The notes under the pieces: model-generated
Told to the model about the DNA's origin: nothing
What the model saw: only the letters and a program-made list of their open reading frames with translations
The model's database searches: none
Made by a program: the position numbers and the translations under genes
Shown: positions 1-50,484 of the stretch, piece after piece
How the letters are laid out: the number at the start of each line of letters is the position of its first letter
How positions within the stretch are numbered: the stretch's first letter is position 1
NCBI GenBank assembly: GCA_964616715.1
Contig: CAZTRL010000003.1
Span: 1 to 50,484, forward strand
Length of the DNA: 50,484 nucleotides
Reading direction: 5' to 3'
Origin: an uncultured archaeon
Lineage (GTDB): Archaea > Aenigmatarchaeota > Aenigmatarchaeia > QMZP01 > JAFGSV01

Positions 1-2
1 TT

Positions 3-3000
3 TCCCGTGCTGTTGGTCCAGTAGTTGCCGCCAATCTCGGTCCCGACTGAATGTGTCCTGGTGCCGGCCTGCCTGCTCATGTTCCATGCATATTCGAAAG
101 GAGGAGCACTTCCATTGACATTGATTGTATTGTTGAAAAGATTGTTGTAAATGAGGTTGGGGCCATTCACGTCCAGCGGACTTCCGCTGAGGAGTATTCC
201 GTTGGTGCTCGAGATTATACTGTTCTTGATTGTCCCAATATCTGAGTACTGGAACACGAATCCGAAGGCGTTACCAAGTGAAGTCACATTGTCGAATATG
301 TTGTGGCCGGAGTCTGAGACGCGGAGGGCTACGGCATAGGGGCTGTCATACACCAAAAGGTTTGATACGTTAGTGTAGTTGGCCTCATAAAGGTACACGC
401 CTGCGAATTGGGCTCCCGAGACCGTGATGTTTTCCAAAGTGTTGTTAGAACTCCCCTCGATGCGTATGGCCCTGTAAGATCCGGCGATTATGCAGTTTGC
501 GATGGTCGCGTTCGTGGAGTTGTAGCCACTGCGATGAACACGGATAACATCGTTTATAGAAGAGCCTGAGAGCGTGTATCCGCGGCAGTCGAGAGTCGCA
601 TTGTTGGCACGGATATCGATGCAGGCAAAACCGCTAGCGTTCATGTCGGAGGACATGACGTAGACGCCGGGATGGTATATGCCAGCACACGATGTTATGG
701 TGTTATTGAAGTGGAAGTAAACGGAATCGTTCCCGACATTTCCGACTGTGTCGTTTATGTAGAGGGTCAAGGCATGGTAACCCACAGAAAGGTTCTGGAG
801 CGTAAGGTTGTCGCATCCGGGGATTGTCACATTGCCCTGGCCATCGAGGCTGTAGTAGCAGGCGTCAATTCCCGGGTCCGAGAAGCTGAATTTCAGGAAA
901 TTGCTGTCTGAATAGTTGTAAGAGATGTTCTCTGGCTCTATTATTGTCACAATCGGAGCCGTCCAGTCGTCGGTAAACTGAACAGTATCATGGGCTACGT
1001 TGTCTAAGGTGTCGTTCGCGTAAACGGAAAGGTTGTTAAGCCCCTCGACTACCGGGATTGAAGTCCCGTTTGTACAAAGGAAAGTTGTATTGCTGGTGTT
1101 GCCGTTGAGATTGTACCAGCACGTGTCGTTCTGCTTTGTGAACGTGAAGTTGAAATATGTGGCATTATAATAGGTCGTGCCGTTGGCAGGATAGGTTATG
1201 GTGAGAACCGGTATATTGGTATCTACAGTGAAGTTTCTTGATGTGGAATTGGAATTTGAGAATGTGTCGTTGCAGAAGAACTCGACCAAATGCTGACCGT
1301 CAGGCACCGAAGCGTTCACGCCCCAGAAGAAGGTGGAATTAGTCTTGTTCATGGAGATGTTCTGTCCGCTGTCAAGGGAGTAGAGGCAGGTTGAGCCGTT
1401 CTCTCCGGACTGAAGAGTGATATTGAAATATATGGTCTGCGTCGGATAGGTATCGTTCACCGGAATGACCTTAGTGAATTGTGGTGGCGTCTGGTCCAGT
1501 GTGAAGTACGTGGTCGTGGAGTTGGTGTTGTTACTGGTGTCGTTTGCGTAGACGGTTAGCATGTGCTGGCCGTCTGAGAGTTGGTCCATCGTCCCCGCCC
1601 ACATGTTACCGGTGATCGAGCAGTTGGTGGCGTTGAGCTGGCCGTCTATGTAGTAGTATGAGCAGTTGATATCGGAATACGTGAAGTTGAAGGCATTGCT
1701 CGAGGTCGTCGTGTTCTGCGGGATGACTATGGTTATGTCAGGTGGCGTGCCGTCGCAACCCAGCGTCTCGTTGTGGTACCATGTCATGTTCGTCCAGTCG
1801 TCAGTGCTCAGTCCTGTCTGCGCGTAGCAGCCTTTCTGGTCGTACTGCACCCACCACGTCCAGTTGAGCTGCTGGTTGGAGGCATTGCAGGCCTCGAGCG
1901 TTGTCGTCTGTGTCGTGTTGGCCATTGACGGCTTGCAGGCATCGCTTACTGTGAGCCAGAACGTGTCTCCGGTGGCGTTTGACGTGTAGTTCGTGTTCCC
2001 TGAAGTGTTGGCAGTGAACACGTAATCGCCTACGAGAAGCGTTGTTATGTTGGGATTGGAGCTGTTGGTGCCATTTGAGTAGAGGGAAACGCTTCCCGCA
2101 TCGCTGAACAGCATGTATCCTGTCGCGTTGATGCTCTCGTTGTCGTATATGGTGAGATTGTCCCTCGTGCCATTGAGGTGAAGGATGGTCGGGTTGGTGA
2201 TGTTCTGTATGACTTCATAGGTATAGCTGCTGCTGTTCATGTTGTTCGATGTGTCGTTTGCCCACCACGTGTAATCGTAAAGCCCCGCCCCGAGCTTCCC
2301 GATAGTGACGTTCCATTCAGTCGTCACATTCGATGCAGTATGATTGGTGCCATCGAAGTCCAGCTTGACGGTATCCACCATTTCATTGTCCGTCCAGGTC
2401 ATGTTGAACATATGGCTCCAGGGGTTGTACTGAGTACCGTTGGCACTGGTCTGCGTCGGGCCTGACCACTCCGGCGGAGTCCCGTCCGGCGCATAGTTGG
2501 TAAGGTTGATTGTGTACCAGAGCTCGTTATCCGTCCTGTTGAGGTTCCCTGCGGTATCGTTCCCCCACGCGAGGCAGGCGTATGTCGTCGCGTTGGTCAT
2601 GCTTGTGAAATTTAATGTTGCATCGCTTCCGTCTGGTGTCATCGTATGGTTTGTCCCGTTGCATACCAGCACCCCGCCGCTGAGTGTTTCGCTACCGTTG
2701 ATCATGTAGAATATGTAGCTCTCGTTGTCGGTATAGGAGAGGTTGGTGGGCGGCATGCTGGCGTCGAAGCTGATGTCTGGAGGCGTCCGGTCTATGTATA
2801 GCGTCCTCACGCCAGACTGGTTCGCTGTGACGTTGGTGCAGTTCACGTACCACTCATAGCTTCCCTCGGGAAGGGTGTAATTGGCATATACCGAGATGTC
2901 GGTGTCAGCTGCCGCGCTTGTCGTGTTGTATCCCGTGTCGTTTAGGAAGAGCGTGCAGCTTGCGGTAGCGTTGTCGCCGGTGTAGTTGAACACGAACTCT

Positions 3001-3164
3001 ATCGTGTCGTTGCTTCCGGTGGTGTAGGTCTCGTTTGGCGGGAGGCTGAGGTTGACTTTGTCTATTCCGGCGCCGAGGACCGAGAGCGCATACACCGAAA
3101 GTACCAGCACGAGGGCGAGGGAGAAAAGAGAAAGGTCCGCGTTGCGCACTGCCTTCATCATCAT
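3..3164 (-). CDS. Large secreted/surface glycoprotein, partial (C-terminus lies beyond the left window edge). It has a signal peptide, about 6 diverged Ig-like modules, then right-handed beta-helix (PbH1/NosD-like) repeats.
   Basis: The minus-strand frame opens at three consecutive ATGs (3164/3161/3158) and stays open to the window edge on hand translation. The ORF track lists no complete minus ORF here, as expected when the stop lies outside the window. The N-terminus MMMKAVRNADLSLFSLALVLVLSVYALSVLGAG looks like a signal peptide. Repeated modules end in (Y/W)xNDTxxN (AWGNDTAGN, WWANDTSNN, VYANDTSNN, FFCNDTFSN, VYANDTLDN, LYINDTVGN). The last ~230 aa in the window show beta-helix-like repeats (NATIANCIIAG, NNTLENITVSG, NYTNVSNLLVYD, HNIFDNVTSLG). 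N-x-S/T sequons are extremely frequent. Confidence 0.8.
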   Translation of the reverse strand, partial: MMMKAVRNADLSLFSLALVLVLSVYALSVLGAGIDKVNLSLPPNETYTTGSNDTIEFVFNYTGDNATASCTLFLNDTGYNTTSAAADTDISVYANYTLPEGSYEWYVNCTNVTANQSGVRTLYIDRTPPDISFDASMPPTNLSYTDNESYIFYMINGSETLSGGVLVCNGTNHTMTPDGSDATLNFTSMTNATTYACLAWGNDTAGNLNRTDNELWYTINLTNYAPDGTPPEWSGPTQTSANGTQYNPWSHMFNMTWTDNEMVDTVKLDFDGTNHTASNVTTEWNVTIGKLGAGLYDYTWWANDTSNNMNSSSYTYEVIQNITNPTILHLNGTRDNLTIYDNESINATGYMLFSDAGSVSLYSNGTNSSNPNITTLLVGDYVFTANTSGNTNYTSNATGDTFWLTVSDACKPSMANTTQTTTLEACNASNQQLNWTWWVQYDQKGCYAQTGLSTDDWTNMTWYHNETLGCDGTPPDITIVIPQNTTTSSNAFNFTYSDINCSYYYIDGQLNATNCSITGNMWAGTMDQLSDGQHMLTVYANDTSNNTNSTTTYFTLDQTPPQFTKVIPVNDTYPTQTIYFNITLQSGENGSTCLYSLDSGQNISMNKTNSTFFWGVNASVPDGQHLVEFFCNDTFSNSNSTSRNFTVDTNIPVLTITYPANGTTYYNATYFNFTFTKQNDTCWYNLNGNTSNTTFLCTNGTSIPVVEGLNNLSVYANDTLDNVAHDTVQFTDDWTAPIVTIIEPENISYNYSDSNFLKFSFSDPGIDACYYSLDGQGNVTIPGCDNLTLQNLSVGYHALTLYINDTVGNVGNDSVYFHFNNTITSCAGIYHPGVYVMSSDMNASGFACIDIRANNATLDCRGYTLSGSSINDVIRVHRSGYNSTNATIANCIIAGSYRAIRIEGSSNNTLENITVSGAQFAGVYLYEANYTNVSNLLVYDSPYAVALRVSDSGHNIFDNVTSLGNAFGFVFQYSDIGTIKNSIISSTNGILLSGSPLDVNGPNLIYNNLFNNTINVNGSAPPFEYAWNMSRQAGTRTHSVGTEIGGNYWTNSTG

Positions 3165-3265
3165 GATAAGCCCTATAATAGGTTAATAGCTACTGTCTAT
3201 TTCGGTTCCGCGATTAAAAAAGGAAGCGTTTAGACGGAATGCGCACCAGCGCCCAATGGGAAACG

Positions 3266-3274
3266 TTTATAAAA
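3266..3274 (+). promoter_or_regulatory. TATA box (tttataaaa, preceded by aaacg) for rpoL
   Basis: An A/T-rich TATA-like element is centred about 28 nt upstream of ATG 3298. This implies a leaderless or near-leaderless transcript. The related aacgttt(a/t) motif recurs at 3229 and 3586. Confidence 0.5.
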
Positions 3275-3297
3275 ACAAGGCTTTCAATAAATAGTCT

Positions 3298-3567
3298 ATG
3301 GAACTGACCGTTCTCGAGGAAAAGCCTACCAAGCTCAGGCTCGAAGTGAAGGGGGAGAACCACACTCTTCTCAACATAGTCACGGAGTACGCATGGGAGG
3401 CAAAGGCCAAGCAGGCGTCCTACATGATAAAGCATCCCTACCTCTCGCAGCCCGAGCTGACGGTGATTTCTGCAAACCCGAAGAAGACCCTCTCGGACGC
3501 CGCCCAGCTGGTGATGGACAGGGCCAAGGAATTCAGGGTCGGCCTCGAGCGCGGCTTGAAGAAGTAG
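3298..3567 (+). CDS. rpoL: DNA-directed RNA polymerase subunit L (Rpo11)
   Basis: 89 aa. KLRLEVKGENHTLLNIV...IKHPYLSQPELTV matches the RBP11/RpoL signature (G-E-D/N-H-T-L-x-N followed by HP). Confidence 0.85.
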   Translation: MELTVLEEKPTKLRLEVKGENHTLLNIVTEYAWEAKAKQASYMIKHPYLSQPELTVISANPKKTLSDAAQLVMDRAKEFRVGLERGLKK

Positions 3568-3662
3568 TAGTTGCGTAACGTTTTTAAGGTTCCGCTTCAA
3601 TTAAGTTTAGAAATTCAGGGCATTCTACATAGCTTGAAAGCGCCGGGATTCGGGTGTCTCAG

Positions 3663-4148
3663 ATGGAAGGTAACACGGAAACCATTGTGTATGTGATAGT
3701 GGGGATAGTCCTCGCGTGGGTCATAAACCAGGGGATGGCCGCGGCGCTCAGCACGGACATGCCGGTGGTCGCGGTGGAGTCGAATTCCATGGTCCCGGTA
3801 TTCTACAAGGGTGATATACTCGTCCTCCAGGGCGATGCCCCTTCGGACTATGCGGTCGGAGACGTCATAGTCTACTCGGTGGAAGGCAGGAGCGTGCCGA
3901 TAGTCCACAGGATAGTGAAGATAAACCCTGACGGGTCGTACCAGACCAAGGGAGACGCGAACAACGGCCAGCTGCCGTTCGAATACCACGTTGACGGGAG
4001 CGCGGTCCATGGCAAGGTCTCGGTGATAATACCCTATCTGGGATGGGTGAAGCTCGGCGTCACGGAATACGTGCTGCCGAACGTTATATATATTATATTA
4101 GCCGCAGTCTTAATAGGAGTAGTATACTACGGGAGGAGGTTGATTTAA
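3663..4148 (+). CDS. Signal peptidase I, archaeal/eukaryotic Sec11 (S26B) type
   Basis: The track start 3654 is GTG and the first ATG is 3663. An N-terminal TM segment is followed by VESNSMVPVFYKGDILV (Ser box), IVHRIV (His box) and KGDAN. Confidence 0.85.
   Translation: MEGNTETIVYVIVGIVLAWVINQGMAAALSTDMPVVAVESNSMVPVFYKGDILVLQGDAPSDYAVGDVIVYSVEGRSVPIVHRIVKINPDGSYQTKGDANNGQLPFEYHVDGSAVHGKVSVIIPYLGWVKLGVTEYVLPNVIYIILAAVLIGVVYYGRRLI
4135..4140 (+). promoter_or_regulatory. Shine-Dalgarno-like GGAGGT for tfs
   Basis: The sequence gggaggaggt ends 8 nt upstream of ATG 4148. This internal operon gene is also stop/start coupled (TAATG). Confidence 0.5.
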
Positions 4149-4471
4149 TGGAGTTTTGCCCCAACTGCAAGTTGACACTCGTCGCAAAGGACAAGGATGG
4201 AAAGAGGGTGCTCGTGTGCAGGAAATGCGGCCACGAGACGGACAAGTACAAGCCACTCAGGATTTCGGAGAAGGTCTCCAAGAGCCCGCTGGACAGTGTA
4301 GTCGTCATAGAGAAGAACGAGGAAGCGCTTCCTAAGACCAAGGTGACGTGTCCGCAGTGCAACCATAACGAGGCTGTGTGGTGGGTGCAGCAGACGAGGA
4401 GCGCCGACGAGGCCCCGACGGTCTTCTACAGGTGCACCAAGTGCAAGCACAGCTGGAGGGAATACGGTTGA
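4148..4471 (+). CDS. tfs: Transcription factor S / RpoM (TFIIS-like cleavage factor)
   Basis: 107 aa. It has two zinc ribbons (CPNC..CRKC and CPQC..CTKC). QTRSADEAPTVFYRCTKC is the TFIIS C-terminal ribbon with an acidic loop. ATG 4148 shares its A with the upstream TAA stop. The 4043 start in the ORF track is a spurious upstream extension. Confidence 0.9.
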   Translation: MEFCPNCKLTLVAKDKDGKRVLVCRKCGHETDKYKPLRISEKVSKSPLDSVVVIEKNEEALPKTKVTCPQCNHNEAVWWVQQTRSADEAPTVFYRCTKCKHSWREYG

Positions 4472-4478
4472 TTTTTTT
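4472..4478 (+). terminator. Oligo-T (T7) archaeal-type terminator directly after the tfs stop
   Basis: tga-ttttttt-at immediately follows the stop codon. The next gene starts 24 nt further on. Confidence 0.45.
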
Positions 4479-4501
4479 ATCTTCCCTCCATTCTTCTTCT
4501 T

Positions 4502-5641
4502 ATGTTAAGAGTTTTGGTTCTCGGGTCGAAGGAGTATCCTTTCGGCACCAATATGGGTGACGACCCCATCCCGAGTGGGGGCATGGAGACCTACGTGGAT
4601 GACCTCGCCCCGGAGCTCTCGAGGCTCTGCCGGCTCGTAATAGTCACGAGGAGGTTCAGGGGCACTAAGAGGAGGGAAACAAAAGACAACATCGAGGTTG
4701 TCAGGGTTCCCTGGCTGAAGGGCAAATGGCTCCGGAATCCTACATACAACAAGATGTCTTTTCTGGTATCGCTCGGTCTCATGAGGGACGCGGATATCGT
4801 CTATTCCAATGGCATAGTGTCGGGCATCGCGGGGCTCGTCCTCGGGAGGCTGTTTAGGAAGCCCAACGTCTACAGACCCGCCGGGACTGGATACCTGCAG
4901 TACGGATTCCCCCTCAGGCAGGCTCTCTACGCGATTGAGAAGTCTGTGCTCTCGAAGTCGAGCGCAGTCGTCTTCCATTCGGAGGGCGAGATGAGGAACG
5001 CGAGGAGGAACTACGGAATCCCGCTGCGTAACGGCCATGTGATACTGACAGGATTCCCCGTGGAGGAGTTCGCAGGAGTGGCTCCATCGCAGAAGGCTGT
5101 GCATGAGACCGTGATAAGCACCGTCTCGAGGTTCGTTCCGGTGAAGGGGCTTGAATACCTCATAGACGCATGCTCGCTTATCGGGGGGGACTACAGGTTG
5201 CTGATGGTGGGCTCCGGACCGGAGGAGGGGATGCTGAGGGGCCGTGTGAAAAGGCACGGCATAGGAGAGAAGGTCGAGTTCGCGGGCTTCAGGCACGACG
5301 TGCCGGCGATACTCGCGCGGACCGACATATTCGTGATATCATCGCTGTCGGAAGGCCTCCCGACGTCGCTTCTGGAAGCCATGGCCGCCGGATGCGCATG
5401 CGTCGTGACCGACATCGGCCTTCCGGTGGAGCACATGAAGACGGGGCTCGTCGTGCCCGCGAAGGACCCGGAGAAGCTTGCGAAGGCGATGGACATGCTG
5501 ATAAGGAAGCCCACCATGAGAAAGGAGCTCGGAAGAAACGCCAGGGAGTTCGTCAGGAGCCACTGCACCCAGAAGATGGCGGCCGAGAGCCACATGAGGC
5601 TTTTCCGCAGGCTGCTCTCCGCGGGGAAACGCACAAATTAA
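4502..5641 (+). CDS. Glycosyltransferase, GT4 (GT-B) family
   Basis: 379 aa. The C-terminal GT1/GT4 signature is FVISSLSEGLPTSLLEAMAAGCACVVTD. Confidence 0.85.
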   Translation: MLRVLVLGSKEYPFGTNMGDDPIPSGGMETYVDDLAPELSRLCRLVIVTRRFRGTKRRETKDNIEVVRVPWLKGKWLRNPTYNKMSFLVSLGLMRDADIVYSNGIVSGIAGLVLGRLFRKPNVYRPAGTGYLQYGFPLRQALYAIEKSVLSKSSAVVFHSEGEMRNARRNYGIPLRNGHVILTGFPVEEFAGVAPSQKAVHETVISTVSRFVPVKGLEYLIDACSLIGGDYRLLMVGSGPEEGMLRGRVKRHGIGEKVEFAGFRHDVPAILARTDIFVISSLSEGLPTSLLEAMAAGCACVVTDIGLPVEHMKTGLVVPAKDPEKLAKAMDMLIRKPTMRKELGRNAREFVRSHCTQKMAAESHMRLFRRLLSAGKRTN

Positions 5642-5664
5642 TAGCGGATGGGGTTATTATTGAT

Positions 5665-6585
5665 ATGACTGTGAAAAATGTACTCGTCACCGGAAGCAGC
5701 GGGACCGTTGGCACCAGGCTCTGCGAGAGGATGCTCAAGGATGGATACCACGTCACGGGTTTCGACCGTGTGGATAACAGGTGGGTCAGGGAAGTAGATG
5801 GCATAACCACCAAAGGCGATATCCTGAACGAGAAGGACCTGGAGAGGCTGGACAAGGACTACGACGTTGTCATCCACCTGGCGGCGAATGCCCGCGTGTA
5901 CAACCTCGTCGTGGACCCGTCGAAGGCCATGGAGAACTTCCAGGGGCTTTTCAACGCGCTCGAATTCTGCAGGAAGAACGGCATAAAGAGGTTCATCTTC
6001 GCATCAAGCAGGGAAGTCTATGGGAATTCCCACAAGACGAAGCATTCGGAGGACGAGGCGTACGTGAAGAACTGCGAGAGCCCCTACACCGCCTCGAAGA
6101 TAGGCGGCGAGGCGCTGGTCAATGCCTATTCCCAGTGCTACGGGATTGATTCCGTGATAGTGAGGTTCTCCAATGTCTACGGCATGTATGACGAGAGCGA
6201 CCGGGTGATACCGCTCTTCATAAGGCTGACAGATGAAGGGAAGGACCTTGTAGTCTTCGGCAAGGAGAAGTTCCTGGATTTCACCTACATAGACGACGCA
6301 GTGTCAGGCGTCATCAGGTGCGTGGAGAGGTTCGAGAAGGTCAGGGGAAACGTCTTCAACATAGCATCCGGAAAGGCGTACTCCATAGAAAGGATTGCGG
6401 CGATGATACAGGAGAAGATGAAGGGGGTCAACCGTGTGATAATCAAGGACTCCCGCACCGGGGAGGTCGAGAGGTTCGTCGCCGACACATCGAAGGCGGA
6501 GAAGCTCCTCGGCCACCGGTCAAGGACGGATATAGGCGAAGGGATAGACAAGGCCATAGAATGGTACAGGAAGACGGCCCGCTGA
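5665..6585 (+). CDS. NAD-dependent sugar-nucleotide epimerase/dehydratase (extended SDR)
   Basis: In-frame ATG 5665 gives MTVKNVLVTGSSGTVGTRL (a GxxGxxG Rossmann motif). YTASKIGGE is the YxxxK motif. The upstream 165 codons of track ORF 5170.. overlap the GT4 gene in another frame and are R/G/E-rich. Confidence 0.85.
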   Translation: MTVKNVLVTGSSGTVGTRLCERMLKDGYHVTGFDRVDNRWVREVDGITTKGDILNEKDLERLDKDYDVVIHLAANARVYNLVVDPSKAMENFQGLFNALEFCRKNGIKRFIFASSREVYGNSHKTKHSEDEAYVKNCESPYTASKIGGEALVNAYSQCYGIDSVIVRFSNVYGMYDESDRVIPLFIRLTDEGKDLVVFGKEKFLDFTYIDDAVSGVIRCVERFEKVRGNVFNIASGKAYSIERIAAMIQEKMKGVNRVIIKDSRTGEVERFVADTSKAEKLLGHRSRTDIGEGIDKAIEWYRKTAR

Positions 6586-6646
6586 CGGTCCGAGAATCTT
6601 CCGGAACCATATAAATCCTCCACTCTCATTAGTTTTAGGTGGCTCG

Positions 6647-7744
6647 ATGAATACGGCATTCGTTCTCAGCAGGCACGGCTCGTTCAGAGAGATATCAGAC
6701 AAGATGGGAGGCGACGACTCCTTCATGGCGGAGCTGTTCGCCATAAGGAAGTATGCGGAGAAGTCGGACAGGGTTTTCGTGTTCTCCCACGACCGCGAGA
6801 GTTTTGAGCGCCTGATGCCTGAAAACTGCACCCACGTCAGGTTCCATGGACCTCTACTTTACACGCTGTTCGGCTGGATCGTGATGCTCCTCTATGTGGC
6901 AAGGCATGGAATAAGGATAGTCAGAGTCGAGACCGTCACCGGGCTGCTCCACGCGCTCTTCGTCAACAGGTTGACCCGGGCAAAGGTGGTTCTCGACTAT
7001 CTCTACCTCTGGCACCAGCCCATGGGAGACGGCGTGAAGAAGGGATTTGTGAGGAAGCTGGAATCATTCCTCCTTGGCTTCGCCGACTACTTCATAGTCG
7101 CAAACGATGATGTCGGGAAGTTTGCAGAAGGCAGGGGCAAGGTGCTCGACATAGGCGCAAACGGCGTCATCCTGGACGTGTTTGACAAGGCCCTGCCGGA
7201 CACATCCATATCGCGGCTCAGCGGGAAGAAAATCATATTCGTCGGGAGACTCATAGGGATAAAGGACCCGCTCACCCTCATAAGGGCCTACAGGGAAGTC
7301 CGGAAGAAGCGCAGGGACATCCACCTCATTGTCTGCGGCGATGGCGAACTTAGAGAGGAGTGCGAGAAGGTGGCGGATGGAAGCGTCGTCTTCCTCGGCT
7401 TCGCGAAGAACGTGCCTTCCCTTCTGAAGGCCTCCGACGTCTTCATCCTTCCGTCGCGCTTCGACGCATCGCCGAGGGCGCTCGTCGAGGCCATGGCGGT
7501 GGGACTGCCGTGCATAGCCACCAGAGTCGGTGGGGTTCCAGGTTATCTGGACGGAGGCTGCGGCGTCCTGGTGGAACCCGGGAACGTGGGGATGCTCGCT
7601 GAAAAGATGGAATATATCCTGTCGCATGGCAAGGAAGCCGGAAGGCTAGGCCGGAAGGCGAGGGAAAGAGTGGAGGAGAAGTACAATCTGGGCAAGAATC
7701 TCGAGAAGGAGATAGGCTTCATGATGAAGGAGACGGATGCATGA
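6647..7744 (+). CDS. Glycosyltransferase, GT4 family
   Basis: 365 aa. It carries the FILPSRFDASPRALVEAMAVGLPCIATRVGG motif. Its stop overlaps the next start (ATGA at 7741). Confidence 0.8.
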   Translation: MNTAFVLSRHGSFREISDKMGGDDSFMAELFAIRKYAEKSDRVFVFSHDRESFERLMPENCTHVRFHGPLLYTLFGWIVMLLYVARHGIRIVRVETVTGLLHALFVNRLTRAKVVLDYLYLWHQPMGDGVKKGFVRKLESFLLGFADYFIVANDDVGKFAEGRGKVLDIGANGVILDVFDKALPDTSISRLSGKKIIFVGRLIGIKDPLTLIRAYREVRKKRRDIHLIVCGDGELREECEKVADGSVVFLGFAKNVPSLLKASDVFILPSRFDASPRALVEAMAVGLPCIATRVGGVPGYLDGGCGVLVEPGNVGMLAEKMEYILSHGKEAGRLGRKARERVEEKYNLGKNLEKEIGFMMKETDA

Positions 7745-8673
7745 AAAGGCCGCTAGTGTCGTTTGTGATACCAGTCTATAATTCGGAGAGGACCATAGGG
7801 AAGTGTGTCGAATCCGTGCTTGCCCAGAGAGTTGAAAAGGAGGTCATAGTCATAGATGATGGCAGCACCGACCGCACGGGGGCCGTCATCAGGAAGTTCG
7901 GGAAGCGAATAAGTTATCGGCTGCAGAAGAACAGCGGCCCCGCTACAGCCAGGAACGTTGGAAAGAAGCGTGCCAGAGGCAGGTTCATCGCATTCATAGA
8001 CGCCGATGTGGTGCTGCCCAAGGAGTGGGCGAAAACGGCGGTCGCGCTGATAGAGGAGAAGGGGGCAGCGGCCGTCGGTGGCCCCGGGGTCAGTGCCGAG
8101 GACAGCGTGGTGGCCAGGTCACTCAACCTTCTCCTGTACGGGAAGCCCGGAACCTCCGAGGGCTATGTTAACTCGCTTGCGACCATGGATGCGCTCTACG
8201 CGAGGGAGGCGCTCGAAGGCATGAGCTTTGACGAGTCTTTCACGTCAAGCTCCGGGGAGGACCCGGACCTCAACTTCAGGCTGGTTAAGTCTGGAAAGAA
8301 GCTGCTCCTCTCCTCAAGGCTCTGGGTGGAGCACGACCATCCGACCAGCCTCGGCGGGATAGTAAGGAAATGGTACAAGTACGGGAAGCACTACCCTCTT
8401 CTTTACGCAAAGCACAAGGAGCTGAGGGGGAAGGAGTACTACGCGAGGATATCGTATTTTCCGCTGCTGATGGCCTTTCTTCTGCTCTCGCCGCTGAGCA
8501 CAGTCCTCCTTTATGCGGCAGTGGCCCAGTTGTGCGTTCTGTGGCTGTCCTATGCGGTGATTGGCATCAGGGTCGGTGCAGGCGCGGGGGTGGCGGCGTT
8601 TGCGACAATACACTCGGCGAAGCAGATGGCGCAGCTGGCTGGTACCACCGTGGGGCTCAGGAAGCTGCTTTGA
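7741..8673 (+). CDS. Glycosyltransferase, GT2 (GT-A) family with a hydrophobic C-terminus
   Basis: 310 aa. Motifs are VSFVIPVYNSERTIGKCVESVLAQ, VIVIDDGSTDRT and FIDADV (DxD). There are C-terminal TM segments. Confidence 0.85.
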   Translation: MKRPLVSFVIPVYNSERTIGKCVESVLAQRVEKEVIVIDDGSTDRTGAVIRKFGKRISYRLQKNSGPATARNVGKKRARGRFIAFIDADVVLPKEWAKTAVALIEEKGAAAVGGPGVSAEDSVVARSLNLLLYGKPGTSEGYVNSLATMDALYAREALEGMSFDESFTSSSGEDPDLNFRLVKSGKKLLLSSRLWVEHDHPTSLGGIVRKWYKYGKHYPLLYAKHKELRGKEYYARISYFPLLMAFLLLSPLSTVLLYAAVAQLCVLWLSYAVIGIRVGAGAGVAAFATIHSAKQMAQLAGTTVGLRKLL

Positions 8674-8674
8674 A

Positions 8675-9730
8675 TCACTTCCTGCCGAAGACCCTCCAGC
8701 TCCTGCCGCCGAGCGAGGTCACCGATATGTCTCTCAGGCCGGCGTTCTTGGCCCACTGCATCGCCTCTTCCTTCGTGTAGTAGGTGTTTATAGGCGTCCC
8801 AAGAAAGTCGTAAGAGTCGGCAAGCTTCACCCTGAACGGGAATTTGGCGTAGTTCTTGAAAGGGAGCTTTTCCGCGAGGCCATTCGCACCCACCCTCTTC
8901 AGTATTTTGTGGACTCCGTTCATGGAATGATATAGCGTAGCCGGTAGGTAGCAGAAGTAGTAGAGCAACCTCTGCGGCATCTTCAGCGTGGCTTTCCTTA
9001 TCGTGCCCTCAAGGAACCTAGTCTTGAATGCCCTACCTTCGCTCCCGTAGAGCCATATGAATATCTCGTCGCCCTTGCGCAGGAGCTTTACCAGGCTATC
9101 GTAACCCTTCTCGGGCTGGGGCAGATGGTGCAACACACCTATGGACATCACGAAGTCGAAGGCCTTCCTGAAGGGCGGGTTGTATATGTCGCCCTGCACT
9201 ATGCTGACGTTTGGCATCTTCCCGCAGTTCCTGTAGGCTGCCTCGACAGCCTCGCTGAGGTCGAAGCCGACGACCTCGGCTCCATACTTGGCCGCATAAT
9301 ACGTGTGCCTGCCGAATCCGCAGCCTGCGTCGAGCACGGTCTTGCCCCTGAAGAATGCGGGTGTCTTCGGGTGGACGTAGTTGAGGAAGTTCTTCTCGTA
9401 TTCTCTGTGCATCTCCGAGAACACGTTCCACTGGAAGCCGAAAGACTTCGAAGTCCTCTCCTTGACTTCCTGGGACTTGCCCGTCTCGGCAGTTCCGGAA
9501 GAGATGGCGGGATTGCCGTGCCTCTCCCTGAAAGAGTCCATGAGCTGCCTGCTTATCATAGATTCCGGAAGCATCCTGGGTATGCCGTGTATCACCGGGT
9601 AGCTGTTGCCGCACCCCTTGCAGGTGAGCAGTCCCTCGGCTATCTCTCTTCCATCCTTTTCGAGCACTCTGAGGCTCAGCCCCTTCCCGCAGGAAGGGCA
9701 TATAAGCATCGACAGCAGTCTCGGTTTCAT
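8675..9730 (-). CDS. Class I SAM methyltransferase with an N-terminal Trm112-like zinc ribbon
   Basis: 351 aa. CPSC..CKGC plus YPVIHGIPRML form the Trm112-like ribbon. VLDAGCGFGRHT is SAM motif I. FDFVMSIGVLHHL is also present. Confidence 0.8.
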   Translation of the reverse strand: MKPRLLSMLICPSCGKGLSLRVLEKDGREIAEGLLTCKGCGNSYPVIHGIPRMLPESMISRQLMDSFRERHGNPAISSGTAETGKSQEVKERTSKSFGFQWNVFSEMHREYEKNFLNYVHPKTPAFFRGKTVLDAGCGFGRHTYYAAKYGAEVVGFDLSEAVEAAYRNCGKMPNVSIVQGDIYNPPFRKAFDFVMSIGVLHHLPQPEKGYDSLVKLLRKGDEIFIWLYGSEGRAFKTRFLEGTIRKATLKMPQRLLYYFCYLPATLYHSMNGVHKILKRVGANGLAEKLPFKNYAKFPFRVKLADSYDFLGTPINTYYTKEEAMQWAKNAGLRDISVTSLGGRSWRVFGRK

Positions 9731-9778
9731 GGAACCAACATTTTGTTTATCATGAGAATGTTATAAATTGTTTAATTG

Positions 9779-11611
9779 TCAGCTGCAGGGAAGCCTGTAG
9801 ACCCTTACGAGCGGGGCGCCGTAGTACATGACTGAATATGCGGGGTCCCCCACTTCCATGCAGCGTCTTGAGACTTCGTTGAAGTATACCCGGGAGTCGA
9901 TGAGGCCGAACCTTGACATGAGGACGATGTAATCTATGTTCTCGAAGTCCTCTGTGCTGTTCACTCCGTCATAGCCTATTATCCTCTTGTCGGGGCTGAG
10001 AATGGTCGCCTGCTCGAAGTTGAACTCCCCGAGCCCGCCGCCTGAGACATCCATCCTGTCGGCAATCTGCCCTATGTCCCCGTACTCGTACGTGTTGAAT
10101 ATGTTGTTCGCCATGGGAACGTATATTGAGGAGCCGTTAGCGGCGTTCTCCTGCAGCCAGTATGCCGCGTCCAGGTACGCCTCCCCCGACCATTCAACCT
10201 CATAGAGCCCGCTCCCGTAGACGCCTCCTGTCCCTCCTACGATTGAGTTGAAGTAGGCGTCCGTGTGGCCAGACATTATGGCGAATGCGCCGGGGACGAT
10301 TATCAGCATGGCTACGAACGCTGTCAGGGCCGTCATGTTGTCCTTGAGCACCTTCGGGAGCCTTCTTGACCTGAGGGCCCGGTCAGCGCCTATGCCCGCC
10401 AGGATGCCTAGGAAAAGGAACGACTGGATGAACTGCTGGACACCGTTGTATGCGACGTTGACTATGCTCAGCACGACCATCGGCGTGAGGGCGCTCAGGA
10501 GGATGAGGAAGGAGACGCGGTTGTCCAGGCTAATCGTGTCCTTCAGTGCGTGGTAGGCGCCGAAGATGGAAAGCGCGAGAATGGGCACGGGCATCGTAGA
10601 GGCAGCCAGCGTGAATATGTAAGCCCACGAAGGGCTGCCTATGACGCTTCCCATGAAATAGACGGTGGGAAGCCCTCCGCTTATGTGGTTAAGGTAATAA
10701 CCCATCCACCAGTAAAACCTCTTGAAGCTGTCGTACCAAAGCCACGGCCACGCGAGCACCCACACGACTGGAGTTATGAAGATTAATGATAGTATGCCCG
10801 CGGAGACGTTGTGAAACCTTCCATGCATGGTGTCACTGAATGTTTTCTTTAGACGGTCTCTGTAAGATACGACTAGCCAGAGAAGTATGACGAATGGTAT
10901 GAATATGGACTGGGCCTTTGTCGTTAGCGTCAGTCCCATCATGACCCCGGCAAGTGCGCCGTACCTCCAGTCCTTTATACCCCTCCAGAAGAACCAGAGC
11001 GTTATGATCCAGAATATCGAGACCGACAGGTCCATAAGGACGTACATGGACTGCCCGAAGAACCTCGGCATGAATATTATCGAGAGCACGGAGAATATGG
11101 CCGCTCTCCTGCTGTACGCCCGGTTGATGAATATGTACACGAAAAGGAGACCCGCTGCAGTCAGCAGCAGTATTGCCAGCCGGTGCGCCATGATTGAGGG
11201 TATGAGGTCCAGACTGCCGCCGTTAAGGTACCACACGCCGGCCCAGGTGATTCCCGAGAGCGTGAGGGGAAGCTTCGGCCTGCCGTCCCAGCACCTGCTT
11301 CCCCAGACAGCGTCGTAATCACCGGTGATGAAGTCGTTTGTTATGTCGCAGAAGAAAAGGTCTTCGGTGCCGGTAGCCATGGAATAGAGCGAGTATGCCC
11401 TCGCCTTGGCCTGCGCTATGTACCTGTTCTCGTCCCATGTCACCCCGGTCGAGGGGAGCGACCACAGTGCGAGCGAGAGGTACAGCAGTATCAAGGGGGC
11501 CGCTACGAGTATGTCCTTCCTCCTGTTTGAAAAGTGTTTTCCGTGACTCGGACGGCGAGGCCTCCACTTGTGTCTTATTATTATCGGTCTCCCCGTTTTA
11601 AGCAGCGCCAT
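9779..11611 (-). CDS. GT-C fold membrane glycosyltransferase (ArnT/PMT, GT39/GT83-like)
   Basis: 610 aa. It has about 12 hydrophobic segments plus a soluble C-terminal domain of about 170 aa. The first external loop carries the acidic motif VTWDENRY. There is no WWDYG motif, so I do not call it AglB. Confidence 0.75.
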   Translation of the reverse strand: MALLKTGRPIIIRHKWRPRRPSHGKHFSNRRKDILVAAPLILLYLSLALWSLPSTGVTWDENRYIAQAKARAYSLYSMATGTEDLFFCDITNDFITGDYDAVWGSRCWDGRPKLPLTLSGITWAGVWYLNGGSLDLIPSIMAHRLAILLLTAAGLLFVYIFINRAYSRRAAIFSVLSIIFMPRFFGQSMYVLMDLSVSIFWIITLWFFWRGIKDWRYGALAGVMMGLTLTTKAQSIFIPFVILLWLVVSYRDRLKKTFSDTMHGRFHNVSAGILSLIFITPVVWVLAWPWLWYDSFKRFYWWMGYYLNHISGGLPTVYFMGSVIGSPSWAYIFTLAASTMPVPILALSIFGAYHALKDTISLDNRVSFLILLSALTPMVVLSIVNVAYNGVQQFIQSFLFLGILAGIGADRALRSRRLPKVLKDNMTALTAFVAMLIIVPGAFAIMSGHTDAYFNSIVGGTGGVYGSGLYEVEWSGEAYLDAAYWLQENAANGSSIYVPMANNIFNTYEYGDIGQIADRMDVSGGGLGEFNFEQATILSPDKRIIGYDGVNSTEDFENIDYIVLMSRFGLIDSRVYFNEVSRRCMEVGDPAYSVMYYGAPLVRVYRLPCS

Positions 11612-11671
11612 GGAAGTTGCACCATCCCCATCCGGTCGGGCCCGGACACGGTTCGCCAGGCCCGGAATCGC

Positions 11672-12403
11672 TCACTTCTCCCCCACGAGTATGACGTTCT
11701 TTATGTCTATCAGGCAGTCGTCGTCCGTAACCGTCATATTGTATGCATCTTTGAAGTAGCCGCCCGCATTGGCGTGCAGGTCGAATATCTTGTCCTGGTT
11801 CTCCTTGCTTATGCCGCTGTTGACGAGCCAGTTCTTGACGCTCATCTGCTTTATTGTGTGGATTATGACAGATACGTTACTGAAACCTGATTTCTTCATC
11901 ATGTTGACGAGGTCGTCTTCCATGAACGTCAGCCTCTCTTCCTTGTACTTGAATATCTTCATGTAGTCGTCCTTTACCGTTTCGGAGGGGGGAACGCCCT
12001 CTGCGAGTATCATCTTCCCGCCCTTCTTGAGGATGCGGAAGCATTCATCCATGGCCTTTTGGGTGTCTTCCAGAATGTGGTGGAAGACGAGCCTCGCCGT
12101 AATCTTGTCGAAAACCTCGCCGCAGAATATGCTTTCGCGGATGTCCCTCTTTATGAAATACTTGTTGCCGCTCCAATTGCTGTGCTCAAGCATGTCCTGG
12201 GACTTGTCGATTCCTATGACCTCCCGGACAAGCGGCGATATGGAATGCGCTATCACTCCGGTGCCCGTCCCTATGTCAAGCACCATGTCCGTGTCCCTGA
12301 AGCCGCCGGCTTCTATGAACACATCGATGAATGACTTGTCATTCACCCACGAAAGATTGTTGTATTTCTTGGATCTCATCTTCCAGAATTCTGAATCATT
12401 CAT
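11672..12403 (-). CDS. Class I SAM methyltransferase
   Basis: The track start 12409 is GTG and the ATG is at 12403. Motifs are VLDIGTGTGV (motif I) and ILKKGGKMIL. Confidence 0.8.
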   Translation of the reverse strand: MNDSEFWKMRSKKYNNLSWVNDKSFIDVFIEAGGFRDTDMVLDIGTGTGVIAHSISPLVREVIGIDKSQDMLEHSNWSGNKYFIKRDIRESIFCGEVFDKITARLVFHHILEDTQKAMDECFRILKKGGKMILAEGVPPSETVKDDYMKIFKYKEERLTFMEDDLVNMMKKSGFSNVSVIIHTIKQMSVKNWLVNSGISKENQDKIFDLHANAGGYFKDAYNMTVTDDDCLIDIKNVILVGEK

Positions 12404-12422
12404 GTTCACATTCTGAACGCGA

Positions 12423-12433
12423 ATATATAAAAA
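12423..12433 (-). promoter_or_regulatory. TATA box (minus strand tttttatatat) for the methyltransferase/GT-C/methyltransferase operon
   Basis: It is centred about 25 nt upstream of ATG 12403, with leaderless geometry. Confidence 0.45.
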
Positions 12434-12565
12434 GCTTGAACCTTCGGAGGAATGGCGCCGTCTGATTCCATTTCAGCCAAGGCCGCCGACAAGCCATGGA
12501 TAACGATGGATTCCGCGCCCAAAGTTATTTATCCTGCTCTGTCTAGATAGTAACAGGTACCGATT

Positions 12566-13288
12566 ATGGTCGAGGGCATAAGGGAATTGAGGAAGAAGTG
12601 CCAGCCGGCTGGGGACAAGTTCTGGCTTGACAGGATAATGAGGAAGGTCTCAATATACGTGACCAAGCTGTTCCTCGTCGCGGGAATAAGCGCTAACCAG
12701 GCGACGCTGCTTTCCACGTCCCTCATGTGGCTGTCATTCATCCCGCTCATGTTCACCCAGTTCTGGTATGGTGCATTTCTTAGCGGTTTCATCCTCATGG
12801 TAGCCTATCTCTTCGACTATGTGGACGGCGAGGTCGCCAGGTACAGGGGGAGCAGGTATCTCGGGCGGCTTCTCGATGTGGCCTCCCATGACATGTTCTA
12901 TGTGGTGTTCGTCTTCATAGGGTTCGGCCTGTATTTCAGGACGTTCCAGATATGGTATGTAGTGGCGGGTCTCTCTGCGACCCTGTCCGTGCTCATGGCG
13001 AGGCTTCACCAGATGAGGCTGGAGTACATGAACATCTCCGCGAAGGTGAGGAAGGAGAACGGCAGGGCGGCGAGGCTGGCCTACAGGCTCACGCTGGCAA
13101 ACACGTTCCTTCCGGTGCTCTACATCCTCTCGCTGCTTGACCTGAATGCGTTTCTCCTGGCGTTCTACGGCGCATACAACCTCATCTTCTGGCTGGCATG
13201 GTTCGCAAGGAAGGGATGGTTCAACGTGCATGATACCGGAAAGGTGAAGGAAGTCGACGTGTGGAAAGAGATAGAAAAGCATGTATGA
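12566..13288 (+). CDS. CDP-alcohol phosphatidyltransferase family membrane protein
   Basis: 240 aa and polytopic. DYVDGEVARYRGSRYLGRLLDVASHD approximates the family motif D-G-x2-A-R-x7/8-G-x3-D-x3/4-D. Confidence 0.75.
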   Translation: MVEGIRELRKKCQPAGDKFWLDRIMRKVSIYVTKLFLVAGISANQATLLSTSLMWLSFIPLMFTQFWYGAFLSGFILMVAYLFDYVDGEVARYRGSRYLGRLLDVASHDMFYVVFVFIGFGLYFRTFQIWYVVAGLSATLSVLMARLHQMRLEYMNISAKVRKENGRAARLAYRLTLANTFLPVLYILSLLDLNAFLLAFYGAYNLIFWLAWFARKGWFNVHDTGKVKEVDVWKEIEKHV

Positions 13289-14086
13289 ATGCATGACGAG
13301 CTTATTAAATTTGCGCTCAATTTTTTGAATTGTGGTTATATGTCACTGAAGATGCTTGCTCCATCTTTCCGCAACAGGTTTCTGAGGGCTTCGGAGAACC
13401 TGGGAAAAGGGACGGACCTGCTGAACGTCGGCTGCGGGGATGGCGAATACAACAGGAAGCTCTCGGGCAGTTTCACTGTGACGCACGGCATTGACATAAA
13501 CGAGGACGAGATAAGGTATGCATCTTCCATCCCCGGGAATTCACGCTTCATGGTCGGAAGCGCATGCGAGATGCCGATAAGGAGCGGCATGTTCAGCAGT
13601 GTATGCTGCATAGACGTGATAGAGCACATAGATGATGACATGCCCGTCATACGGGAGATTTCAAGGGTGATGAAGAAGGGCGGCAAGCTTGTCATATCGG
13701 TGCCAAACAGGAATTTTCCCTTCACGTATGACCCTGTAAACGCGTTCCTGAGGATGTTTGGGAAGAAGCTCGGGGTAGGCATCTGGGGCTTCGGGCACCG
13801 CAGGCTGTATGACGCGGACGGTCTTTCGCGGGCACTGAAGGAGAACGGCCTCGAGGTGGAGGAGGTCCAGTACCTGAACAGCTACTTCTCGGGACTCGTG
13901 GAGAACTACGTCTCCAACGTACTCTACAGGTTCCTGAAGCCGAAGAAAGGCGTAAGAAAGGAAGGCAGGGAACCTCCGAGAGCGCTCCAGCGGTTGACCG
14001 ATGTCATACTGGATATCGACAAGAGGCTGTTTGCGGATTCCAAGGTCAGCATCGGCATAATGATAAGGGCGAGGAAGGTGGGATGA
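13289..14086 (+). CDS. Class I SAM methyltransferase
   Basis: 265 aa. Motifs are LLNVGCGDGEY (motif I), CIDVIEHIDDD and KKGGKLVISVP. It starts immediately after the upstream TGA. Confidence 0.8.
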   Translation: MHDELIKFALNFLNCGYMSLKMLAPSFRNRFLRASENLGKGTDLLNVGCGDGEYNRKLSGSFTVTHGIDINEDEIRYASSIPGNSRFMVGSACEMPIRSGMFSSVCCIDVIEHIDDDMPVIREISRVMKKGGKLVISVPNRNFPFTYDPVNAFLRMFGKKLGVGIWGFGHRRLYDADGLSRALKENGLEVEEVQYLNSYFSGLVENYVSNVLYRFLKPKKGVRKEGREPPRALQRLTDVILDIDKRLFADSKVSIGIMIRARKVG

Positions 14087-15444
14087 TGAGGGTTGCGTTC
14101 GTGTTCCCGCCTCTCACGATGAAGGAGAGGTACAGCAAGAGTGTGGGCGACATCGGAGGCAATCTCGCCCCGCTGGGCCTGGCCTACCTTGCCGCGGTCT
14201 TGAGGCAGGACGGCCACGAGGTCATGATACTGGACGCTCCGGCCCTGAGGCTCGGCGCGGATGATGTCGTCAGAAGGCTCTCGGATTTCGGCCCGGAGAT
14301 GATCGGGATGACCGCACTGACATCGACGATCCACAGGACGGCCGAGATGAGCAGGCTCATGAAGAAGTCCTTCCCACGGGCGGCCATAGTCATAGGCGGG
14401 CCGCATGCGACCATAATGCCGGAGGACACGCTGAAAAAGACAGGCGCGGACGTGGTGCTGGCAGGCGAGGGCGAGATTACGGTAAGGGAGATAGCGCGGG
14501 ACTTGGGGCGGTTCAGGAAGAAGAGGATAGTCGTTGGGGAGCGCGTCGAGGACCTGGATTCCGTGCCATTCCCGGCGTGGGACCTCCTTCCGGTACATCT
14601 GTACACATCACTGCCGAACAACTACAAGAAGTCAAGGCACGTCCTCAACATGGTGACAAGCAGGGGGTGCCCCTTCAGGTGCACGTACTGCTGCAAGGAC
14701 CTCTATGGGGTGATGTACAGGACCAGAAGCGTCGACAACGTCATGGCCGAACTGAGGTTCCTCAGGAAGAGATACGGCATAAGGGAAGTGGCGTTCTGGG
14801 ATGACCTGTTCACGATGAAAAGGGACTGGGTGATGGAATTCTGCGACCGTCTGATAGCAGAGGGCATGGACATGACGTGGTCGTGCGAGACCAGGGTGAA
14901 CTATGTCGACTACGAGATGCTGAAGAAGATGAAGCAGGCCGGCTGCTGGAACGTGTTCTACGGGATAGAGGCGGGAGACCAGAAGCTTCTGAACAACATA
15001 AGAAAGGGGACCACGCTTGATATGATAAGGAAGGCCGTGAGGATGACCAGGAAGGCCGGGCTCGAGATAAGGGGCTCCTTCATGATCGCGCTTCCCGGAG
15101 AGACCCCGGAGCTTGCCAGGAAGACCATAAAGTTTGCGATAGAGCTCGACCCCGACTACGCGCAGTTCTCGATAACGACGCCGTTCCCCGGGACCGAGCT
15201 CTACGAGAAGGCGGAAGAGTGGGGAACGCTCAGCAAGGACTTCAACGAATACAACGAATGGAACCCGGTGTTCGTCCCAAGGGGCTACAGGAACGCGGGT
15301 GAGATAAGGAAGATGCACAAGGAGGCTTTCAGGAGCTTCTACCTGAGGCCCAAGTACATCGTGAAGAGGATAATGAAAATCAGGTCTCCAGACGATGTCG
15401 TGAAGAATATTCTCGGCCTTAGGATGATACTGGGGTTCAACTGA
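14083..15444 (+). CDS. B12-binding-domain radical SAM enzyme (class B rSAM)
   Basis: 453 aa. The N-terminal cobalamin-domain-like region is PLGLAYLAAVLRQDGHEVMILDA..GGPHAT..GEGE. SRGCPFRCTYCC is the CxxxCxxC motif. There is an ATGA overlap with the upstream methyltransferase. Confidence 0.85.
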   Translation: MMRVAFVFPPLTMKERYSKSVGDIGGNLAPLGLAYLAAVLRQDGHEVMILDAPALRLGADDVVRRLSDFGPEMIGMTALTSTIHRTAEMSRLMKKSFPRAAIVIGGPHATIMPEDTLKKTGADVVLAGEGEITVREIARDLGRFRKKRIVVGERVEDLDSVPFPAWDLLPVHLYTSLPNNYKKSRHVLNMVTSRGCPFRCTYCCKDLYGVMYRTRSVDNVMAELRFLRKRYGIREVAFWDDLFTMKRDWVMEFCDRLIAEGMDMTWSCETRVNYVDYEMLKKMKQAGCWNVFYGIEAGDQKLLNNIRKGTTLDMIRKAVRMTRKAGLEIRGSFMIALPGETPELARKTIKFAIELDPDYAQFSITTPFPGTELYEKAEEWGTLSKDFNEYNEWNPVFVPRGYRNAGEIRKMHKEAFRSFYLRPKYIVKRIMKIRSPDDVVKNILGLRMILGFN

Positions 15445-15445
15445 T

Positions 15446-16390
15446 TCACTTATTACGTTCTTCCGTGAGCGACAGGACGCCTCCGACAGCTGCCGGGATT
15501 ATGTACGTCACCAGCCCCGAGAGTATGCTAAGCGCCATTACCTGTTGTGCGAGCACACCATAAAAAGAGAAGAGGAACAGCCACACCGCCTCCCTGGTAC
15601 CCCACCCGCCGACGGTTATCGGAATCAGCGCAACAATCGTGGCAAGCGGTTGTATGGTCAGTATGGCCGTGAACGGGACGTCTATGCCTATCGAGAGCGC
15701 CGCCATGTATGATGCGCTGTATATCGACACCCAGGCGGCAAGCGATATCAGGGATGGTACCACAAGGGCCCTCACGTGTATCATGTTCTTGAAGAAGGAG
15801 TTGAAGGCTTCACGGAGCTCTCCCTTCATGCTCTTTGGCACGAGGACCTTCCAGAATATCTTCAGGAGCTTTCTGCTGGTGTTCTCCCTGAGCAATATGA
15901 CGACGAAAGCCCCGAAGACCGCGAAGGCGGCCAGTATGAGCACGAGCAGCGAAGGTGAGATGAAATTGACGAGATAGACCAGGCCTGCTATTGCAAGAAG
16001 GAAGAGCACGAGCATGTCGATGATCCTCTCGACAACAAGGTTCACGCTGCACTCCCCGAGTGATTTCCCCGTGCATTTCTGTATGTACTTCACCCTGAGG
16101 AATGTGCCTATTTTGCCAGGGGTTATGAATCCGTAGAATGCACCTATCATGTATATCTTGTAGAGCTTTTTGTAGCCTATATCGATTCGCTGCCCGGAGA
16201 GTATCATCTTCCACTTGAGGTTCTGCAGGCTGAAATTCACGATTACGAGGACGCATGCAATCGCGAGGTAGAAAGGGTTGAGCAGAAGGAATACCGAGAC
16301 TATGTTGCCTATGCCCGCGCTTAACACGAGATATGCGAATATGGCAAGCCCCACGACCGGAAGGAACCTGGACGGTTTTATGGCCATCAT
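15446..16390 (-). CDS. Polytopic membrane protein, UPF0104 / LPG-synthase-TM 'flippase-like' family (family name recalled, not searched)
   Basis: 314 aa with about 8 TM segments. It is a clear paralogue of 33256-34236 (LKWKMIL/LKWNVII, GFITPGKIGTFLR/GIITPGRIGDLSR). It lies 16 nt downstream of a GT2 gene. Confidence 0.65.
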   Translation of the reverse strand: MMAIKPSRFLPVVGLAIFAYLVLSAGIGNIVSVFLLLNPFYLAIACVLVIVNFSLQNLKWKMILSGQRIDIGYKKLYKIYMIGAFYGFITPGKIGTFLRVKYIQKCTGKSLGECSVNLVVERIIDMLVLFLLAIAGLVYLVNFISPSLLVLILAAFAVFGAFVVILLRENTSRKLLKIFWKVLVPKSMKGELREAFNSFFKNMIHVRALVVPSLISLAAWVSIYSASYMAALSIGIDVPFTAILTIQPLATIVALIPITVGGWGTREAVWLFLFSFYGVLAQQVMALSILSGLVTYIIPAAVGGVLSLTEERNK

Positions 16391-16406
16391 TATGTATGAT
16401 TCGGCT

Positions 16407-17132
16407 TTATTTTATTTTGCTGAAGAGCCTGAACTTGACGACGCTGAAAAACATCATCGGGACGGCCCTGCTCATCTTCAGGCTCGAGAGTTCCTTGTCT
16501 TTCCACTCTATCGGGACCTCCTTTATCCTGTAGCCGTGCTTCTTTGCCATGAACAGGAGAAGAGCGTCGAAAGCGAAGTTCGTGACATCCAGCTCTGCCG
16601 CAATCTTTCTCAGGGCGGTGCCTCTGAAAATCTTTGCCGGGCACTGGGTATCCTTGTACGGGAGCCCGAGGACTGCGCGGGTGAGGAGGTTGAATCCCCT
16701 GCTTGCAATCCTCCTTGCAAGAGGCTGCTTGTCTAAAACCTTGGATCCCTTCATCCATCTGGAGCCTATTATGCCGTCGTAGCCGCCTATGCCCTTCAGG
16801 AGCCTCAGCATCTCGCCCGGGGGTGTCGCCCCGTCGGCATCGGTGTATGCTATGTACTCCCCCCTGGCCTCAAGGAAACCGCTCAGAAGGCCGCCGCCCT
16901 TTCCGACATTGGCCTTGAGCTCCTTGAACCTTATGTGGCCGTGCTCTTCTGCCTTCTGCCTGACTACCGCGCCGGTACCGTCAGTGCAGCCGTCAAGTAC
17001 AACCACTATCTCGTATCTCACCTTGTTTCTCTTCAGGCGCGTTGAGAACATGTCGAGGGTGGGCCCTATCCTCCTCTCCTCGTTGTAAGCCGGGACGACT
17101 ATGCTAAGTTCCGGAACGGGCATCCTTTTCAT
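16407..17132 (-). CDS. GT2 polyprenyl/dolichyl-phosphate hexose synthase-like glycosyltransferase (DPM1/ALG5/AglJ type)
   Basis: The track start 17174 is TTG. ATG 17132 gives MKRMPVPELSIVVPAYNEERRIG. Other motifs are VVLDGCTDGT and YTDADG (DxD). Confidence 0.85.
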   Translation of the reverse strand: MKRMPVPELSIVVPAYNEERRIGPTLDMFSTRLKRNKVRYEIVVVLDGCTDGTGAVVRQKAEEHGHIRFKELKANVGKGGGLLSGFLEARGEYIAYTDADGATPPGEMLRLLKGIGGYDGIIGSRWMKGSKVLDKQPLARRIASRGFNLLTRAVLGLPYKDTQCPAKIFRGTALRKIAAELDVTNFAFDALLLFMAKKHGYRIKEVPIEWKDKELSSLKMSRAVPMMFFSVVKFRLFSKIK

Positions 17133-17182
17133 AGATTCAGTATGGACGTGATACTTAAATTTGGATTTTATCAATATTATGT

Positions 17183-18115
17183 ATGATTCTGGTTACGGGT
17201 TGCGCGGGGTTTGTAGGTTCCGCTTTGGTCAGAAGGCTCCTTGCGGAAGGGAATGAGGTCACGGGCATAGACGCGTTCAGGGATTTCTATCCGCGGAAGC
17301 TCAAAGAGAAGAACATGGAGAGCTTCTCGGATGACAAGAGCTTCACGTTCATCGAAGGTGACATCTGCAAGGCAGGCCTGGGAAAAATCCTAAAGAAGGG
17401 TTCTGTGGTGTTCCACCAGGCGGCGCACCCTGGCGTGAGGCAGAGCTGGGGGTATGAGTTCGCAAGCTACGTAAAGGACAACATCGAGGCAACAAAGGTG
17501 CTGCTGGACGCGTGCAGGAAAGCGGGAGTCGGGAAGCTGGTCATTGCAAGCTCGTCATCTGTCTACGGCAACTCGGACAGCGTCCCGGTCAAGGAGGATG
17601 CCGCCAAGAAGCCCGAATCCCCGTACGGCGTCACGAAGCTCGCCTCGGAGAACATGTGCTTCTCATACCAGAGCAACTTCGGCGTCCCGTGCATCGCCCT
17701 GAGGTACTTCACTGTCTACGGGCCCGGGCAGAGGCCCGACATGGCGTTCAACAAGTTCATAACGGCAGCGCTCGCCGGGGGGGACATAACCGTCTACGGG
17801 GATGGTGGCCAGACAAGGGACTTCACCTTCATAGACGACGTAGTGGAGGCCAACCTGCTGGCGATGGAAGCGGACTGCGCAGGAGAGGCGATAAACATAG
17901 CCGGCGGTGCAAGGTCAAGCATAAAGGACGTGCTGGAAATCATAGGCAGGCTGACTGGAAAGGAGATGCATGTGACATATTCCGGGAAGGAGGCAGGCGA
18001 TGTCAGGCACACGTACGCCGACATCTCCAAGGCAAAGAAGCTCCTCGGCTACGAGCCCAGGGTCGGTCTCGAGAGCGGCCTGAAGGCAGAGATAGAATGG
18101 CTCAAGGGCGGCTGA
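17183..18115 (+). CDS. NAD-dependent sugar-nucleotide epimerase/dehydratase (extended SDR)
   Basis: 310 aa. Motifs are ILVTGCAGFVGSAL and YGVTKLASE (YxxxK). Confidence 0.85.
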   Translation: MILVTGCAGFVGSALVRRLLAEGNEVTGIDAFRDFYPRKLKEKNMESFSDDKSFTFIEGDICKAGLGKILKKGSVVFHQAAHPGVRQSWGYEFASYVKDNIEATKVLLDACRKAGVGKLVIASSSSVYGNSDSVPVKEDAAKKPESPYGVTKLASENMCFSYQSNFGVPCIALRYFTVYGPGQRPDMAFNKFITAALAGGDITVYGDGGQTRDFTFIDDVVEANLLAMEADCAGEAINIAGGARSSIKDVLEIIGRLTGKEMHVTYSGKEAGDVRHTYADISKAKKLLGYEPRVGLESGLKAEIEWLKGG

Positions 18116-18137
18116 AGGCTCTCCGGTTGGTGATGGC

Positions 18138-19214
18138 ATGAGGATAGGCATACTCGTCTCCGGATTCCCGCCGGAGTTCATAGGGGGAACTGAGCTCCAG
18201 GCAAGAGGGCTTGCGAGGGAGCTCTCGAAGAACCACGACGTCACGGTCTACACGATGAAGGCCGGGACAAGGCCCGCGAGAGAGCGCTCCGAGGGCTACG
18301 AGATAAGGCGCATACGATACATAGATGTCCCGGTCCTCAGGTATTTCTCTTTTTCTTTCTTTGCCCTGGCGGAGCTGCTGAAGGGCTCCGGGAGGACCGA
18401 CATGTTCCATTGCATGTACGTGACCCCTAACGGGCTTGTCGGAGCCCTGTCAAAGCTGCTCACGCGAAAGCCTTTCGTGACCTCCATAAGGTGCACCAAG
18501 ACTTATGTGGCCGGCGGGATCCTGGGAATCGTCAACAGCTTCATATTCAGGATGTCCGACAGGGTATTCATACAGGCAGGCGCCCAGAGGAGCGCGCTTC
18601 TGAAGAGGTTCGGCTGGCTCAGCAGGTCCAAGGTGAAAGTGATAGGGAACGGTCTCGAGGGAACGGAGAAGCGTGCGCGCGGAACATCTGTCCTATTTCT
18701 TGGAAGGTTCACGAGGATGAAGGGAGTCGATGTTCTGATAGAGGCCATGAAGCTCATGGAACCCGGGAAGAGGCCGAAGCTCGTCCTTGCCGGATACGGC
18801 CCGCTCGAAGGAAGGCTCAGGGAGATCTCCCGAGGGCTTGACGTCGAATTCAAGGGGAAGGTGAAGCCTGAAAACGTCAGGGACGTGATGGCGGCGTCAG
18901 GCATATACGTGTTGCCCTCAGTATATGGAGAGGGAATGCCAAACACTGTTCTGGAGGCGATGTCCACTGGACTGCCCGTGATAGCTACAAGGATAGTCGG
19001 AATAGGGGACGACCTAGTAAAGGACGGGGAGAACGGTCTGCTCGTCCCGGCAGGAGAGCCCAGTGAGCTGGCCCGTGCCATAGAGCGCATCTCAACAGAC
19101 AGAAAACTAAGGGAGCGCCTGGCAGAGGGGGGATTGAGAGAGGCGGGAAGGCATGGCTGGAAGGATATTGCGGGAACTATAGTGTCAGAATACAGGACAG
19201 TTCTTGGAAACTGA
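18138..19214 (+). CDS. Glycosyltransferase, GT4 family
   Basis: 358 aa with the motif VLPSVYGEGMPNTVLEAMSTGLPVIATRIVG. Confidence 0.85.
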   Translation: MRIGILVSGFPPEFIGGTELQARGLARELSKNHDVTVYTMKAGTRPARERSEGYEIRRIRYIDVPVLRYFSFSFFALAELLKGSGRTDMFHCMYVTPNGLVGALSKLLTRKPFVTSIRCTKTYVAGGILGIVNSFIFRMSDRVFIQAGAQRSALLKRFGWLSRSKVKVIGNGLEGTEKRARGTSVLFLGRFTRMKGVDVLIEAMKLMEPGKRPKLVLAGYGPLEGRLREISRGLDVEFKGKVKPENVRDVMAASGIYVLPSVYGEGMPNTVLEAMSTGLPVIATRIVGIGDDLVKDGENGLLVPAGEPSELARAIERISTDRKLRERLAEGGLREAGRHGWKDIAGTIVSEYRTVLGN

Positions 19215-19253
19215 AATATTAAAACCGGAACTATCTATGAAACAGGTGCTTGG

Positions 19254-20603
19254 ATGAAGCTTCTAGATGTCGCAGGCAGGGCGTGCAGTTTCATACGGGA
19301 GGAATCCCCTAACAGCGCCGGGCTCATGAGGACTGAGAAGTTCGTCGTCGAGGAGAAGCGGTGGCTCACGGAGACATCGGACTGCGACGATTTCGGCGAT
19401 ATCGCGCCCTTCATGGCGTGGACGGACATGGGATCGGGCAAGAAAGCCAACCGGGAATGGGTCGACTCCCAGTTCAGGCTGATGAACCAGCTTCTCAGGC
19501 AGGATTCCGGATTCTTCTCGCCATACACGGGGAAGAATATAGGAAAGTCGCTCCTGTCCCCGTCTTATCCGCTGAACAACATGGACCTTCTCCTGGGCAT
19601 GAACATAATGAGGGTGGTTAGCCGGGACGACATGTATAAGGAAGGCTTCATAGCGCTTTGTGACGCGTTCATGAAGTATGCTATCAACGGCAAGGGTTTC
19701 GTTAGAAATGCACTTTTGCCGGCGCTGAGGGCATACTATCCCAGAAGGGGTTATCTGGGCTACAAGCCTGTTGCCTCCGGGGTGTGCATGGAATATCTGG
19801 CCGACGCGTTCGAGCTCACTGGAGATGAGAAGTACCTTGACGCTTCGCTTAAGATTGCAGGAGGGTTCACCAACACCCGCATCTTCGGTAAGCTCTCTTT
19901 GTTCACGGACAACGTCTATCCTGTAACCTACGGGCAGTCTGCCGTGTCTTCGATGACGAAGAGCAACACGAGCATGGCAAACGGCATTCTCAGGCTCTTC
20001 GAGGTTTCAGGTGACAAGCGCATGGAAAAGCTTTCTGAGAAGGCCGTCGGGGGGCTTGAGAGGTTCACAGCCCCTGGCGGGGCATTCTACAAATCGTATG
20101 ACACTAGAAGTGATAAGGTGGCGAGCAGGAAGGTCGAGAAGTGTGACAGCCAGTCGGCGATGGACGTGCTCATGAATGCGTACAGGATACTGAAAGACGA
20201 GTCATATCTGGAGAGGGCCACGGAGTGCGCAGGCTTCTGGATGTCACGCCAGCAGCAGACGGGGTTGTTTCCAGAAGGAGGGAGTGAAGGCGCGTGGTAT
20301 GGCTGCAATCTTGACTCGCATGCCGATATAACTGTCGCCTTGTCAAAGATATATTGTGTGAAGGGTGGTGTGAAGTACAAAAGGGCCTTAAGGTCCGCGG
20401 CGAAATCATTCGGCTTGTTCCTTTGCGACAATGGAGCGGTCTACGACGTTATCGATGCAAGGGATGGCAAGCCCATGGAGAAGCTCGGTGAGACCAAGAT
20501 GATAGGGGGCGGAGTCAAAGGAATGATGTGCACCAACACGGTGCTTGAAGGCGGAAACATCATGAAGGGCGAGAAGTACCGGCTTCTCACTAGGGACAGG
20601 TAG
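19254..20603 (+). CDS. Hypothetical soluble protein, possibly an (alpha/alpha)6-toroid fold; function unknown
   Basis: 449 aa, no TM segments, and codon usage like its neighbours. It shows a repeated helix-pair pattern (ELTGDEKYLDASLKIAGGF, ILKDESYLERATECAGFWMSRQQQTGLFPEG) reminiscent of AGE/GH-like toroids. I recognised no catalytic motif. Confidence 0.55.
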   Translation: MKLLDVAGRACSFIREESPNSAGLMRTEKFVVEEKRWLTETSDCDDFGDIAPFMAWTDMGSGKKANREWVDSQFRLMNQLLRQDSGFFSPYTGKNIGKSLLSPSYPLNNMDLLLGMNIMRVVSRDDMYKEGFIALCDAFMKYAINGKGFVRNALLPALRAYYPRRGYLGYKPVASGVCMEYLADAFELTGDEKYLDASLKIAGGFTNTRIFGKLSLFTDNVYPVTYGQSAVSSMTKSNTSMANGILRLFEVSGDKRMEKLSEKAVGGLERFTAPGGAFYKSYDTRSDKVASRKVEKCDSQSAMDVLMNAYRILKDESYLERATECAGFWMSRQQQTGLFPEGGSEGAWYGCNLDSHADITVALSKIYCVKGGVKYKRALRSAAKSFGLFLCDNGAVYDVIDARDGKPMEKLGETKMIGGGVKGMMCTNTVLEGGNIMKGEKYRLLTRDR

Positions 20604-20604
20604 A

Positions 20605-21867
20605 ATGGAAGTGATGAAGGCTATAAGGCAAAGGAGAAGCGTGAGGGTATTCAGCCGCAAGGCTGTGAGCAGGAATGCCATCGAAGGTGTCATAGAGGCC
20701 GCGCAGTGGGCACCGTCCGCTTGCAACAAGCAGATGTGGGAATTCATAGTCGTGAGGGAAGAAAGCGTCAAGAGGCGCATCGTGGAGGAGGCCAAGGCGG
20801 TCCCGTTCATGAGGAACGCTCCAGTCATCGTGTATGTCCTGTACCGGAAGGACGTCAACCCCGACAGGCATGCAAATGTCCAGAGTGCGGCGGCGGCAGT
20901 GCAGAACATGCTCCTTGCGGCGCATGCGAAAGGCCTCGGATCGGTCTGGGTATGTCAGTACGGCAGCGAGAAGGTGATAAGGAGGCTGCTTGGGATACCC
21001 CGCGCTTTTGTAATAGTCTGCGCAGTGGCGCTGGGCTACCCCTCGTCCAGGCCGGCCGCGCCCAGGAGGAGGCCTCTTGATGAGATAATCCATGAAGAGA
21101 CGTACTCATCCAGGAAGAAGGCGGCGGCAAACGATCCCGCTGAATGGGACGAAGGCAGCCTCACGGACTACAGGAATAAGGGAATAAGGGCGACATCACC
21201 GTCCGGAAACGCTCATGACCCGTCCTTCAGGGAGGAGATGGGTACCGAGATACTCCTCGCGGAAAGAAGCATAAAAGGGCTGAAGGTGCTCGACGTGCTG
21301 GGCTTCTCCGGAAGCTACACGACAAGGATTGCAGAGGCGCCAAGGGAGCTGCACGTGCACGACACGTCTGCGGAGTCGCTTGATTTCATAAAGGAAAGGC
21401 ACAGGATGGTCGGGGGGCGGGGAACGCTGAAAGCGAGCGTTGGCGGGCTCTACGAGCTTCCGTACCCGGATGCGAGCTTCGATGCGGTGACATGCTTCAA
21501 GAAGCTCGAGATGGTGCCGGAGCCGGAGAGGCTGCTTTCAGAGATATCGAGGGTGACGAAGAAAGGAGGAAGGCTCGTCGTGACATTCTGGAAGACGTTC
21601 AGCATCCCCAGCATCAACTATCGCGTCAAGGTGGGGATGCTGGGAAGAAGGGGCATGGCGAGCAATGAGGGCCCGGCGAAGCCGCTTCCTGCGGGCCGCG
21701 TAAGGGAGATGATAAGGAAGGCAGGTTTCAGGATTGTCAGCGAGACCGGGATAAACATAGTTCCTAACAGGTCGATAGGAAGGAGGCTTAACCTTGAAGG
21801 GAAGCCGTTCAGGGGGCCGCTGAAAGGTTTGTGCAGGACCATGTTTCTCGAATGCGAGAGATTGTGA
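20605..21867 (+). CDS. Fusion protein: N-terminal nitroreductase-family (FMN) domain plus C-terminal class I methyltransferase-like domain
   Basis: 420 aa. The N-terminus AIRQRRSVRVFS...AAQWAPSACNKQMWEFIVV...NMLLAAHAKGLGSVWV is nitroreductase-like. The C-terminus LKVLDVLGFSGSYT...FDAVTCFKKLEMVPEPERLLSEISRVTKKGGRLVVTFW is Methyltransf_11-like. Confidence 0.75.
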   Translation: MEVMKAIRQRRSVRVFSRKAVSRNAIEGVIEAAQWAPSACNKQMWEFIVVREESVKRRIVEEAKAVPFMRNAPVIVYVLYRKDVNPDRHANVQSAAAAVQNMLLAAHAKGLGSVWVCQYGSEKVIRRLLGIPRAFVIVCAVALGYPSSRPAAPRRRPLDEIIHEETYSSRKKAAANDPAEWDEGSLTDYRNKGIRATSPSGNAHDPSFREEMGTEILLAERSIKGLKVLDVLGFSGSYTTRIAEAPRELHVHDTSAESLDFIKERHRMVGGRGTLKASVGGLYELPYPDASFDAVTCFKKLEMVPEPERLLSEISRVTKKGGRLVVTFWKTFSIPSINYRVKVGMLGRRGMASNEGPAKPLPAGRVREMIRKAGFRIVSETGINIVPNRSIGRRLNLEGKPFRGPLKGLCRTMFLECERL

Positions 21868-21930
21868 GAATTGGTAGCGATTTGGGAATTTCATTAAAAG
21901 CTGGAAGCAGTTAAACACAAGTGTGAAGGT

Positions 21931-23229
21931 ATGGTCTGGGAAAGATTGAGGGTATTTGCCGCGTCCGTGATAGTGAGGCTCTACGCCATTGTTTTTAGGA
22001 GGGAGCCTGGAACCGTCGCGATGGGGTTCATCAAGAACCTGGGTTACATATTCACTGGCTTCACGGTGGCGAAGATAATATCGGTGGCGTTCCAGATTTA
22101 CACCGGGAGGATGCTCGGGCCGGTGGAATACGGGAAGTTCGCGATGGTCTACTCGCTCTCGCAGATATTCGTTGTCCCTATGCTTATGGGAGTCGGCTCC
22201 TCGATAGTGAACTACTTCGCCGGCAGCAAGAATGAAGAAGAGCGCAAGGTGATTTTCACCGGAAGCGTCTTCCTCATCTCGGCGTTCACTGCAGTGACCG
22301 CGGCCATAGTCGCCCTCTTTGCGAATGAGATTGCGGCGTTGACTGCAGTCAGTCCTGATTATGTCCTCGCCGCCGTCCTCCTGGCAGTCTTCTACAACGC
22401 ATGGGTGCTGCCCCAGAAGGTATATCAGATTACAGGCAGGATGAAGAGGCTCGGCACGCTTAACGTCGGCATGAACGGGCTCATGCTAGTGATGGTACTG
22501 GTGGCGTTCATGTATGGTAGCGACTCCATGATTCCGGTGGCCGTGATGTGCGCCGCGTATCTGGCAGCCGTAGTTGTCACGATACCCGAGCTGAGGAAGT
22601 ACATGTGCGCCAAGCTGGACACGACGTGGATGAAACGTCTGGCTGGCTACGGCGCGATAATAGTCGTGGGCATGATGTCTCTTGCGCTCACCGACAACAT
22701 AAACAAGATACTTCTCAACGTCTTCATGTCATTCCAGGAGGTCGGGCTGTACCAGGCTTACTTCTTCTCGACGCTCAACATGTCCACCTTCTTTGCGACG
22801 GCTGTGACTACCGTCCTGTTCCCGAAGGTCTCCTCCATGAAGGACAAGCATGCCATATTCAGCCAGATGAACAGCGTCCTCAAGATCACGCCCGTGCTGT
22901 TTCCGGTCATACTCGGCCTTTCCTGGGTGATAATGGTGCTTTATGGGAGCTCATACGCAGCATCCCTTCCGATGCTGGTTCTTTTCGTCATTGCGGCTAT
23001 GCTCAACTTCGCCCATATAATCTATGGGTGCATAGCGCTCTCAGCAGGAATGCGCGGGGTGAAGGTCAACACCGCATCGATGATAGTTATATCTGTGATA
23101 AGCGTCGGGCTCGCGTACATGTTCATACCGACGTATGGAATTTACGGGGCGATAGTCACGAGAATAGTGGCTTTCATCGCGGGATTCGTCTTCCTCAGGA
23201 TTGCGCTTGGACGTATAATTTCCAGATGA
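21931..23229 (+). CDS. Wzx-type (MOP superfamily) oligosaccharide/polysaccharide flippase
   Basis: 432 aa with about 12 TM segments. The N-terminal pattern KNLGYIFTGFTVAKIISVAFQIYTGRMLGPVEYG is typical of polysaccharide biosynthesis (Wzx/AglR-like) transporters. Confidence 0.75.
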   Translation: MVWERLRVFAASVIVRLYAIVFRREPGTVAMGFIKNLGYIFTGFTVAKIISVAFQIYTGRMLGPVEYGKFAMVYSLSQIFVVPMLMGVGSSIVNYFAGSKNEEERKVIFTGSVFLISAFTAVTAAIVALFANEIAALTAVSPDYVLAAVLLAVFYNAWVLPQKVYQITGRMKRLGTLNVGMNGLMLVMVLVAFMYGSDSMIPVAVMCAAYLAAVVVTIPELRKYMCAKLDTTWMKRLAGYGAIIVVGMMSLALTDNINKILLNVFMSFQEVGLYQAYFFSTLNMSTFFATAVTTVLFPKVSSMKDKHAIFSQMNSVLKITPVLFPVILGLSWVIMVLYGSSYAASLPMLVLFVIAAMLNFAHIIYGCIALSAGMRGVKVNTASMIVISVISVGLAYMFIPTYGIYGAIVTRIVAFIAGFVFLRIALGRIISR

Positions 23230-23233
23230 ACAT

Positions 23234-24778
23234 TCAGAGCACCTTGTATATAATGAATGCTGTTTGCCCCCTGGGGTTTTCGACCGTCGCGACTTGCTGC
23301 ATCCATGGGCTGGCCTGGATGTCGTGGAAGAGCTGGGACCTGAAAGTGTAGTCGGGCGGCACCCTTTCCCCGGTGTATGGGCGCTGTATCGGGGTCGTGA
23401 AAGGACCGTACATCATTGCGTATGTGTCATCGCTGGGATCTCTAGCGAACTCTCCGTAGACTGAAAGGATGAGGTAATCAACGCCGTTTTCAAGGAGCAC
23501 GCTCCTGTTAAGCCTGTCAGAGTAGAATATACCGTCAGTGGTGTCCCTGTCCGAGAGGACATCCGACGTGAGGTTGATGTAATGGGGGGCATATTCCGTC
23601 GCCACCAGGCCGTTGAACTGGAGCAGTTCGGTCCTCAGCGACTCGGCTCCCCATAGCATGGTTGAGTCTAGTGACATCATATAGAGCGAATTGGAGAAGG
23701 ACAATAACATCAGGAATACGAAGAGCGCTGTTATGGCCAGGGAAGTGTTTCCTCTCGTCCTCCCGCGGATGTGCATGAACCCCGCAGCGCAGAGCAGGGC
23801 AGCGAATGGGAAAATCGCCGAGTAGTATCTGAGCCTCACGATCCATGCGCAGAACATGAAGAGGAAGACGAATATGGTGAAGAACGCCGGAAGCCTGTTC
23901 TTTCTCCACGTCGAAATCACGCCTACCGGAAGGAAGACGAGAAGTGGGAACATCGCGAGCTTTGCGAAGTACTCTATGTCGCCATAATCGCCTGTCATAA
24001 GCTGCATTAGCCCCGAAAGTCTGGAACCGGTGACGGTGCTGTCAACCATATGTGTGAGGAGCATCATGTCGTCGGCGCTGCGTATGGACAGGACGACAAG
24101 GAAGGCCGATGCGAATATGGCGGCGCACAGGACGCCGCCGATGAGCATCTCCCTGGTGAGCATCTGTTTCCTTCTGAATATGAGATTGTATGATATCATG
24201 GCAGCGCATACGACGATGAAGGATATCTTCGTCAGCAGCCCGAGAGCCGCAACGACTCCGGCAAGGTAGAACATCCTCCGGTCGACCAGCGCGCGCTCGA
24301 AGAGTATTATGAAAGCCACGGAGAGGGCCATCATCGGTATGTCGGTGAGGAACTTGGAGCCCCACCTCCAGAACTGCGGGAAGCACATTAGCACGAGAAG
24401 CGACAGTTTCGCCGTCTTCTCATCAGTGAGCTCCCTGAAGAGCATGAATGACAGGATGAGCGAAAGTAGCATGAAGATGAGTGGTATCACATATCTTGCG
24501 CCGACAGTCCCAATGGCGGACTCAAAAACCGCGAAAAGAGCAGGAAGCATTGGAAGCCTGTGCAGGAACGTCTCCGTGTAAGTCCCCGTGGCCATGTGCC
24601 TTCCGAGGAGCATGTAGTCCGACCCGTCCGTTGTTATGGTTTCGGCGGAGAAGCACAGTGAATACACCGCCACTGCCGAAAGCAGGACCAGAAGGATGAA
24701 TGAGTTCTTCCTCAGAAAGGAGTACGCGGCCTCTCTGTCAATCTTTGCTGAAGAAGTTGGAAACCGACGCGCAGACAT
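23234..24778 (-). CDS. GT-C fold membrane glycosyltransferase (ArnT/PMT-like)
   Basis: 514 aa and polytopic, with about 140 aa of soluble C-terminus. The first loop is ETITTDGSDYMLLG (acidic). Its start overlaps the 3' end of the upstream aminotransferase by 41 nt. Confidence 0.7.
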   Translation of the reverse strand: MSARRFPTSSAKIDREAAYSFLRKNSFILLVLLSAVAVYSLCFSAETITTDGSDYMLLGRHMATGTYTETFLHRLPMLPALFAVFESAIGTVGARYVIPLIFMLLSLILSFMLFRELTDEKTAKLSLLVLMCFPQFWRWGSKFLTDIPMMALSVAFIILFERALVDRRMFYLAGVVAALGLLTKISFIVVCAAMISYNLIFRRKQMLTREMLIGGVLCAAIFASAFLVVLSIRSADDMMLLTHMVDSTVTGSRLSGLMQLMTGDYGDIEYFAKLAMFPLLVFLPVGVISTWRKNRLPAFFTIFVFLFMFCAWIVRLRYYSAIFPFAALLCAAGFMHIRGRTRGNTSLAITALFVFLMLLSFSNSLYMMSLDSTMLWGAESLRTELLQFNGLVATEYAPHYINLTSDVLSDRDTTDGIFYSDRLNRSVLLENGVDYLILSVYGEFARDPSDDTYAMMYGPFTTPIQRPYTGERVPPDYTFRSQLFHDIQASPWMQQVATVENPRGQTAFIIYKVL

Positions 24779-25829
24779 CCAGAATCTCCTCTTTCTTCAG
24801 GTAAGGGTTCATCGGAAGCGAAAGAATCTTTGAGGCTATGGATTCTGCGATGGGAAGCTCTGGGAATCCATAGTCCATGTATGCAGGCTGCTTGTTTATC
24901 GGGATTGGATAGTATATGCCTGACTCTACGCCGGAGCTCTTCAGATGGCTGAGGAGAGCGTCACGGCTGTCAGTCATTATGGTGTACACGTAGTAGGCGG
25001 CCTTGGCGTAGTCCTTCTCGGTTGGCAAGGCAACGTTTGGAGGGAGGTTCTTTGAGTACACGGCCGCCACGTCTCGTCTACTCTCGAGCCAGCCGGGTAG
25101 CCTCTTCAGCTCTATCCTTCCTATTGCCGCGAGTATCTCCGGCATCCTGTAGTTGTAGCCTATGACATCGTGCTCGTACTTCTTGTCCTTGGCCCTTCCC
25201 TGGTTCCTTATCATGCGCATCTTCTCCGCCAGCTCGGAATCTCCCGTGGTGACCATGCCGCCTTCACCGCACACCGTCATGACCTTGGACGGGAAGAAGC
25301 TGAAGGCGGCGGCTGTACCTATGGAACCGGCCTTCCGGCCCCTGTACTCGGCGCCATGCGCCTGGCATGAGTCCTCGAGCACGAAAATCCCCTTGGCCTC
25401 CGCAATCTCCGTTATGGGGTCCATGTCTGCAGGGTGGCCGTATATGTGCACGGGGATTATTCCCTTGGTCCTGGATGTTATCGCGGCTCCTATCTTCGCA
25501 GGGTCTATGTTGTGCGTGTCAGGCTCCACGTCGACGAGCACGGGCTTGGCTCCAGCGTGGACTATGGCATTTGCTGTCGCGATGAACGAATGCGTGGTGG
25601 TTATGACCTCGTCTCCATGGCCGACACCCATGGCCGCGAGGGCGACGCTGAGGGCGGACGTTCCCGACGAGGTCGAGACAGCCTCCTTTGTCCCGCAGAA
25701 GGCCGCGAACTCGCTTTCGAATCCCTGCGACTCCTTGCCCATGACGTACCTTCCGGACTCGAGGACGTCAATGACTTTTCTCTTTATTTCGTCATCAATC
25801 GCAAGGTTGGGACTGCAGAGCTTTATCAT
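24738..25829 (-). CDS. DegT/DnrJ/EryC1/StrS-family PLP-dependent sugar aminotransferase (WbpE/WlbC-like)
   Basis: 363 aa. FSFFPSKVMTVCGEGGMVTT contains the PLP lysine box. The pattern is typical of the family throughout. Confidence 0.9.
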   Translation of the reverse strand: MIKLCSPNLAIDDEIKRKVIDVLESGRYVMGKESQGFESEFAAFCGTKEAVSTSSGTSALSVALAAMGVGHGDEVITTTHSFIATANAIVHAGAKPVLVDVEPDTHNIDPAKIGAAITSRTKGIIPVHIYGHPADMDPITEIAEAKGIFVLEDSCQAHGAEYRGRKAGSIGTAAAFSFFPSKVMTVCGEGGMVTTGDSELAEKMRMIRNQGRAKDKKYEHDVIGYNYRMPEILAAIGRIELKRLPGWLESRRDVAAVYSKNLPPNVALPTEKDYAKAAYYVYTIMTDSRDALLSHLKSSGVESGIYYPIPINKQPAYMDYGFPELPIAESIASKILSLPMNPYLKKEEILDVCASVSNFFSKD

Positions 25830-25864
25830 GAGAAGACCACCATAGAGAAAATAGCAGTGTATGT

Positions 25865-26485
25865 TTAATATGCTTTCTCCCCGCTATCGAACGCGAGATT
25901 CGCTACCTCATTTATCTTCTTCGCGGGATTGCCTGCCACCACCGCACCTGGAGGGACGTCTCTCGTGACGACGGACCCGGCGCCCACAAGAGAGTCCTTG
26001 CCTATGGTGACCCCTGGGAGCACCGTCACGTTGGCGCCAATCTTCGCATTCTCTCCAACGGTCACGCCTAGAAGGTGCTCTTTCGCATGAGGGCTCTTCG
26101 GATAGGGGGCGTTTGTGAGCGTGACACCGGGCCCGATCCATGCGCCGTCCTTTATGTCGCTGTACTCCGGTATGAAGGCGAGGCTGTGCATCCTCACGCC
26201 GTTCCCTATCCTGCAGTCCCTCTCAAGGACGGCTCCCGTTCCTATGCTGACGTCGCTGCCTATGGCGCAGTTCTCCCTTATCATCACGCGATGCCCGGTC
26301 TCGAGCCTGTCACCTATTATGCTTCCGGCGTATATGACGGAATGCGAGCGTATGTTCGCGTCCTTTCCTATGGCGGTAGAAAGCTCCCCTTCCTTCTTTC
26401 CCCTGGGAGGCTCGCCTATTATGGAGAACATGCCTATCTCGGAACCGCCCCCGAGCTTGACGTTAGCGCGAACAGTTACATCCAT
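25865..26485 (-). CDS. Left-handed beta-helix (hexapeptide) acetyltransferase (WbpD/WlbB-like)
   Basis: 206 aa with hexapeptide repeats throughout (IGKDANIRSHSVIYAGSIIGDRLETGHRVMI...). The C-terminus is GNPAKKI. Confidence 0.85.
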   Translation of the reverse strand: MDVTVRANVKLGGGSEIGMFSIIGEPPRGKKEGELSTAIGKDANIRSHSVIYAGSIIGDRLETGHRVMIRENCAIGSDVSIGTGAVLERDCRIGNGVRMHSLAFIPEYSDIKDGAWIGPGVTLTNAPYPKSPHAKEHLLGVTVGENAKIGANVTVLPGVTIGKDSLVGAGSVVTRDVPPGAVVAGNPAKKINEVANLAFDSGEKAY

Positions 26486-27433
26486 TCATCCACCGACCTT
26501 CACTGGCTTGCCCGTCTCAGCCGACCTGAGGCATGCCTCGCAGACCTTGGTTATCATGTATTCGGCATCGGCGCCGTCCTGGCGGCCGGCCGATGCGCAT
26601 TCGCAGAAGTACTTGAGTTCTTCCTTGAGTGGCTCGTTCTTCCTTATGTCGACACGGATCTCCTTTTCGCTCACCACCTTTCCGTTTTCTATCCTGATTG
26701 GATACTTTACCATCATCTGCTCGAGGAAGTCCACGTATATCTTCTGCTTGGAGCCGATGACCCACATGTCCCTCTTCTTCTCCGGATGGAACCACGTCAC
26801 CTCGAGGCTCGCCGGGAAGTCGCCGTAGTCGAGGTTCATAAGCGCGCAGTCCTCCCTCTCATCCGAGAGATAATTGACCTTCCTGCACGTCACGGTCTCG
26901 GGTTCCCTCTCCGTGAGGAAGTTCAGTATGTCGACAAGGTGGGTCGCGAAGTTCAGTATCACGCCTGAGTCCTTCCTTGGTGGTTTGTTCGAGTGTATGA
27001 ACCTGGTCGTTATGTAGTGTATGTCGCCGGCTTCCGGGAGCCGCTTTTTTAGCTCCAGAACGGAAGCGTTGAACCTGAAAAGATAGCCCACCATGAGCAC
27101 CAGGTTCTTCTGCTTTGCCTTCTTTATGAGTTCCATGGACTGCGATGCCCTTGGTGTCATGGGCTTTTCGACTATCACGTGCTTCCCAGCGTCAATGCAG
27201 TCAGAAACGACGTCGTAGTGAAGGTCCGTGGGAACGACGACGGACACGGCGTCCACTTCGGGCAGCATCTTCCTGTAGTCGCTGAAGAACTTGACGGAGA
27301 ACTCGTCGGCGATTTTCCTGGAGGTGGGGTTTATGTCGGCTATGCCGACGAGCTTGCAGTTGAGCTCGCTGTAAACCCTCACGTGGTTCTTCCCCCACTT
27401 TCCCGCACCTATCACGCCGACTTTGAGGGACAT
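26486..27433 (-). CDS. Gfo/Idh/MocA-family NAD(P) oxidoreductase (WbpB/WlbA-like)
   Basis: 315 aa. Motifs are MSLKVGVIGAGKWGKNH (Rossmann) and HVIVEKPM (the EKP motif). Its stop directly abuts the next ATG (TGAATG). Confidence 0.85.
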   Translation of the reverse strand: MSLKVGVIGAGKWGKNHVRVYSELNCKLVGIADINPTSRKIADEFSVKFFSDYRKMLPEVDAVSVVVPTDLHYDVVSDCIDAGKHVIVEKPMTPRASQSMELIKKAKQKNLVLMVGYLFRFNASVLELKKRLPEAGDIHYITTRFIHSNKPPRKDSGVILNFATHLVDILNFLTEREPETVTCRKVNYLSDEREDCALMNLDYGDFPASLEVTWFHPEKKRDMWVIGSKQKIYVDFLEQMMVKYPIRIENGKVVSEKEIRVDIRKNEPLKEELKYFCECASAGRQDGADAEYMITKVCEACLRSAETGKPVKVGG

Positions 27434-27480
27434 GTGTTATTTTTGATAAAGCGGTGTTTTAAAGCGTTCGCCGGGAGAAG

Positions 27481-28896
27481 CTAGCCGGTGGAGGACATTA
27501 TTATGCGCCAGGCCGCGCTCATGAATTTCTTCATCTCGGTTGGGTTGGAGACCCTCATCAGCGTCTGCACTATGAAACGGGGCCTGAAGTAGTACTGTTT
27601 GTAGGCCCGCTTGACCCACTTGCGCTGTTCTGCCGGCGGCAGCTCCTTCAGGTTGAGCTGGCCGTCGGAGAAGAAGAGGTGCATGAACTGGCTTGTCCTC
27701 TTCATGTACCAGTGGGGGTCCTTTATGGCTCCAGTCTTCACCGCCCAGAAATATATGTCGGTGTTGGGATAAGCCATGGTCGGCGCGAAGTTGGCGAAGT
27801 CCGGGCTGAGCTCCTTTGCGAAGGCTATGGTCTTCCTGACCGTCTCCGGCGTCTCTCCTGGATTCCCTATCATGAAGAAGCCCTGAGTCGTTATTCCTGC
27901 CTTCTTTGTGAGACGGAACGCTCTTCTCACCTGGTCAAGGGTTATGTTCTTGTGTATGTTGTCGAGTATCTTCTGTGAACCAGATTCTATGCCGTACGCT
28001 ATCTGCTTGCACCCGGCTTCTTTCATCGTCTTGAGAAGGGGTCCGTCGACGCAGTCGACGCGCGTGTTGCAAAGCCACTCTATCCTTATCTTGCGTTTCT
28101 TGATTTCATTGCAGAAGTCGATTACCCAGTCCCTTCTTACAGTGAAAGTGCTGTCCTTTATGAATATCTCATCGATGCCGAACTTCTTGTTCAGCTCCCC
28201 TACCTCATCCACGGTATTGGCCACGGACCTCATCCGCAGCCTTCTTCCCATCGTGGTGTGGACATCGCAAAAAGCGCAGTTGAAAGGGCATCCCCTGGTC
28301 ATTATTATGGACCCGACCCTCTTCTTGGACCCGCTGAAGATTGAGTAGTCCGACAAGTCTATCAGCTTGTGGTCCGGGAACGGTATGCTGTCAAGGTCCT
28401 CTATGAAAGGTCTTGCCTGGTTTGTTTTTATCCTGCCTCGGCTGTCACGATATATGAGGCCCTTTATCTTGGAAACGTCGCCGTCTGGGATGGCTCTCGC
28501 GAGTTCCACTATTGTCTCCTCACCCTCTCCGCATATGAGGTAGTCCACGTCATTTGTGTATTCCAGCACTTCGCCTTTCGTGCCATTTATGTGGGGACCG
28601 CCGAGGCATATCCTGACACCGGGACATTCCTCCTTCACGAGCTTTGCGAAGTCCAGCGTTATCGGGACGTGTGGTGTCATTATGGAGATGCCGATGAGGA
28701 ATGGCATCTCTGACTTTACCATCGAGACGACATCATCCATGCTGTAGTCTTTGACCCTCCAGTCCACGACGTTGACATGGAATCCGGCCTTTTCCAGTGA
28801 CGATGCGAGGTAGAGTATGCCTAGCGGGGGGAGCGTGTTGCCTTCGTCCCTCCCCACCTCTATCGGGGGAACCAGAAGTAATACATTGCTTTTCAT
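27481..28896 (-). CDS. B12-binding-domain radical SAM enzyme (class B rSAM), paralogue of 14083-15444
   Basis: 471 aa. Motifs are PLGILYLASSLEKAGFHVNVVD, GGPHIN, GEGEETIVELAR, and TRGCPFNCAFCD (CxxxCxxC). Confidence 0.85.
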   Translation of the reverse strand: MKSNVLLLVPPIEVGRDEGNTLPPLGILYLASSLEKAGFHVNVVDWRVKDYSMDDVVSMVKSEMPFLIGISIMTPHVPITLDFAKLVKEECPGVRICLGGPHINGTKGEVLEYTNDVDYLICGEGEETIVELARAIPDGDVSKIKGLIYRDSRGRIKTNQARPFIEDLDSIPFPDHKLIDLSDYSIFSGSKKRVGSIIMTRGCPFNCAFCDVHTTMGRRLRMRSVANTVDEVGELNKKFGIDEIFIKDSTFTVRRDWVIDFCNEIKKRKIRIEWLCNTRVDCVDGPLLKTMKEAGCKQIAYGIESGSQKILDNIHKNITLDQVRRAFRLTKKAGITTQGFFMIGNPGETPETVRKTIAFAKELSPDFANFAPTMAYPNTDIYFWAVKTGAIKDPHWYMKRTSQFMHLFFSDGQLNLKELPPAEQRKWVKRAYKQYYFRPRFIVQTLMRVSNPTEMKKFMSAAWRIIMSSTG

Positions 28897-28922
28897 TGGA
28901 TCACTTGAACCGTCGGGCTTCT

Positions 28923-28933
28923 TGCTATATACT
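28923..28933 (-). promoter_or_regulatory. TATA-like element (plus strand tgctatatact) for the B12-rSAM gene
   Basis: It is centred about 32 nt upstream of ATG 28896 in a 92-bp divergent spacer. Confidence 0.4.
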
Positions 28934-28943
28934 CATTCAGAAT

Positions 28944-28956
28944 CTATTTAAATTTT
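28944..28956 (+). promoter_or_regulatory. TATA-like element (ctatttaaatttt) for the SPASM-type rSAM gene
   Basis: It is centred about 39 nt upstream of ATG 28989. Confidence 0.4.
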
Positions 28957-28988
28957 GGTGTCTACTATCAATACCTGCTGTGGTCCGT

Positions 28989-29966
28989 ATGAAGAAGTCC
29001 CATATTCTGAAGAGCGGGATGGCGCTCATGAAGGTCTATGCAGGAGGCAAGGTTCCGCTGAAGGTCTCCCACTACATAACCTACAGGTGCAACCTGAGGT
29101 GCATATTCTGCTCGGCGTGGAAAAACAAGGGAAGAGAGGAGATGACGACAGATGAGATAAAGGATGCCATGGACGCATTCAAAAGCATGGGTACCGTTTC
29201 CTGGAGCATAAGCGGTGGTGAGCCATTCATAAGAGATGATTTGCCTGAGATTCTCAGGCACGCCAAGTCCAATGGGTTTATTACGAGCGTCGTCACTAAC
29301 GGCACCTTTCCGCACAGGATAAAGGATGTGAAGGGTCTTGTGGACCTTTTACTGATAAGCATAGAAGGCGGAAAGGACGAGACCGACCATTACAGGGGAA
29401 CGGGGACGTTCGACAAGGTGAAAGAGACGATAGGTGAGGTGAAGAAGTACGGGATTAACACAAACCTGAACACCGTGCTGAAATGGGACAACAGGAAGCA
29501 GATGGAGTATATAATAAATCTCGCCGAAGAGAATGGCCTGATGTGCGGTTTCCAGCCCATATTCGACTATAGTGACGGGAGGGAGCTGAAGGAGATAGTC
29601 GAATCCGAAGCCAAGCTGGAGGGTATCCACGGAAACATACGATTCATAGAGAAAGCAAAGAAGGAAGGAAAGCCCATATTGAATTCGTTCTCTTACATGA
29701 AGTACATAAGAAACTACGGCAAAGGCGATTTCAAGAAATTGCGTTGCTTTGCAGGAAGGAATACGGTCCTGTTGGAGCCCGACGGAACCATGAAGAGATG
29801 CTACTGGGATGCGAAGCCTGTAAAGAAAGGCGACTGGAAAGAGTCTTTCAGATGTGTCGGGAAGGCCCCTGAAGGCTGTTATTGCTGGCCGAAATGCCAT
29901 GGTGAGAACAATGCCATATTTTCACTGAGCATTGATTCAATACTGAATGCGAAAAAGCGCATATGA
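28989..29966 (+). CDS. Radical SAM enzyme with a Cys-rich C-terminal auxiliary-cluster (SPASM/twitch-like) domain
   Basis: In-frame ATG 28989 (MKKSHILK..). YRCNLRCIFC is the CxxxCxxC motif, and GGEPF is also present. The last ~80 aa contain 7 Cys (LRCFAG..KRCYW..FRCVG..EGCYCWPKCHGE). Track start 28797 overlaps the divergent rSAM gene and is rejected. Confidence 0.8.
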   Translation: MKKSHILKSGMALMKVYAGGKVPLKVSHYITYRCNLRCIFCSAWKNKGREEMTTDEIKDAMDAFKSMGTVSWSISGGEPFIRDDLPEILRHAKSNGFITSVVTNGTFPHRIKDVKGLVDLLLISIEGGKDETDHYRGTGTFDKVKETIGEVKKYGINTNLNTVLKWDNRKQMEYIINLAEENGLMCGFQPIFDYSDGRELKEIVESEAKLEGIHGNIRFIEKAKKEGKPILNSFSYMKYIRNYGKGDFKKLRCFAGRNTVLLEPDGTMKRCYWDAKPVKKGDWKESFRCVGKAPEGCYCWPKCHGENNAIFSLSIDSILNAKKRI

Positions 29967-30086
29967 ACAGGTCTGGCAGGCATGCCGTTCATGGGTTTCT
30001 CTTCTTGCGCATGTGCTCGCAGGACTCCTGTCCCATGATGCCCGGAAACTAATAAAAAGAGGGAATAGAAAGGTATAAGTGGTTAC

Positions 30087-31025
30087 ATGTACAAGAAGCA
30101 CAAGGTCGCACTCGTCGTCCCGGCGTACAAAGAGGAGAAGATGATAAGGGCCACGATGGAAGGCGCGGGGAAGCAGTTCGACAGGATATACGTGATTGAC
30201 GACTGCTCACCTGACAAGACCGCATCCATAGTGGAGGCTCATTCCAAGAAGGACAGGAGGGTCGTCCTCCTGAGGCATGAGAAGAACAAGGGAGTCGGCC
30301 AGGCCATAATAACGGGATACAAGCAGGCCGCAAAGGACGGTTGTGACATAGCCGTGGTAGTGGGCGGGGACAACCAGATGGACCTCGCCGACGTGGATAA
30401 TTTACTCGAGCCCATAGTGAAGGGCGAGGCCGACTACGTCAAGGGCAACAGGTGGATGTGGCACTCTCTGGATGTGATGCCAAGGCACAGGTTCTTTGGG
30501 AATTCGAGCCTTTCGCTTCTGACCAAGCTGGCATCCGGATACTGGAAGATATTCGATACGCAGGATGGATACACGGCGACCACCAGGAACCTCATAGAGA
30601 CGGTAGACTGGAGCAAGGCGTGGAAGGGGTATGGCTACGTCTCCGACTGGCTCATAAGGCTGAACGTCTATGGGTTCAGGGTGAAGGACGTGCCTAGGAG
30701 GCCAATCTATCTGGAAGGGGAAAGGCAGTCGCAGATAGGCATAGGAAGATACATGGTGAGGGTACTGCCGATGCTCATGAAGGGCTTCTTCTGGAGGCTA
30801 AAGGAGAAGTACATAGTGAGAGACTTCCATCCGCTGGTGTTCTTCTACATACTGGGCCTCATACTCACGCCCGTGGGTTTTCTGACGGGATTGTGGCTGA
30901 TTTGGCACAGCCTGTTCGTGGGCGGCGTGAGCGGGTCAACGGCCGTGTTGGTGGCCATGATGCTCATACTCGGCCTTCAGTCGACGTTCTTCGCGATGTT
31001 TTTTGACATGGAAGCAAGCAAGTGA
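30087..31025 (+). CDS. GT2 polyprenyl-phosphate sugar synthase, GtrB/AglD-like, with C-terminal TM hairpin
   Basis: 312 aa. Motifs are VALVVPAYKEEKMI, VIDDCSPDKT and GGDNQMD. There are two C-terminal TM segments (LVFFYILGLILTPVGF.., AVLVAMMLILGLQS). Confidence 0.85.
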   Translation: MYKKHKVALVVPAYKEEKMIRATMEGAGKQFDRIYVIDDCSPDKTASIVEAHSKKDRRVVLLRHEKNKGVGQAIITGYKQAAKDGCDIAVVVGGDNQMDLADVDNLLEPIVKGEADYVKGNRWMWHSLDVMPRHRFFGNSSLSLLTKLASGYWKIFDTQDGYTATTRNLIETVDWSKAWKGYGYVSDWLIRLNVYGFRVKDVPRRPIYLEGERQSQIGIGRYMVRVLPMLMKGFFWRLKEKYIVRDFHPLVFFYILGLILTPVGFLTGLWLIWHSLFVGGVSGSTAVLVAMMLILGLQSTFFAMFFDMEASK

Positions 31026-31030
31026 ATCTA

Positions 31031-31040
31031 AATTTAAATA
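31031..31040 (+). promoter_or_regulatory. TATA box (aatttaaata) upstream of the GT-C gene
   Basis: It is centred about 25 nt upstream of ATG 31060, with leaderless geometry. Confidence 0.45.
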
Positions 31041-31059
31041 ATACAGCCAATTTGGTTGT

Positions 31060-32610
31060 ATGTTTCTGCGAAGAAGGGTCAGGCCCGAGATTTTCACTAA
31101 ACTTCTGGCGGCATTCATCATTGTGTATGCGGCGGTGCTCCTTGTCGGGATAGGATACAGGACGGCCATCTGGGATGAGTTCCAGAATACGGCCCTCCCC
31201 TTCCTTCTGTATGACATGACGACAAACGCCGGAAGCATCGGTCCCGGCTTCGCGGCGTTGAAGGCATACGCCATCGATTACCAGGCCCATTATGCGGTCT
31301 TCTACAGCCTCATACACCACCCACCCTTCCACCGCATATTCCTCTATGCGGCTTTCATGCTGGCTGGCCCCGGGGAGGTCTCCGGAAGGGCGGTGAGCGT
31401 GGCGTTCGCCGTCCTGGCGCTTGTCGTGACGTATATGGCCGCATACAGGATGACAAAAAGAAGAGACCTGTCTTTGCTTTCCTCTGTGACGCTTGCGCTC
31501 ATCCCGACGTTCTCGGAGTTCAGCCGCCTGATAATGCTCGAAATTCCGCTTGTAGCGATGACAACCCTGACCGTCTATGCGTTCCTGAGGTATGAGAAGA
31601 GCCGGAAGGCCTCTGATGCAATACTGCTGGGTGTCGCGGCGGGACTATGCATGCTCACCAAGAACTACGGCCTGCTCGTGCTGGTGCCTTTGGGGCTGTA
31701 CATGCTCGTTGAGGGAGGCATCCGCTCATTCGCTGACAGGAAAGTGCTGATGGCGCTGGCCGTTGCGCTTGCCATGGCCGTCCCGTGGTATGTCTTCGCG
31801 GCCATGCTCCCGTCGATTGCTGGTGTTAACGAAAACCTTGTAGGCGCGTATGTAAGCTACTTCTCTCCGAACCCGGAGGTGTTTGCCGAGGTCCCGTCAT
31901 TCTATCTCATGACATTCTCGTGGATACTGGGCCCGCTTTCAATCCTGGCGGTCGTGAGAGCCTTCATGAGGAGGGACAAGACGGATGTGCTGCTTCTACT
32001 GTGGGCGCTTTCGTATTTCATCTTTTTCATGGTTGCGATAGGCCCTTCGGTAGGCCATTTGCACAGGTTCATAATGCCGGCTCTCCCGGCTTTCGCCATA
32101 CTCATTGCAAGACTCATGGGAGAGATTGTGGACTCGAGAAGGTTCAGGCACCCATGGCACATCATAATGGCCGTGCTTGTCTGCTCTGCAGCACTCTCGG
32201 TTGCGTACAACGCTTCCGTCGACGTGAGAAAGCCCATGGACGAGGCGTCAGTGTACATACTAGCGAATTCCAATGTGGGGGACGGTGTTATAACTACAGA
32301 CTTCTACCAGACATTCTACCTGCTAAAGCACGACAGGGACCTCAAGGTGTTCAACTTGAACGCAAGGAACATGGAAACTCTGGGCTCGATACTCAACAGC
32401 ACTCACGCAAGCCCGGCGAGGGATGCGGTGGGCATTAAGAATCCTGAAAACTATAGTTATCTTGTGCTAGAATACCCTCTCCAGCCCAAGGTGGAGGCCA
32501 ATCCGGACTTCGTCAGCTTCATAGAGGACAGCGGCTGTCTCCACAAGGAGAAGGTTTTCGGGAACGAAACCGAGATAGTGTTATACAGGTTTGATGAGGA
32601 TTGCGCATGA
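31060..32610 (+). CDS. GT-C fold membrane glycosyltransferase (ArnT/PMT-like)
   Basis: 516 aa and polytopic. The first external loop is TAIWDEFQNTA (the same W-D-E motif as the 610-aa paralogue). The soluble C-terminal domain is about 130 aa. Confidence 0.75.
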   Translation: MFLRRRVRPEIFTKLLAAFIIVYAAVLLVGIGYRTAIWDEFQNTALPFLLYDMTTNAGSIGPGFAALKAYAIDYQAHYAVFYSLIHHPPFHRIFLYAAFMLAGPGEVSGRAVSVAFAVLALVVTYMAAYRMTKRRDLSLLSSVTLALIPTFSEFSRLIMLEIPLVAMTTLTVYAFLRYEKSRKASDAILLGVAAGLCMLTKNYGLLVLVPLGLYMLVEGGIRSFADRKVLMALAVALAMAVPWYVFAAMLPSIAGVNENLVGAYVSYFSPNPEVFAEVPSFYLMTFSWILGPLSILAVVRAFMRRDKTDVLLLLWALSYFIFFMVAIGPSVGHLHRFIMPALPAFAILIARLMGEIVDSRRFRHPWHIIMAVLVCSAALSVAYNASVDVRKPMDEASVYILANSNVGDGVITTDFYQTFYLLKHDRDLKVFNLNARNMETLGSILNSTHASPARDAVGIKNPENYSYLVLEYPLQPKVEANPDFVSFIEDSGCLHKEKVFGNETEIVLYRFDEDCA

Positions 32611-33272
32611 AGGTGTCTGTGATCATCCCGGCTTACAACGAGGAGAAGGCCATAGCAGAGGTCTTGGAAGACGTGAAGGTCGCGGCGCTAGGCAGCCATG
32701 AGGTAATAGCCGTTGACGACGGCTCTTCGGACGGGACCTACGAGAAAGCGAGGAAGGTGAAAGGTGCCAGGGTTATAAGGCACAGGAGGAATACGGGAAA
32801 GGCTGGTGCGCTCAAGACGGGATTCGAGGCAGCGAAGGGTGAGATTCTTGTCACTATAGATGCCGACTGCACTTATCCTGCAAATGACCTTCCAAGAATA
32901 GTGGAGCCTCTCCTGAAAGGGAAGGCGGATGTCGTGATAGGGTCCAGGTTCATGGGAAAGAGCACAGAGATGGCGAGGCTCAATTACTTCGGCAACTGCA
33001 TATTCGCGGCCGTCGTTTCGCTTCTCACGGGAAAGAAGGTGACGGATCCCTCATCGGGCATGCGGGCCTTCAGGAGGGATGTCTGGAAATCCCTTGACAT
33101 AAAGGCCAAGGGCCTGGACTGGGAAGTCGAGATGACCACGGCGTCTGTAAGGAAGGGTTACAGGCTCATGGAAATTCCGATAGAGTATCACGACAGGGTC
33201 GGGGAGGCGAAACTCAGCAGGTTCAAGGACGGCTCCAAGTTCCTCCTGGCAATACTCAGGGCGCGCTTCTGA
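32607..33272 (+). CDS. GT2 polyprenyl/dolichyl-phosphate sugar synthase-like glycosyltransferase (DPM1 type)
   Basis: The track start 32601 is TTG. ATG 32607 overlaps the upstream stop (ATGA). Motifs are VSVIIPAYNEEKAI, AVDDGSSDGT and TIDADC. Confidence 0.85.
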   Translation: MKVSVIIPAYNEEKAIAEVLEDVKVAALGSHEVIAVDDGSSDGTYEKARKVKGARVIRHRRNTGKAGALKTGFEAAKGEILVTIDADCTYPANDLPRIVEPLLKGKADVVIGSRFMGKSTEMARLNYFGNCIFAAVVSLLTGKKVTDPSSGMRAFRRDVWKSLDIKAKGLDWEVEMTTASVRKGYRLMEIPIEYHDRVGEAKLSRFKDGSKFLLAILRARF

Positions 33273-34236
33273 ACTCCTTCAGCACGTCGCTGCTCCTTAT
33301 GGGATTCGAGACCCACAGCACAGCTCCGGCGGCTCCCATGACCACATACGTAGTCATGAAGGATAGGAGGGAAAGCGAAACGGCAGACTCCGAGGGTATT
33401 GACACGAGGGAAAAGAAGAATATCAGCGCCGCGTCCCTAGTGCCTATGCCTGAGAAGGATACGGGAAGGGTGTCTAGAAGGACAGCTATTGGCACCACGC
33501 CCATGAAGAAGGTGTAGGGAAGATCGAGGCCTATGGCGGAGGAAAGCAGCCAGAACTGGCTTATTGATATGATCCACGTCACGACGCAGAGGAGGACAGC
33601 AGCTCCCAGCATGGGCTTCCTCATCCCGGATAGGCCTTCGTAGAAATCGTGGAATGCCCTCCCGAGAACGTTATGGTACCTTGATGGCAGCAGCCTGAGC
33701 GAGAGCGGCCTCGCGACCCTTAGTATGATTGACTTCCTCATGAGTGCCGCGACGAGTACCAGGAAAATCAGGAAGGCGCCGGAGATGTATGCCAGAAGGC
33801 CTGTGCCCTGGGACATGCCTCCGGCTATTACGGCCATCCCCGCAAGCGAGAAACAGAAGAGCACGACTATGTCGTTTATCCTGTCCAGAAATACGGTGGT
33901 GAGGGACTTGCCCCCGCTCAGGCCCGTCTCTTTCCTGAGGTACAATGCTCTTGAAAGGTCGCCTATCCTGCCGGGTGTTATTATCCCTAGGAAGAACCCG
34001 GACAACCAGGCTCGTATGGACTTCAGCAGGCTGTACCCGGTACCATATGACCTTATAATCACATTCCACTTGAGGCTCTTGAGTATGATGTTCGGCACCG
34101 CCAAGAGTATGGAGCACGAGACGAGCGCCGGGTCAGCAGAGGACAGTATGGAGAGGAGCCTTCCGGTGTCTATGTTGAGTATTATGACGGCGAAGATGAC
34201 CAGGCCTACTAGCGGCAGGAATGATGCCTTTCTCAT
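33256..34236 (-). CDS. Polytopic membrane protein, UPF0104 / LPG-synthase-TM 'flippase-like' family, paralogue of 15446-16390
   Basis: 326 aa with about 8 TM segments. Its 3' end overlaps the convergent GT2 gene by 17 nt. Confidence 0.65.
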   Translation of the reverse strand: MRKASFLPLVGLVIFAVIILNIDTGRLLSILSSADPALVSCSILLAVPNIILKSLKWNVIIRSYGTGYSLLKSIRAWLSGFFLGIITPGRIGDLSRALYLRKETGLSGGKSLTTVFLDRINDIVVLFCFSLAGMAVIAGGMSQGTGLLAYISGAFLIFLVLVAALMRKSIILRVARPLSLRLLPSRYHNVLGRAFHDFYEGLSGMRKPMLGAAVLLCVVTWIISISQFWLLSSAIGLDLPYTFFMGVVPIAVLLDTLPVSFSGIGTRDAALIFFFSLVSIPSESAVSLSLLSFMTTYVVMGAAGAVLWVSNPIRSSDVLKEFRSAP

Positions 34237-34256
34237 CTTAACGCCTTCCTGCGGAG

Positions 34257-35093
34257 TCAGCTTTCCTCATGCTTCTTTATCCTCTTCATGAGGCTTTCTC
34301 TTTCCTTTATGTGGAGGTCCACGTCAAGGAACGAGAGGAGGTCCTTCTCCGTCTTCAGTATCGTTTTCCATTTTCCTATGTCGAGATACTTGCCACTTAA
34401 CACCACGCCGTAGACACTCTCGCCGTTCCTCAGCGCCAAGTCTATGGCGTCCGTTATCTGTATCTCTCCCTTGGCCCCAGGCCTGGTCTTATCTATATAG
34501 TCGAATATCTTCGGCTCGAAGACGTAAGCCCCGCACATGGCATAGTAGCCGCCGTTCACCCTGTAGTCCCTCGCCTTCTCTGCGCCGGGCTTCTCCACCA
34601 CCTTTGTCACGGCGCCGCAGCAGTCGTTTTCCATCTTCACCCTGGCGATCCCGTATCCCTTCGGGTCGGTAACCTCGAAAAGGAGAAGGGTCGCGATGGG
34701 TTTTTTCTTTTTGTGCACATTTATCAGCTGCTTTATCTCATCCTTGGGCTCTATGAAGGAATCGCCGAGAAGCGTGACGAAGGTCGTGTCTATCCAGTCC
34801 TTCCCCTGATTTATCGCATGGCCAAGGCCCTTTCTCTTCATCTGGTATATGTATGCGGTGTTCACGCCGAAGAAAGAGCCGTCGCCGATGTAGTCCATGA
34901 GCGCGCCCTTCTGGTAGCCTACCACCATGAATATCTTCTTTATGCCCCCTTTCCTGAGGTTCTCTACACAGTGCTCTATAACGGCCTTGCCGAGTATAGG
35001 GTACATCTCCTTTGGGACCGCCCTGGCAAACGGATACAGCCTTGTCCCGCTTCCCGCGGCAGGTATGAGCCCCACTATCTCATCGCATGGCAT
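34257..35093 (-). CDS. Sugar-1-phosphate nucleotidyltransferase (RmlA/GalU-like)
   Basis: The track start 35102 is GTG. ATG 35093 gives MPCDEIVGLIPAAGSGTRLYPFARAVPKEM (canonical GxGTRL) and forms a TAATG overlap with the upstream dehydrogenase stop. Confidence 0.85.
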   Translation of the reverse strand: MPCDEIVGLIPAAGSGTRLYPFARAVPKEMYPILGKAVIEHCVENLRKGGIKKIFMVVGYQKGALMDYIGDGSFFGVNTAYIYQMKRKGLGHAINQGKDWIDTTFVTLLGDSFIEPKDEIKQLINVHKKKKPIATLLLFEVTDPKGYGIARVKMENDCCGAVTKVVEKPGAEKARDYRVNGGYYAMCGAYVFEPKIFDYIDKTRPGAKGEIQITDAIDLALRNGESVYGVVLSGKYLDIGKWKTILKTEKDLLSFLDVDLHIKERESLMKRIKKHEES

Positions 35094-36385
35094 TACCAGC
35101 ACACCCCCTCGAAACCCGAGACGTTTGAAGGGTCCAGCATCCTTCTTCCTTCGATAACGATGTTCCCCTTCATGAGCCTGAAATCGTCATTCGTGAGCCG
35201 CCTCACCTCGTCCCACTCTGTCAGCAGAAGGCAGGCATCGCTGTCCTGTATGGCCGCCCTTGCGCTCATGCAGTACTCCACGCCGGGGAACTCCTTCCTG
35301 AAGTTGTCCGCGGCCTTGGGGTCGTATGCCTTCACGCGGGCCCCGGATGACAGCAGCTCGGAGACTATGGCAAGCGAAGGGGCTTCCCGTATGTCATCCG
35401 TACCAGGCTTGAAAGCAAGTCCAAGGACGGATACCACCTTGCCCCGCAGGGACGGCATGCGCCCGCGAAGCATATTGACTATGGTCAGGGGCTGCATGCG
35501 GTTAACTTCCTCTACGGCATCCAGGAGGCTCATCTTGAGTCCCTCCTTCTTCCCCTTCGCGATTATAGCCTTTACGTCTTTTGGGAAGCAGCTGCCTCCG
35601 TACCCTATCCCCGAATTGAGAAACCTCCGCTCTATCCTCTCGTCGAGGCCCATGCCGTCGGCGACCTCGTAGGAGTCTATGGACAGCTTCTTGCACAGGT
35701 TGCCCATCTCGTTTGAGAATGATATCTTCGTGGCGAGGAATGCGTTGCTCGCATACTTTATCATCTCCGCGGTCCTGGGATTGGTCTTCACCACGGGGCA
35801 ACTGAACCCCCTGTAAAGCGAATATACCCTCTCCGTGGACCTTTCGTCTATGCCGCCTATTATGACCCTTCCTGGGTTCATGAAGTCGCTGACTGCCATG
35901 CCCTCCTTGAGGAACTCCGGGTTCATCGCGACGCCGAAACCACTCCCGGCCTCCTTGCCGGAGGCCTCCTCCAGTATGGGGATTATAACACCCTCCGTGG
36001 TTCCCGGAACCACCGTGGACTTGACGACCACCGTATGGTACGTATCCTTCTTTCCGATAGCACTTCCCGTCTCCTCCGCAGCCTTCCTTATGTATGAGAG
36101 GTCTACTGTCCCGTCCCTCCTCGAGGGCGTCCCGACTGCGATGAAGGTGATGTTGGTCCCAAGAACTGCCTTCTCGAGACGGGTGGTAGCATGCAGCCTC
36201 CCGTGGCCTATGTTCTTCCGGAGCATCCGGTCCAGACCTTCCTCGTATATGGGTGCCACTCCGCCGTTTATCTTCTCTACCTTGTCCTCGACCACGTCCA
36301 CGAGGGTCACGTGGTTCCCGAGGTCGGCGAGGCAAGCCCCCGTTACCAACCCGACGTAACCGGAACCTATGATGGAGACTTTCAT
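35093..36385 (-). CDS. UDP-glucose/GDP-mannose dehydrogenase family, UDP-glucose 6-dehydrogenase-like
   Basis: In-frame ATG 36385 gives MKVSIIGSGYVGLVTGACLADLGNHVTLVDV. GYGGSCFPKDV is the catalytic Cys box. Length is 430 aa. The 192-codon upstream extension in the track (to 36961) overlaps the opposite-strand gene and is rejected. Confidence 0.9.
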   Translation of the reverse strand: MKVSIIGSGYVGLVTGACLADLGNHVTLVDVVEDKVEKINGGVAPIYEEGLDRMLRKNIGHGRLHATTRLEKAVLGTNITFIAVGTPSRRDGTVDLSYIRKAAEETGSAIGKKDTYHTVVVKSTVVPGTTEGVIIPILEEASGKEAGSGFGVAMNPEFLKEGMAVSDFMNPGRVIIGGIDERSTERVYSLYRGFSCPVVKTNPRTAEMIKYASNAFLATKISFSNEMGNLCKKLSIDSYEVADGMGLDERIERRFLNSGIGYGGSCFPKDVKAIIAKGKKEGLKMSLLDAVEEVNRMQPLTIVNMLRGRMPSLRGKVVSVLGLAFKPGTDDIREAPSLAIVSELLSSGARVKAYDPKAADNFRKEFPGVEYCMSARAAIQDSDACLLLTEWDEVRRLTNDDFRLMKGNIVIEGRRMLDPSNVSGFEGVCW

Positions 36386-36406
36386 AGCATTATTTTCAGA
36401 GTGTGG

Positions 36407-36417
36407 TTTATATATAG
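36407..36417 (-). promoter_or_regulatory. TATA box (tttatatatag region) in the 84-bp divergent spacer
   Basis: It is centred about 27 nt upstream of ATG 36385 on the minus strand. A second T-rich element (ttttttaga, 36441-36449) lies about 25 nt upstream of ATG 36470 on the plus strand. Confidence 0.45.
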
Positions 36418-36469
36418 TTTTGAGCGGCGCACTAGCCGGGTTTTTTAGACTGGCGTCCAATATTACTGC

Positions 36470-37303
36470 ATGAGGAAGAAGCGCATCTCGATGACGATAA
36501 ACCCGGAGGTGCTGTCGCGGATAGACTCCCTCGTGGACGGCAGGGACATAAGGTCGAGGTCCGAGGCGATAGAGTCCGTGATGTCGCAGTACCTCGAGGC
36601 TAACAAGACGGCAGTGTTCCTCGGCGGAGGGGACATGGGAAGCCTGATGATAAAGGGGACTCTCAAGCCCCTCATAAGGATAGGCGGCCGGGCGCTCATA
36701 GAGCACAACATAGAGCGGCTGAGGAGGTCCGGGTTCCGAAGGATATACATAGTAGGGAAGAGCGAGTTCATAGGGGAGTGTTTCAAGCTTCTCGGGAACG
36801 GGAAGGGAATGGGCGTTGGCATAGAGTACATAGAGGAGGCCAGGACGCTCGGGAACGCCAAGACGCTCCAGTTGGCCGAGCCCTACATGAAGTCCCCATT
36901 CCTTGTCCTGCCGGTCGACAATTTCTTCGACTTCGACCTGGACTACTTGTCGAGGGCTCACATGAAGTCCGGCGGGACGGCCACGCTTGCTGTGCAGTCG
37001 GGAAGGGATGCGAAGATAGACGTCGGGGTCGTCGAGATGATGGGAAACGGGATAATCAGCTATGAGGAGAGGCCTAAGAACCCCAAGACGTTCCTGGCCG
37101 CGACGTTCATAGGGATGTACGACCCGGCAATATTCGAGTACATACCGAAGGGGAGCGCCAAATGGGTGCTGCAGACAGACGTCTTCGGCAAGCTAATAAA
37201 GGAGAGGTCTCTCCTCGGGTGCATAGTCCCAGGCTTCTACATGAACATAGACACGGAGAAAGATGTGAGAGCCGTGGGCGAGTTCTTGGGAAGGAAAAAG
37301 TAA
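36470..37303 (+). CDS. Ribbon-helix-helix (CopG/NikR-like) DNA-binding domain fused to a nucleotidyltransferase-fold domain with a degenerate NTP loop
   Basis: 277 aa. KRISMTINPEVLSRIDSLVDG..RSRSEAIESVMSQYLE shows the RHH beta-alpha-alpha pattern. It is followed by AVFLGGGDMGSLMIKGTLKPLIRIGGRALIEH, which is NTP_transferase-like but lacks the GxGTRL Arg. Confidence 0.75.
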   Translation: MRKKRISMTINPEVLSRIDSLVDGRDIRSRSEAIESVMSQYLEANKTAVFLGGGDMGSLMIKGTLKPLIRIGGRALIEHNIERLRRSGFRRIYIVGKSEFIGECFKLLGNGKGMGVGIEYIEEARTLGNAKTLQLAEPYMKSPFLVLPVDNFFDFDLDYLSRAHMKSGGTATLAVQSGRDAKIDVGVVEMMGNGIISYEERPKNPKTFLAATFIGMYDPAIFEYIPKGSAKWVLQTDVFGKLIKERSLLGCIVPGFYMNIDTEKDVRAVGEFLGRKK

Positions 37304-37318
37304 TACTATAGTATTACT
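37299..37318. repeat. Perfect 20-bp palindrome agtaatactatagtattact spanning the stop codon of the RHH fusion gene
   Basis: Read directly: positions 37299-37308 are the reverse complement of 37309-37318. An extra gtaat half-site lies at 37321-37325 (GTAAT-N8-ATTAC-N3-GTAAT). Confidence 0.9.
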
Positions 37319-37331
37319 GTGTAATAAATAG

Positions 37332-37342
37332 TTATTTAAAAG
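37332..37342 (+). promoter_or_regulatory. TATA box (ttatttaaaag) for the second UDP-sugar dehydrogenase
   Basis: It is centred about 37 nt upstream of ATG 37374. The 10-mer tatttaaaag recurs at 41635-41644. Confidence 0.45.
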
Positions 37343-37373
37343 TCCCTGTCGTAACCTCATCTAAGGTGTTTTG

Positions 37374-38726
37374 ATGGGACTCAGGGAAAAGCTTCTTGCG
37401 GGGGACATGAAGATAGGAGTCTGGGGAACCGGATTCATAGGCTTCACTACGATGGCCAACATGGCATACAACGGCATAAGCTGCATAGGATATGACGTCG
37501 ACGAGGACAAGGTAAGGACCATAAACGAGGGAAAGATACCGATAGAGAATCTCGAGTACTGGCTCGGCTTCGACATAGAGAACCTCGTCGAGAGGGGAAT
37601 GCTCCGCGCCACGACTGACGTGGCTGAGATGATGGACCCGGCGATAGCAGTCCACTTCGTCTGCATACCAACGGAGAAGGGCGGAGAGCCATACGACAAC
37701 ATTCTGAAGGATGTCATCGGAAAGATTGCGGGGCTGAAGAAGTCGGGGCACAGCGAACCGCCTGTCGTGATAGTGGAGTCGACTCTCACGCCGGGGAGGA
37801 GCGACATGATAGTGCTCCCGATACTAAGGAATGCGGGAGTCGATGTCGGGAGGGACATGCTGTACGGCGTCGCGCCAAGGAGGGACTGGTTCGTCTCCCC
37901 GGAGAAGAGCCTGAAGAAGCTTCCCAGGGTGTTCGGCGGCACCACGCAGAAGACCACCGAGGCCATGAGGGATGTCCTGTCCCTCGTATGCGACAGCCTC
38001 GTGCCCGCCCCCGACCACAAGCACGCCGAGATGGTGAAGTCCATAGAGAACGCCTACAGGCACATGGAGATAACGCTTGCGAACCAGCTCTCGCTGGCAT
38101 ATCCAGACGTCAACATGACGGAGGTGCTGCGCCTCGTGGGGACGAAATGGAACATCGGGACGTATCATCCCAGCTTCGGGACCGGAGGCTACTGCATACC
38201 GCTCTCGAGCAAGTATGTGCTCCTCGGGGCGAGGCACCCGGAGAAGGTGACAATACTGAAGGAGACAATATCGTCCGACGGGCGCCAGCCTGAAGAGGTG
38301 GCGGCCAGCCTGAAGAGGCGCGGCATACGGAGCGTCGGGATACTGGGGCTCGCCTACAAGGGTGACATAAAGGTTACCATACTCTCCCCTACCATAAAGC
38401 TTGCAAAGGAGCTTTCGCGTCTTGGGATATCGGTGAAGGTCAACGATCCGTACTACACAGACGAGGAGATAAAGAGTGTATCGGGTGTCGGTTCCTTCGA
38501 CTTCCCGGACGGGCTGTCGGAGTTCGACGCCGTCCTGATAGTCGCCGACCACCAGCACTACAGGTTCACCCCGCACAACTCCATCCTTAAATCCCTTGGC
38601 TCGTGCAGGATAATACTGGACAATACCGAGATATGGAAGGACATAGACTTCTCATCGAGGGGTATAGAATACCATGTGGCAGGTGATGCGGGTTGGCTGG
38701 AGCCCCTGACTTCAATGAAGAAGTAA
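37374..38726 (+). CDS. UDP-glucose/GDP-mannose dehydrogenase family, UDP-N-acetyl-hexosamine 6-dehydrogenase-like (WecC/WbpA/Cap5O type)
   Basis: The track start 37371 is TTG and the ATG is at 37374. Motifs are KIGVWGTGFIGFTTMANMAYNG (Rossmann), GGYCIPLSSKY (catalytic Cys box) and VGILGLAYKGD (C-terminal domain). Confidence 0.8.
   Translation: MGLREKLLAGDMKIGVWGTGFIGFTTMANMAYNGISCIGYDVDEDKVRTINEGKIPIENLEYWLGFDIENLVERGMLRATTDVAEMMDPAIAVHFVCIPTEKGGEPYDNILKDVIGKIAGLKKSGHSEPPVVIVESTLTPGRSDMIVLPILRNAGVDVGRDMLYGVAPRRDWFVSPEKSLKKLPRVFGGTTQKTTEAMRDVLSLVCDSLVPAPDHKHAEMVKSIENAYRHMEITLANQLSLAYPDVNMTEVLRLVGTKWNIGTYHPSFGTGGYCIPLSSKYVLLGARHPEKVTILKETISSDGRQPEEVAASLKRRGIRSVGILGLAYKGDIKVTILSPTIKLAKELSRLGISVKVNDPYYTDEEIKSVSGVGSFDFPDGLSEFDAVLIVADHQHYRFTPHNSILKSLGSCRIILDNTEIWKDIDFSSRGIEYHVAGDAGWLEPLTSMKK
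38284..38318. repeat. 15-nt perfect direct repeat gccagcctgaagagg, two copies offset by 20 nt, inside the dehydrogenase CDS
   Basis: The copies are at 38284-38298 and 38304-38318. They are read in different codon phases (QPEE vs ASLKR). Confidence 0.9.
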
Positions 38727-39526
38727 GGCGCATAGTGCGCACGGCGCTGGCCGAGGACATAGGGAGCGGTGACATAACTACGGAGAGCACCGTGCCCTCA
38801 GGCATACGTGTCCGGGCCTCGATAGTCGCAAAGGAGAGCTGCGTCGTCTGCGGCCTTGACATCGCAAAAGAGGTGTTCTTAGGTATAGGGAAAGTCGATT
38901 TCGATAAGGCAGTGGACGACGGCGAGAGCGTGCCGGGGGGCCGGGAGATAGCCGTGGTTTCAGGCGACGCGCAGGTGATACTCAAGGGTGAGAGGACTGC
39001 GCTCAACTTCCTCCAGAGGCTTTCCGGCATAGCGACAGTCACAAGGAAGCTAGTCGAGAAGTCAGGGAGGAAGGCCATGATAATGGACACTAGGAAGACC
39101 ACGCCGGGCCTCAGGGTCATCGAGAAGTACGCGGTCAGGTGCGGGGGCGGCACGAACCACAGGAAGGGCCTTTACGACGAGATACTCATAAAGGACAACC
39201 ACATAAGCCTCGTGGGCCTCGGGAGCGCGGTCGCCGCCGCGAGAAAGACCGGGAAGGCCGTCGAGGTCGAGGCGAGGGACATGGGCGAGGTAAGGGAGGC
39301 TATTGCCGCCGGGGCCGACATAATACTTCTTGACAACATGCCTGCAGAAGAGATGGCCAAGGCCGTAGAGGAGATAGGCGGAAGGGCCGCCACCGAGGCC
39401 TCCGGAGGGGTCACGGAGGAAAACATAACAGAGATAGCGGCGACGGGGGTCGACCGGATATCCGTCGGCTCGCTCACGCACTCCGTCAGGTCCGTGGACA
39501 TAGGCATGTACATGAAGAAGGTGTAA
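38693..39526 (+). CDS. nadC: Nicotinate-nucleotide pyrophosphorylase (quinolinate phosphoribosyltransferase)
   Basis: 277 aa. Motifs are ALAEDIGSGDITTEST and DTRKTTPGLRVIEKYAVRCGGGTNHRKGLYDEILIKDNHI. The only available start is TTG 38693, which overlaps the upstream gene by 34 nt. Confidence 0.85.
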   Translation: MAGAPDFNEEVRRIVRTALAEDIGSGDITTESTVPSGIRVRASIVAKESCVVCGLDIAKEVFLGIGKVDFDKAVDDGESVPGGREIAVVSGDAQVILKGERTALNFLQRLSGIATVTRKLVEKSGRKAMIMDTRKTTPGLRVIEKYAVRCGGGTNHRKGLYDEILIKDNHISLVGLGSAVAAARKTGKAVEVEARDMGEVREAIAAGADIILLDNMPAEEMAKAVEEIGGRAATEASGGVTEENITEIAATGVDRISVGSLTHSVRSVDIGMYMKKV

Positions 39527-39527
39527 G

Positions 39528-40454
39528 TCACTTCCCCAGAAGCTCTTTCAGGCCGTCTTCGAGCCTCACGGCAGGCTCGTAACCGAGAAGCTTCCTTGCA
39601 AGGCATATGCTGGCACGGGAGTGCATGACGTCACCCTCCCTCGCTTCCTTGTAGTTTATGTGTGCCTTCTTTCCCGCTATGTTGCAGAGAATAGCGGCCA
39701 TGTCGTTTATGCTGACGCTTCTTCCAGTACCGATGTTTACGGTGCAGGAAGTCCCTTTGTACTCCGCGGCCAGGAGGTTGGCCCTCGCGACGTCCCTGAC
39801 GCTGACGAAGTCCCTGGTCTGCTTCCCGTCGCCGTATATGGTGATTGGATTTCCCGCGCTGATGTTCTTGGCGAATATGGATATGACACCCGAATAGGGG
39901 CTATCGGCGTTCTGCCTCGGCCCGTAGACGTTGAAGTAGCGAAGCGATGCCGTGTGCAGCCCGTAGAGCTCGCTGTAGAGGGTCACGTACCTCTCAGCCG
40001 AGAGCTTGGAGAGTGCATAGGGGGACTTGGGTCTCAGCGGGGCGCTCTCGTCGACAGGAACGCTATCGGGGTCCCCGTAGACGGATGAGGACGAGGCGAA
40101 TACCATCTTCTTCACACCGTGCCTCCTGCATGCATCGAGGACGTTAAGCGTCCCTCCGACGTTTATCCCCGAGTCCATGAGCGGGTCATCTATGGAGGCC
40201 TGTATGCGCACGTTGGCCGCCTGGTGGAAGACGACGTCGGCCCCCCTGAGGGCTGCCAAGACCGCTTCCCGGTCACGCACGTCGGCCTTTATGAGCCTCA
40301 TTCTCCCGCCGGGCGCAGGCATGTTCTCATTCTTCCCGGTCGAGAAGTCGTCGAGCACTGCAACGTCGTTCTTTTCGGAAAGTAGTTCAGCTATCCATGA
40401 GCCTATGAAGCCGCAGCCGCCGGTGACGACCACACGCTGTCCTTCCATCTTCAT
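39528..40454 (-). CDS. NAD-dependent sugar-nucleotide epimerase/dehydratase (extended SDR)
   Basis: In-frame ATG 40454 gives MKMEGQRVVVTGGCGFIGSWIAE. YALSKLSAE is the YxxxK motif. The track start 40553 would run into the divergent cupin gene. Confidence 0.85.
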   Translation of the reverse strand: MKMEGQRVVVTGGCGFIGSWIAELLSEKNDVAVLDDFSTGKNENMPAPGGRMRLIKADVRDREAVLAALRGADVVFHQAANVRIQASIDDPLMDSGINVGGTLNVLDACRRHGVKKMVFASSSSVYGDPDSVPVDESAPLRPKSPYALSKLSAERYVTLYSELYGLHTASLRYFNVYGPRQNADSPYSGVISIFAKNISAGNPITIYGDGKQTRDFVSVRDVARANLLAAEYKGTSCTVNIGTGRSVSINDMAAILCNIAGKKAHINYKEAREGDVMHSRASICLARKLLGYEPAVRLEDGLKELLGK

Positions 40455-40494
40455 AAGCTTAATAACCGCAAAACGACATAAATAACTGACTGTC

Positions 40495-40833
40495 ATGAAA
40501 TTCGGAATAGATGAGTTCAGGAAGGTAGGGAAAGTCGTCAAGGACAACGACACCTACACGGTGATAGACGTGAGGAAGCTCGATGACCTCGTGGTCTCGC
40601 TTACCGTCCTCCATCCTGGAAAGGAGACCGGCGGCCATTCGCATGACGATGCCGAGGAGGTCTACAACTTCGGGGAAGGGTCAGGCGAGATGGAGCTCGG
40701 CGGTCAAAGGTTCCCCGTCAAGGAAGGCAGCATAGTCATAATACCGAAGGGCGCCTTCCACAAGGTCTTCAATACCGGCAAGTCCGACCTGAAGTTCGTC
40801 TGCGTGTTCGAGAAGTACGGTGACAGGGACTAG
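40495..40833 (+). CDS. Small cupin-domain protein
   Basis: 112 aa. GHSHDDAEEVYNFGEGSGEMELGG...IVIIPKGAFHKVFN shows cupin motifs 1 and 2. The substrate is unknown. Confidence 0.7.
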   Translation: MKFGIDEFRKVGKVVKDNDTYTVIDVRKLDDLVVSLTVLHPGKETGGHSHDDAEEVYNFGEGSGEMELGGQRFPVKEGSIVIIPKGAFHKVFNTGKSDLKFVCVFEKYGDRD

Positions 40834-41576
40834 TCTTTATTGGAGAGGCAGGAATTCGCCTCGTTGTAGCATTCTATCGAGCCTATGTCGAACCATTTGT
40901 GGCTGGAATCGAAAACGAATCCCCCTACCATGGTCTTCGAGGCCAGCCATGATATGAAGAATCCCGGGGCGTCGGGATTTCCGCCCTCCGAGAGGTAGTC
41001 GTGTATCCTGCAGACGCTGCACTTAGGGAGGAAGTAGCAGCCAGTGCTCACGAGCGTCGTTGACGGGTTCTCCGGCTTCTCGCGGAACTCTTCTATCACG
41101 TTCCCTTCGCCGAGCCTGACGACGCCGTACTTACCCCTTACCTTCTCAAGGTTCTCCATGTCGTAGAGCGCCACGAGGGGCCGGCCGTTGTGGGATGACA
41201 GGAATGTGTCTATGCTGAAATCGAAGAGGTTGTCGCCGGCGACTACGAGAACGTCATCGTCTATGCGCTTTTCCCTGAGTATGAGACCGAGGGCGCCGAT
41301 TGCCCCGAGCTTCTCGTTCTCCGCCATGCTCTCCTCGGAGAACACCTCCACGTCCTTTTGGAAGCTGGACCCGGACGCCCACCTGTCGAAATGCGGCTGG
41401 AACCTGCGGTTGACGGAGACGTATATCGTGTCTATGGAGTCCACGGAGGAGAGCTTCTCAATTAGATAGTCTATCATGGGCTTCCCGGCTATCGGAAGGA
41501 GCGGCTTGGGCGTCTCCTTCGTCAGCGGCCACAGCCTCCGGGCGAAGCCGCCAGCAAGAACTATCGCCTTCATCAT
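40830..41576 (-). CDS. Sugar-1-phosphate nucleotidyltransferase
   Basis: 248 aa, starting MMKAIVLAGGFARRLWPLTKETPKPLLPIAGKPMIDYLIEKL. It shares a CTAG with the convergent cupin gene, which supplies TAG stops on both strands. Confidence 0.85.
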   Translation of the reverse strand: MMKAIVLAGGFARRLWPLTKETPKPLLPIAGKPMIDYLIEKLSSVDSIDTIYVSVNRRFQPHFDRWASGSSFQKDVEVFSEESMAENEKLGAIGALGLILREKRIDDDVLVVAGDNLFDFSIDTFLSSHNGRPLVALYDMENLEKVRGKYGVVRLGEGNVIEEFREKPENPSTTLVSTGCYFLPKCSVCRIHDYLSEGGNPDAPGFFISWLASKTMVGGFVFDSSHKWFDIGSIECYNEANSCLSNKD

Positions 41577-41600
41577 ATCACCGGTTTCGGAGTGGCAAGC

Positions 41601-41610
41601 AATTTAAATT
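41601..41610 (-). promoter_or_regulatory. Palindromic TATA element aatttaaatt for the nucleotidyltransferase gene
   Basis: It is centred about 29 nt upstream of ATG 41576 on the minus strand. Confidence 0.45.
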
Positions 41611-41631
41611 AATCGGCCAAATAATGCTTTA

Positions 41632-41661
41632 AAGTATTTAAAAGGCTGCTTTTAAATACTT
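41632..41661. repeat. Perfect inverted repeat: 13-bp arms aagtatttaaaag / cttttaaatactt with the 4-nt spacer gctg
   Basis: Read directly in the 114-bp divergent spacer. Each arm contains the tatttaaaag TATA-like 10-mer. Confidence 0.9.
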
Positions 41662-41664
41662 ACG

Positions 41665-41672
41665 TTTATACA
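41665..41672 (+). promoter_or_regulatory. TATA box (tttataca) for rpl10e
   Basis: It is centred about 24 nt upstream of ATG 41691, with leaderless geometry. Confidence 0.45.
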
Positions 41673-41690
41673 CAATGAGAGTGTGGTCAT

Positions 41691-42206
41691 ATGGCGCTGA
41701 GGCCAGCAAAATGCTACAGCACGGTGAAGAGGCCCAATACGAGGGTATCCAGGCGCAGGCCTAGGAAGTCATACGTCAAGGGCGTGCCTGTCCCGAAGAT
41801 AAGGTCGTTCGAGGCGGGCAACGCCAAGGAAGACTATAAGGTCAGGGCGTACCTAGTAACAAGGGACGCCGTGCAGATAAGGCACAACGCCCTTGAGGCC
41901 TCGAGGATAGCGGCGAACAAGAAGCTTGAATCGACGCTCGGAAGCGGGATGTACTTCATGAAGGTTCTCGTCTTCCCGCATCACGTCCTGAGGGACAACC
42001 CGATAGCGACGGGGGCCGGCGCCGACAGGTACCAGACGGGCATGCGGCTTTCCTTCGGGAGGCCGACCTCCACGGCGGCTCAGGTGAAGAGCGGGCAGAA
42101 CGTCATAGAGGTCCGCGTCCCCGTCGGCAAGGAGAGCGTCGCGAAGAGGGCGCTGAAGATTGCATCCTCGAAGATACCGGTCCCCTGCAACATAGTCTTC
42201 AAGTGA
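41691..42206 (+). CDS. rpl10e: 50S ribosomal protein L10e (uL16)
   Basis: 171 aa. MALRPAKCYSTVKRPNTRVSRRRPRKSYVKGVP is the typical L10e N-terminus. Confidence 0.9.
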   Translation: MALRPAKCYSTVKRPNTRVSRRRPRKSYVKGVPVPKIRSFEAGNAKEDYKVRAYLVTRDAVQIRHNALEASRIAANKKLESTLGSGMYFMKVLVFPHHVLRDNPIATGAGADRYQTGMRLSFGRPTSTAAQVKSGQNVIEVRVPVGKESVAKRALKIASSKIPVPCNIVFK

Positions 42207-42292
42207 TGGCCGCCCGGTTTCTTCGTGCAATGGAGCCGGTGATTTTTTCAATATTATAAATCTCGCCTGACAATATTCATATTGGTGTCCAC

Positions 42293-44539
42293 GTGTACAC
42301 GGCAAGTCTCTTCGAGGCTGACGGCCGCCCAGAGCTTGGGTTCAAGGCCTCAGCCGTCTCTGGTCTGAAGAAGGCGGGTATTCCCGTGACCTCGGGGTTC
42401 GTGATAACTCCCAAGGCGCTCGAATCGTTCATCTCCGTAAACGGAATAAGGTCCAAGGTCAGGCAGTTCCACGAGAACGTGGACAGGAGCCCCTCCGGCC
42501 TGAGGAAGGCCGAGGAGGGCATAAAGGACCTCTTCCTGAACTCCGTGATACCAGGAGAGGCAAGGAGCGCCATCCTTGCATCTTACGGGGAGCTCTCGGT
42601 CTCCGGGGACATACGGAAGGCAGAGGCCGCGTTCAGCTTCATAAAGGCTGGAAGGGACCACGCGCTCGTGGCCGTCAGGCCCTCAGTCGTGAGGGAGGAG
42701 AAGGACAGCTTCGCTGGCGTCCTCGAAAGCTTCGTTAACGTCTCCGGCGAGGACGATGTGCTCAAGCATGTCAAGCTCTGCTGGGCGTCGCTCTTCTATC
42801 CGAGCACCTCAATGTACACGGAGGGGAGGGGCACCGGAACCCTGGATATGTCAGTGATAGTCCAGAAGATGGCAATCTCCGAGAAGAGCGGCACTGTGGC
42901 GACGGGGTTCGGCGGCGACAAGGTGCTCGTCGAGGCAACCTGGGGACTCGGGAAGGCCGCAAGCTCGGGGCTGGTGACCCCGGACGAGTACCTGCTGGAC
43001 TCCGGCGGAAGGCTCATCGAGAAGAACATATCGAAGAAACTGTGGATGCTTGAGAGGAACGACATGACGGGAGTCACGTCAAAGGTCCATGTCCCGGGCA
43101 GCAGGATGGACGCGCAGGTCCTCTCGGACGCGGAGCTGAGGAAGCTTTTCGAGCTCGGGAGGAGGGTGGCCGGCGCCTTCCAGGGACAGCAGGTCATGGA
43201 CTGGTGCATAGGAAGGAACAGGGTCATAATAACCGATGTAAAGCCCGGAAACTGCGACATAACACCCGTCCGCGAGGAACACCCGAGCGGGGACATACTC
43301 GTCACGGGGAGGTTCGTCTCCCGCGGGACGGCAACAGGGACTGTGAAGACCATAGGGCCATCTGGAGGCGCATTCGGGCCGGATGACATAGTTGTCATGG
43401 AAAGCTCGTCTATAGGCAACCTCATATCAGTTAAGGATGCCTCCGGGGTGATAGTCGACGAGGGCGGCAGGATGTCCAACTTCGGCATCCTGGCGAGGGA
43501 GATGGGAATTCCCGCGATTGCGGGAACGCACAAGGCAACGTCGGTCTTGAGGCTCGGCGAGCGCATAACCATGGTAACGGAGCTCGGGAAGGTCATGGCA
43601 GCCCAGGAGCCCGTCAATGAGCCGCCGGAAGGTGCCGGCCTTGAAGGCGCCATGCAGGATTCATACCAGCCCCAACATATCCAGGAGGACGCGTACGGAA
43701 GCCAGGGACAGGAGCCGCCGCAGCCGGATGAGATGCCGATGCCTTTCATCCAGGAGGGAGCAAACGAGCAGCCGACAGAAACTGAAACGCGTGCAGGGGC
43801 TGCGGTACCCGGTGAAGTGAGGCTCTTCGTGAGGGCGGGGCCGGATCTTATAGGCAGGGTGGCCCAGGCGGAGGGATACGTCATATACAACCTCCAGCCG
43901 GACCCGTCTTTGATGGGAGGGCCCGCAGCGCAGGAGACGCGCCCCGTATGGGCTTCCTGCACGGGGGAATCGGACTTCCAGTGGGCATCCGGCATAGCCA
44001 GGAGGGCGAACGATGCCGGGAACGCCGAGTCGGGTGTTCTCGTGCCTGTAGTCAGGGGAAGGGACGACCTCGAGAAGTTCAGGTACGGCGTGCCTGCCGG
44101 CGCGGGGCTCGGGCTGTCCATCAGGACACCGGCAATGCTGCACTCTGCGGAGAGCATAATAGCAGATGGTGTCGGCATGGTCAACATAGAGCTGGGGCCG
44201 CTGGCGCAGCTCTACACGGGCCTGCAGAAGCCCGACCAGGAGATAGGCGAGTCCCTCCTCGGCATGATAGGGAAGGCTGCTGAGATATGCGCCGGGAAGG
44301 GCATCACCTGCTGCGTGACGCTGGGAAGCCACCACCTGACCGACTGGAACATAGAGTCGCTCCTAAGGAAGGGAGTAGGCACGCTGTGCGTCGATGCCAG
44401 GTCGGCCGAGAACGTCAGGGCAGCTCTCGGAAGGATAAGGGATAAGATGTCTCCCGCAGGAGGCGAAGAGCCCGGAGCCGGCAAGGATGACGACGCACCG
44501 TTCCCCTTCGACTTCAGTCCGCCTTTTTCTTCTTCTTAG
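42293..44539 (+). CDS. PEP synthase / pyruvate phosphate dikinase-like protein (ATP-grasp N-domain plus swivel domain) with the catalytic His replaced by Asn and a divergent C-terminal domain
   Basis: 748 aa with a GTG start. N-domain blocks are LVAVRPSVVREEKDSFAGVLESFVNV and VEATWGLGKAASSGLVTPDEY. The swivel motif reads GGRMSNFGILAREMGIPAIAG, against the canonical GGxTSHAAIxARExGIPAV. Confidence 0.8.
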   Translation: MYTASLFEADGRPELGFKASAVSGLKKAGIPVTSGFVITPKALESFISVNGIRSKVRQFHENVDRSPSGLRKAEEGIKDLFLNSVIPGEARSAILASYGELSVSGDIRKAEAAFSFIKAGRDHALVAVRPSVVREEKDSFAGVLESFVNVSGEDDVLKHVKLCWASLFYPSTSMYTEGRGTGTLDMSVIVQKMAISEKSGTVATGFGGDKVLVEATWGLGKAASSGLVTPDEYLLDSGGRLIEKNISKKLWMLERNDMTGVTSKVHVPGSRMDAQVLSDAELRKLFELGRRVAGAFQGQQVMDWCIGRNRVIITDVKPGNCDITPVREEHPSGDILVTGRFVSRGTATGTVKTIGPSGGAFGPDDIVVMESSSIGNLISVKDASGVIVDEGGRMSNFGILAREMGIPAIAGTHKATSVLRLGERITMVTELGKVMAAQEPVNEPPEGAGLEGAMQDSYQPQHIQEDAYGSQGQEPPQPDEMPMPFIQEGANEQPTETETRAGAAVPGEVRLFVRAGPDLIGRVAQAEGYVIYNLQPDPSLMGGPAAQETRPVWASCTGESDFQWASGIARRANDAGNAESGVLVPVVRGRDDLEKFRYGVPAGAGLGLSIRTPAMLHSAESIIADGVGMVNIELGPLAQLYTGLQKPDQEIGESLLGMIGKAAEICAGKGITCCVTLGSHHLTDWNIESLLRKGVGTLCVDARSAENVRAALGRIRDKMSPAGGEEPGAGKDDDAPFPFDFSPPFSSS

Positions 44540-45692
44540 AGGCCTTGAGCTTCCTCTCGTATGCAGCTACCCATTTGGCCGTCTTCTCCGCGTCCGCGTA
44601 GGTGTTGCCGACGCCGGAGGTGTTGCCGACGCCTACTATGACGACCTTGTCGCCCTTCTTTGTGAGTGAGATGCTCCTTGAGACGCAGTCCATCACGGTA
44701 TCGTATGACTTTATCATGCTCATGCGAAGCGGCATTATGGCCTCCTCGGAGGACATCTTGACCACTATGCTGTCCATCGGTATGCCGCCCTTCACGACCG
44801 CGTCCTCTATGTAGCTCCTCTCGACTCCCGGGCCGCCCATCGCGATTCCGACGCCCTCCGCGACGGATCCGGTCTTCTCTCCCTCGAGCTTGGCAGCCGC
44901 GTCTATCGTTATTATGCGGGCTATCTTGTGATTCTTCATGACCTTCTCCACGGCCTTCCCTGGATAGCCGATCCTGCCGCCGGGGCCCTTCGCCTTTAGG
45001 AGGAATGCCTGCCTGCCGTCTATCCTCTTGGAGGCCATGACGACGCCCTCCTCTATCTCGGTCAGCTTCTCCTTTTCTATCATCTTGGCCACCATCCACG
45101 GCCCTATGGCGTCGCCTATGGGCTCGCCCCTGGAGAGGGCGCCGGTCCCCTCGTATAGGGACTTTGCTATCCTCTCTATTATCGGCAGCTGCATCTGTAT
45201 TATCATCGCGAGCTGGTAGGACTTGGTCTTCTTTATGGTCTCCACGAAGTGCCTGACTATCTTCGCAAGCATGTAGAGCTCTATGCCGCCGGACACGCCC
45301 ATCTGGATGTTGGCCTTCTTCTCCTCGTCCGCCTCGGGGGCCACCTGGTCCGCGAAGTACTTGAACTTCTCCTTCTCGTTTCTTATGAGGTGGTCCAGCT
45401 TCTTCACGACCCCGTAGGGGTCCAGGCTCACGGGCTCTATCATGTAGAACTCGAAGAACCTGTCGACGCTCTCCCTCACCTTCTTCGAGGGGTTCCTGCC
45501 TATTGACTCCAGCACGAGCTTCCTGGACTTGGCCGACATCACCTCGAGCCTCACCGCACTGCTCTCGAGCTTGCCCACCATCTGGAAGAGCATTATCCTC
45601 GGATAGAACATGAAGAATACCATGAAGAATATGAGCCAGACTAGCCATGACACTATGTCTCCGCCTTGCCCGATGAGCTGGTCGAGGTACAT
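44514..45692 (-). CDS. Conserved archaeal membrane-anchored protein of unknown function (resembles DUF1512; family name from memory)
   Basis: 392 aa. It has an N-terminal TM segment (VSWLVWLIFFMVFFMFY), a coiled middle region, a C-terminal GVGNTSGVGNTY duplication and a KKKKKAD tail. It has a 26-nt convergent overlap with the PpsA-like gene. Confidence 0.6.
   Translation of the reverse strand: MYLDQLIGQGGDIVSWLVWLIFFMVFFMFYPRIMLFQMVGKLESSAVRLEVMSAKSRKLVLESIGRNPSKKVRESVDRFFEFYMIEPVSLDPYGVVKKLDHLIRNEKEKFKYFADQVAPEADEEKKANIQMGVSGGIELYMLAKIVRHFVETIKKTKSYQLAMIIQMQLPIIERIAKSLYEGTGALSRGEPIGDAIGPWMVAKMIEKEKLTEIEEGVVMASKRIDGRQAFLLKAKGPGGRIGYPGKAVEKVMKNHKIARIITIDAAAKLEGEKTGSVAEGVGIAMGGPGVERSYIEDAVVKGGIPMDSIVVKMSSEEAIMPLRMSMIKSYDTVMDCVSRSISLTKKGDKVVIVGVGNTSGVGNTYADAEKTAKWVAAYERKLKASKKKKKAD
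44601..44636. repeat. In-frame 18-bp tandem duplication (15/18 identical; perfect 15-mer ggtgttgccgacgcc twice)
   Basis: The copies are at 44601-44615 and 44619-44633. They encode GVGNTS-GVGNTY on the minus strand. Confidence 0.9.
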
Positions 45693-45791
45693 GGAATCAC
45701 CCAGAATGCTATTTTATGTTGTCGAGGTAGAATATATATTAACCCCAAACAAGTTTAAATTTGGAGAGACAATTGTTAAGTAGTGACTTCT

Positions 45792-46367
45792 ATGTTGCTT
45801 AAGGGACTCCTGGAGTGGAAGATTCTGGCCGCGGTGTTTGCGATACTAATAGTGGCGTCGTCGGCACTCGTGAGCAACAGCGGCATAAAGGACTTCTTCC
45901 TCAATTCGACGGGGGACTTGGGGGACTGGATGGGGGATTCGCCGTTCGGTTCCATCTTCGCCACGCCGGAGAAGGAAGGCACGGCCGTGACCATAACGCT
46001 CATGGCCGACATGCTTGAGCTGGAGATGGAGGTGCCGGTGAACGTGACGTCCGGGGACACCGTGATAAGGAACTTCAAGGGGCCCATAACCTTCGATTTC
46101 GCCAACAACAGGACATCCTTCGTCCTTTCGGGGAGCGACTTCTCATTCGACACGGGGCTCGGCGACACCACAGTAAGGGACGTCAGGATAACCAAGCTCA
46201 TCCTCGATGACATGGACTTCGTCGTCGAAAGTGAGAAGACGAACATAACGGGGACCGGGGACACGATAGAGATATACGACTTCGAGGGAGACATCACTGC
46301 CGGAAGGTACCTGGAGCTGAGGGGCAATGTTTCAAGTGTCAAGGACGGCAAGTGGTCCATAAGCTGA
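45792..46367 (+). CDS. Hypothetical N-terminally anchored/secreted beta-rich protein
   Basis: The track start 45783 is GTG and the ATG is at 45792. MLLKGLLEWKILAAVFAILIVASSALV is the hydrophobic anchor. It contains several N-x-S/T sequons and has no recognisable family. Confidence 0.6.
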   Translation: MLLKGLLEWKILAAVFAILIVASSALVSNSGIKDFFLNSTGDLGDWMGDSPFGSIFATPEKEGTAVTITLMADMLELEMEVPVNVTSGDTVIRNFKGPITFDFANNRTSFVLSGSDFSFDTGLGDTTVRDVRITKLILDDMDFVVESEKTNITGTGDTIEIYDFEGDITAGRYLELRGNVSSVKDGKWSIS

Positions 46368-46369
46368 GC

Positions 46370-46588
46370 TCACTGGCGATAGTTCCTAAGCACCTTCTGC
46401 AGGAAGTTCCTCTCAAAGCCGCGTATGCCAACATTGCACCCTATCCCGCTTGACTTTAGGTAAGCGAGAGCACCGCCCATCTCATGGTATAGCTTGTCCT
46501 TGTCCTGCAGGCCGGGATTCCTGCGCCTCAGGGTGCCGTCTATGTAGAAATCGATTATGCCGCCGGGGTCTTCTTCAGAACCCGTCAT
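46370..46588 (-). CDS. Small hypothetical protein (72 aa)
   Basis: It fills an otherwise empty gap. Its codon usage (agg, ata, aag) matches neighbouring genes. I recognised no motif. Confidence 0.45.
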   Translation of the reverse strand: MTGSEEDPGGIIDFYIDGTLRRRNPGLQDKDKLYHEMGGALAYLKSSGIGCNVGIRGFERNFLQKVLRNYRQ

Positions 46589-46618
46589 ACATTGTATTGT
46601 CCGGGCCTATAGTAAAGC

Positions 46619-48442
46619 TTACGCTTCGTCTCCATGCTTCTTCCTGGCGCTGTCCGCCGTGAGCTCCACTACCTTGGCGTATGCAGGTCTCGTGACCAGT
46701 ATGCCGACGAGTATTCCTATGACAGTCGTTATCACGAAGCCCCTTATGAAGACGCCAGCGGCGAGGAAGAGGAGCGGCATCAGGGCCGATATGGTCGTCG
46801 CGGCTGCCGTGAATATTATGAAGAATGCCTTGCCTATCTTCTCCTTGAGGCTGTAGAGCTTCTTGGACACCCGCCTCCCGCTGAGTGTCTCGTCCGCGAT
46901 GACCACCATCTGGTCTACGCCGACGCCTATGGCGGCTATTATGCCGCCTATCGCCGGGAGGTCTATGTTCCAGCTCATCAGGCCGAGTAGCGGTATCAGC
47001 ACGGCGCCTATCCATGCGGATGCATCGGACTCCCGGAGCTTCCACCAAGCGAGGCCTATTATGATCAGGTTCACCACAAGTACCGTTCCCCATATGCCTG
47101 CGTCATAGGCGCCGGAGGCCGATATGCCTAGTATTATGATGGCTTCTGAGAATCCCGTCATCACGAGGGGTATGCCTATCTTGAAGCTCCGGTAGCGCAC
47201 GAATATTATGAGCACCACGACCACGCCGGCCGCGAGCGCCGCCATGAGGGCCGACTGGATGAAGTTGGAACCGAGCGTGGGGGATATTATGGATATGGAA
47301 GAGGTCTCCATGGTCACCGGAAGGGAGCCCGACCTGAGTATGGTCTGCAGCTTCATCTTCTCTTCTAGCGCCTCCTCCCTCGTGTCCCTGCCGCCGTCTA
47401 TCTGGGGAGTCGCGTACGCCTGGCCGCCGAGCGAGGACGATATGCGCAGGCTGGACTGCAGCTCGTTGTCCAGGTACAGGTATATCATGCAGTCCTTGAG
47501 GTAGTAGTCCCCGCTGTCCAGGTCCAGCTGGCTCGGTACGCCTGAGGTCACCTTGGCGAACCTCTGGGCGCCATCGCTTGAGACCAGTATGGTGAAGTAG
47601 AACCTGTAGGAGCTTCCCGCCGGCACCAGCCCGGAGTGCTGCGGGTCCGTGTATATAAGCTCTATGTCGTCGCCGCTGTAGACGCTTCCGAGGAGGATGA
47701 CCTCGTTCGATGTCACGTTGGCCACCTCGAAGTTTATGTCGTCAAGCACGAAGCTGTTGTTCTCGGGCACCCTCTTGCCGTCGACGGTTATGGTGCCGTT
47801 TGACACGGTCATGCCGTAGCTGTCGTCTCCCAGCACTATCTGTCCCGTGCCTCCGCTCAGCTCCACCGGCTTCGATATCTTGGCCTCGAAAGATCCCTTT
47901 GACGAGAGAAGCTGGTCTACGACCTCGGAGCTCAGCCCCGTGGCCTCTATCTGCACGTACCATCCGTCGGGGGACTCGATCGGGAAGAACTTTATCTCCT
48001 TCAGCCCGTATATGTTCATCCTCGTCTGCAACGTCCCTATGACCTGCTCTATAACGGACTTCGTGGCGTTCTCCTTCGGCTTGAGCGTTATCCTCGTCCC
48101 TCCCCTCAGGTCGAGGCCGAACTCAAGGTTCAGCCTCTCGACAGGCTGCACCTCTATGCCGAGGCTGCCGTTGACAGCGAAATCATGGGGCACGCCGTCA
48201 GCGACTATCTCTACGGGGCCGCTCGTCAGCCCCTCCGTGGCGCTGTTCCAGTCGTCCAGAGTCGATACTGCATGGTCGTTGACCTGGGTTATAATGGATC
48301 CCTGTTGTATCACGCCGAAGGCGGGGGAATCGCTAGTCACGTAGACCGTCTCGACCCCGTATCTCTTGTCGGTGAAGCCTATGGCGAAGACTGCCCCCAA
48401 GACCACCACGAAGAGCAGCAGGAGTCTCCAGTACTTGAGCAT
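46619..48442 (-). CDS. secD: Protein-export membrane protein SecD
   Basis: 607 aa. It has the GLDLRGGTRI motif after TM1, a large periplasmic-type domain and a C-terminal 5-TM bundle. Its start abuts the secF stop (TAGATG). Confidence 0.85.
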   Translation of the reverse strand: MLKYWRLLLLFVVVLGAVFAIGFTDKRYGVETVYVTSDSPAFGVIQQGSIITQVNDHAVSTLDDWNSATEGLTSGPVEIVADGVPHDFAVNGSLGIEVQPVERLNLEFGLDLRGGTRITLKPKENATKSVIEQVIGTLQTRMNIYGLKEIKFFPIESPDGWYVQIEATGLSSEVVDQLLSSKGSFEAKISKPVELSGGTGQIVLGDDSYGMTVSNGTITVDGKRVPENNSFVLDDINFEVANVTSNEVILLGSVYSGDDIELIYTDPQHSGLVPAGSSYRFYFTILVSSDGAQRFAKVTSGVPSQLDLDSGDYYLKDCMIYLYLDNELQSSLRISSSLGGQAYATPQIDGGRDTREEALEEKMKLQTILRSGSLPVTMETSSISIISPTLGSNFIQSALMAALAAGVVVVLIIFVRYRSFKIGIPLVMTGFSEAIIILGISASGAYDAGIWGTVLVVNLIIIGLAWWKLRESDASAWIGAVLIPLLGLMSWNIDLPAIGGIIAAIGVGVDQMVVIADETLSGRRVSKKLYSLKEKIGKAFFIIFTAAATTISALMPLLFLAAGVFIRGFVITTVIGILVGILVTRPAYAKVVELTADSARKKHGDEA

Positions 48443-49336
48443 CTAACCAATCCCCCTCGCTTCGCAGTACCACCTGAGTATGACCGAGTTGAAGAGCCAT
48501 GTGTTGGCTATGTCTATCGTGAGCCCTATGAATATCACGGAGGCTATGTCGATCAGGACATCGGGAAGCGGCATTATGAGTATGGCTATCATGGCACCTA
48601 TGCTTGTCAGTGACATGGTCAGGCCGGTCTTGAGCGCGCCCGTTATCTTCTCGCCCATTGAAAGCCCATGCTCCTTCTCGCGGAGGAGCCTGCTGGTGAG
48701 CATTATGTCCGTGTCCACGGAGTATCCTATGAGCATGAGTATGGCACCGAGGGATGCAAGGGAGAACTCTATGCCGAAGACCTGCATCAGCGCCAGTGTG
48801 ACCACTATGTCGGATGCGGCCGACATTATTATGGCGAACGATGGCACGAACGTCCTGAATACTATGAAGGCTATGATGCCCATCATTATGAACGCTACTA
48901 TTATCCCTGTCTGTGCCTGGGACCAGAACACGGAACTGAGCGCGGAGCCTATGTTTTCGACTGAGAAGTCTATGACGTCTATCCCGCTCTGGTTGAGGCG
49001 CTCTATGACCTTGTTGTAGTCTATCTCAGCGCCTACCTGGATGGAGGCGCCCTGTGTCCCGAAACCCCTTAGGCTCCTGACGGCGACGGAGCCGAAATCC
49101 GTCCCTAGCGCGTTCTGTATTGCCTGTACCTGCACGTCAGTGCTCGTCTTTATGTTGATGAGTGTGCCGCCGCGGAGCTCTATGCTCCTGTCGAAGAAGT
49201 CGCCAGTTGTCACGTACTTGTTGACCAACAGGCCTACCGACATCACGAGGAGCACCACCGGTATAATGGCTAGCACCCTGTAGTCTATCTGTCTTCCGAG
49301 GACGCTTATCTTGTAGTCGGGCTTCATGTCAACCAT
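48443..49336 (-). CDS. secF: Protein-export membrane protein SecF
   Basis: In-frame ATG 49336 gives MVDMKPDYKISVLGRQIDYRVLAIIPVVLLV. SIELRGGTLI and a C-terminal TM bundle with GYSVDTDIM follow. The track extension to 49525 overlaps the divergent GGR gene. Confidence 0.85.
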   Translation of the reverse strand: MVDMKPDYKISVLGRQIDYRVLAIIPVVLLVMSVGLLVNKYVTTGDFFDRSIELRGGTLINIKTSTDVQVQAIQNALGTDFGSVAVRSLRGFGTQGASIQVGAEIDYNKVIERLNQSGIDVIDFSVENIGSALSSVFWSQAQTGIIVAFIMMGIIAFIVFRTFVPSFAIIMSAASDIVVTLALMQVFGIEFSLASLGAILMLIGYSVDTDIMLTSRLLREKEHGLSMGEKITGALKTGLTMSLTSIGAMIAILIMPLPDVLIDIASVIFIGLTIDIANTWLFNSVILRWYCEARGIG

Positions 49337-49407
49337 CGTCTGCTGTGTTGCCGTGTGGAGATAATTGTTTTTTGTATATTTTAAGATGGCGCCTTTTATT
49401 AAGTAGT

Positions 49408-50466
49408 ATGTACGACCTGGCGGTAATCGGGGCCGGTCCGGTGGGGTCGTTCCTTGCGTCGCGTTGCGCTTCTGGAATGGAAGTCCTCGTTCTAGAGGAG
49501 GATGAATCGGCAGGCTCAAAGGCATGCTCGGGTCTCGTCTCGGAACGCTTCATGGACATGCTGCCCCGCGAAGTGAGGAATGCCGAGGGCCTTGTCCAGC
49601 ACAGGGTGAGGGGAGCGGACGTGCATTTCATGGGAAAGGCTCTGGGCTTCAGGAAGAGCGGCACGGCGGCGTATGTACTGGACCGGGGGATGCTCGACAT
49701 GCTCATGGCGCGCCACGCGGTGTCCTGCGGCGCGCAGGTGAGGTACGGAGAGCGTGTTCTCGGCGCGAGGGAGAAGCCCGACTGCGTCGCGCTGAGGACC
49801 CAGAAGCACGAGTTCATGGCCGGGACCGCGGCTGGCTGCGACGGGGCCAGGTCCGTCGTGGCGGCAGCCATGGGAGCCGCGCCGGCGGAAGTGGTCAACG
49901 GCCTGATACTCTACGAGGAAAAGGAGGCTCGCGGGGACAGCGTGGGCATGTGGTTCGACAAGAGCCTCGTGAAGGATGGGTTCTTCTGGAAGATACCGAG
50001 GGGCGCCACGACTGAATACGGGTGCATGGGAAAAGGGCTTGGCTTCGGCATGCTCTCCAAGTTCTTCGGCCTGCAAGGAGTGGAGGGGCTCCGGAGGGAT
50101 GCCGCGCCAATACCGCTGGGCCCGCCGGAGAGGACTGTCTCGGAAAAGATGCTCCTGGTGGGTGATGCGGCCGCCCAGACCAAGCCATGGTCAGGAGGCG
50201 GGCTGGCCTATGGGTTCATAGCGGCAGGATGCGCCCGGGAAGCTCTCCTGAAGGGGGATGGTCTCGGCTCTTACGAGGCTTCATGGAGGAAAATCCTCAT
50301 GAAGGACATACATGGGGGGTTGATGCTCAGGGAGTTCTACAGGGACCTGGACCTGGATGGGCTCTCATCGGTGATCGACAGGCTCGAGAGCGCGGGTAGC
50401 CGTGGGGAGGGCATAGACTTCGACTTTCCCCTTTCCAGCATTGCGGGTGGGTTGCCTGATGTATGA
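49408..50466 (+). CDS. Geranylgeranyl reductase family FAD-dependent oxidoreductase
   Basis: In-frame ATG 49408 gives MYDLAVIGAGPVGSFLASRCA (a GxGxxG FAD motif). LLVGDAAAQTKPWSGGGLAYG is the GGR signature. Confidence 0.85.
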   Translation: MYDLAVIGAGPVGSFLASRCASGMEVLVLEEDESAGSKACSGLVSERFMDMLPREVRNAEGLVQHRVRGADVHFMGKALGFRKSGTAAYVLDRGMLDMLMARHAVSCGAQVRYGERVLGAREKPDCVALRTQKHEFMAGTAAGCDGARSVVAAAMGAAPAEVVNGLILYEEKEARGDSVGMWFDKSLVKDGFFWKIPRGATTEYGCMGKGLGFGMLSKFFGLQGVEGLRRDAAPIPLGPPERTVSEKMLLVGDAAAQTKPWSGGGLAYGFIAAGCAREALLKGDGLGSYEASWRKILMKDIHGGLMLREFYRDLDLDGLSSVIDRLESAGSRGEGIDFDFPLSSIAGGLPDV

Positions 50467-50484
50467 GATGGGCTTGGATATAGA

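Follow-up and report, generated by a model that had tools for sequence, protein, structure and literature searches.

The left end of a contig from an Aenigmatarchaeota (DPANN) archaeon encodes a giant surface protein that is probably an adhesin-like stalk, anchored in the membrane and coated with glycans, whose head is directed at carbohydrates, and not an S-layer lattice protein. The taxon is borne out by ribosomal protein L10e, whose best named matches, at ~80% identity, come from Aenigmarchaeota. The window analyzed is the entire 50,484-bp contig, so that the C-terminus of the open reading frame (ORF) lies beyond the contig end. The available part is organized as follows:

3..3164, minus strand: 5′ part (1054 codons) of the giant surface-protein gene, with 92 sequons, no stop on translation, and an upstream in-frame stop; open to the left contig end
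3066..3164, minus strand: Sec-type signal peptide, aa 1–33 (MMMKAVRNADLSLFSLALVLVLSVYALSVLGAG then IDKV), the sole hydrophobic stretch, with a junction kept in relatives
2205..3065, minus strand: Ig-like modules 1–3 (aa 34–126, 127–228, and 229–320) with 11, 10, and 7 sequons, respectively; iterated module HMM, E = 1e-15, 3e-12, and 1e-20
1944..2204, minus strand: putative second-type Ig-like domain (aa 321–407) with 11 sequons, unmatched by the module HMM but with matches in an exhaustive search
1749..1943, minus strand: Cys-rich, Trp-rich insert (aa 408–472) with 4 Cys and 5 sequons, seen in the sequence and kept in ortholog L004
708..1748, minus strand: Ig-like modules 4–7 (aa 473–558, 559–649, 650–734, and 735–819) with 8, 10, 9, and 7 sequons, respectively; HMM E = 1e-22 to 4e-17
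3..707, minus strand: right-handed parallel beta-helix of the NosD/Beta_helix type (aa 820–1054) with 14 sequons, assigned by Pfam and cut by the contig end

A sequence-only reading of this DNA had proposed an open frame of at least 1054 residues behind a signal peptide. Machine translation of positions 3 to 3164 yields exactly 1054 codons with zero stops, and the first ATG is preceded, 6 codons upstream, by an in-frame stop. The N-terminus combines a charged n-region, a 20-residue hydrophobic core, and a small-residue junction, as expected of an export signal, and residues 11–34 form the only hydrophobic stretch of the ORF. The junction, A/G-x-G followed by I-D/N, is kept in the relatives P0001, P0002, P0006, P0136, P0144, P0237, and P0274, and on the basis of this pattern cleavage is predicted to occur after residue 33. 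The mature part has a pI of ~4.05. Lysine (1.0%), arginine (1.4%), and glutamate (2.3%) are as rare as had been claimed, but asparagine is not the dominant residue; at 12.5%, it ranks second behind threonine (13.4%).

The 92 N-[^P]-[ST] sequons correspond to 87.3 per 1000 aa, or one per 11.5 residues, which bears out an earlier hand count of 85–95 at about one per 12 residues. The density rises to 98 per 1000 aa in the Ig region. The remaining ORFs of the window, when pooled, carry 3.65 sequons per 1000 aa (3.1% Asn, with 12% of the Asn in sequons), 24-fold below the giant ORF. Asn, Thr, and Ser together account for 35% of its residues, and the sequons could in principle be a by-product of this composition, in which case the protein would be un- or sparsely glycosylated and the neighboring glycan genes would serve an exopolysaccharide, a glycolipid, or S-layer glycans. 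Such an origin is very improbable. In 2000 composition-preserving shuffles of the ORF, only 28.9 ± 4.5 sequons were obtained (maximum 48), and the mirror motif [ST]-x-N occurs 28 times, i.e., at chance level. Of the 132 Asn residues, 70% lie within sequons. Thr is favored at the +2 position (NxT:NxS = 67:25, compared with an overall T:S of 141:98), and Pro is shunned at +1 and +3, with N-P-[ST] occurring once and N-x-[ST]-P zero times.

Comparison with relatives also argues against a compositional by-product. An ortholog with 66% identity retains 54 of 63 sequon positions; Asn is conserved in 87% of cases within sequons vs 64% elsewhere in the protein, and the +2 Ser/Thr in 92% vs 66% for other Ser/Thr residues. 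In a 98%-identical strain variant, residues near sequons have changed while the sequons themselves are kept. An alignment of 100 modules contains five columns that are sequons in 44–84% of the copies. The mean number of sequons per module is 1.6 in low-sequon relatives and 7.4 in high-sequon relatives, and a hairpin motif is ATDxAGN in the low-sequon copies but ANDTAGN in the high-sequon ones. The low-sequon relatives with a source name (n = 3) are bacterial, their module copies being largely devoid of sequons, whereas the named high-sequon relatives are DPANN archaea. The sequons are thus in excess of chance, as judged from the shuffles, and under selection, as judged from the ortholog comparison; together, these patterns support purifying selection on sequons that are built into the design of the module.

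An iterated profile recognizes 7 copies of one ~90-aa module with E-values of 3e-12 to 1e-22. The sequence-only reading had described about six diverged modules, each ending in (Y/W)xNDTxxN. The repeat structure holds, although the copies number seven and one of the six module-end motifs starts with F; in its broader form, [YWFC]xND[TS]xxN, the motif occurs 7 times, six of them at module ends (aa 200, 301, 539, 630, 715, and 802). Modules 4–7 contain 2 Cys apiece. Structure prediction and Foldseek, the checks that had been suggested for the modules, place them in the beta-sandwich class (AF2 of a single module, pLDDT 78) and return generic Ig/FN3/PKD/BIg matches only. The AF2 model of the whole protein is poor (pLDDT 49.5), and Foldseek matches this low-confidence model best to the tandem BIg rods found in giant adhesins such as SiiE, GhpA, and the 1.5-MDa ice adhesin. 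With Pfam Big_13 (PF19077), the giant ORF scores 19.8 bits, under the cut-off of 27, while its relative P0001 scores 78.6 bits; by sequence, the ~90-aa module would at best be a distant, unmodelled Big_13 relative. The domain at aa 321–407 is of a second type, for which an Ig-like fold is likely even though AF2 confidence there is low. Matches such as P0189, P0208, and P0169 align over residues ~213–432 and so span this domain, and repeats resembling it can be seen by eye in P0005 and P0008.

The beta-helix repeats that had been proposed to follow the modules are confirmed, with aa 820–1054 matching both Pfam NosD (PF05048; E = 1.9e-17, 63.8 bits vs a cut-off of 23.6) and Beta_helix (PF13229; E = 3.2e-11, 43.5 bits vs 25.9). 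The NosD match denotes membership in a fold family only and does not imply the copper/N2O-reductase function of NosD. These above-threshold matches invite the view that the protein is first and foremost an enzyme, secreted or tethered to the surface, that degrades polysaccharides. In that case the beta-helix would be a catalytic lyase or hydrolase, the Ig-like modules would be mere spacers, and host or environmental glycans would be fed on or breached. Analogous proteins of Nanobdella have been read as pectin-lyase-like enzymes directed against a glycosylated host wall (bioRxiv 10.1101/2023.10.27.564410), and in the relative P0274 the same beta-helix is embedded among the modules. However, the beta-helix region has no match to a characterized lyase or hydrolase family and no sequence match to any solved structure, and therefore no catalytic or binding residues can be assigned. 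It is also dispensable in positional homologs: the closest complete one, P0135 (2782 aa), has no detectable beta-helix and no Pfam match at all, and P0144 has a LamG lectin domain in its place. In addition, the conserved and selected features reside mostly in the sequon-laden stalk. An enzyme of this kind is accordingly unlikely as the primary identity of the protein, although it overlaps with the preferred adhesin-like stalk without excluding it. Because P0135 lacks a detectable beta-helix, the architecture of the giant protein past residue 1054 is uncertain.

The module family, defined here by several copies of the ~90-aa module with sequons at fixed columns, a pattern that the giant ORF displays, comprises 7026 cluster representatives at E ≤ 1e-3 with proteins up to ~7000 aa; the giant ORF ranks in its top ~3% by sequon density. 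Bacterial homologs of the module occur in Deltaproteobacteria and Desulfuromonas. Most complete relatives end in a C-terminal transmembrane (TM) helix and a basic or charged tail, and in some a cytoplasmic tail of several hundred residues follows the TM helix; these C-termini differ from the canonical PGF-CTERM of archaeosortase substrates, in which a PGF motif, a TM helix, and a short basic tail close the protein. The head domain varies among relatives (beta-helix, LamG, or none detected), and modules are gained and lost, with ortholog L004 lacking modules 5 and 6. The GenBank proteins MBN1896595.1, UCD02666.1, MBN2331341.1, and MFC1768800.1 from Aenigmarchaeota/Nanoarchaeota share the sequon-laden module and the N-terminal domain at 34–42% identity, the 34% of MFC1768800.1 (P0244) referring to an alignment confined to the module region. 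They differ from the giant ORF in module number and head domain and are annotated merely as hypothetical, Ig-like domain-containing, or beta-helix repeat-containing proteins. P0135, P0244, and P0274 have similarly high densities of 72–75 sequons per 1000 aa.

This variability bears on whether the giant protein could be the main lattice-forming S-layer glycoprotein of the cell. Archaeal S-layer proteins are typically large, acidic, Ig-like, and N-glycosylated (PMC5744192, PMC2948927), and for the DPANN archaeon Nanobdella the proposed S-layer protein is one with Ig-like folds and numerous predicted sites (bioRxiv 10.1101/2023.10.27.564410). The giant gene, moreover, lies beside signal peptidase and glycan genes, and the Deinococcus HPI S-layer protein appears at Foldseek rank 37 with the low-confidence model. 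On the other hand, the predicted S-layer proteins of Aenigmatarchaeota belong to an MSTP-like beta-sandwich class (bioRxiv 10.1101/2024.05.28.596244), and Pfam (E ≤ 0.01) finds only NosD, Beta_helix, and the weak Big_13 match in the giant ORF, with no S-layer family (MSTP/DUF1608-like or other); NCBIfam returns zero matches. The loss of two modules in L004 and the varying length and head of the positional homologs are hard to square with a conserved lattice geometry. The long cytoplasmic tails of family members and their lengths of up to ~7000 aa also count against an S-layer protein. A beta-helix head is instead typical of carbohydrate-active or carbohydrate-binding proteins. An S-layer identity is thus distinctly unlikely. 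The sequence-only reading had placed the protein in the cell envelope as either S-layer-like or an adhesin; its envelope assignment is upheld by secretion and selected sequons, and of its two options the S-layer-like one is the weaker in view of the MSTP-like class predicted for the phylum, the Pfam result, and the relatives, whose variable modules and heads, great length, TM helices, and tails resemble those of adhesins.

Four features of the window lie next to the giant gene:

3298..3567, plus strand: rpoL (RNA polymerase subunit L), divergent from the giant gene; Pfam RNA_pol_L_2 and gene calls on L001–L003
3663..4148, plus strand: archaeal type I signal peptidase; NCBIfam TIGR02228 sigpep_I_arch, 99.4 bits vs a cut-off of 51.85
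4148..4471, plus strand: transcription factor S (tfs)/RpoM-like zinc ribbon; Pfam Zn_ribbon_TFIIS, E = 1.2e-19
4502..41576: glycan-biosynthesis island of ~37 kb; Pfam and NCBIfam

The island matches the ~37 kb of glycan genes reported earlier. It was said to abut the giant gene directly, which is correct only as to proximity: the first glycosyltransferase gene starts at 4502, ~1.3 kb from the start codon of the giant ORF, and rpoL, signal peptidase I, and tfs intervene. The signal peptidase keeps its position in L004 and L006 and is the enzyme expected to cleave the signal peptide of the giant protein. The window, L004, and L006 share one arrangement, giant gene–rpoL–SPase I–tfs–GT4–epimerase–GT4–…–GT2–…–PMT_2, and MBN1896595.1 occupies the same locus beside rpoL, SPase I, tfs, and glycan genes. 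Common ancestry, and not functional coupling, may nevertheless account for synteny among three genomes of a single lineage, and the intervening genes are housekeeping genes. Neither the module family nor its conserved locus is annotated in Pfam or NCBIfam.

The island encodes 3 GT4, 5 GT2, and 3 GT-C PMT_2 transferases, a Wzx/AglR-like flippase, 5 SAM methyltransferases, 2 B12-radical-SAM enzymes, and 2 LPG_synthase_TM proteins. Its sugar genes comprise a WbpB/E/D-like trio, 2 UDP-sugar dehydrogenases, 2 sugar nucleotidyltransferases, and 3 epimerase/dehydratases. The AglB/STT3 oligosaccharyltransferase is absent from the 50-kb window, with no STT3 Pfam match and no WWDYG motif in any frame, and its existence is therefore assumed. 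This absence, together with the possibility that the GT-C/PMT_2 and LPG_synthase_TM proteins act on lipids or other acceptors, agrees with glycans destined for something other than the giant protein. The flippase and an AglM-like dehydrogenase of the island point away from that destination, and Wzy, Wzz, and an ABC exporter were not found in the island. The giant protein, which the sequence-only reading took as the obvious substrate, is one candidate acceptor for the island's product.

Among known systems, the Ig-like/beta-helix proteins of Nanobdella, for which an action on the host envelope has been proposed (bioRxiv 10.1101/2023.10.27.564410), come from a DPANN archaeon and, like the giant ORF, are exported, combine Ig-like folds with a parallel beta-helix, carry many predicted N-glycosylation sites, and have a proposed role in cell–cell or host-envelope interaction. 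They belong to a different phylum, are likened here by description and not by sequence homology, and have 36–52 predicted sites in 908–1320 aa (~40 per 1000) vs 87 per 1000 in the giant ORF. SiiE from Salmonella and MpIBP from Marinomonas, members of the giant BIg-repeat adhesins that the low-confidence model matches best, resemble the giant protein in their tandem arrays of ~90-aa beta-sandwiches, extended rod, and ligand-binding region. However, the bacterial BIg rods are stiffened by Ca2+, lack N-glycosylation, and depend on type I secretion and outer-membrane retention, whereas the giant protein has a Sec signal peptide, a likely C-terminal TM anchor, and 7–11 sequons per module.

SlaA from Sulfolobus acidocaldarius is likewise large and acidic, with few Lys/Arg residues and Ig-like domains, and carries many N-glycans, which are only predicted in the giant protein. 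In SlaA, 31 sequons are spread over 1395 aa, and a frequency of one site per 30–40 residues was called “remarkably high” (PMC2948927); the density of the giant ORF is ~four times that of SlaA (22 per 1000 aa). SlaA builds a lattice with SlaB, and no homology of the giant ORF to SlaA was detected. SPEARE and other Nanohaloarchaeota giants (PMC10266531, and Hamm et al. 2019 as cited there) resemble the proposed stalk in being membrane-anchored, extracellular DPANN proteins with Ig/FN3-like arrays that are thought to mediate host interaction. The giant ORF has no protease or nuclease domain by Pfam within the available 1054 aa, and its composition differs from that of SPEARE-type proteins, the halophile ones being acidic. 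Nor have the Nanohaloarchaeota giants been described as carrying an extreme load of sequons.

For the preferred adhesin-like stalk, glycosylation, the glycan source, the C-terminal anchor of this copy, and a role in adhesion or host interaction are all predictions, and the following mechanism can be proposed. Judging from complete relatives, the full protein would likely span 2000–3000 aa with type I topology. Export would proceed through Sec, and the archaeal signal peptidase I, whose gene lies 0.5 kb away, would cleave off the signal peptide. Outside the cell, nine or more beta-sandwich domains would line up as a rod, with the 7–11 sequons of each ~90-aa module at fixed structural positions. 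An oligosaccharyltransferase of the AglB type, with its gene elsewhere in the genome, would load these sequons with a glycan assembled on a lipid carrier by the neighboring 37-kb island. The rod would thereby acquire a dense N-glycan brush, making it in effect an N-linked mucin, and the brush could protect against proteases, keep the rod extended and hydrated, and display lineage-specific sugars. The parallel beta-helix head would most likely bind or cut a polysaccharide or glycoprotein of a partner cell or substrate, and the protein would be retained in the membrane through a C-terminal TM helix, as in complete relatives.

A more speculative and rather unlikely extension is that the module serves specifically as a scaffold for the display of N-glycans. 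On this view, DPANN archaea would have adopted an adhesin module of the bacterial BIg type and hard-wired 4–5 sequons at fixed surface positions (e.g., ATDxAGN to ANDTAGN), giving an N-linked, mucin-like glycocalyx rod that is co-inherited with its own signal peptidase and 37-kb island. The TM helix would couple the rod to a conserved coiled-coil partner in the cytoplasm; some genomes have this partner as a fusion, and others as a gene of its own. Host recognition, or escape from viruses and proteases, would in that case depend on the brush as the functional surface and not on the polypeptide.

Glycosylated Ig-like and beta-helix surface proteins have already been noted in DPANN in the literature, and the giant ORF is the extreme of a large uncharacterized family rather than a new kind of protein. 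DPANN archaea, whose genomes are tiny, live attached to other cells; here, ~40 kb of a 50-kb contig are given to one giant surface protein and glycan genes. Should its sites, at least 92 in number, be occupied, few prokaryotic proteins known from sequence would be as densely N-glycosylated. The DPANN and bacterial copies of the module constitute a clean natural experiment on building sequons into a fold, and the family and its locus give glycoproteomics and cryo-ET specific objects of study in the few DPANN systems in culture.

The giant gene (positions 3..3164, minus strand) is open for 1054 codons without a stop on machine translation, in agreement with the frame of at least 1054 aa read from the sequence by hand. 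An in-frame stop lies 6 codons 5′ of its first ATG, and the frame is still open at the left end of the window. As the window is the entire 50,484-bp contig, the C-terminus of the protein is missing. The mature part is ~112 kDa with a pI of ~4.05. K, R, and E are rare (1.0%, 1.4%, and 2.3%), as had been proposed, while Asn (12.5%) is not the dominant residue, being slightly exceeded by Thr (13.4%).

The protein harbors 92 N-[not P]-[S/T] sequons (87.3 per 1000 residues, or one per 11.5), a count within the 85-95 estimated by hand. In contrast, 2000 shuffles of its residues yield 28.9 ± 4.5 sequons with a maximum of 48, and the mirror motif [ST]-x-N is at chance level, with 28 occurrences. Seventy percent of the 132 Asn residues sit in sequons; Pro is never found at sequon position +3 and only once at +1, and the NxT:NxS ratio is 67:25 versus an overall Thr:Ser of 141:98. 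The remaining ORFs of the window, when pooled, average 3.65 sequons per 1000 aa; Asn makes up 3.1% of their residues, and 12% of it lies in sequons. The sequon excess is not compositional; a composition artefact is rejected on the basis of the shuffles, sequon conservation in an ortholog, and the comparison of modules from low- and high-density relatives. By comparison, the S-layer protein SlaA of S. acidocaldarius has 31 sequons over 1395 aa, and a frequency of one site per 30-40 residues was considered remarkable (PMC2948927), as against one per 11.5 here. Elsewhere in the window, a 194-aa protein (45783-46367, plus strand) with an N-terminal hydrophobic anchor and no Pfam match carries 5 sequons versus 1.5 expected (P=0.008 by shuffling), which makes it a possible further N-glycoprotein of this cell.

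A scan of GTDB genomes yields one ortholog (CAZGWZ010000001.1) that is 64-66% identical (66% over 716 aligned columns), lacks modules 5 and 6, and has 86.6 sequons per 1000 aa. The two proteins have 54 of 63 sequon positions in common. Asn is conserved at 87% in sequons versus 64% elsewhere, and Ser/Thr is retained at 92% at sequon +2 versus 66% elsewhere. The sequons of the giant protein are under selection. A 98%-identical strain variant (Ga0315542_1026695, 1470-2549, matching window 2085-3164) keeps every sequon, and five of its seven amino acid differences cluster near the signal-peptide junction, in residues 8-51. JGI samples 3300031552 and 3300031699 carry the strain. Searches for the C-terminus returned only 1.5-2.5 kb contigs by exact-protein look-up of the neighboring signal peptidase, only this 2.5-kb strain variant by metagenome scan, and, among GTDB genomes, the sole ortholog, which is likewise truncated by a contig end.

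Genes between the giant gene and the glycan island
3298-3567, plus strand: rpoL, the first gene to the right of the giant start codon (3164)
3663-4148, plus strand: archaeal signal peptidase I (TIGR02228, 99 bits versus a cut-off of 52)
4148-4471, plus strand: tfs, between signal peptidase I and the first GT4
from 4502: first GT4 gene

The giant gene had been described as directly abutting the glycan genes, which is inexact, as rpoL, signal peptidase I, and tfs intervene. The signal peptidase I gene, flanked by rpoL and tfs, begins ~0.5 kb from the giant start and is divergent to the giant gene; this arrangement is kept in two more Aenigmatarchaeota genomes, that of the ortholog and the Aenigmarchaeota MAG JAFGFG010000006.1. 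Both also retain the order giant - rpoL - signal peptidase I - tfs - GT4 - epimerase - GT4 - (rSAM) - GT2 - ... - PMT_2, the giant gene of the MAG being MBN1896595.1. Neighboring proteins are 42-90% identical between the window and the ortholog locus; therefore, the giant protein is not unusually fast-evolving in sequence. It varies via its module and head-domain content. The MAG encodes an extra 507-aa protein between rpoL and the giant gene (8307-9830), with an N-terminal TM helix, an EGF-like or knot-like C-terminal part that is very rich in Cys, and no counterpart in the window. A scan for bacterial-type promoters and terminators found nothing, as expected for an archaeal host; TATA-like elements upstream of the giant gene were spotted by eye.

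The ~37 kb of glycan genes recognized in the sequence-only reading correspond to 4502-41576, where nearly all genes are glycan-related. The exceptions are genes for a quinolinate phosphoribosyltransferase of NAD synthesis (38693-39526, plus strand) and a CDP-alcohol phosphatidyltransferase (12566-13288, plus strand). The island encodes three GT4, five GT2, and three GT-C PMT_2 glycosyltransferases, one Wzx/AglR-like flippase, five SAM methyltransferases, and two B12-radical-SAM enzymes. It also harbors a trio of archaeal-type UDP-GlcNAc 3-dehydrogenase, DegT aminotransferase, and hexapeptide acetyltransferase, as well as AglM-like and other UDP-sugar dehydrogenases, sugar nucleotidyltransferases, and epimerases. 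Inside the island, 20605-21867 (plus strand) also encodes a nitroreductase-methyltransferase fusion.

Selected genes of the glycan island
9779-11611, 23234-24778, 31060-32610: PMT_2 (GT-C, ArnT-like)
16407-17174, 30087-31025, 32601-33272: GT2
15446-16390, 33256-34236: LPG_synthase_TM
14083-15444 (plus strand), 27481-28896 (minus strand): B12-binding radical-SAM enzymes
24738-27433 (minus strand), 35093-36400 (minus strand), 37371-38726 (plus strand): the trio and two UDP-sugar dehydrogenases

Two of the three PMT_2 enzymes cluster with GT2 and LPG_synthase_TM membrane proteins, resembling sets of polyprenol-phosphate-sugar synthase, flippase, and external transferase that would modify glycans extracellularly. 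The B12-radical-SAM enzymes, of which the ortholog locus and the MAG have a further copy between GT4 and GT2 genes, together with the five methyltransferases, suggest unusual C-methylated or otherwise modified sugars. One of the two UDP-sugar dehydrogenases is AglM-like (E=3e-156), and these enzymes and the trio presumably form a route to a 2,3-diacetamido uronic acid as in methanogen N-glycans. STT3/AglB was not found in the window, where the WWDYG motif occurs in no frame; an oligosaccharyltransferase for the giant protein would have to be encoded outside it. Conservation of the linkage across genomes, the presence of a flippase and an AglM-like enzyme in the island, and the signal peptidase gene alongside make it plausible that the giant protein is an acceptor of the glycan made by the island.

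Domain organization of the giant protein
aa 1-33: signal peptide (K/R n-region, 20-residue hydrophobic core, GAG/IDK junction)
aa 34-126, 127-228, 229-320, 473-558, 559-649, 650-734, 735-819: seven copies of a ~90-aa module
aa 321-407: a different Ig-like domain, between module copies 3 and 4
aa 408-472: Cys/Trp-rich insert, following the Ig-like domain
aa 820 to contig end: right-handed parallel beta-helix (Pfam NosD E=1.9e-17, Beta_helix E=3.2e-11)

The GAG/IDK junction is kept among relatives. An iterated profile seeded with four obvious repeats finds seven module copies rather than about six, and six of these end in the proposed (Y/W)xNDTxxN if F is also allowed at the first position. Sequons number 7-11 per module, and most modules also contain two Cys. 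Both beta-helix matches exceed the curated Pfam cut-offs, in accordance with the beta-helix repeats predicted to follow the modules. The sequon density is 98 per 1000 aa in the Ig region and 60 per 1000 in the beta-helix.

AlphaFold2 models a single module as a six-strand beta-sandwich (pLDDT 78, 44-row module alignment). Its Foldseek matches in the PDB are generic Ig, FN3, PKD, and BIg folds, all with E>0.06, so that no specific structural family can be named. In our reading of a DSSP overlay, the sequons of the modelled module would lie mostly in turns, the NDT hairpin among them, and at the ends of strands. The model of the whole fragment is poor (pLDDT 49.5, 15-sequence alignment) and is used only for its coarse likeness to a rod of beta-sandwiches; its top Foldseek matches are giant-adhesin rods of tandem BIg domains, for example those of SiiE, the 1.5-MDa ice adhesin, and GhpA. 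Neither the whole protein nor the beta-helix matches a solved structure by sequence, even at E<=10.

For ribosomal protein L10e, the best named matches are in Candidatus Aenigmarchaeota (DPANN), at ~80% identity. A word-indexed search returned only 14 relatives of the giant protein, badly under-reporting its family. An exhaustive HMMER search with aa 1-840, counted as 50%-identity cluster representatives, finds 7026 at E<=1e-3, 2927 at E<=1e-10, and 492 at E<=1e-30, many of them 2000-7000 aa long.

Some named relatives of the giant protein
MBN1896595.1, Aenigmarchaeota: 2782 aa, 200 sequons, no Pfam match at all
UCD02666.1, Aenigmarchaeota: LamG domain
MBN2331341.1, Aenigmarchaeota: beta-helix
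MFC1768800.1, Nanoarchaeota: 5701 aa, 428 sequons

These four are annotated as hypothetical or with generic domain names only; the large family is unannotated, yet already in databases. No paper describing the family or its sequon loading was found in the literature. Sequon density in the best 149 representatives spans 5 to 95 per 1000 (median 53), and only 3 of them equal or exceed the giant protein. The named low-density relatives are bacterial (Deltaproteobacteria, Desulfuromonas). When aligned to one shared profile, 295 modules of low-density relatives have 1.6 sequons each and an ATDxAGN hairpin, whereas 1054 modules of high-density relatives have 7.4 and an ANDTAGN hairpin, their sequons recurring at a fixed set of four or five columns. 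Sequon loading is therefore most likely a retrofit, specific to one lineage, of a fold that both sets share, and it tracks the domain of life with general N-glycosylation.

In most of the complete relatives, the C-terminus consists of a TM helix and, after it, either a basic tail or a cytoplasmic tail several hundred residues long. The head domain varies among relatives, being a beta-helix, a LamG lectin, or none detected. In the MAG, the gene just downstream of the giant gene (18374-19750) encodes a 458-aa K/E-rich coiled-coil protein homologous to aa 1851-2287 of UCD02666.1, the tail after its TM helix (BLASTP E=7e-60). One genome thus has this cytoplasmic partner fused to the giant protein and the other encodes it separately, a hint of coupling across the membrane.

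The proposal of a heavily N-glycosylated envelope protein, either S-layer-like or an adhesin, stands as far as a surface protein with selected sequons is concerned; its role as substrate of the island is plausible. An S-layer protein is unlikely, because Aenigmatarchaeota S-layer proteins are predicted to be MSTP-like (bioRxiv 10.1101/2024.05.28.596244), no S-layer family is among the Pfam matches of the giant protein, and module indels among close relatives are ill-suited to a lattice. A SPEARE-type protein is rejected, as Pfam finds no protease or nuclease domain in the available 1054 aa. The giant protein is best read as an adhesin-like stalk with a type I membrane anchor, covered in N-glycans and bearing a carbohydrate-directed head. 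This reading draws on the TM helices and tails of relatives, their variable heads, the beta-sandwich-rod model, and published Nanobdella proteins, which combine Ig-like folds with a pectin-lyase beta-helix and have 36-52 predicted sites (bioRxiv 10.1101/2023.10.27.564410). Judged by sequence, the giant protein would be an extreme member of the glycosylated Ig-like/beta-helix surface proteins of DPANN archaea, a kind already known.

Follow-up and report, generated by a model that had tools for sequence, protein, structure and literature searches.

The window analysed here, a stretch of 50,484 nucleotides from an uncultured archaeon of salt-marsh origin, encodes four genes between positions 30087 and 34236: two GT2 glycosyltransferases (GT2-A and GT2-B) and a GT-C enzyme (GT-C0) on the plus strand, and a UPF0104 protein (UPF0) on the minus strand. 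The order of the four genes is real and conserved, and together they probably form a three-component archaeal extracytoplasmic glycosylation module that spans two convergent transcription units. The sequence-only reading of this region, in which polyprenyl phosphate would be charged with a sugar in the cytoplasm, flipped by the UPF0104 protein and used outside by the GT-C enzyme, is supported: it was correct in all its structural claims, and its functional inference is the one that comparative data favour. The module belongs to a known class of predicted systems; the functional idea is not new, having been published as a prediction in 2015 (PMC5898192).

Organization of the locus

The annotated features, with the evidence for each, are as follows.

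3–3182, minus strand: secreted surface protein, N-terminal 1054 aa, running off the window; NosD/beta-helix and Ig-like domains (translation)
9779–11611, minus strand: GT-C1, the second GT-C with a W-D-E motif (PF13231 6e-11; 'VTWDENRY' after TM1)
15446–17132, minus strand: second pair, a soluble GT2 (17132/17174-16407) and then UPF1 (16390-15446) (Pfam matches)
28995–29966, plus strand: radical SAM protein, non-B12, weakly PTO1314-family-like (PF04055 7e-28; TIGR03961 1e-36, below cutoff)
30087–31025, plus strand: GT2-A, 312 aa, GT-A domain and C-terminal two-TM hairpin (PF00535 1e-21)
31026–31059, plus strand: spacer of 34 nt with the TATA-like octamer TTTAAATA (sequence read directly)
31060–32610, plus strand: GT-C0, 516 aa, ArnT/PMT-type (PF13231 PMT_2 2e-21; PF02366 PMT 3e-16)
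32607–33272, plus strand: GT2-B, 221 aa, soluble, DPM1/AglJ-like (PF00535 6e-37)
33256–34236, minus strand: UPF0 (UPF0104), 326 aa, stand-alone (PF03706 1e-48; TIGR00374 111 bits versus a cutoff of 43)
34257–35102, minus strand: AglF/GalU/RmlA-like sugar-1-phosphate nucleotidyltransferase (PF00483 1e-43)
35093–36385, minus strand: AglM-like UDP-glucose 6-dehydrogenase, UGDH (three UDPG_MGDP_dh domains)

Open reading frames, Pfam matches and TM prediction agree with the order claimed in the earlier reading (a GT2 with a C-terminal TM hairpin, a GT-C, a DPM1-like GT2 and a convergent UPF0104 gene), and the junctions are also as it described them. GT-C0 starts 34 nt downstream of GT2-A, and the octamer in this gap, at 31033-31040, lies ~23 nt ahead of the GT-C0 ATG. 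The GT2-B ATG at 32607 overlaps the GT-C0 stop as ATGA, through which the two genes appear to be translationally coupled (the mechanical ORF list starts GT2-B at the TTG at 32601), and the 3' end of UPF0 converges on that of GT2-B with a 17-nt overlap at 33256-33272. The octamer could possibly serve as an internal leaderless promoter; the closest relative, L006, has almost the same spacer, and spacer and octamer are both absent from L007 and L010, the two others compared, where the GT2-A/GT-C gap is 12-13 nt. The GT2-A/GT-C/GT2-B transcription unit probably begins with the radical SAM gene; in L001 and L049, too, the GT2-A orthologue is preceded on its own strand by a radical SAM gene of 325-327 aa.

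On the opposite strand to this operon, UPF0 is the last gene of an AglM-like/AglF-like operon in which UGDH comes first. The nucleotidyltransferase gene, 20 nt upstream of UPF0 and on its strand, also lies upstream of UPF0104 in L001, L002, L049, L050 and L052, and a UGDH orthologue of 430 aa is found upstream in L001, L002, L004, L049 and L050; the succession UGDH / NTP-transferase (/ epimerase) to UPF0104 is kept in 5-6 contexts. The nucleotidyltransferase matches RmlA-long (6e-53), GalU (6e-48) and AglF (3e-43), all below cutoff, and UGDH matches the AglM model NF041297 at 3e-156, with 521 bits versus a cutoff of 670.

The claims made for the rest of the window were borne out too. There are three PMT_2 GT-C genes, at 31060, 9779-11611 (minus) and 23234-24778 (minus), the first two with W-D-E after TM1 and the third without it; GT2 genes, put at three or four, number four (7741, 16407, 30087 and 32607); and Pfam matches confirm a second GT2 plus UPF0104 pair at 17132-15446. 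In this pair a GT2 with no predicted TM helix is separated by 16 nt from UPF1, a paralogue of UPF0 (30% identity), and orthologues of both genes adjoin the orthologues of the first module in the Aenigmatarchaeota locus L010/L049. GT-C1, which has a methyltransferase gene (11672-12409) just upstream and whose orthologue directly adjoins UPF0104 genes in L007 and L010/L049, is the likely partner of the second pair.

Encoded proteins and proposed pathway

GT2-A is a putative dolichyl-phosphate sugar synthase of GtrB/ArnC/AglJ-like architecture, with orthologues of 312 aa in L006, L007 and L010. TM prediction places two hydrophobic helices at its C terminus (residues ~247-307), the AglJ model covers residues 7-309 (1e-23, below cutoff), and the dolichyl-phosphate mannose synthase (DPMS) structure 5mlz matches at 3e-9. 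GT2-B carries a DAD motif at D85/D87 and no predicted TM helix. By sequence comparison its best matches are polyprenyl-phosphate glycosyltransferases, both among NCBIfam models (AglJ 7e-49, Dol-P-hexose transferase 1e-44, PpgS 2e-31) and in the PDB (P. furiosus DPMS 5mlz 9e-25, ArnC 8e-17, GtrB 2e-9). All the NCBIfam equivalog matches fall below their cutoffs, which argues against a firm identity for either sugar or carrier.

GT-C0 combines ~11 TM helices with an extracytoplasmic C-terminal domain of ~130 aa. Its first external loop contains W38-D39-E40, and D39, P88-P89 and R110 are invariant among its orthologues. Searched with Foldseek, its AF2 model (pLDDT 78, pTM 0.83) matched ArnT best (5f15/5ezm, E 7e-12, TM 0.66), followed by STT3, ALG12, PglB, PMT and AftA. 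For UPF0 (AF2 model, pLDDT 84) the top 6 PDB matches were all MprF, with TMq 0.61-0.68, and the next fold reached 0.30; the predicted fold is thus that of the MprF flippase domain, the sole PDB fold matched, and UPF0 is predicted to be a translocator of lipid-linked sugar. COG0392 is currently named 'Predicted membrane flippase AglD2/YbhN'.

The sequence-only reading of the function is favoured by these GT2-B matches, the ArnT-like fold of GT-C0, the MprF-like fold of UPF0104 and the GT2/GT-C linkage described below, and the pathway could run as follows. On the minus strand, the AglM-like dehydrogenase and the AglF-like nucleotidyltransferase would supply UDP-hexose or UDP-hexuronate, as homology and the conserved operon context suggest. 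From the plus strand, GT2-B and/or GT2-A would load dolichyl phosphate (Dol-P) at the cytoplasmic face with a single sugar taken from the nucleotide donor, a step proposed from homology to DPMS, ArnC, GtrB and AglJ; that there are two GT2s for one GT-C speaks against this scheme. We infer that UPF0104 then flips the Dol-P-sugar to the outer leaflet, its fold coming from structure prediction and its substrate from gene linkage. Finally, the ArnT-like GT-C0, acting via Asp39, the invariant residue in the W-D-E loop, would decorate an external acceptor with the flipped Dol-P-sugar. The paralogous set formed by the GT2 at 16407, UPF1, the methyltransferase and GT-C1 probably carries out a second, similar step. 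Candidate acceptors for GT-C0 are N-glycans or residues of the surface protein at the left end of the window, itself a candidate glycan acceptor: it has 92 N-X-S/T sequons (8.7 per 100 aa), compared with 29 +/- 4.7 and a maximum of 45 in 500 composition shuffles.

Comparison with known systems

Makarova, Galperin and Koonin (2015) described a neighbourhood of arCOG00899 (UPF0104), arCOG00563 (MJ_1079, PMT/STT3-like GT-C) and arCOG00897 (MJ_1080, AglD-like GT2), and predicted a flippase (PMC5898192). The same three families, likened by family type and not by arCOG assignment, are immediately adjacent here, and the prediction, an MprF-like flippase for archaeal glycosylation, is the same. The present locus differs in having two GT2s, one TM-anchored and one soluble, and a convergent UPF0104 gene that is terminal in an AglM/AglF-like sugar-nucleotide operon.

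In Haloferax volcanii, mannose is loaded onto Dol-P by AglD and transferred outside by AglS (PMC3871713). Common to both systems would be the cytoplasmic loading of Dol-P with one sugar by a GT2, delivery of that sugar to the outside and its transfer by a Dol-P-sugar-dependent membrane transferase to the glycan of a surface protein; enzymes like AglF and AglM are also encoded alongside the module. The C-terminal domain of AglD is UPF0104 (PMC5898192), so that GT2-B plus UPF0104 looks like a split AglD; the earlier reading cited AglD and missed this domain. AglD is, however, one fused protein, whereas the GT2 and UPF0104 proteins here come from separate convergent genes. A fused GT2-UPF0104 protein was found neither in 123 loci nor among the top 150 family representatives, and the link to AglD therefore rests on the literature. 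Experiments in Haloferax implicate the Wzx-like AglR, and not the AglD C-terminal domain, in Dol-P-Man delivery (PMC3871713), which counts against the flipping step proposed above; the module has no Wzx-like AglR homologue, and a Wzx-like gene lies 7 kb off beside GT-C2. The sugar differs as well, glucose or glucuronate being suggested here instead of mannose, with NCBIfam Agl scores below cutoffs.

The bacterial Arn system (ArnC, ArnE-ArnF and ArnT with Ugd, ArnA and ArnB) follows the same logic, from Ugd through a GT2 (ArnC) and a flippase to a GT-C (ArnT). ArnT is the best structural match of GT-C0, and ArnC structures match GT2-B at ~1e-16. The Arn flippase is a small SMR-like ArnE/F pair, whereas here it would be an MprF-like protein of 8-10 helices; neither an ArnA formyltransferase nor an ArnD deformylase is present, and lipid A is impossible as an acceptor. 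With GtrA/GtrB/GtrC of phages and enterobacteria the module shares the GtrB architecture (GT2-A) and, as in the Gram-positive CsbB/GtcA/YfhO, tight clustering with a GT-C as external transferase. No small GtrA/GtcA-family flippase (PF04138) was seen among the annotated genes, and UPF0104 takes that slot. MprF, GpgSDF of P. aeruginosa and HexSDF of C. difficile combine the same membrane domain (PF03706), whose MprF-like fold is predicted here, with a cytoplasmic lipid-modifying enzyme. In contrast to them, the module lacks an aminoacyl-PG synthase domain and a deacetylase, its partner glycosyltransferase is of the polyprenyl-P GT2 type and not GT4, and a GT-C is in the cluster.

Linkage of UPF0104 and alternative explanations

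The four-gene module occurs with the same order and gene sizes in three other archaeal MAGs (L006, L007 and L010/L049), with 45-66% identity in UPF0104. Linkage was analysed around 51 related UPF0104 genes from loci picked by similarity to one clade, a sample that is not phylogeny-independent. A GT2 lies within 150 bp of UPF0104 in 51% of cases, a GT-C within 1 kb in 43%, and at least one of the two within 3 kb in 86%. Densities are highest directly at the edge of the UPF0104 gene, reaching 0.32/kb for GT2 and 0.25/kb for GT-C within 1 kb and 0.02-0.14/kb farther out, and the GT4 control around the same 51 genes is flat, which argues that the arrangement is beyond chance. In the reverse direction, the analysis covered 53 GT2-B-like genes from metagenomes, each with 3 kb or more of flanking sequence; within 3 kb, a GT-C accompanies 30% of them and a UPF0104 gene only 4%. 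The link is asymmetric in that a UPF0104 neighbour is missing for the majority of GT2-B-like genes, and UPF0104 is thus no general requirement.

It is very improbable that UPF0104 is a mere resident of an island collecting envelope genes, its convergent overlap with GT2-B being incidental. The opposite strands and separate transcription units, which also weigh against the proposed pathway, would fit such a lack of direct coupling, as would the 15 of 51 UPF0104 genes with neither GT2 nor GT-C within 1 kb and the selection of loci from one clade. Against it stand the confinement of the density peak to the first kilobase, its absence for the GT4 genes of the same islands, the tail-to-tail pairing of UPF0104 with a short GT2 in 7 genomes, down to ~40% identity, and the GT2-UPF0104 fusions of Euryarchaeota.

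The literature yielded no experiment showing UPF0104 moving a polyprenyl-phosphate or lipid-P-sugar, as the sequence-only reading had held, and all experimentally studied UPF0104/MprF substrates are membrane glycerolipids, a point against flipping of Dol-P-sugar. UPF0104 might instead flip a glycosylated membrane lipid, GT2-B glycosylating the headgroup of an archaeol-based (phospho)lipid in the cytoplasmic leaflet and the GT-C using another donor route; we consider this unlikely. It would parallel MprF (Lys-PG), HexSDF and GpgSDF, GlcN-PG being made by GpgS, GpgD and GpgF (PMC12713373), and would suit the TM domain of MprF, which translocates lipids as a promiscuous scramblase (PMC11980842). 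The second pair abuts an operon with an HpnJ-like B12 radical SAM gene and a CDP-alcohol phosphatidyltransferase, weakly archaetidylinositol-phosphate synthase-like, and the density of B12 radical SAM genes is slightly raised beside UPF0104 (0.10/kb versus ~0.03/kb). The UPF0104 paralogues also match the GlcN-PG flippase model weakly (1e-4 and 8e-6), but their scores of 21-25 bits lie below the cutoff of 320. Moreover, the module has no deacetylase, and the nearest characterised relatives of GT2-B are polyprenyl-phosphate glycosyltransferases, not GT4 enzymes like GpgS. The GT-C, which needs a flipped lipid-P-sugar, is linked to UPF0104 as tightly as the GT2 is: nine of the 51 genes have a GT-C and no GT2 within 1 kb, seven of them with no GT2 within 3 kb either, which fits service to an enzyme consuming lipid-P-sugar better than to a soluble lipid-glycosylating one. 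Such GT-C linkage would equally suit recycling, in which UPF0104 would bring dolichyl phosphate back to the cytoplasmic leaflet once the GT-C has acted (as DedA/DUF368 do for undecaprenyl phosphate), and the broad, non-selective scrambling by MprF (PMC11980842), the proposal of E. coli YbhN as a bulk-lipid translocator and the lack of a nearby UPF0104 for most GT2/GT-C pairs would suit a general scramblase that is co-regulated with envelope glycosylation. To this action on the empty carrier, or on lipids at large, we give less credence still: in different phyla each of the two divergent paralogues stays with its own GT2 and GT-C partners, which suggests specialisation and not a generic housekeeping scramblase, and the fusion of UPF0104 to a sugar-charging GT2 in AglD points to a charged carrier.

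A conserved four-gene module

The window comes from salt-marsh metagenomes, and two of its genes, L10e and an archaeal-type signal peptidase I (TIGR02228, above cutoff), point to an archaeal source. Its nearest relatives are Aenigmatarchaeota and other DPANN or unclassified archaeal MAGs, and neither Rfam families nor tRNAs were found across it. A sequence-only reading of this DNA had proposed a GtrB-like GT2 with a C-terminal transmembrane hairpin, followed 34 nt downstream by a GT-C gene with its own TATA box and then by a DPM1-like GT2 in ATGA overlap, with a UPF0104 gene converging on the latter through a 17-nt overlap. The ORF list places the four genes (module 1) exactly where they had been proposed, and their annotation bears out each of these features except the TATA box, which is treated below.

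Genes of module 1
30087-31025, + strand: GT2-A, 312 aa; PF00535 at 1e-21; two C-terminal hydrophobic helices at about residues 247-307
31060-32610, + strand: GT-C0, 516 aa; PMT_2 2e-21 and PMT 3e-16; 34-nt spacer before its start
ATG at 32607, + strand: GT2-B, 221 aa; PF00535 6e-37; no TM helix; ATGA overlap with the GT-C0 stop
33256-34236, - strand: UPF0, 326 aa; PF03706 1e-48, TIGR00374 above cutoff; 17-nt convergent overlap with GT2-B

By Pfam annotation the window holds four GT2 genes (three or four had been claimed), three PMT_2-type GT-C genes and, also as proposed, a second GT2 and UPF0104 pair at 17132-15446. The expected W-D-E motif after TM1 is present in two of the three GT-C proteins, GT-C0 and GT-C1 (9779-11611), and missing from GT-C2 (23234-24778).

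The layout of GT2-A is the GtrB/ArnC/AglJ architecture, and the AglJ model aligned with it end to end (1e-23), with a weak match to the dolichyl-phosphate mannose synthase DPMS (3e-9). GT2-B matched Pyrococcus DPMS (5mlz, 9e-25), ArnC (8e-17) and GtrB (2e-9) in the PDB, and AglJ (7e-49), a haloarchaeal Dol-P-hexose transferase (1e-44) and PpgS in NCBIfam. The best characterised relatives of GT2-B are all enzymes that load one sugar on polyprenyl phosphate. Since all NCBIfam matches of the GT2s fall below the equivalog cutoffs, both proteins belong to the polyprenyl-phosphate GT2 clade (DPM1/GtrB/ArnC/AglJ) at clade level, which does not define the sugar of GT2-B.

For GT-C0, the word-index homologue search returned 4 and then 27 relatives, so its AlphaFold model (pLDDT 78, pTM 0.83) was built on a shallow alignment and its C-terminal domain is of low confidence. 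The nearest Foldseek match of this model was ArnT (5f15/5ezm, E 7e-12, TM 0.66), followed by STT3, ALG12, PglB, PMT, AftA and DPY19, and the 42 top matches were GT-C enzymes without exception. The Asp of the W-D-E motif (D39) is invariant in an alignment of eight orthologues, as are P88, P89 and R110, and GT-C0 thereby combines a predicted GT-C fold with an acidic residue in the first external loop.

The closest homologue of UPF0 (66% identity) lies inside an identical four-gene module in the closest relative of the window (L001/L006), and the module (312 / ~529 / 224 / ~330 aa) was also found in a further relative (L007) and in an Aenigmatarchaeota MAG (L010/L049). In both of the latter an orthologue of GT-C1 lies on the far side of UPF0104, and in the MAG the orthologues of the window's second GT2/UPF0104 pair come directly next. 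From this gene order, the modules of the window belong to a single conserved super-cluster that has two lines of UPF0104 paralogues; UPF0 and UPF1, the UPF0104 protein of the second pair, are 30% identical and each has separate orthologues. Upstream of UPF0, at a distance of 20 nt, lies an AglF/GalU/RmlA-like nucleotidyltransferase gene that overlaps the gene for an AglM-like UDP-glucose dehydrogenase (UGDH; 521 bits). The order UGDH / NTP-transferase (/ epimerase) to UPF0104 recurs in four relative loci (L001, L002, L049, L050) and in part in two others (L004, L052), which assigns UPF0104, as a predicted transcription unit, to a sugar-nucleotide operon facing the GT2/GT-C operon. In the window, as in L001 and L049, GT2-A is preceded by a radical SAM gene (28995-29966) that may belong to the GT2-A unit.

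Between GT2-A and GT-C0, the 34-nt spacer (31026-31059; AAATTTAAATAATACAG.CAATTTG.TTGTATG) contains TTTAAATA (31033-31040), some 23 nt ahead of the GT-C0 ATG. The spacer is almost invariant between the window and L006 (9853-9886), while the conservation of the flanking proteins ranges from 69% (GT-C0) to roughly 80% (GT2-A); this difference suggests a functional non-coding element, for example an internal leaderless promoter or a regulatory site. In two more distant relatives, however, the same gap is only 12-13 nt. The TATA-like octamer claimed for GT-C0 thus lies in a spacer almost unchanged in the closest relative, and an internal promoter is plausible, although only as a lineage-specific candidate.

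The UPF0104 protein and its gene linkage

UPF0 belongs, above curated thresholds, to the UPF0104/PF03706/TIGR00374/COG0392 family (the MprF flippase-domain family, 'PplT'): it scored 166.6 bits against PF03706 (GA 33.4; residues 10-304 on a model of 302 positions) and 111.5 bits against TIGR00374 (cutoff 43.2). The best six PDB matches of its AF2 model (pLDDT 84) were all MprF structures (7f47, 9j8q, 9goe, 9j8s, 7duw, 6lvf; TMq 0.61-0.68), with the next fold at TM 0.30, and the predicted fold of UPF0 is that of the MprF transmembrane (flippase) domain. Within UPF0, residues R90, D122 and R267 are invariant. Within the PDB the tie to MprF comes from this fold comparison, since sequence-only searches with a single sequence and with a 21-sequence profile did not reach MprF. 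UPF0 contains PF03706 only and lacks the C-terminal aminoacyl-PG synthase domain (DUF2156/PF09924); it had no match to NF033480 (bifunc_MprF), against which UPF1 scored 22 bits (cutoff 600), and UPF0104 proteins reached 21-25 bits against NF053789, the model of the GlcN-PG flippase (cutoff 320).

At E<=1e-3 this very large family counts 61,257 cluster representatives, those nearest UPF0 being stand-alone proteins of about 320 aa. AglD-type GT2-UPF0104 fusions were found neither in 43 genome and 80 metagenome loci nor among the best 150 of these representatives; a 603-aa match from this search consisted of two matched UPF0104 stretches. A different fusion, of UPF0104 with a SAM-dependent methyltransferase (551 aa), occurs in relative locus L052 (13862-15517) beside a B12 radical SAM gene, and is a further lipid-modifying-enzyme fusion of the flippase-like domain.

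Linkage was counted in 43 genome loci with UPF0 relatives, mostly from DPANN, some from Methanosarcinales and some from bacteria, found by a scan with a 10-sequence alignment (the 21-sequence alignment being too divergent). Among 51 non-redundant UPF0104 genes, a GT2 lay within 150 bp of 51%, a GT-C within 1 kb of 43%, and one or the other within 3 kb of 86%, counts that come from loci of shared ancestry, and hence from non-independent events, and from clade-derived HMMs iterated from the window's own proteins. Within 1 kb of UPF0104 the densities were 0.32/kb for GT2 and 0.25/kb for GT-C, compared with 0.02-0.14/kb farther out, whereas the GT4 genes of the same islands showed no peak near UPF0104. 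A GT-C but no GT2 was present within 1 kb of 9 of the 51 genes, and tail-to-tail convergence of UPF0104 with a short, TM-less GT2 was seen in seven genomes. In the reverse direction, 53 metagenomic GT2-B-like genes (30-50% identity) with flanks of 3 kb or more were scored: 30% had a GT-C within 3 kb and only 4% a UPF0104 gene. The co-occurrence that the sequence-only reading had named as a check is thus found, and it is one-sided: the UPF0104 clade of UPF0 is specialised for GT2/GT-C contexts, and GT2/GT-C pairs generally do without a nearby UPF0104.

A proposed route for outward-facing glycosylation

The three families of module 1 have been seen together before. UPF0104 (arCOG00899) was described by Makarova, Galperin and Koonin as a homologue of the MprF flippase domain that also forms the C-terminal domain of AglD, with a conserved archaeal neighbourhood comprising a PMT/STT3-like protein (MJ_1079) and an AglD-like GT2 (MJ_1080), in which the UPF0104 proteins are probably flippases in glycosylation (PMC5898192). 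Module 1 shows the same adjacency (arCOG00899/arCOG00563/arCOG00897) as a family-level match, and this gene order is conserved in L006, L007 and L010. COG0392 is currently labelled 'Predicted membrane flippase AglD2/YbhN'. The flippase prediction dates from 2015 and has passed into COG annotation, and module 1 is a fresh instance of this published, still unproven prediction; it is no new kind of system and brings no new concept. In the literature search, no report of a UPF0104 protein shown to flip a polyprenyl-P-sugar turned up, and on this point the sequence-only reading stands.

Haloferax uses AglD to load mannose on Dol-P, with AglR implicated in delivery and AglS as the transferase, and the UDP-sugars are made by AglF and AglM (PMC3871713). 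Module 1 looks like a version of this system in which two genes stand for AglD and AglR has no local counterpart: AglD (HVO_0798 type) is one GT2-UPF0104 polypeptide, whereas GT2-B and UPF0 are encoded separately on opposite strands. Gtr and Arn systems use a small GtrA/GtcA or ArnE/F flippase, for which module 1 has no spare coding space and which no annotated window protein matches. The window does contain a Wzx-like gene (21931-23229); within module 1 the only candidate translocator is UPF0104.

Starting from the folds, motifs and gene linkage observed, and inferring the carrier lipid, the sugar, the direction and substrate of translocation and the acceptor, we find a three-component outward-facing route to be the best-supported account of module 1. 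UDP-hexose or UDP-hexuronate would be supplied, GT2-B and/or GT2-A would make a Dol-P-monosaccharide, UPF0104 would translocate it, and the ArnT-like GT-C0 would pass the sugar to an external acceptor. Outward-facing decoration with UPF0104 as the flippase, as originally read, is the interpretation that the evidence favours. A broader version, which we put forward tentatively as a good possibility, is that the stand-alone UPF0104 proteins of this clade are dedicated archaeal Dol-P-monosaccharide translocators (the role of GtrA/ArnE/F in bacteria), with the AglD C-terminal domain as the fused example. The island would then hold two parallel, paralogue-specific GT2/UPF0104/GT-C lines, fed by the AglM/AglF-like enzymes (Dol-P-glucose or Dol-P-glucuronate), both decorating a surface protein with about 9 sequons per 100 residues.

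Published work treats the MprF flippase domain as a promiscuous translocator of lipids, joined to lipid-modifying enzymes of several kinds (10.1101/2022.03.11.483950; P. aeruginosa MprF, PMC11980842), and UPF0104 could instead, on the pattern of MprF/GpgSDF, flip an archaeol lipid that the soluble GT2 has glycosylated. Such a role would fit the known substrates of the family, as well as the operon beside the second pair, with its CDP-alcohol phosphatidyltransferase and HpnJ-like radical SAM; the clade of the GT2s and the linkage of UPF0104 to GT-C speak against it, and we consider it unlikely. The gene content differs as well: MprF has an aminoacyl-PG synthase domain and GpgSDF/HexSDF operons combine a lipid glycosyltransferase, a deacetylase and UPF0104, whereas module 1 has a GT-C and neither synthase nor deacetylase, and no deacetylase family appears among the annotated window proteins. 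That UPF0104, as the module's candidate translocator, serves as a Dol-P recycler or a generic scramblase seems less probable still, and an incidental adjacency of UPF0104 and the GT genes, set beside the linkage counts and the flat GT4 density, is very improbable.

In archaea and, to our knowledge, in eukaryotes as well, it is poorly defined which proteins carry dolichyl- or undecaprenyl-phosphate monosaccharides across membranes. UPF0104 is a concrete, genetically testable candidate, with a solved lipid-translocating fold (MprF) and a position wedged between lipid-making and lipid-consuming enzymes. To this the locus adds quantitative linkage data, an operon link to the supply of UDP-glucose / UDP-glucuronate, evidence that two paralogous sets have specialised, and a likely acceptor protein. 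As a clean, compact and conserved test case, with two paralogous lines, a defined sugar-supply operon and a candidate acceptor, the module would help to decide whether UPF0104 proteins are the archaeal Dol-P-monosaccharide flippases.

Candidate acceptor and other genes of the island

At the left end of the window (3-3182, - strand) a secreted protein of >1054 aa runs off the window. Its 92 N-X-S/T sequons (8.7 per 100 aa) compare with 29 +/- 4.7 predicted by its composition, roughly a threefold excess, and it has degenerate Ig-like repeats of ~530 nt along with a NosD/beta-helix region. Probably a surface or S-layer-type protein with heavy N-glycosylation, it is a plausible candidate glycan acceptor for the enzymes of the island. 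The archaeal signal peptidase I gene (3654-4148) adjoins it.

The second pair (17132-16407 and 16390-15446) is convergent with a three-gene operon, which is followed by a methyltransferase gene and GT-C1 on the - strand (window 9779-17174).

Operon convergent with the second pair
12566-13288: CDP-alcohol phosphatidyltransferase, weakly like archaetidylinositol-phosphate synthase
13289-14086: methyltransferase
14083-15444: HpnJ/BchE-like B12 radical SAM

The Aenigmatarchaeota locus L049 lacks the three-gene insert and has GT2, UPF0104, methyltransferase and GT-C in an unbroken row. Lying beside a flippase-like gene, the insert hints at chemistry on lipid headgroups there. The best NCBIfam matches of the window's B12-binding radical SAMs (14083-15444 and 27481-28896) were HpnJ and BchE (~236-240 bits, below cutoff), and for this reason the hopanoid cyclitol ether cluster (HpnL/HpnI/HpnJ) was considered as a model. 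For module 1 it was rejected: the GT2-A/GT-C0/GT2-B/UPF0104 unit contains no B12 radical SAM, the nearest (27481-28896) being a divergent gene upstream of the radical SAM gene at 28995-29966, and the UPF0104 proteins had no match to the HpnL model. We keep the parallel for the second pair as a side note only. Across the 43 genome loci (L006-L048), B12 radical SAM genes were mildly enriched near UPF0104 (0.10/kb within 1 kb vs ~0.03/kb farther), and strings of GT2, radical SAM and UPF0104 genes are common (e.g. L002, L009, L014, L023, L039).

GT-C2 is convergent with and abuts the Wzx-like Polysacc_synt flippase gene, a pair kept in the closest relative (L006 15225-17649) that may serve a separate oligosaccharide-level step of ligase or polymerase type. 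A WbpB/WbpE/WbpD-like trio (24738-27433, - strand) encodes a UDP-GlcNAc 3-dehydrogenase-like protein (225 bits), a DegT aminotransferase and a hexapeptide acetyltransferase, and the regions 24738-27433 and 35093-40553 also hold two NDP-sugar 6-dehydrogenases and a TviC/GalE-like epimerase. As a set, they suggest a pathway for diacetamido-uronic acid sugars of the kind found in methanogen N-glycans. Unusual fusions were found at 36470-37303 (+; an RHH (CopG) N-terminus with a sugar nucleotidyltransferase), 8675-9730 (-; Trm112 with a methyltransferase) and 20605-21867 (+; a nitroreductase with a methyltransferase).

Follow-up and report, generated by a model that had tools for sequence, protein, structure and literature searches.

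PpsL of Aenigmatarchaeota, a PEP synthase-like protein with asparagine in place of the phospho-histidine

In the established mechanism of the PPDK/PpsA/RPH superfamily, a histidine of the swivel domain serves as nucleophile in the first partial reaction. We know of no precedent in this superfamily for ATP cleavage without the swivel histidine. The ATP-binding and His-carrying parts can reside on separate subunits, as in phenylphosphate synthase. The extra C-terminal domain of Geobacillus/Bacillus pyruvate kinase may have a purely regulatory role. Rifampin phosphotransferase (RPH) is strictly dependent on its swivel histidine, His825. The archaeal PEP synthase (PpsA), which has been proposed to moonlight, is a very abundant 24-mer joined through a C-terminal helix (preprint 10.1101/2022.08.11.503304). 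In a metabolic reconstruction of Aenigmarchaeota, 'pps' closes glycolysis, pyruvate kinase being absent (PMC8407114).

Here we describe PpsL, a His-less PEP synthase-like protein encoded in a 50,484-nucleotide stretch of DNA (the window), an entire contig, from a tiny DPANN archaeon of symbiotic type belonging to the Aenigmatarchaeota. A literature search found no papers describing His-less PpsA homologues.

The PpsL gene and its neighbourhood

The gene and the elements flanking it are as follows.

41691-42206, plus strand: gene of ribosomal protein L10e (uL16; rpl10e), the conserved upstream neighbour, identified by PF00252 in the syntenic loci
42240-42292, plus strand: putative promoter and leader of PpsL, comprising a T-run after rpl10e, a TATA box, a CAATAWT element and a Shine-Dalgarno sequence
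42293-44539, plus strand: complete coding sequence of PpsL, 748 aa, with a GTG start and the stop codon at 44537-44539, from the open reading frame list and translation
44514-45692, minus strand: gene of a DUF1512 membrane protein, convergent with PpsL, identified by PF07431/PF23542 in the syntenic loci

The PpsL reading frame is intact over 748 codons. GTG is the earliest start available 3' of the preceding stop, and it matches the N-termini across all orthologues, the start codons of which are the weak TTG or GTG. The TATA box (ATTATAAA) lies at 42253-42260, and it is accompanied by the conserved CAATAWT element and by a GGTG Shine-Dalgarno sequence immediately 5' of the GTG. The pattern AGATTATAAA ... 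CAATAATCAAcAGGGTGTTTTT followed by TTG or GTG is kept upstream of 12 orthologues, the proteins of which are only ~45% identical, and it occurs once in the window versus 0 times expected by chance. Judged against the archaeal promoter consensus, these elements probably act as PpsL's own promoter and leader.

The rpl10e gene lies upstream of PpsL in 12 of 12 species-representative genomes, and the pair is seen in three otherwise differing contexts. A functional or operon link between the two genes was considered and rejected, since the T-run, the conserved TATA box and the Shine-Dalgarno sequence separate them. Three distant His-less homologues, P0020, P0069 and P0079, likewise have rpl10e upstream, and it adjoins the canonical ppsA of Bathyarchaeia too, but divergently. 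In M. jannaschii, ppsA and rpl10e are presumably adjacent as well. Relatives in a DUF357 context, His-less and His-bearing alike, are without this neighbour. The simpler reading of the adjacency is old synteny. On the other side, the 3' ends of PpsL and the DUF1512 gene overlap by 26 bp, a layout conserved in the core family only.

No second ppsA was found in the window, where tblastn searches matched PpsL alone, whether the query was canonical PpsA, RPH-like or His-less. Among the other open reading frames of the window, Pfam detected a glycan-biosynthesis island and neither pyruvate kinase nor PPDK.

Domain architecture and active-site residues

The initial annotation had recognised an ATP-grasp domain and a swivel domain in this protein, and Pfam identified both. 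The features of the protein, in order along the gene, are listed below.

42293-43252, plus strand: ATP-grasp (PPDK_N) nucleotide-binding domain, residues 1-320 (PF01326 over residues 14-314, E 9e-50)
42587-42667, plus strand: insertion of ~27 residues (99-125, ...IRKAEAAFSFIKAGRDH) before the VAVR strand, absent from ordinary PpsA in the alignment
43199-43243, plus strand: remodelled Mg/phosphate triad D303/D315/K317 in place of Glu/Gln/Arg, mapping to Glu297/Gln309/Arg311 of RPH-Lm
43280-43603, plus strand: swivel ('PEP-utilizers mobile') domain, residues 330-437 (PF00391 over residues 363-427, E 6e-14; model pLDDT ~80-89)
43457-43525, plus strand: former phosphocarrier motif DEGGRMSNFGILAREMGIPAIAG, with Asn396 (AAC, 43478-43480) for the catalytic His and Met394 for the regulatory/phospho Thr
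43604-43807, plus strand: disordered P/E/Q-rich linker from the swivel to the C-domain, residues 438-505 (pLDDT below 50 for 440-506)
43808-44449, plus strand: degenerate PEP/pyruvate-binding barrel, residues 506-719 (hhalign, Foldseek and model)
44450-44536, plus strand: disordered acidic C-terminal tail ending in ...DDDAPFPFDFSPPFSSS (pLDDT below 50 for 720-748)

The translation agrees with the earlier placing of the motif and of the asparagine codon. In phmmer alignments to the solved archaeal PEP synthases 8a8e and 9dae, 'rmsNfg' of PpsL stands over 'rtsHaa', and MAFFT and an HMM alignment of 206 relatives likewise put Asn396 in the phospho-His column. No alignment places a neighbouring histidine there, and the swivel domain holds no conserved histidine that could fill the column; its sole histidine, H412, is glutamine in most orthologues. 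All 17 orthologues read GG[RS]R[LM][CS]N, so that the asparagine is invariant and the threonine two residues before it has become leucine or methionine. Because these orthologues come from independent metagenomes and MAGs, a base-calling error (CAC versus AAC at 43478), which had been named as a possible refutation, or chance is ruled out. The earlier claim that canonical His-mediated ping-pong transfer is impossible is borne out by the invariant asparagine and the loss of the neighbouring threonine. Position 395 is cysteine or serine in all orthologues. Cys395 was considered as a new phosphocarrier and rejected, since the window protein has serine there and canonical enzymes also carry C/S.

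The C-terminus had been described as only loosely like a TIM barrel. It is homologous, and each PEP/pyruvate catalytic residue has nevertheless been replaced or deleted. Pfam finds no match to PF02896 (PEP-utilizers_C) in PpsL, and hhalign aligns its C-domain to canonical C-domains over 164 columns with a probability of 99.1% (E 1e-18). Foldseek matches it to 8a8e_A, 9dae_A and HpcH-type aldolase barrels, and the model has eight strands. Judged from these profile and model comparisons, the C-domain is truly homologous to the PEP/pyruvate barrel, though stripped. R611 (44123-44125) stands for the Mg-binding Glu, G635-P636 (44195-44200) for Asn-Asp and T676 (44318-44320) for the catalytic Cys. 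The NPMLGxRG loop has been deleted, and the PPDK columns R561, R617, E745, N768, D769 and C831 read G, deleted, R, G, P and T. Across the family, E745 becomes K/R, N768-D769 become G-P, C831 becomes T/S, and the R617 loop is deleted.

The ATP-grasp domain is the most conserved part of PpsL, with a mean identity of 55% among orthologues. The predicted phosphate-binding residues K18 (42344-42346) and R129 (42677-42679), which map to Lys22 and Arg117 of RPH-Lm, are kept, as is the adenine-hinge VQKM. K18, R129, Q191, M193, E214, D303, D315 and K317 are invariant among orthologues; the equivalent of the alpha-phosphate Thr is S146, which varies as S/T/A/V. The D-D-K triad, a conservative remodelling, occurs in every core-family sequence, and 36 of 40 His-bearing relatives have E-Q-R. 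Such an invariant and coordinated change from E/Q/R to D/D/K resembles a site that has been rebuilt rather than abandoned, and a new chemistry fits it as well as a sensor does. The insertion comprises 27-28 residues versus 7-13 in standard PpsA, has low pLDDT in the model, and contains the invariant residues A110, A113, I117, G120 and R121. It was considered as a functional novelty and rejected: His-bearing DPANN-type PpsA have it as well, which makes it a clade feature unconnected with the loss of the histidine.

The linker has a mean identity of 19.5% and a length of 10-92 residues among orthologues; in PpsL, some 70 floppy residues take the place of the structured swivel linker of PpsA. At the end of the barrel, the model predicts a helix (702-719). 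The window protein has RIRDKM there, a weakened form of the oligomerisation motif 'ERKxLLE', in which charged residues flank a Met or hydrophobic residue. This motif is present in 6 of 17 core-family sequences (several as AEKKILLE) and in 30 of 37 other His-less relatives. The tail has the consensus [DE]-F-x(2-5)-[SA]-F-S in all complete orthologues, and it was found in no other open reading frame of the window or of 12 related loci. A proteasome-type HbYX motif was considered for the tail and rejected, as the distance from Phe to the C-terminus is variable (FSSS, SFS, FSLL, SFLT).

Selection and possible function of PpsL

The 17 orthologues that make up the core family come from Candidatus Aenigmatarchaeota MAGs and are 40-51% identical, all sequences being metagenomic; P0001 is identical to the window protein. 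The frame is full-length and intact in 12 species-level genomes. The gene is maintained by purifying selection, with a dN/dS ratio of 0.17 for the whole, 0.08 for the ATP-grasp part, 0.17 for the swivel and 0.14 for the C-domain. PpsL is also the fastest-evolving gene of the syntenic block, with 42-51% identity versus 56-80% for the annotated neighbours; the sole neighbour overlapping its range is an unannotated open reading frame at 45783-46367 (45-62%).

By its residues, PpsL is one of a group of His-less PpsA homologues that extends across DPANN. Among three-domain relatives, the barrel Asn-Asp pair is present in 0 of 54 His-less sequences versus 33 of 40 His-bearing ones. The neighbour-joining tree of these relatives is crude, and no number of independent His losses was drawn from it.

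The initial annotation had offered a pseudoenzyme or regulator, or else an ATP-grasp enzyme with new chemistry, and all tests run support this as an either-or. Given the residues that it has lost, PpsL cannot run the reaction pyruvate + ATP -> PEP + AMP + Pi or its reverse. The operational marks of a pseudoenzyme are present, namely a retained fold, loss of essential catalytic residues and purifying selection. On balance, and with modest confidence, we take PpsL to be a PpsA-derived pseudoenzyme, most likely a nucleotide-sensing scaffold or regulator. It would be a selectively kept, catalytically disabled descendant of an archaeal (DPANN-type) PEP synthase whose function is non-catalytic or at any rate other than that of a dikinase, having evolved from an abundant oligomeric enzyme once the lineage had abandoned the PEP synthase reaction. 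The strong constraint on the ATP-grasp domain, the retention of K18, R129 and VQKM, and the invariant D/D/K suggest that this domain has kept its ability to bind a nucleotide or phosphate ligand. The swivel, though His-less, may dock on it; Asn396 would there take the place of histidine as a residue that forms hydrogen bonds but is non-transferable. By analogy with the 24-mer archaeal PpsA, the barrel remnant and C-terminal helix would serve self-assembly, and the acidic tail with its FDF...SFS motif may recruit a partner.

It is possible, if unlikely, that PpsL is instead an ATP-grasp enzyme whose chemistry is new and needs no histidine: the D303/D315/K317 site would cleave ATP and pass phosphate or AMP directly to water or another acceptor, with the swivel and barrel serving as lid or substrate modules. 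The ATP-grasp domain is the most constrained one, K18 and R129 are invariant, and D/D/K became invariant following a coordinated change. ATP turnover persists in the Glu297Ala variant of RPH-Lm, and the exact Mg ligand is therefore dispensable. Against this, the first partial reaction of the superfamily uses a His nucleophile, and no candidate substrate gene is specifically linked to PpsL in the syntenic loci. Many other His-less relatives also have decayed triads (GSE, CGE, SGK, KDS, ED[AS]), which suggests that ATP chemistry was lost in the wider group.

An improbable alternative is a split system of which PpsL is one half; its ATP-grasp domain would phosphorylate a histidine on a separate protein, as in phenylphosphate synthase. 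Stand-alone ATP-grasp homologues do function in multi-subunit dikinases, the best PDB match of the N-domain is the ATP-grasp-only 9goj, and the ATP-site residues of PpsL are largely kept. However, searches of the window and of ~20 kb surrounding each orthologue found no stand-alone swivel-domain gene, and PpsL's own swivel, which is under selection, would compete for the docking site.

It is very improbable that PpsL has remained a PEP synthase, or an enzyme that uses PEP, by means of another phosphocarrier, such as Ser395/Cys395 or another histidine. A preprint argues that Thr440, not His442, bears the phosphate in P. furiosus PPSA, and Cys or Ser stands at 395 in every orthologue. Yet that threonine is Met/Leu here, and C/S at the -1 position is ancestral and found in canonical enzymes too. 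The swivel has no conserved histidine, the barrel lacks all PEP/pyruvate/Mg residues, and the protein scores far under the equivalog cutoffs. That PpsL is an artefact of sequencing or assembly at 43478 or a decaying pseudogene is scarcely credible: its fast evolution, approached at the locus only by the frame at 45783-46367 with its overlapping identity range, and its weak TTG/GTG starts would fit, but the same asparagine recurs in 17 independent orthologues, open reading frames of 714-783 aa are intact, dN/dS is 0.08-0.17 in three folded domains, and the promoter and Shine-Dalgarno sequence are conserved.

The preferred reading, a non-catalytic descendant of PpsA, bears on annotation and metabolism. 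IMG names core-family members 'pyruvate,water dikinase' or 'phosphoenolpyruvate synthase/pyruvate phosphate dikinase'; PpsL should be left out of PEP synthase counts in metabolic maps. If the 'pps' genes of PMC8407114 are of the PpsL type, glycolysis would be without its last step and gluconeogenesis without any entry point, and Aenigmarchaeota would be even more partner-dependent than assumed. The strict co-loss of the histidine and the barrel Asn-Asp provides a simple rule to flag dead PpsA homologues. That selection retains a 750-residue protein in streamlined genomes after its reaction was lost argues that archaeal PpsA has a second function, so far only speculated from its extreme abundance and 24-mer architecture. 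A broader picture, which we offer tentatively and doubt more than we believe, is that DPANN repeatedly converted a cage-forming PEP synthase to a non-metabolic protein. The Aenigmatarchaeota branch, with its D/D/K site, Asn 'dummy' phosphocarrier, tethered assembly domain and new C-terminal docking motif, would be the end point. It would act either as a megadalton scaffold that senses ATP in a role peculiar to a reduced or symbiotic way of life, or as an ATP-grasp enzyme whose chemistry is as yet undescribed in the superfamily.

Comparison with known systems

The ATP-grasp domain of PpsL is homologous to that of the rifampin phosphotransferase/PigC type, with ATP-contact residues that correspond one to one; Foldseek matches it to the RPH ATP-binding domain 5hv6 with a TMt of 0.81-0.84, and its fold matches the ATP domain of PpsA as well. 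In proteins of the rifampin phosphotransferase/PigC type the swivel is C-terminal, after the substrate domain, whereas in PpsL it is central and without histidine. The RPH and PigC models of NCBIfam score far short of their cutoffs on PpsL and cover nothing beyond the ATP-grasp part. The extra C-terminal domain of Geobacillus/Bacillus pyruvate kinase (2e28, 3t05) gives weak matches to residues 311-435 of PpsL (E 2e-5 and 2e-4). It is an example of a swivel fold retained outside a dikinase reaction, fused to a different enzyme.

With archaeal PpsA (P. furiosus PPSA, 8a8e; S. marinus 'MAPS', 9dae), PpsL shares the order ATP-grasp, swivel, barrel. Its best sequence match is 8a8e (E 9e-44, residues 12-432), its best fold match is 2ols (E 1e-30), and its predicted C-terminal helix occupies the place of the 24-mer oligomerisation helix. 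PpsL differs by Asn396, by the absence of the adjacent Thr and by D/D/K for E/Q/R, and its barrel is without any PEP/pyruvate/Mg residue and without the NPMLGxRG loop. PpsL also has the disordered linker of ~70 residues and the acidic tail motif. The PpsA equivalog models score it at 211.8 bits versus a cutoff of 598 (NF005057) and 210.4 versus 739.75 (TIGR01418), their matches being confined to the first two domains.

The closest apparently functional relatives are the His-bearing DPANN-type PpsA (P0071, P0081 and the Pacearchaeota protein P0104), which have the 27-28-residue insertion in common with PpsL and in some cases acidic aromatic C-terminal tails. Unlike PpsL, they retain the histidine, E/Q/R and R-N-R-R-E-N-D-C. 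The locus context of P0071, with DUF357 upstream, is the same as that of the Tyr variant P0067 of Aenigmatarchaeota. The other His-less DPANN homologues (P0020, P0021, P0069, P0079 and others, from Aenigmatarchaeota and Nanoarchaeota) are 26-36% identical to PpsL. Their histidine is most often replaced by N and also by S, K, Y, Q, P or I, and Asn-Asp is lost in all. They keep the E/Q/R triad in 15 of 37 cases, whereas PpsL has D/D/K, and P0020, P0021, P0069 and P0079 still have a detectable PF02896 barrel, unlike PpsL. In 30 of 37 the protein terminates with the ERKxLLE helix and has no FDF...SFS tail, unlike PpsL. The PpsL family is the most derived branch of these His-less homologues.

The PpsL gene and its phospho-His column

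The His-less PEP synthase-like protein PpsL is encoded by an uninterrupted open reading frame of 748 codons, in which a GTG is the first start available past an upstream stop. The gene and its parts are:

42240-42292, upstream region, found at the same position in the compared loci L005 and L010-L021
42293-44539 (+), PpsL gene
42587-42667, insertion of 27-28 residues (PpsL residues 99-125) in the ATP-grasp domain, preceding its VAVR strand
43457-43525, bases encoding DEGGRMSNFGILAREMGIPAIAG
43478-43480, codon AAC (Asn396)

Translation confirmed exactly the Asn396 codon of the initial annotation, and the ATP-grasp and swivel domains recognised there were recovered by Pfam as PPDK_N (residues 14-314, E 9e-50) and the PEP-utiliser mobile domain (residues 363-427, E 6e-14). 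No Pfam match to PEP-utilizers_C was found in PpsL. Alignment to the NCBIfam PpsA equivalog models was limited to residues ~22-436, with scores of 211.8 bits (cutoff 598) and 210.4 bits (cutoff 739.75). Using phmmer against the PDB, the PpsL segment 'deggrmsNfgilaremgipaiagt' was aligned with 'deggrtsHaaivsrelgipcvvgt' of P. furiosus PpsA (8a8e), and the alignment with 9dae gave the same column placement; Asn396 thus occupies the phospho-His column, as originally proposed. Two residues before this column, PpsL has Met where canonical PpsA has Thr, the PDRP regulatory site. In one preprint, this Thr is put forward as the phospho-site.

A protein search recovered ~18 orthologues, 40-51% identical to PpsL, from independent metagenomes and MAGs labelled Candidatus Aenigmatarchaeota/Aenigmarchaeota. 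All of them likewise carry Asn, within the motif GG[RS]R[LM][CS]N, and Asn396 is neither a sequencing error nor a product of chance. When one genome per GTDB species was scanned, 12 species-level genomes carried the family, each of them labelled Aenigmatarchaeota or 'uncultured archaeon'. Below 42% identity there was a sharp gap, with ordinary PpsA following at about 31%. The window is thus placed in a DPANN archaeon of the Aenigmatarchaeota, and the neighbouring L10e, SecD and DUF1512 are 66-80% identical to their counterparts in those MAGs. All the sequences, PpsL included, are metagenome-derived. In the orthologue pair with the least saturation (92% identical), dN/dS by the Nei-Gojobori method was 0.17 for the whole protein, 0.08 for the ATP-grasp domain, 0.17 for the swivel, 0.14 for the C-domain and 0.35 for the linker; overall values for more distant pairs were 0.10-0.17. 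These low ratios indicate that PpsL is functional, and selection maintains all three folded domains; that PpsL is an artefact or pseudogene is the least likely of the alternatives considered here.

Catalytic sites in PpsL and other His-less homologues

In an AlphaFold2 model built from the family alignment (mean pLDDT 75.8), the ATP-grasp and swivel domains were modelled confidently, followed by a disordered stretch (residues 440-506), an eight-stranded alpha/beta domain (506-719) with a long terminal helix (702-719), and a disordered tail (720-748). Foldseek matched the model to N. meningitidis PpsA 2ols (E 1e-30), PPDKs and the ATP domain of the rifampin phosphotransferase RPH (TMt 0.81-0.84), and its C-terminal part to the PpsA core structures 8a8e_A and 9dae_A and to HpcH-type aldolase barrels. 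The family C-domain matched canonical PpsA C-domains in profile-profile comparison (probability 99.1%, E 1e-18, 164 columns), which establishes that it is genuinely homologous to the PEP/pyruvate barrel. The initial description of a C-terminus only loosely barrel-like fits this result: every catalytic column of the barrel is altered, in an alignment that is uncertain over the barrel's N-terminal third. ATP-site residues were placed by alignment to RPH-Lm. RPH ATP contacts have been probed by mutagenesis (PMC4844700).

Table. Barrel (PPDK numbering) and ATP-site (RPH-Lm) residues and their PpsL counterparts
Reference; PpsL; orthologues
E745 (Mg ligand); R611; Lys in most
N768-D769; G635-P636
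C831; T676; Thr/Ser in family
R561; not conserved; not conserved
NPMLGxRG loop with R617; deleted; deleted
Lys22; K18; invariant
Arg117; R129; invariant
Thr136; S146; S/T/A/V
Glu297/Gln309/Arg311; D303/D315/K317; invariant across core family

The hinge VQKM and E214 are invariant as well. The invariant D/D/K site, at positions that hold E/Q/R in 36/40 His-bearing relatives, supports the main rival reading, in which PpsL would carry out a new, His-independent ATP chemistry. The insertion at residues 99-125, where model confidence is low, has invariant A110, A113, I117, G120 and R121 ('..AL.LIKAGR'); it is common to His-bearing and His-less DPANN-type PpsA and is not found in ordinary PpsA.

An exhaustive profile search over 1.84 billion representatives, followed by read-out of the catalytic column, revealed many PpsA homologues without the catalytic His. 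Among aligned domains the column held H in 208, N in 42, S in 8, K in 5 and Y in 4, with a few each of F, Q, P, I, R, D and C. By source names, they fall into two groups: Aenigmatarchaeota (P0067, P0076), and a separate Pacearchaeota and Nanoarchaeota clade in which P0104 carries His and P0203 carries Asn. In a crude neighbour-joining tree, a few sequences that are fully canonical (P0071, P0081) were interspersed among the His-less ones.

Table. Features kept in three-domain representatives of 650-999 aa
Feature; His-bearing (n=40); His-less non-core (n=37); PpsL core family (n=17)
N768-D769; 33/40; 0/37; 0/17
C831; 33/40; 2/37; 0/17
E/Q/R triad; 36/40; 15/37; 0/17
K18/R129; 39/40; 33/37; 17/17
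ERKxLLE-type C-terminal helix motif; 15/40; 30/37; 6/17

These counts indicate that loss of the His is accompanied in all cases by loss of the PEP/pyruvate site. A C-terminal helix element keeps the archaeal PpsA 24-mer together (preprint 10.1101/2022.08.11.503304), and this motif is preferentially retained among His-less homologues. The core family, with its stripped barrel, triad rebuilt as D/D/K, long floppy linker and new acidic tail that terminates in [DE]-F-x(2-5)-[SA]-F-S, is the most derived branch.

Acidic tails with an aromatic motif were also observed in the Pacearchaeota/Nanoarchaeota clade, with and without His (P0095, P0104, P0114, P0146, P0174, P0196, P0159, P0203); their ends (...KKVFDVFS, ...ELNIFD, ...VLDIF, ...FDFDEGYNQ) resemble ...PFDFS..FS of PpsL. 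The aromatic tail may be a short, catalysis-independent docking motif common to DPANN PpsA-type proteins. The representative search also returned many giant proteins of 1000-2300 aa (P0092, P0101-P0108, P0117-P0141 and others), in which one PPDK_N domain precedes 2-5 swivel domains in tandem, all of them retaining an intact GGxTCH motif.

Upstream region and genomic neighbourhood

The surroundings of PpsL comprise:

~4500-41600, cell-surface glycan and nucleotide-sugar island (first 41 kb of the window)
20605-21867, nitroreductase-methyltransferase fusion, inside the island
38693-39526, nadC, embedded in the island
41691-42206 (+), rpl10e (ribosomal protein L10e, uL16), directly upstream of PpsL
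44514-45692 (-), DUF1512 gene, convergent with PpsL
45783-46367 (+), conserved 194-aa ORF between the DUF1512 gene and secD

The island encodes several GT1, GT2 and GT4 glycosyltransferases, three PMT_2-type mannosyltransferase-like membrane proteins, two LPG_synthase_TM proteins, three radical-SAM enzymes (two with B12-binding domains), two UDP-sugar dehydrogenases, epimerases, a DegT aminotransferase and a flippase. The 3' ends of the PpsL and DUF1512 genes overlap by 26 bp (44514-44539), and their convergent layout is kept in every core-family locus long enough to show it. The 194-aa ORF, whose product has an N-terminal hydrophobic segment and no Pfam match, occupies the same position in every syntenic Aenigmatarchaeota locus. 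It is followed by secD/secF and a geranylgeranyl-reductase-like gene. Across this block, syntenic over >20 kb, PpsL is the fastest-evolving annotated gene (42-51% identity, against 68-80% for L10e, 66-77% for DUF1512, 70-80% for SecD and 56-65% for sugar-nucleotide enzymes), and its range is overlapped solely by that of the unannotated 194-aa ORF (45-62%).

The ~50 bases before the start are strikingly conserved, though the orthologous proteins are only ~45% identical. They contain a T-run, a TATA box (ATTATAAA), a CAATAAT element, a GGTG Shine-Dalgarno sequence and the TTG/GTG start; the consensus is AGATTATAAA (TATA box), ~12 variable bases and CAATAATCAAcAGGGTGTTTTT abutting the start codon. 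In the window, this combination is seen a single time, against 0 expected by chance. The region looks like a strong promoter and Shine-Dalgarno sequence of PpsL's own, with CAATAAT as a possible regulator site. TTG or GTG starts 12/13 core-family genes (window 42293; L005, L010-L021), and ATG is used in more distant His-less homologues and canonical relatives. The pairing of a conserved weak start codon with a near-consensus promoter suggests that translation is tuned and possibly low.

Throughout the core family rpl10e immediately precedes the PpsL gene in the same orientation, and it does so too for the distant His-less homologues P0020, P0069 and P0079 (L006, L090, L092), where other neighbours differ; a canonical Bathyarchaeia ppsA adjoins rpl10e divergently (L023), and M. 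jannaschii MJ0542/MJ0543 are likewise adjacent. This arrangement is possibly an old archaeal synteny. A functional link between PpsL and L10e was considered and rejected: the separate promoter-like region, the canonical Bathyarchaeia case and DUF357-context relatives without rpl10e argue against it, and the adjacency is treated here as inherited synteny and not as functional evidence.

Function and comparison with PEP synthase

With Asn in the His column and the barrel catalytic residues gone, PpsL should be incapable of the His-mediated dikinase reaction and unable to bind or convert PEP and pyruvate canonically, in agreement with the initial claim that canonical ping-pong phosphotransfer is excluded. 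We infer that PpsL is a non-catalytic, probably nucleotide- or phosphate-binding, self-assembling scaffold or regulator. PpsL would have evolved, once the lineage abandoned the PEP synthase reaction, from an abundant oligomeric enzyme, and Asn396 would preserve the docking geometry of the swivel without accepting phosphate. Less likely than new ATP chemistry is a split system, in which the phosphorylated His would sit on a separate protein and be served by PpsL in trans; less likely again is a cryptic alternative phosphocarrier within PpsL itself.

Archaeal PpsA is the known system that PpsL resembles and its ancestor. PpsL departs from that family on three defining points, since it lacks the phospho-His and the catalytic residues of the barrel and scores below the model cutoffs, and it should not be filed as a PEP synthase; on sequence grounds, it qualifies as a pseudoenzyme in the operational sense. 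A literature search found no paper describing His-less PpsA homologues. Annotation pipelines label members of the PpsL family pyruvate,water dikinase, and in a published Aenigmarchaeota reconstruction 'pps' stands in for a missing pyruvate kinase (PMC8407114). The present result is a solid and useful annotation correction, and PpsL offers a lead towards a second function for archaeal PpsA.
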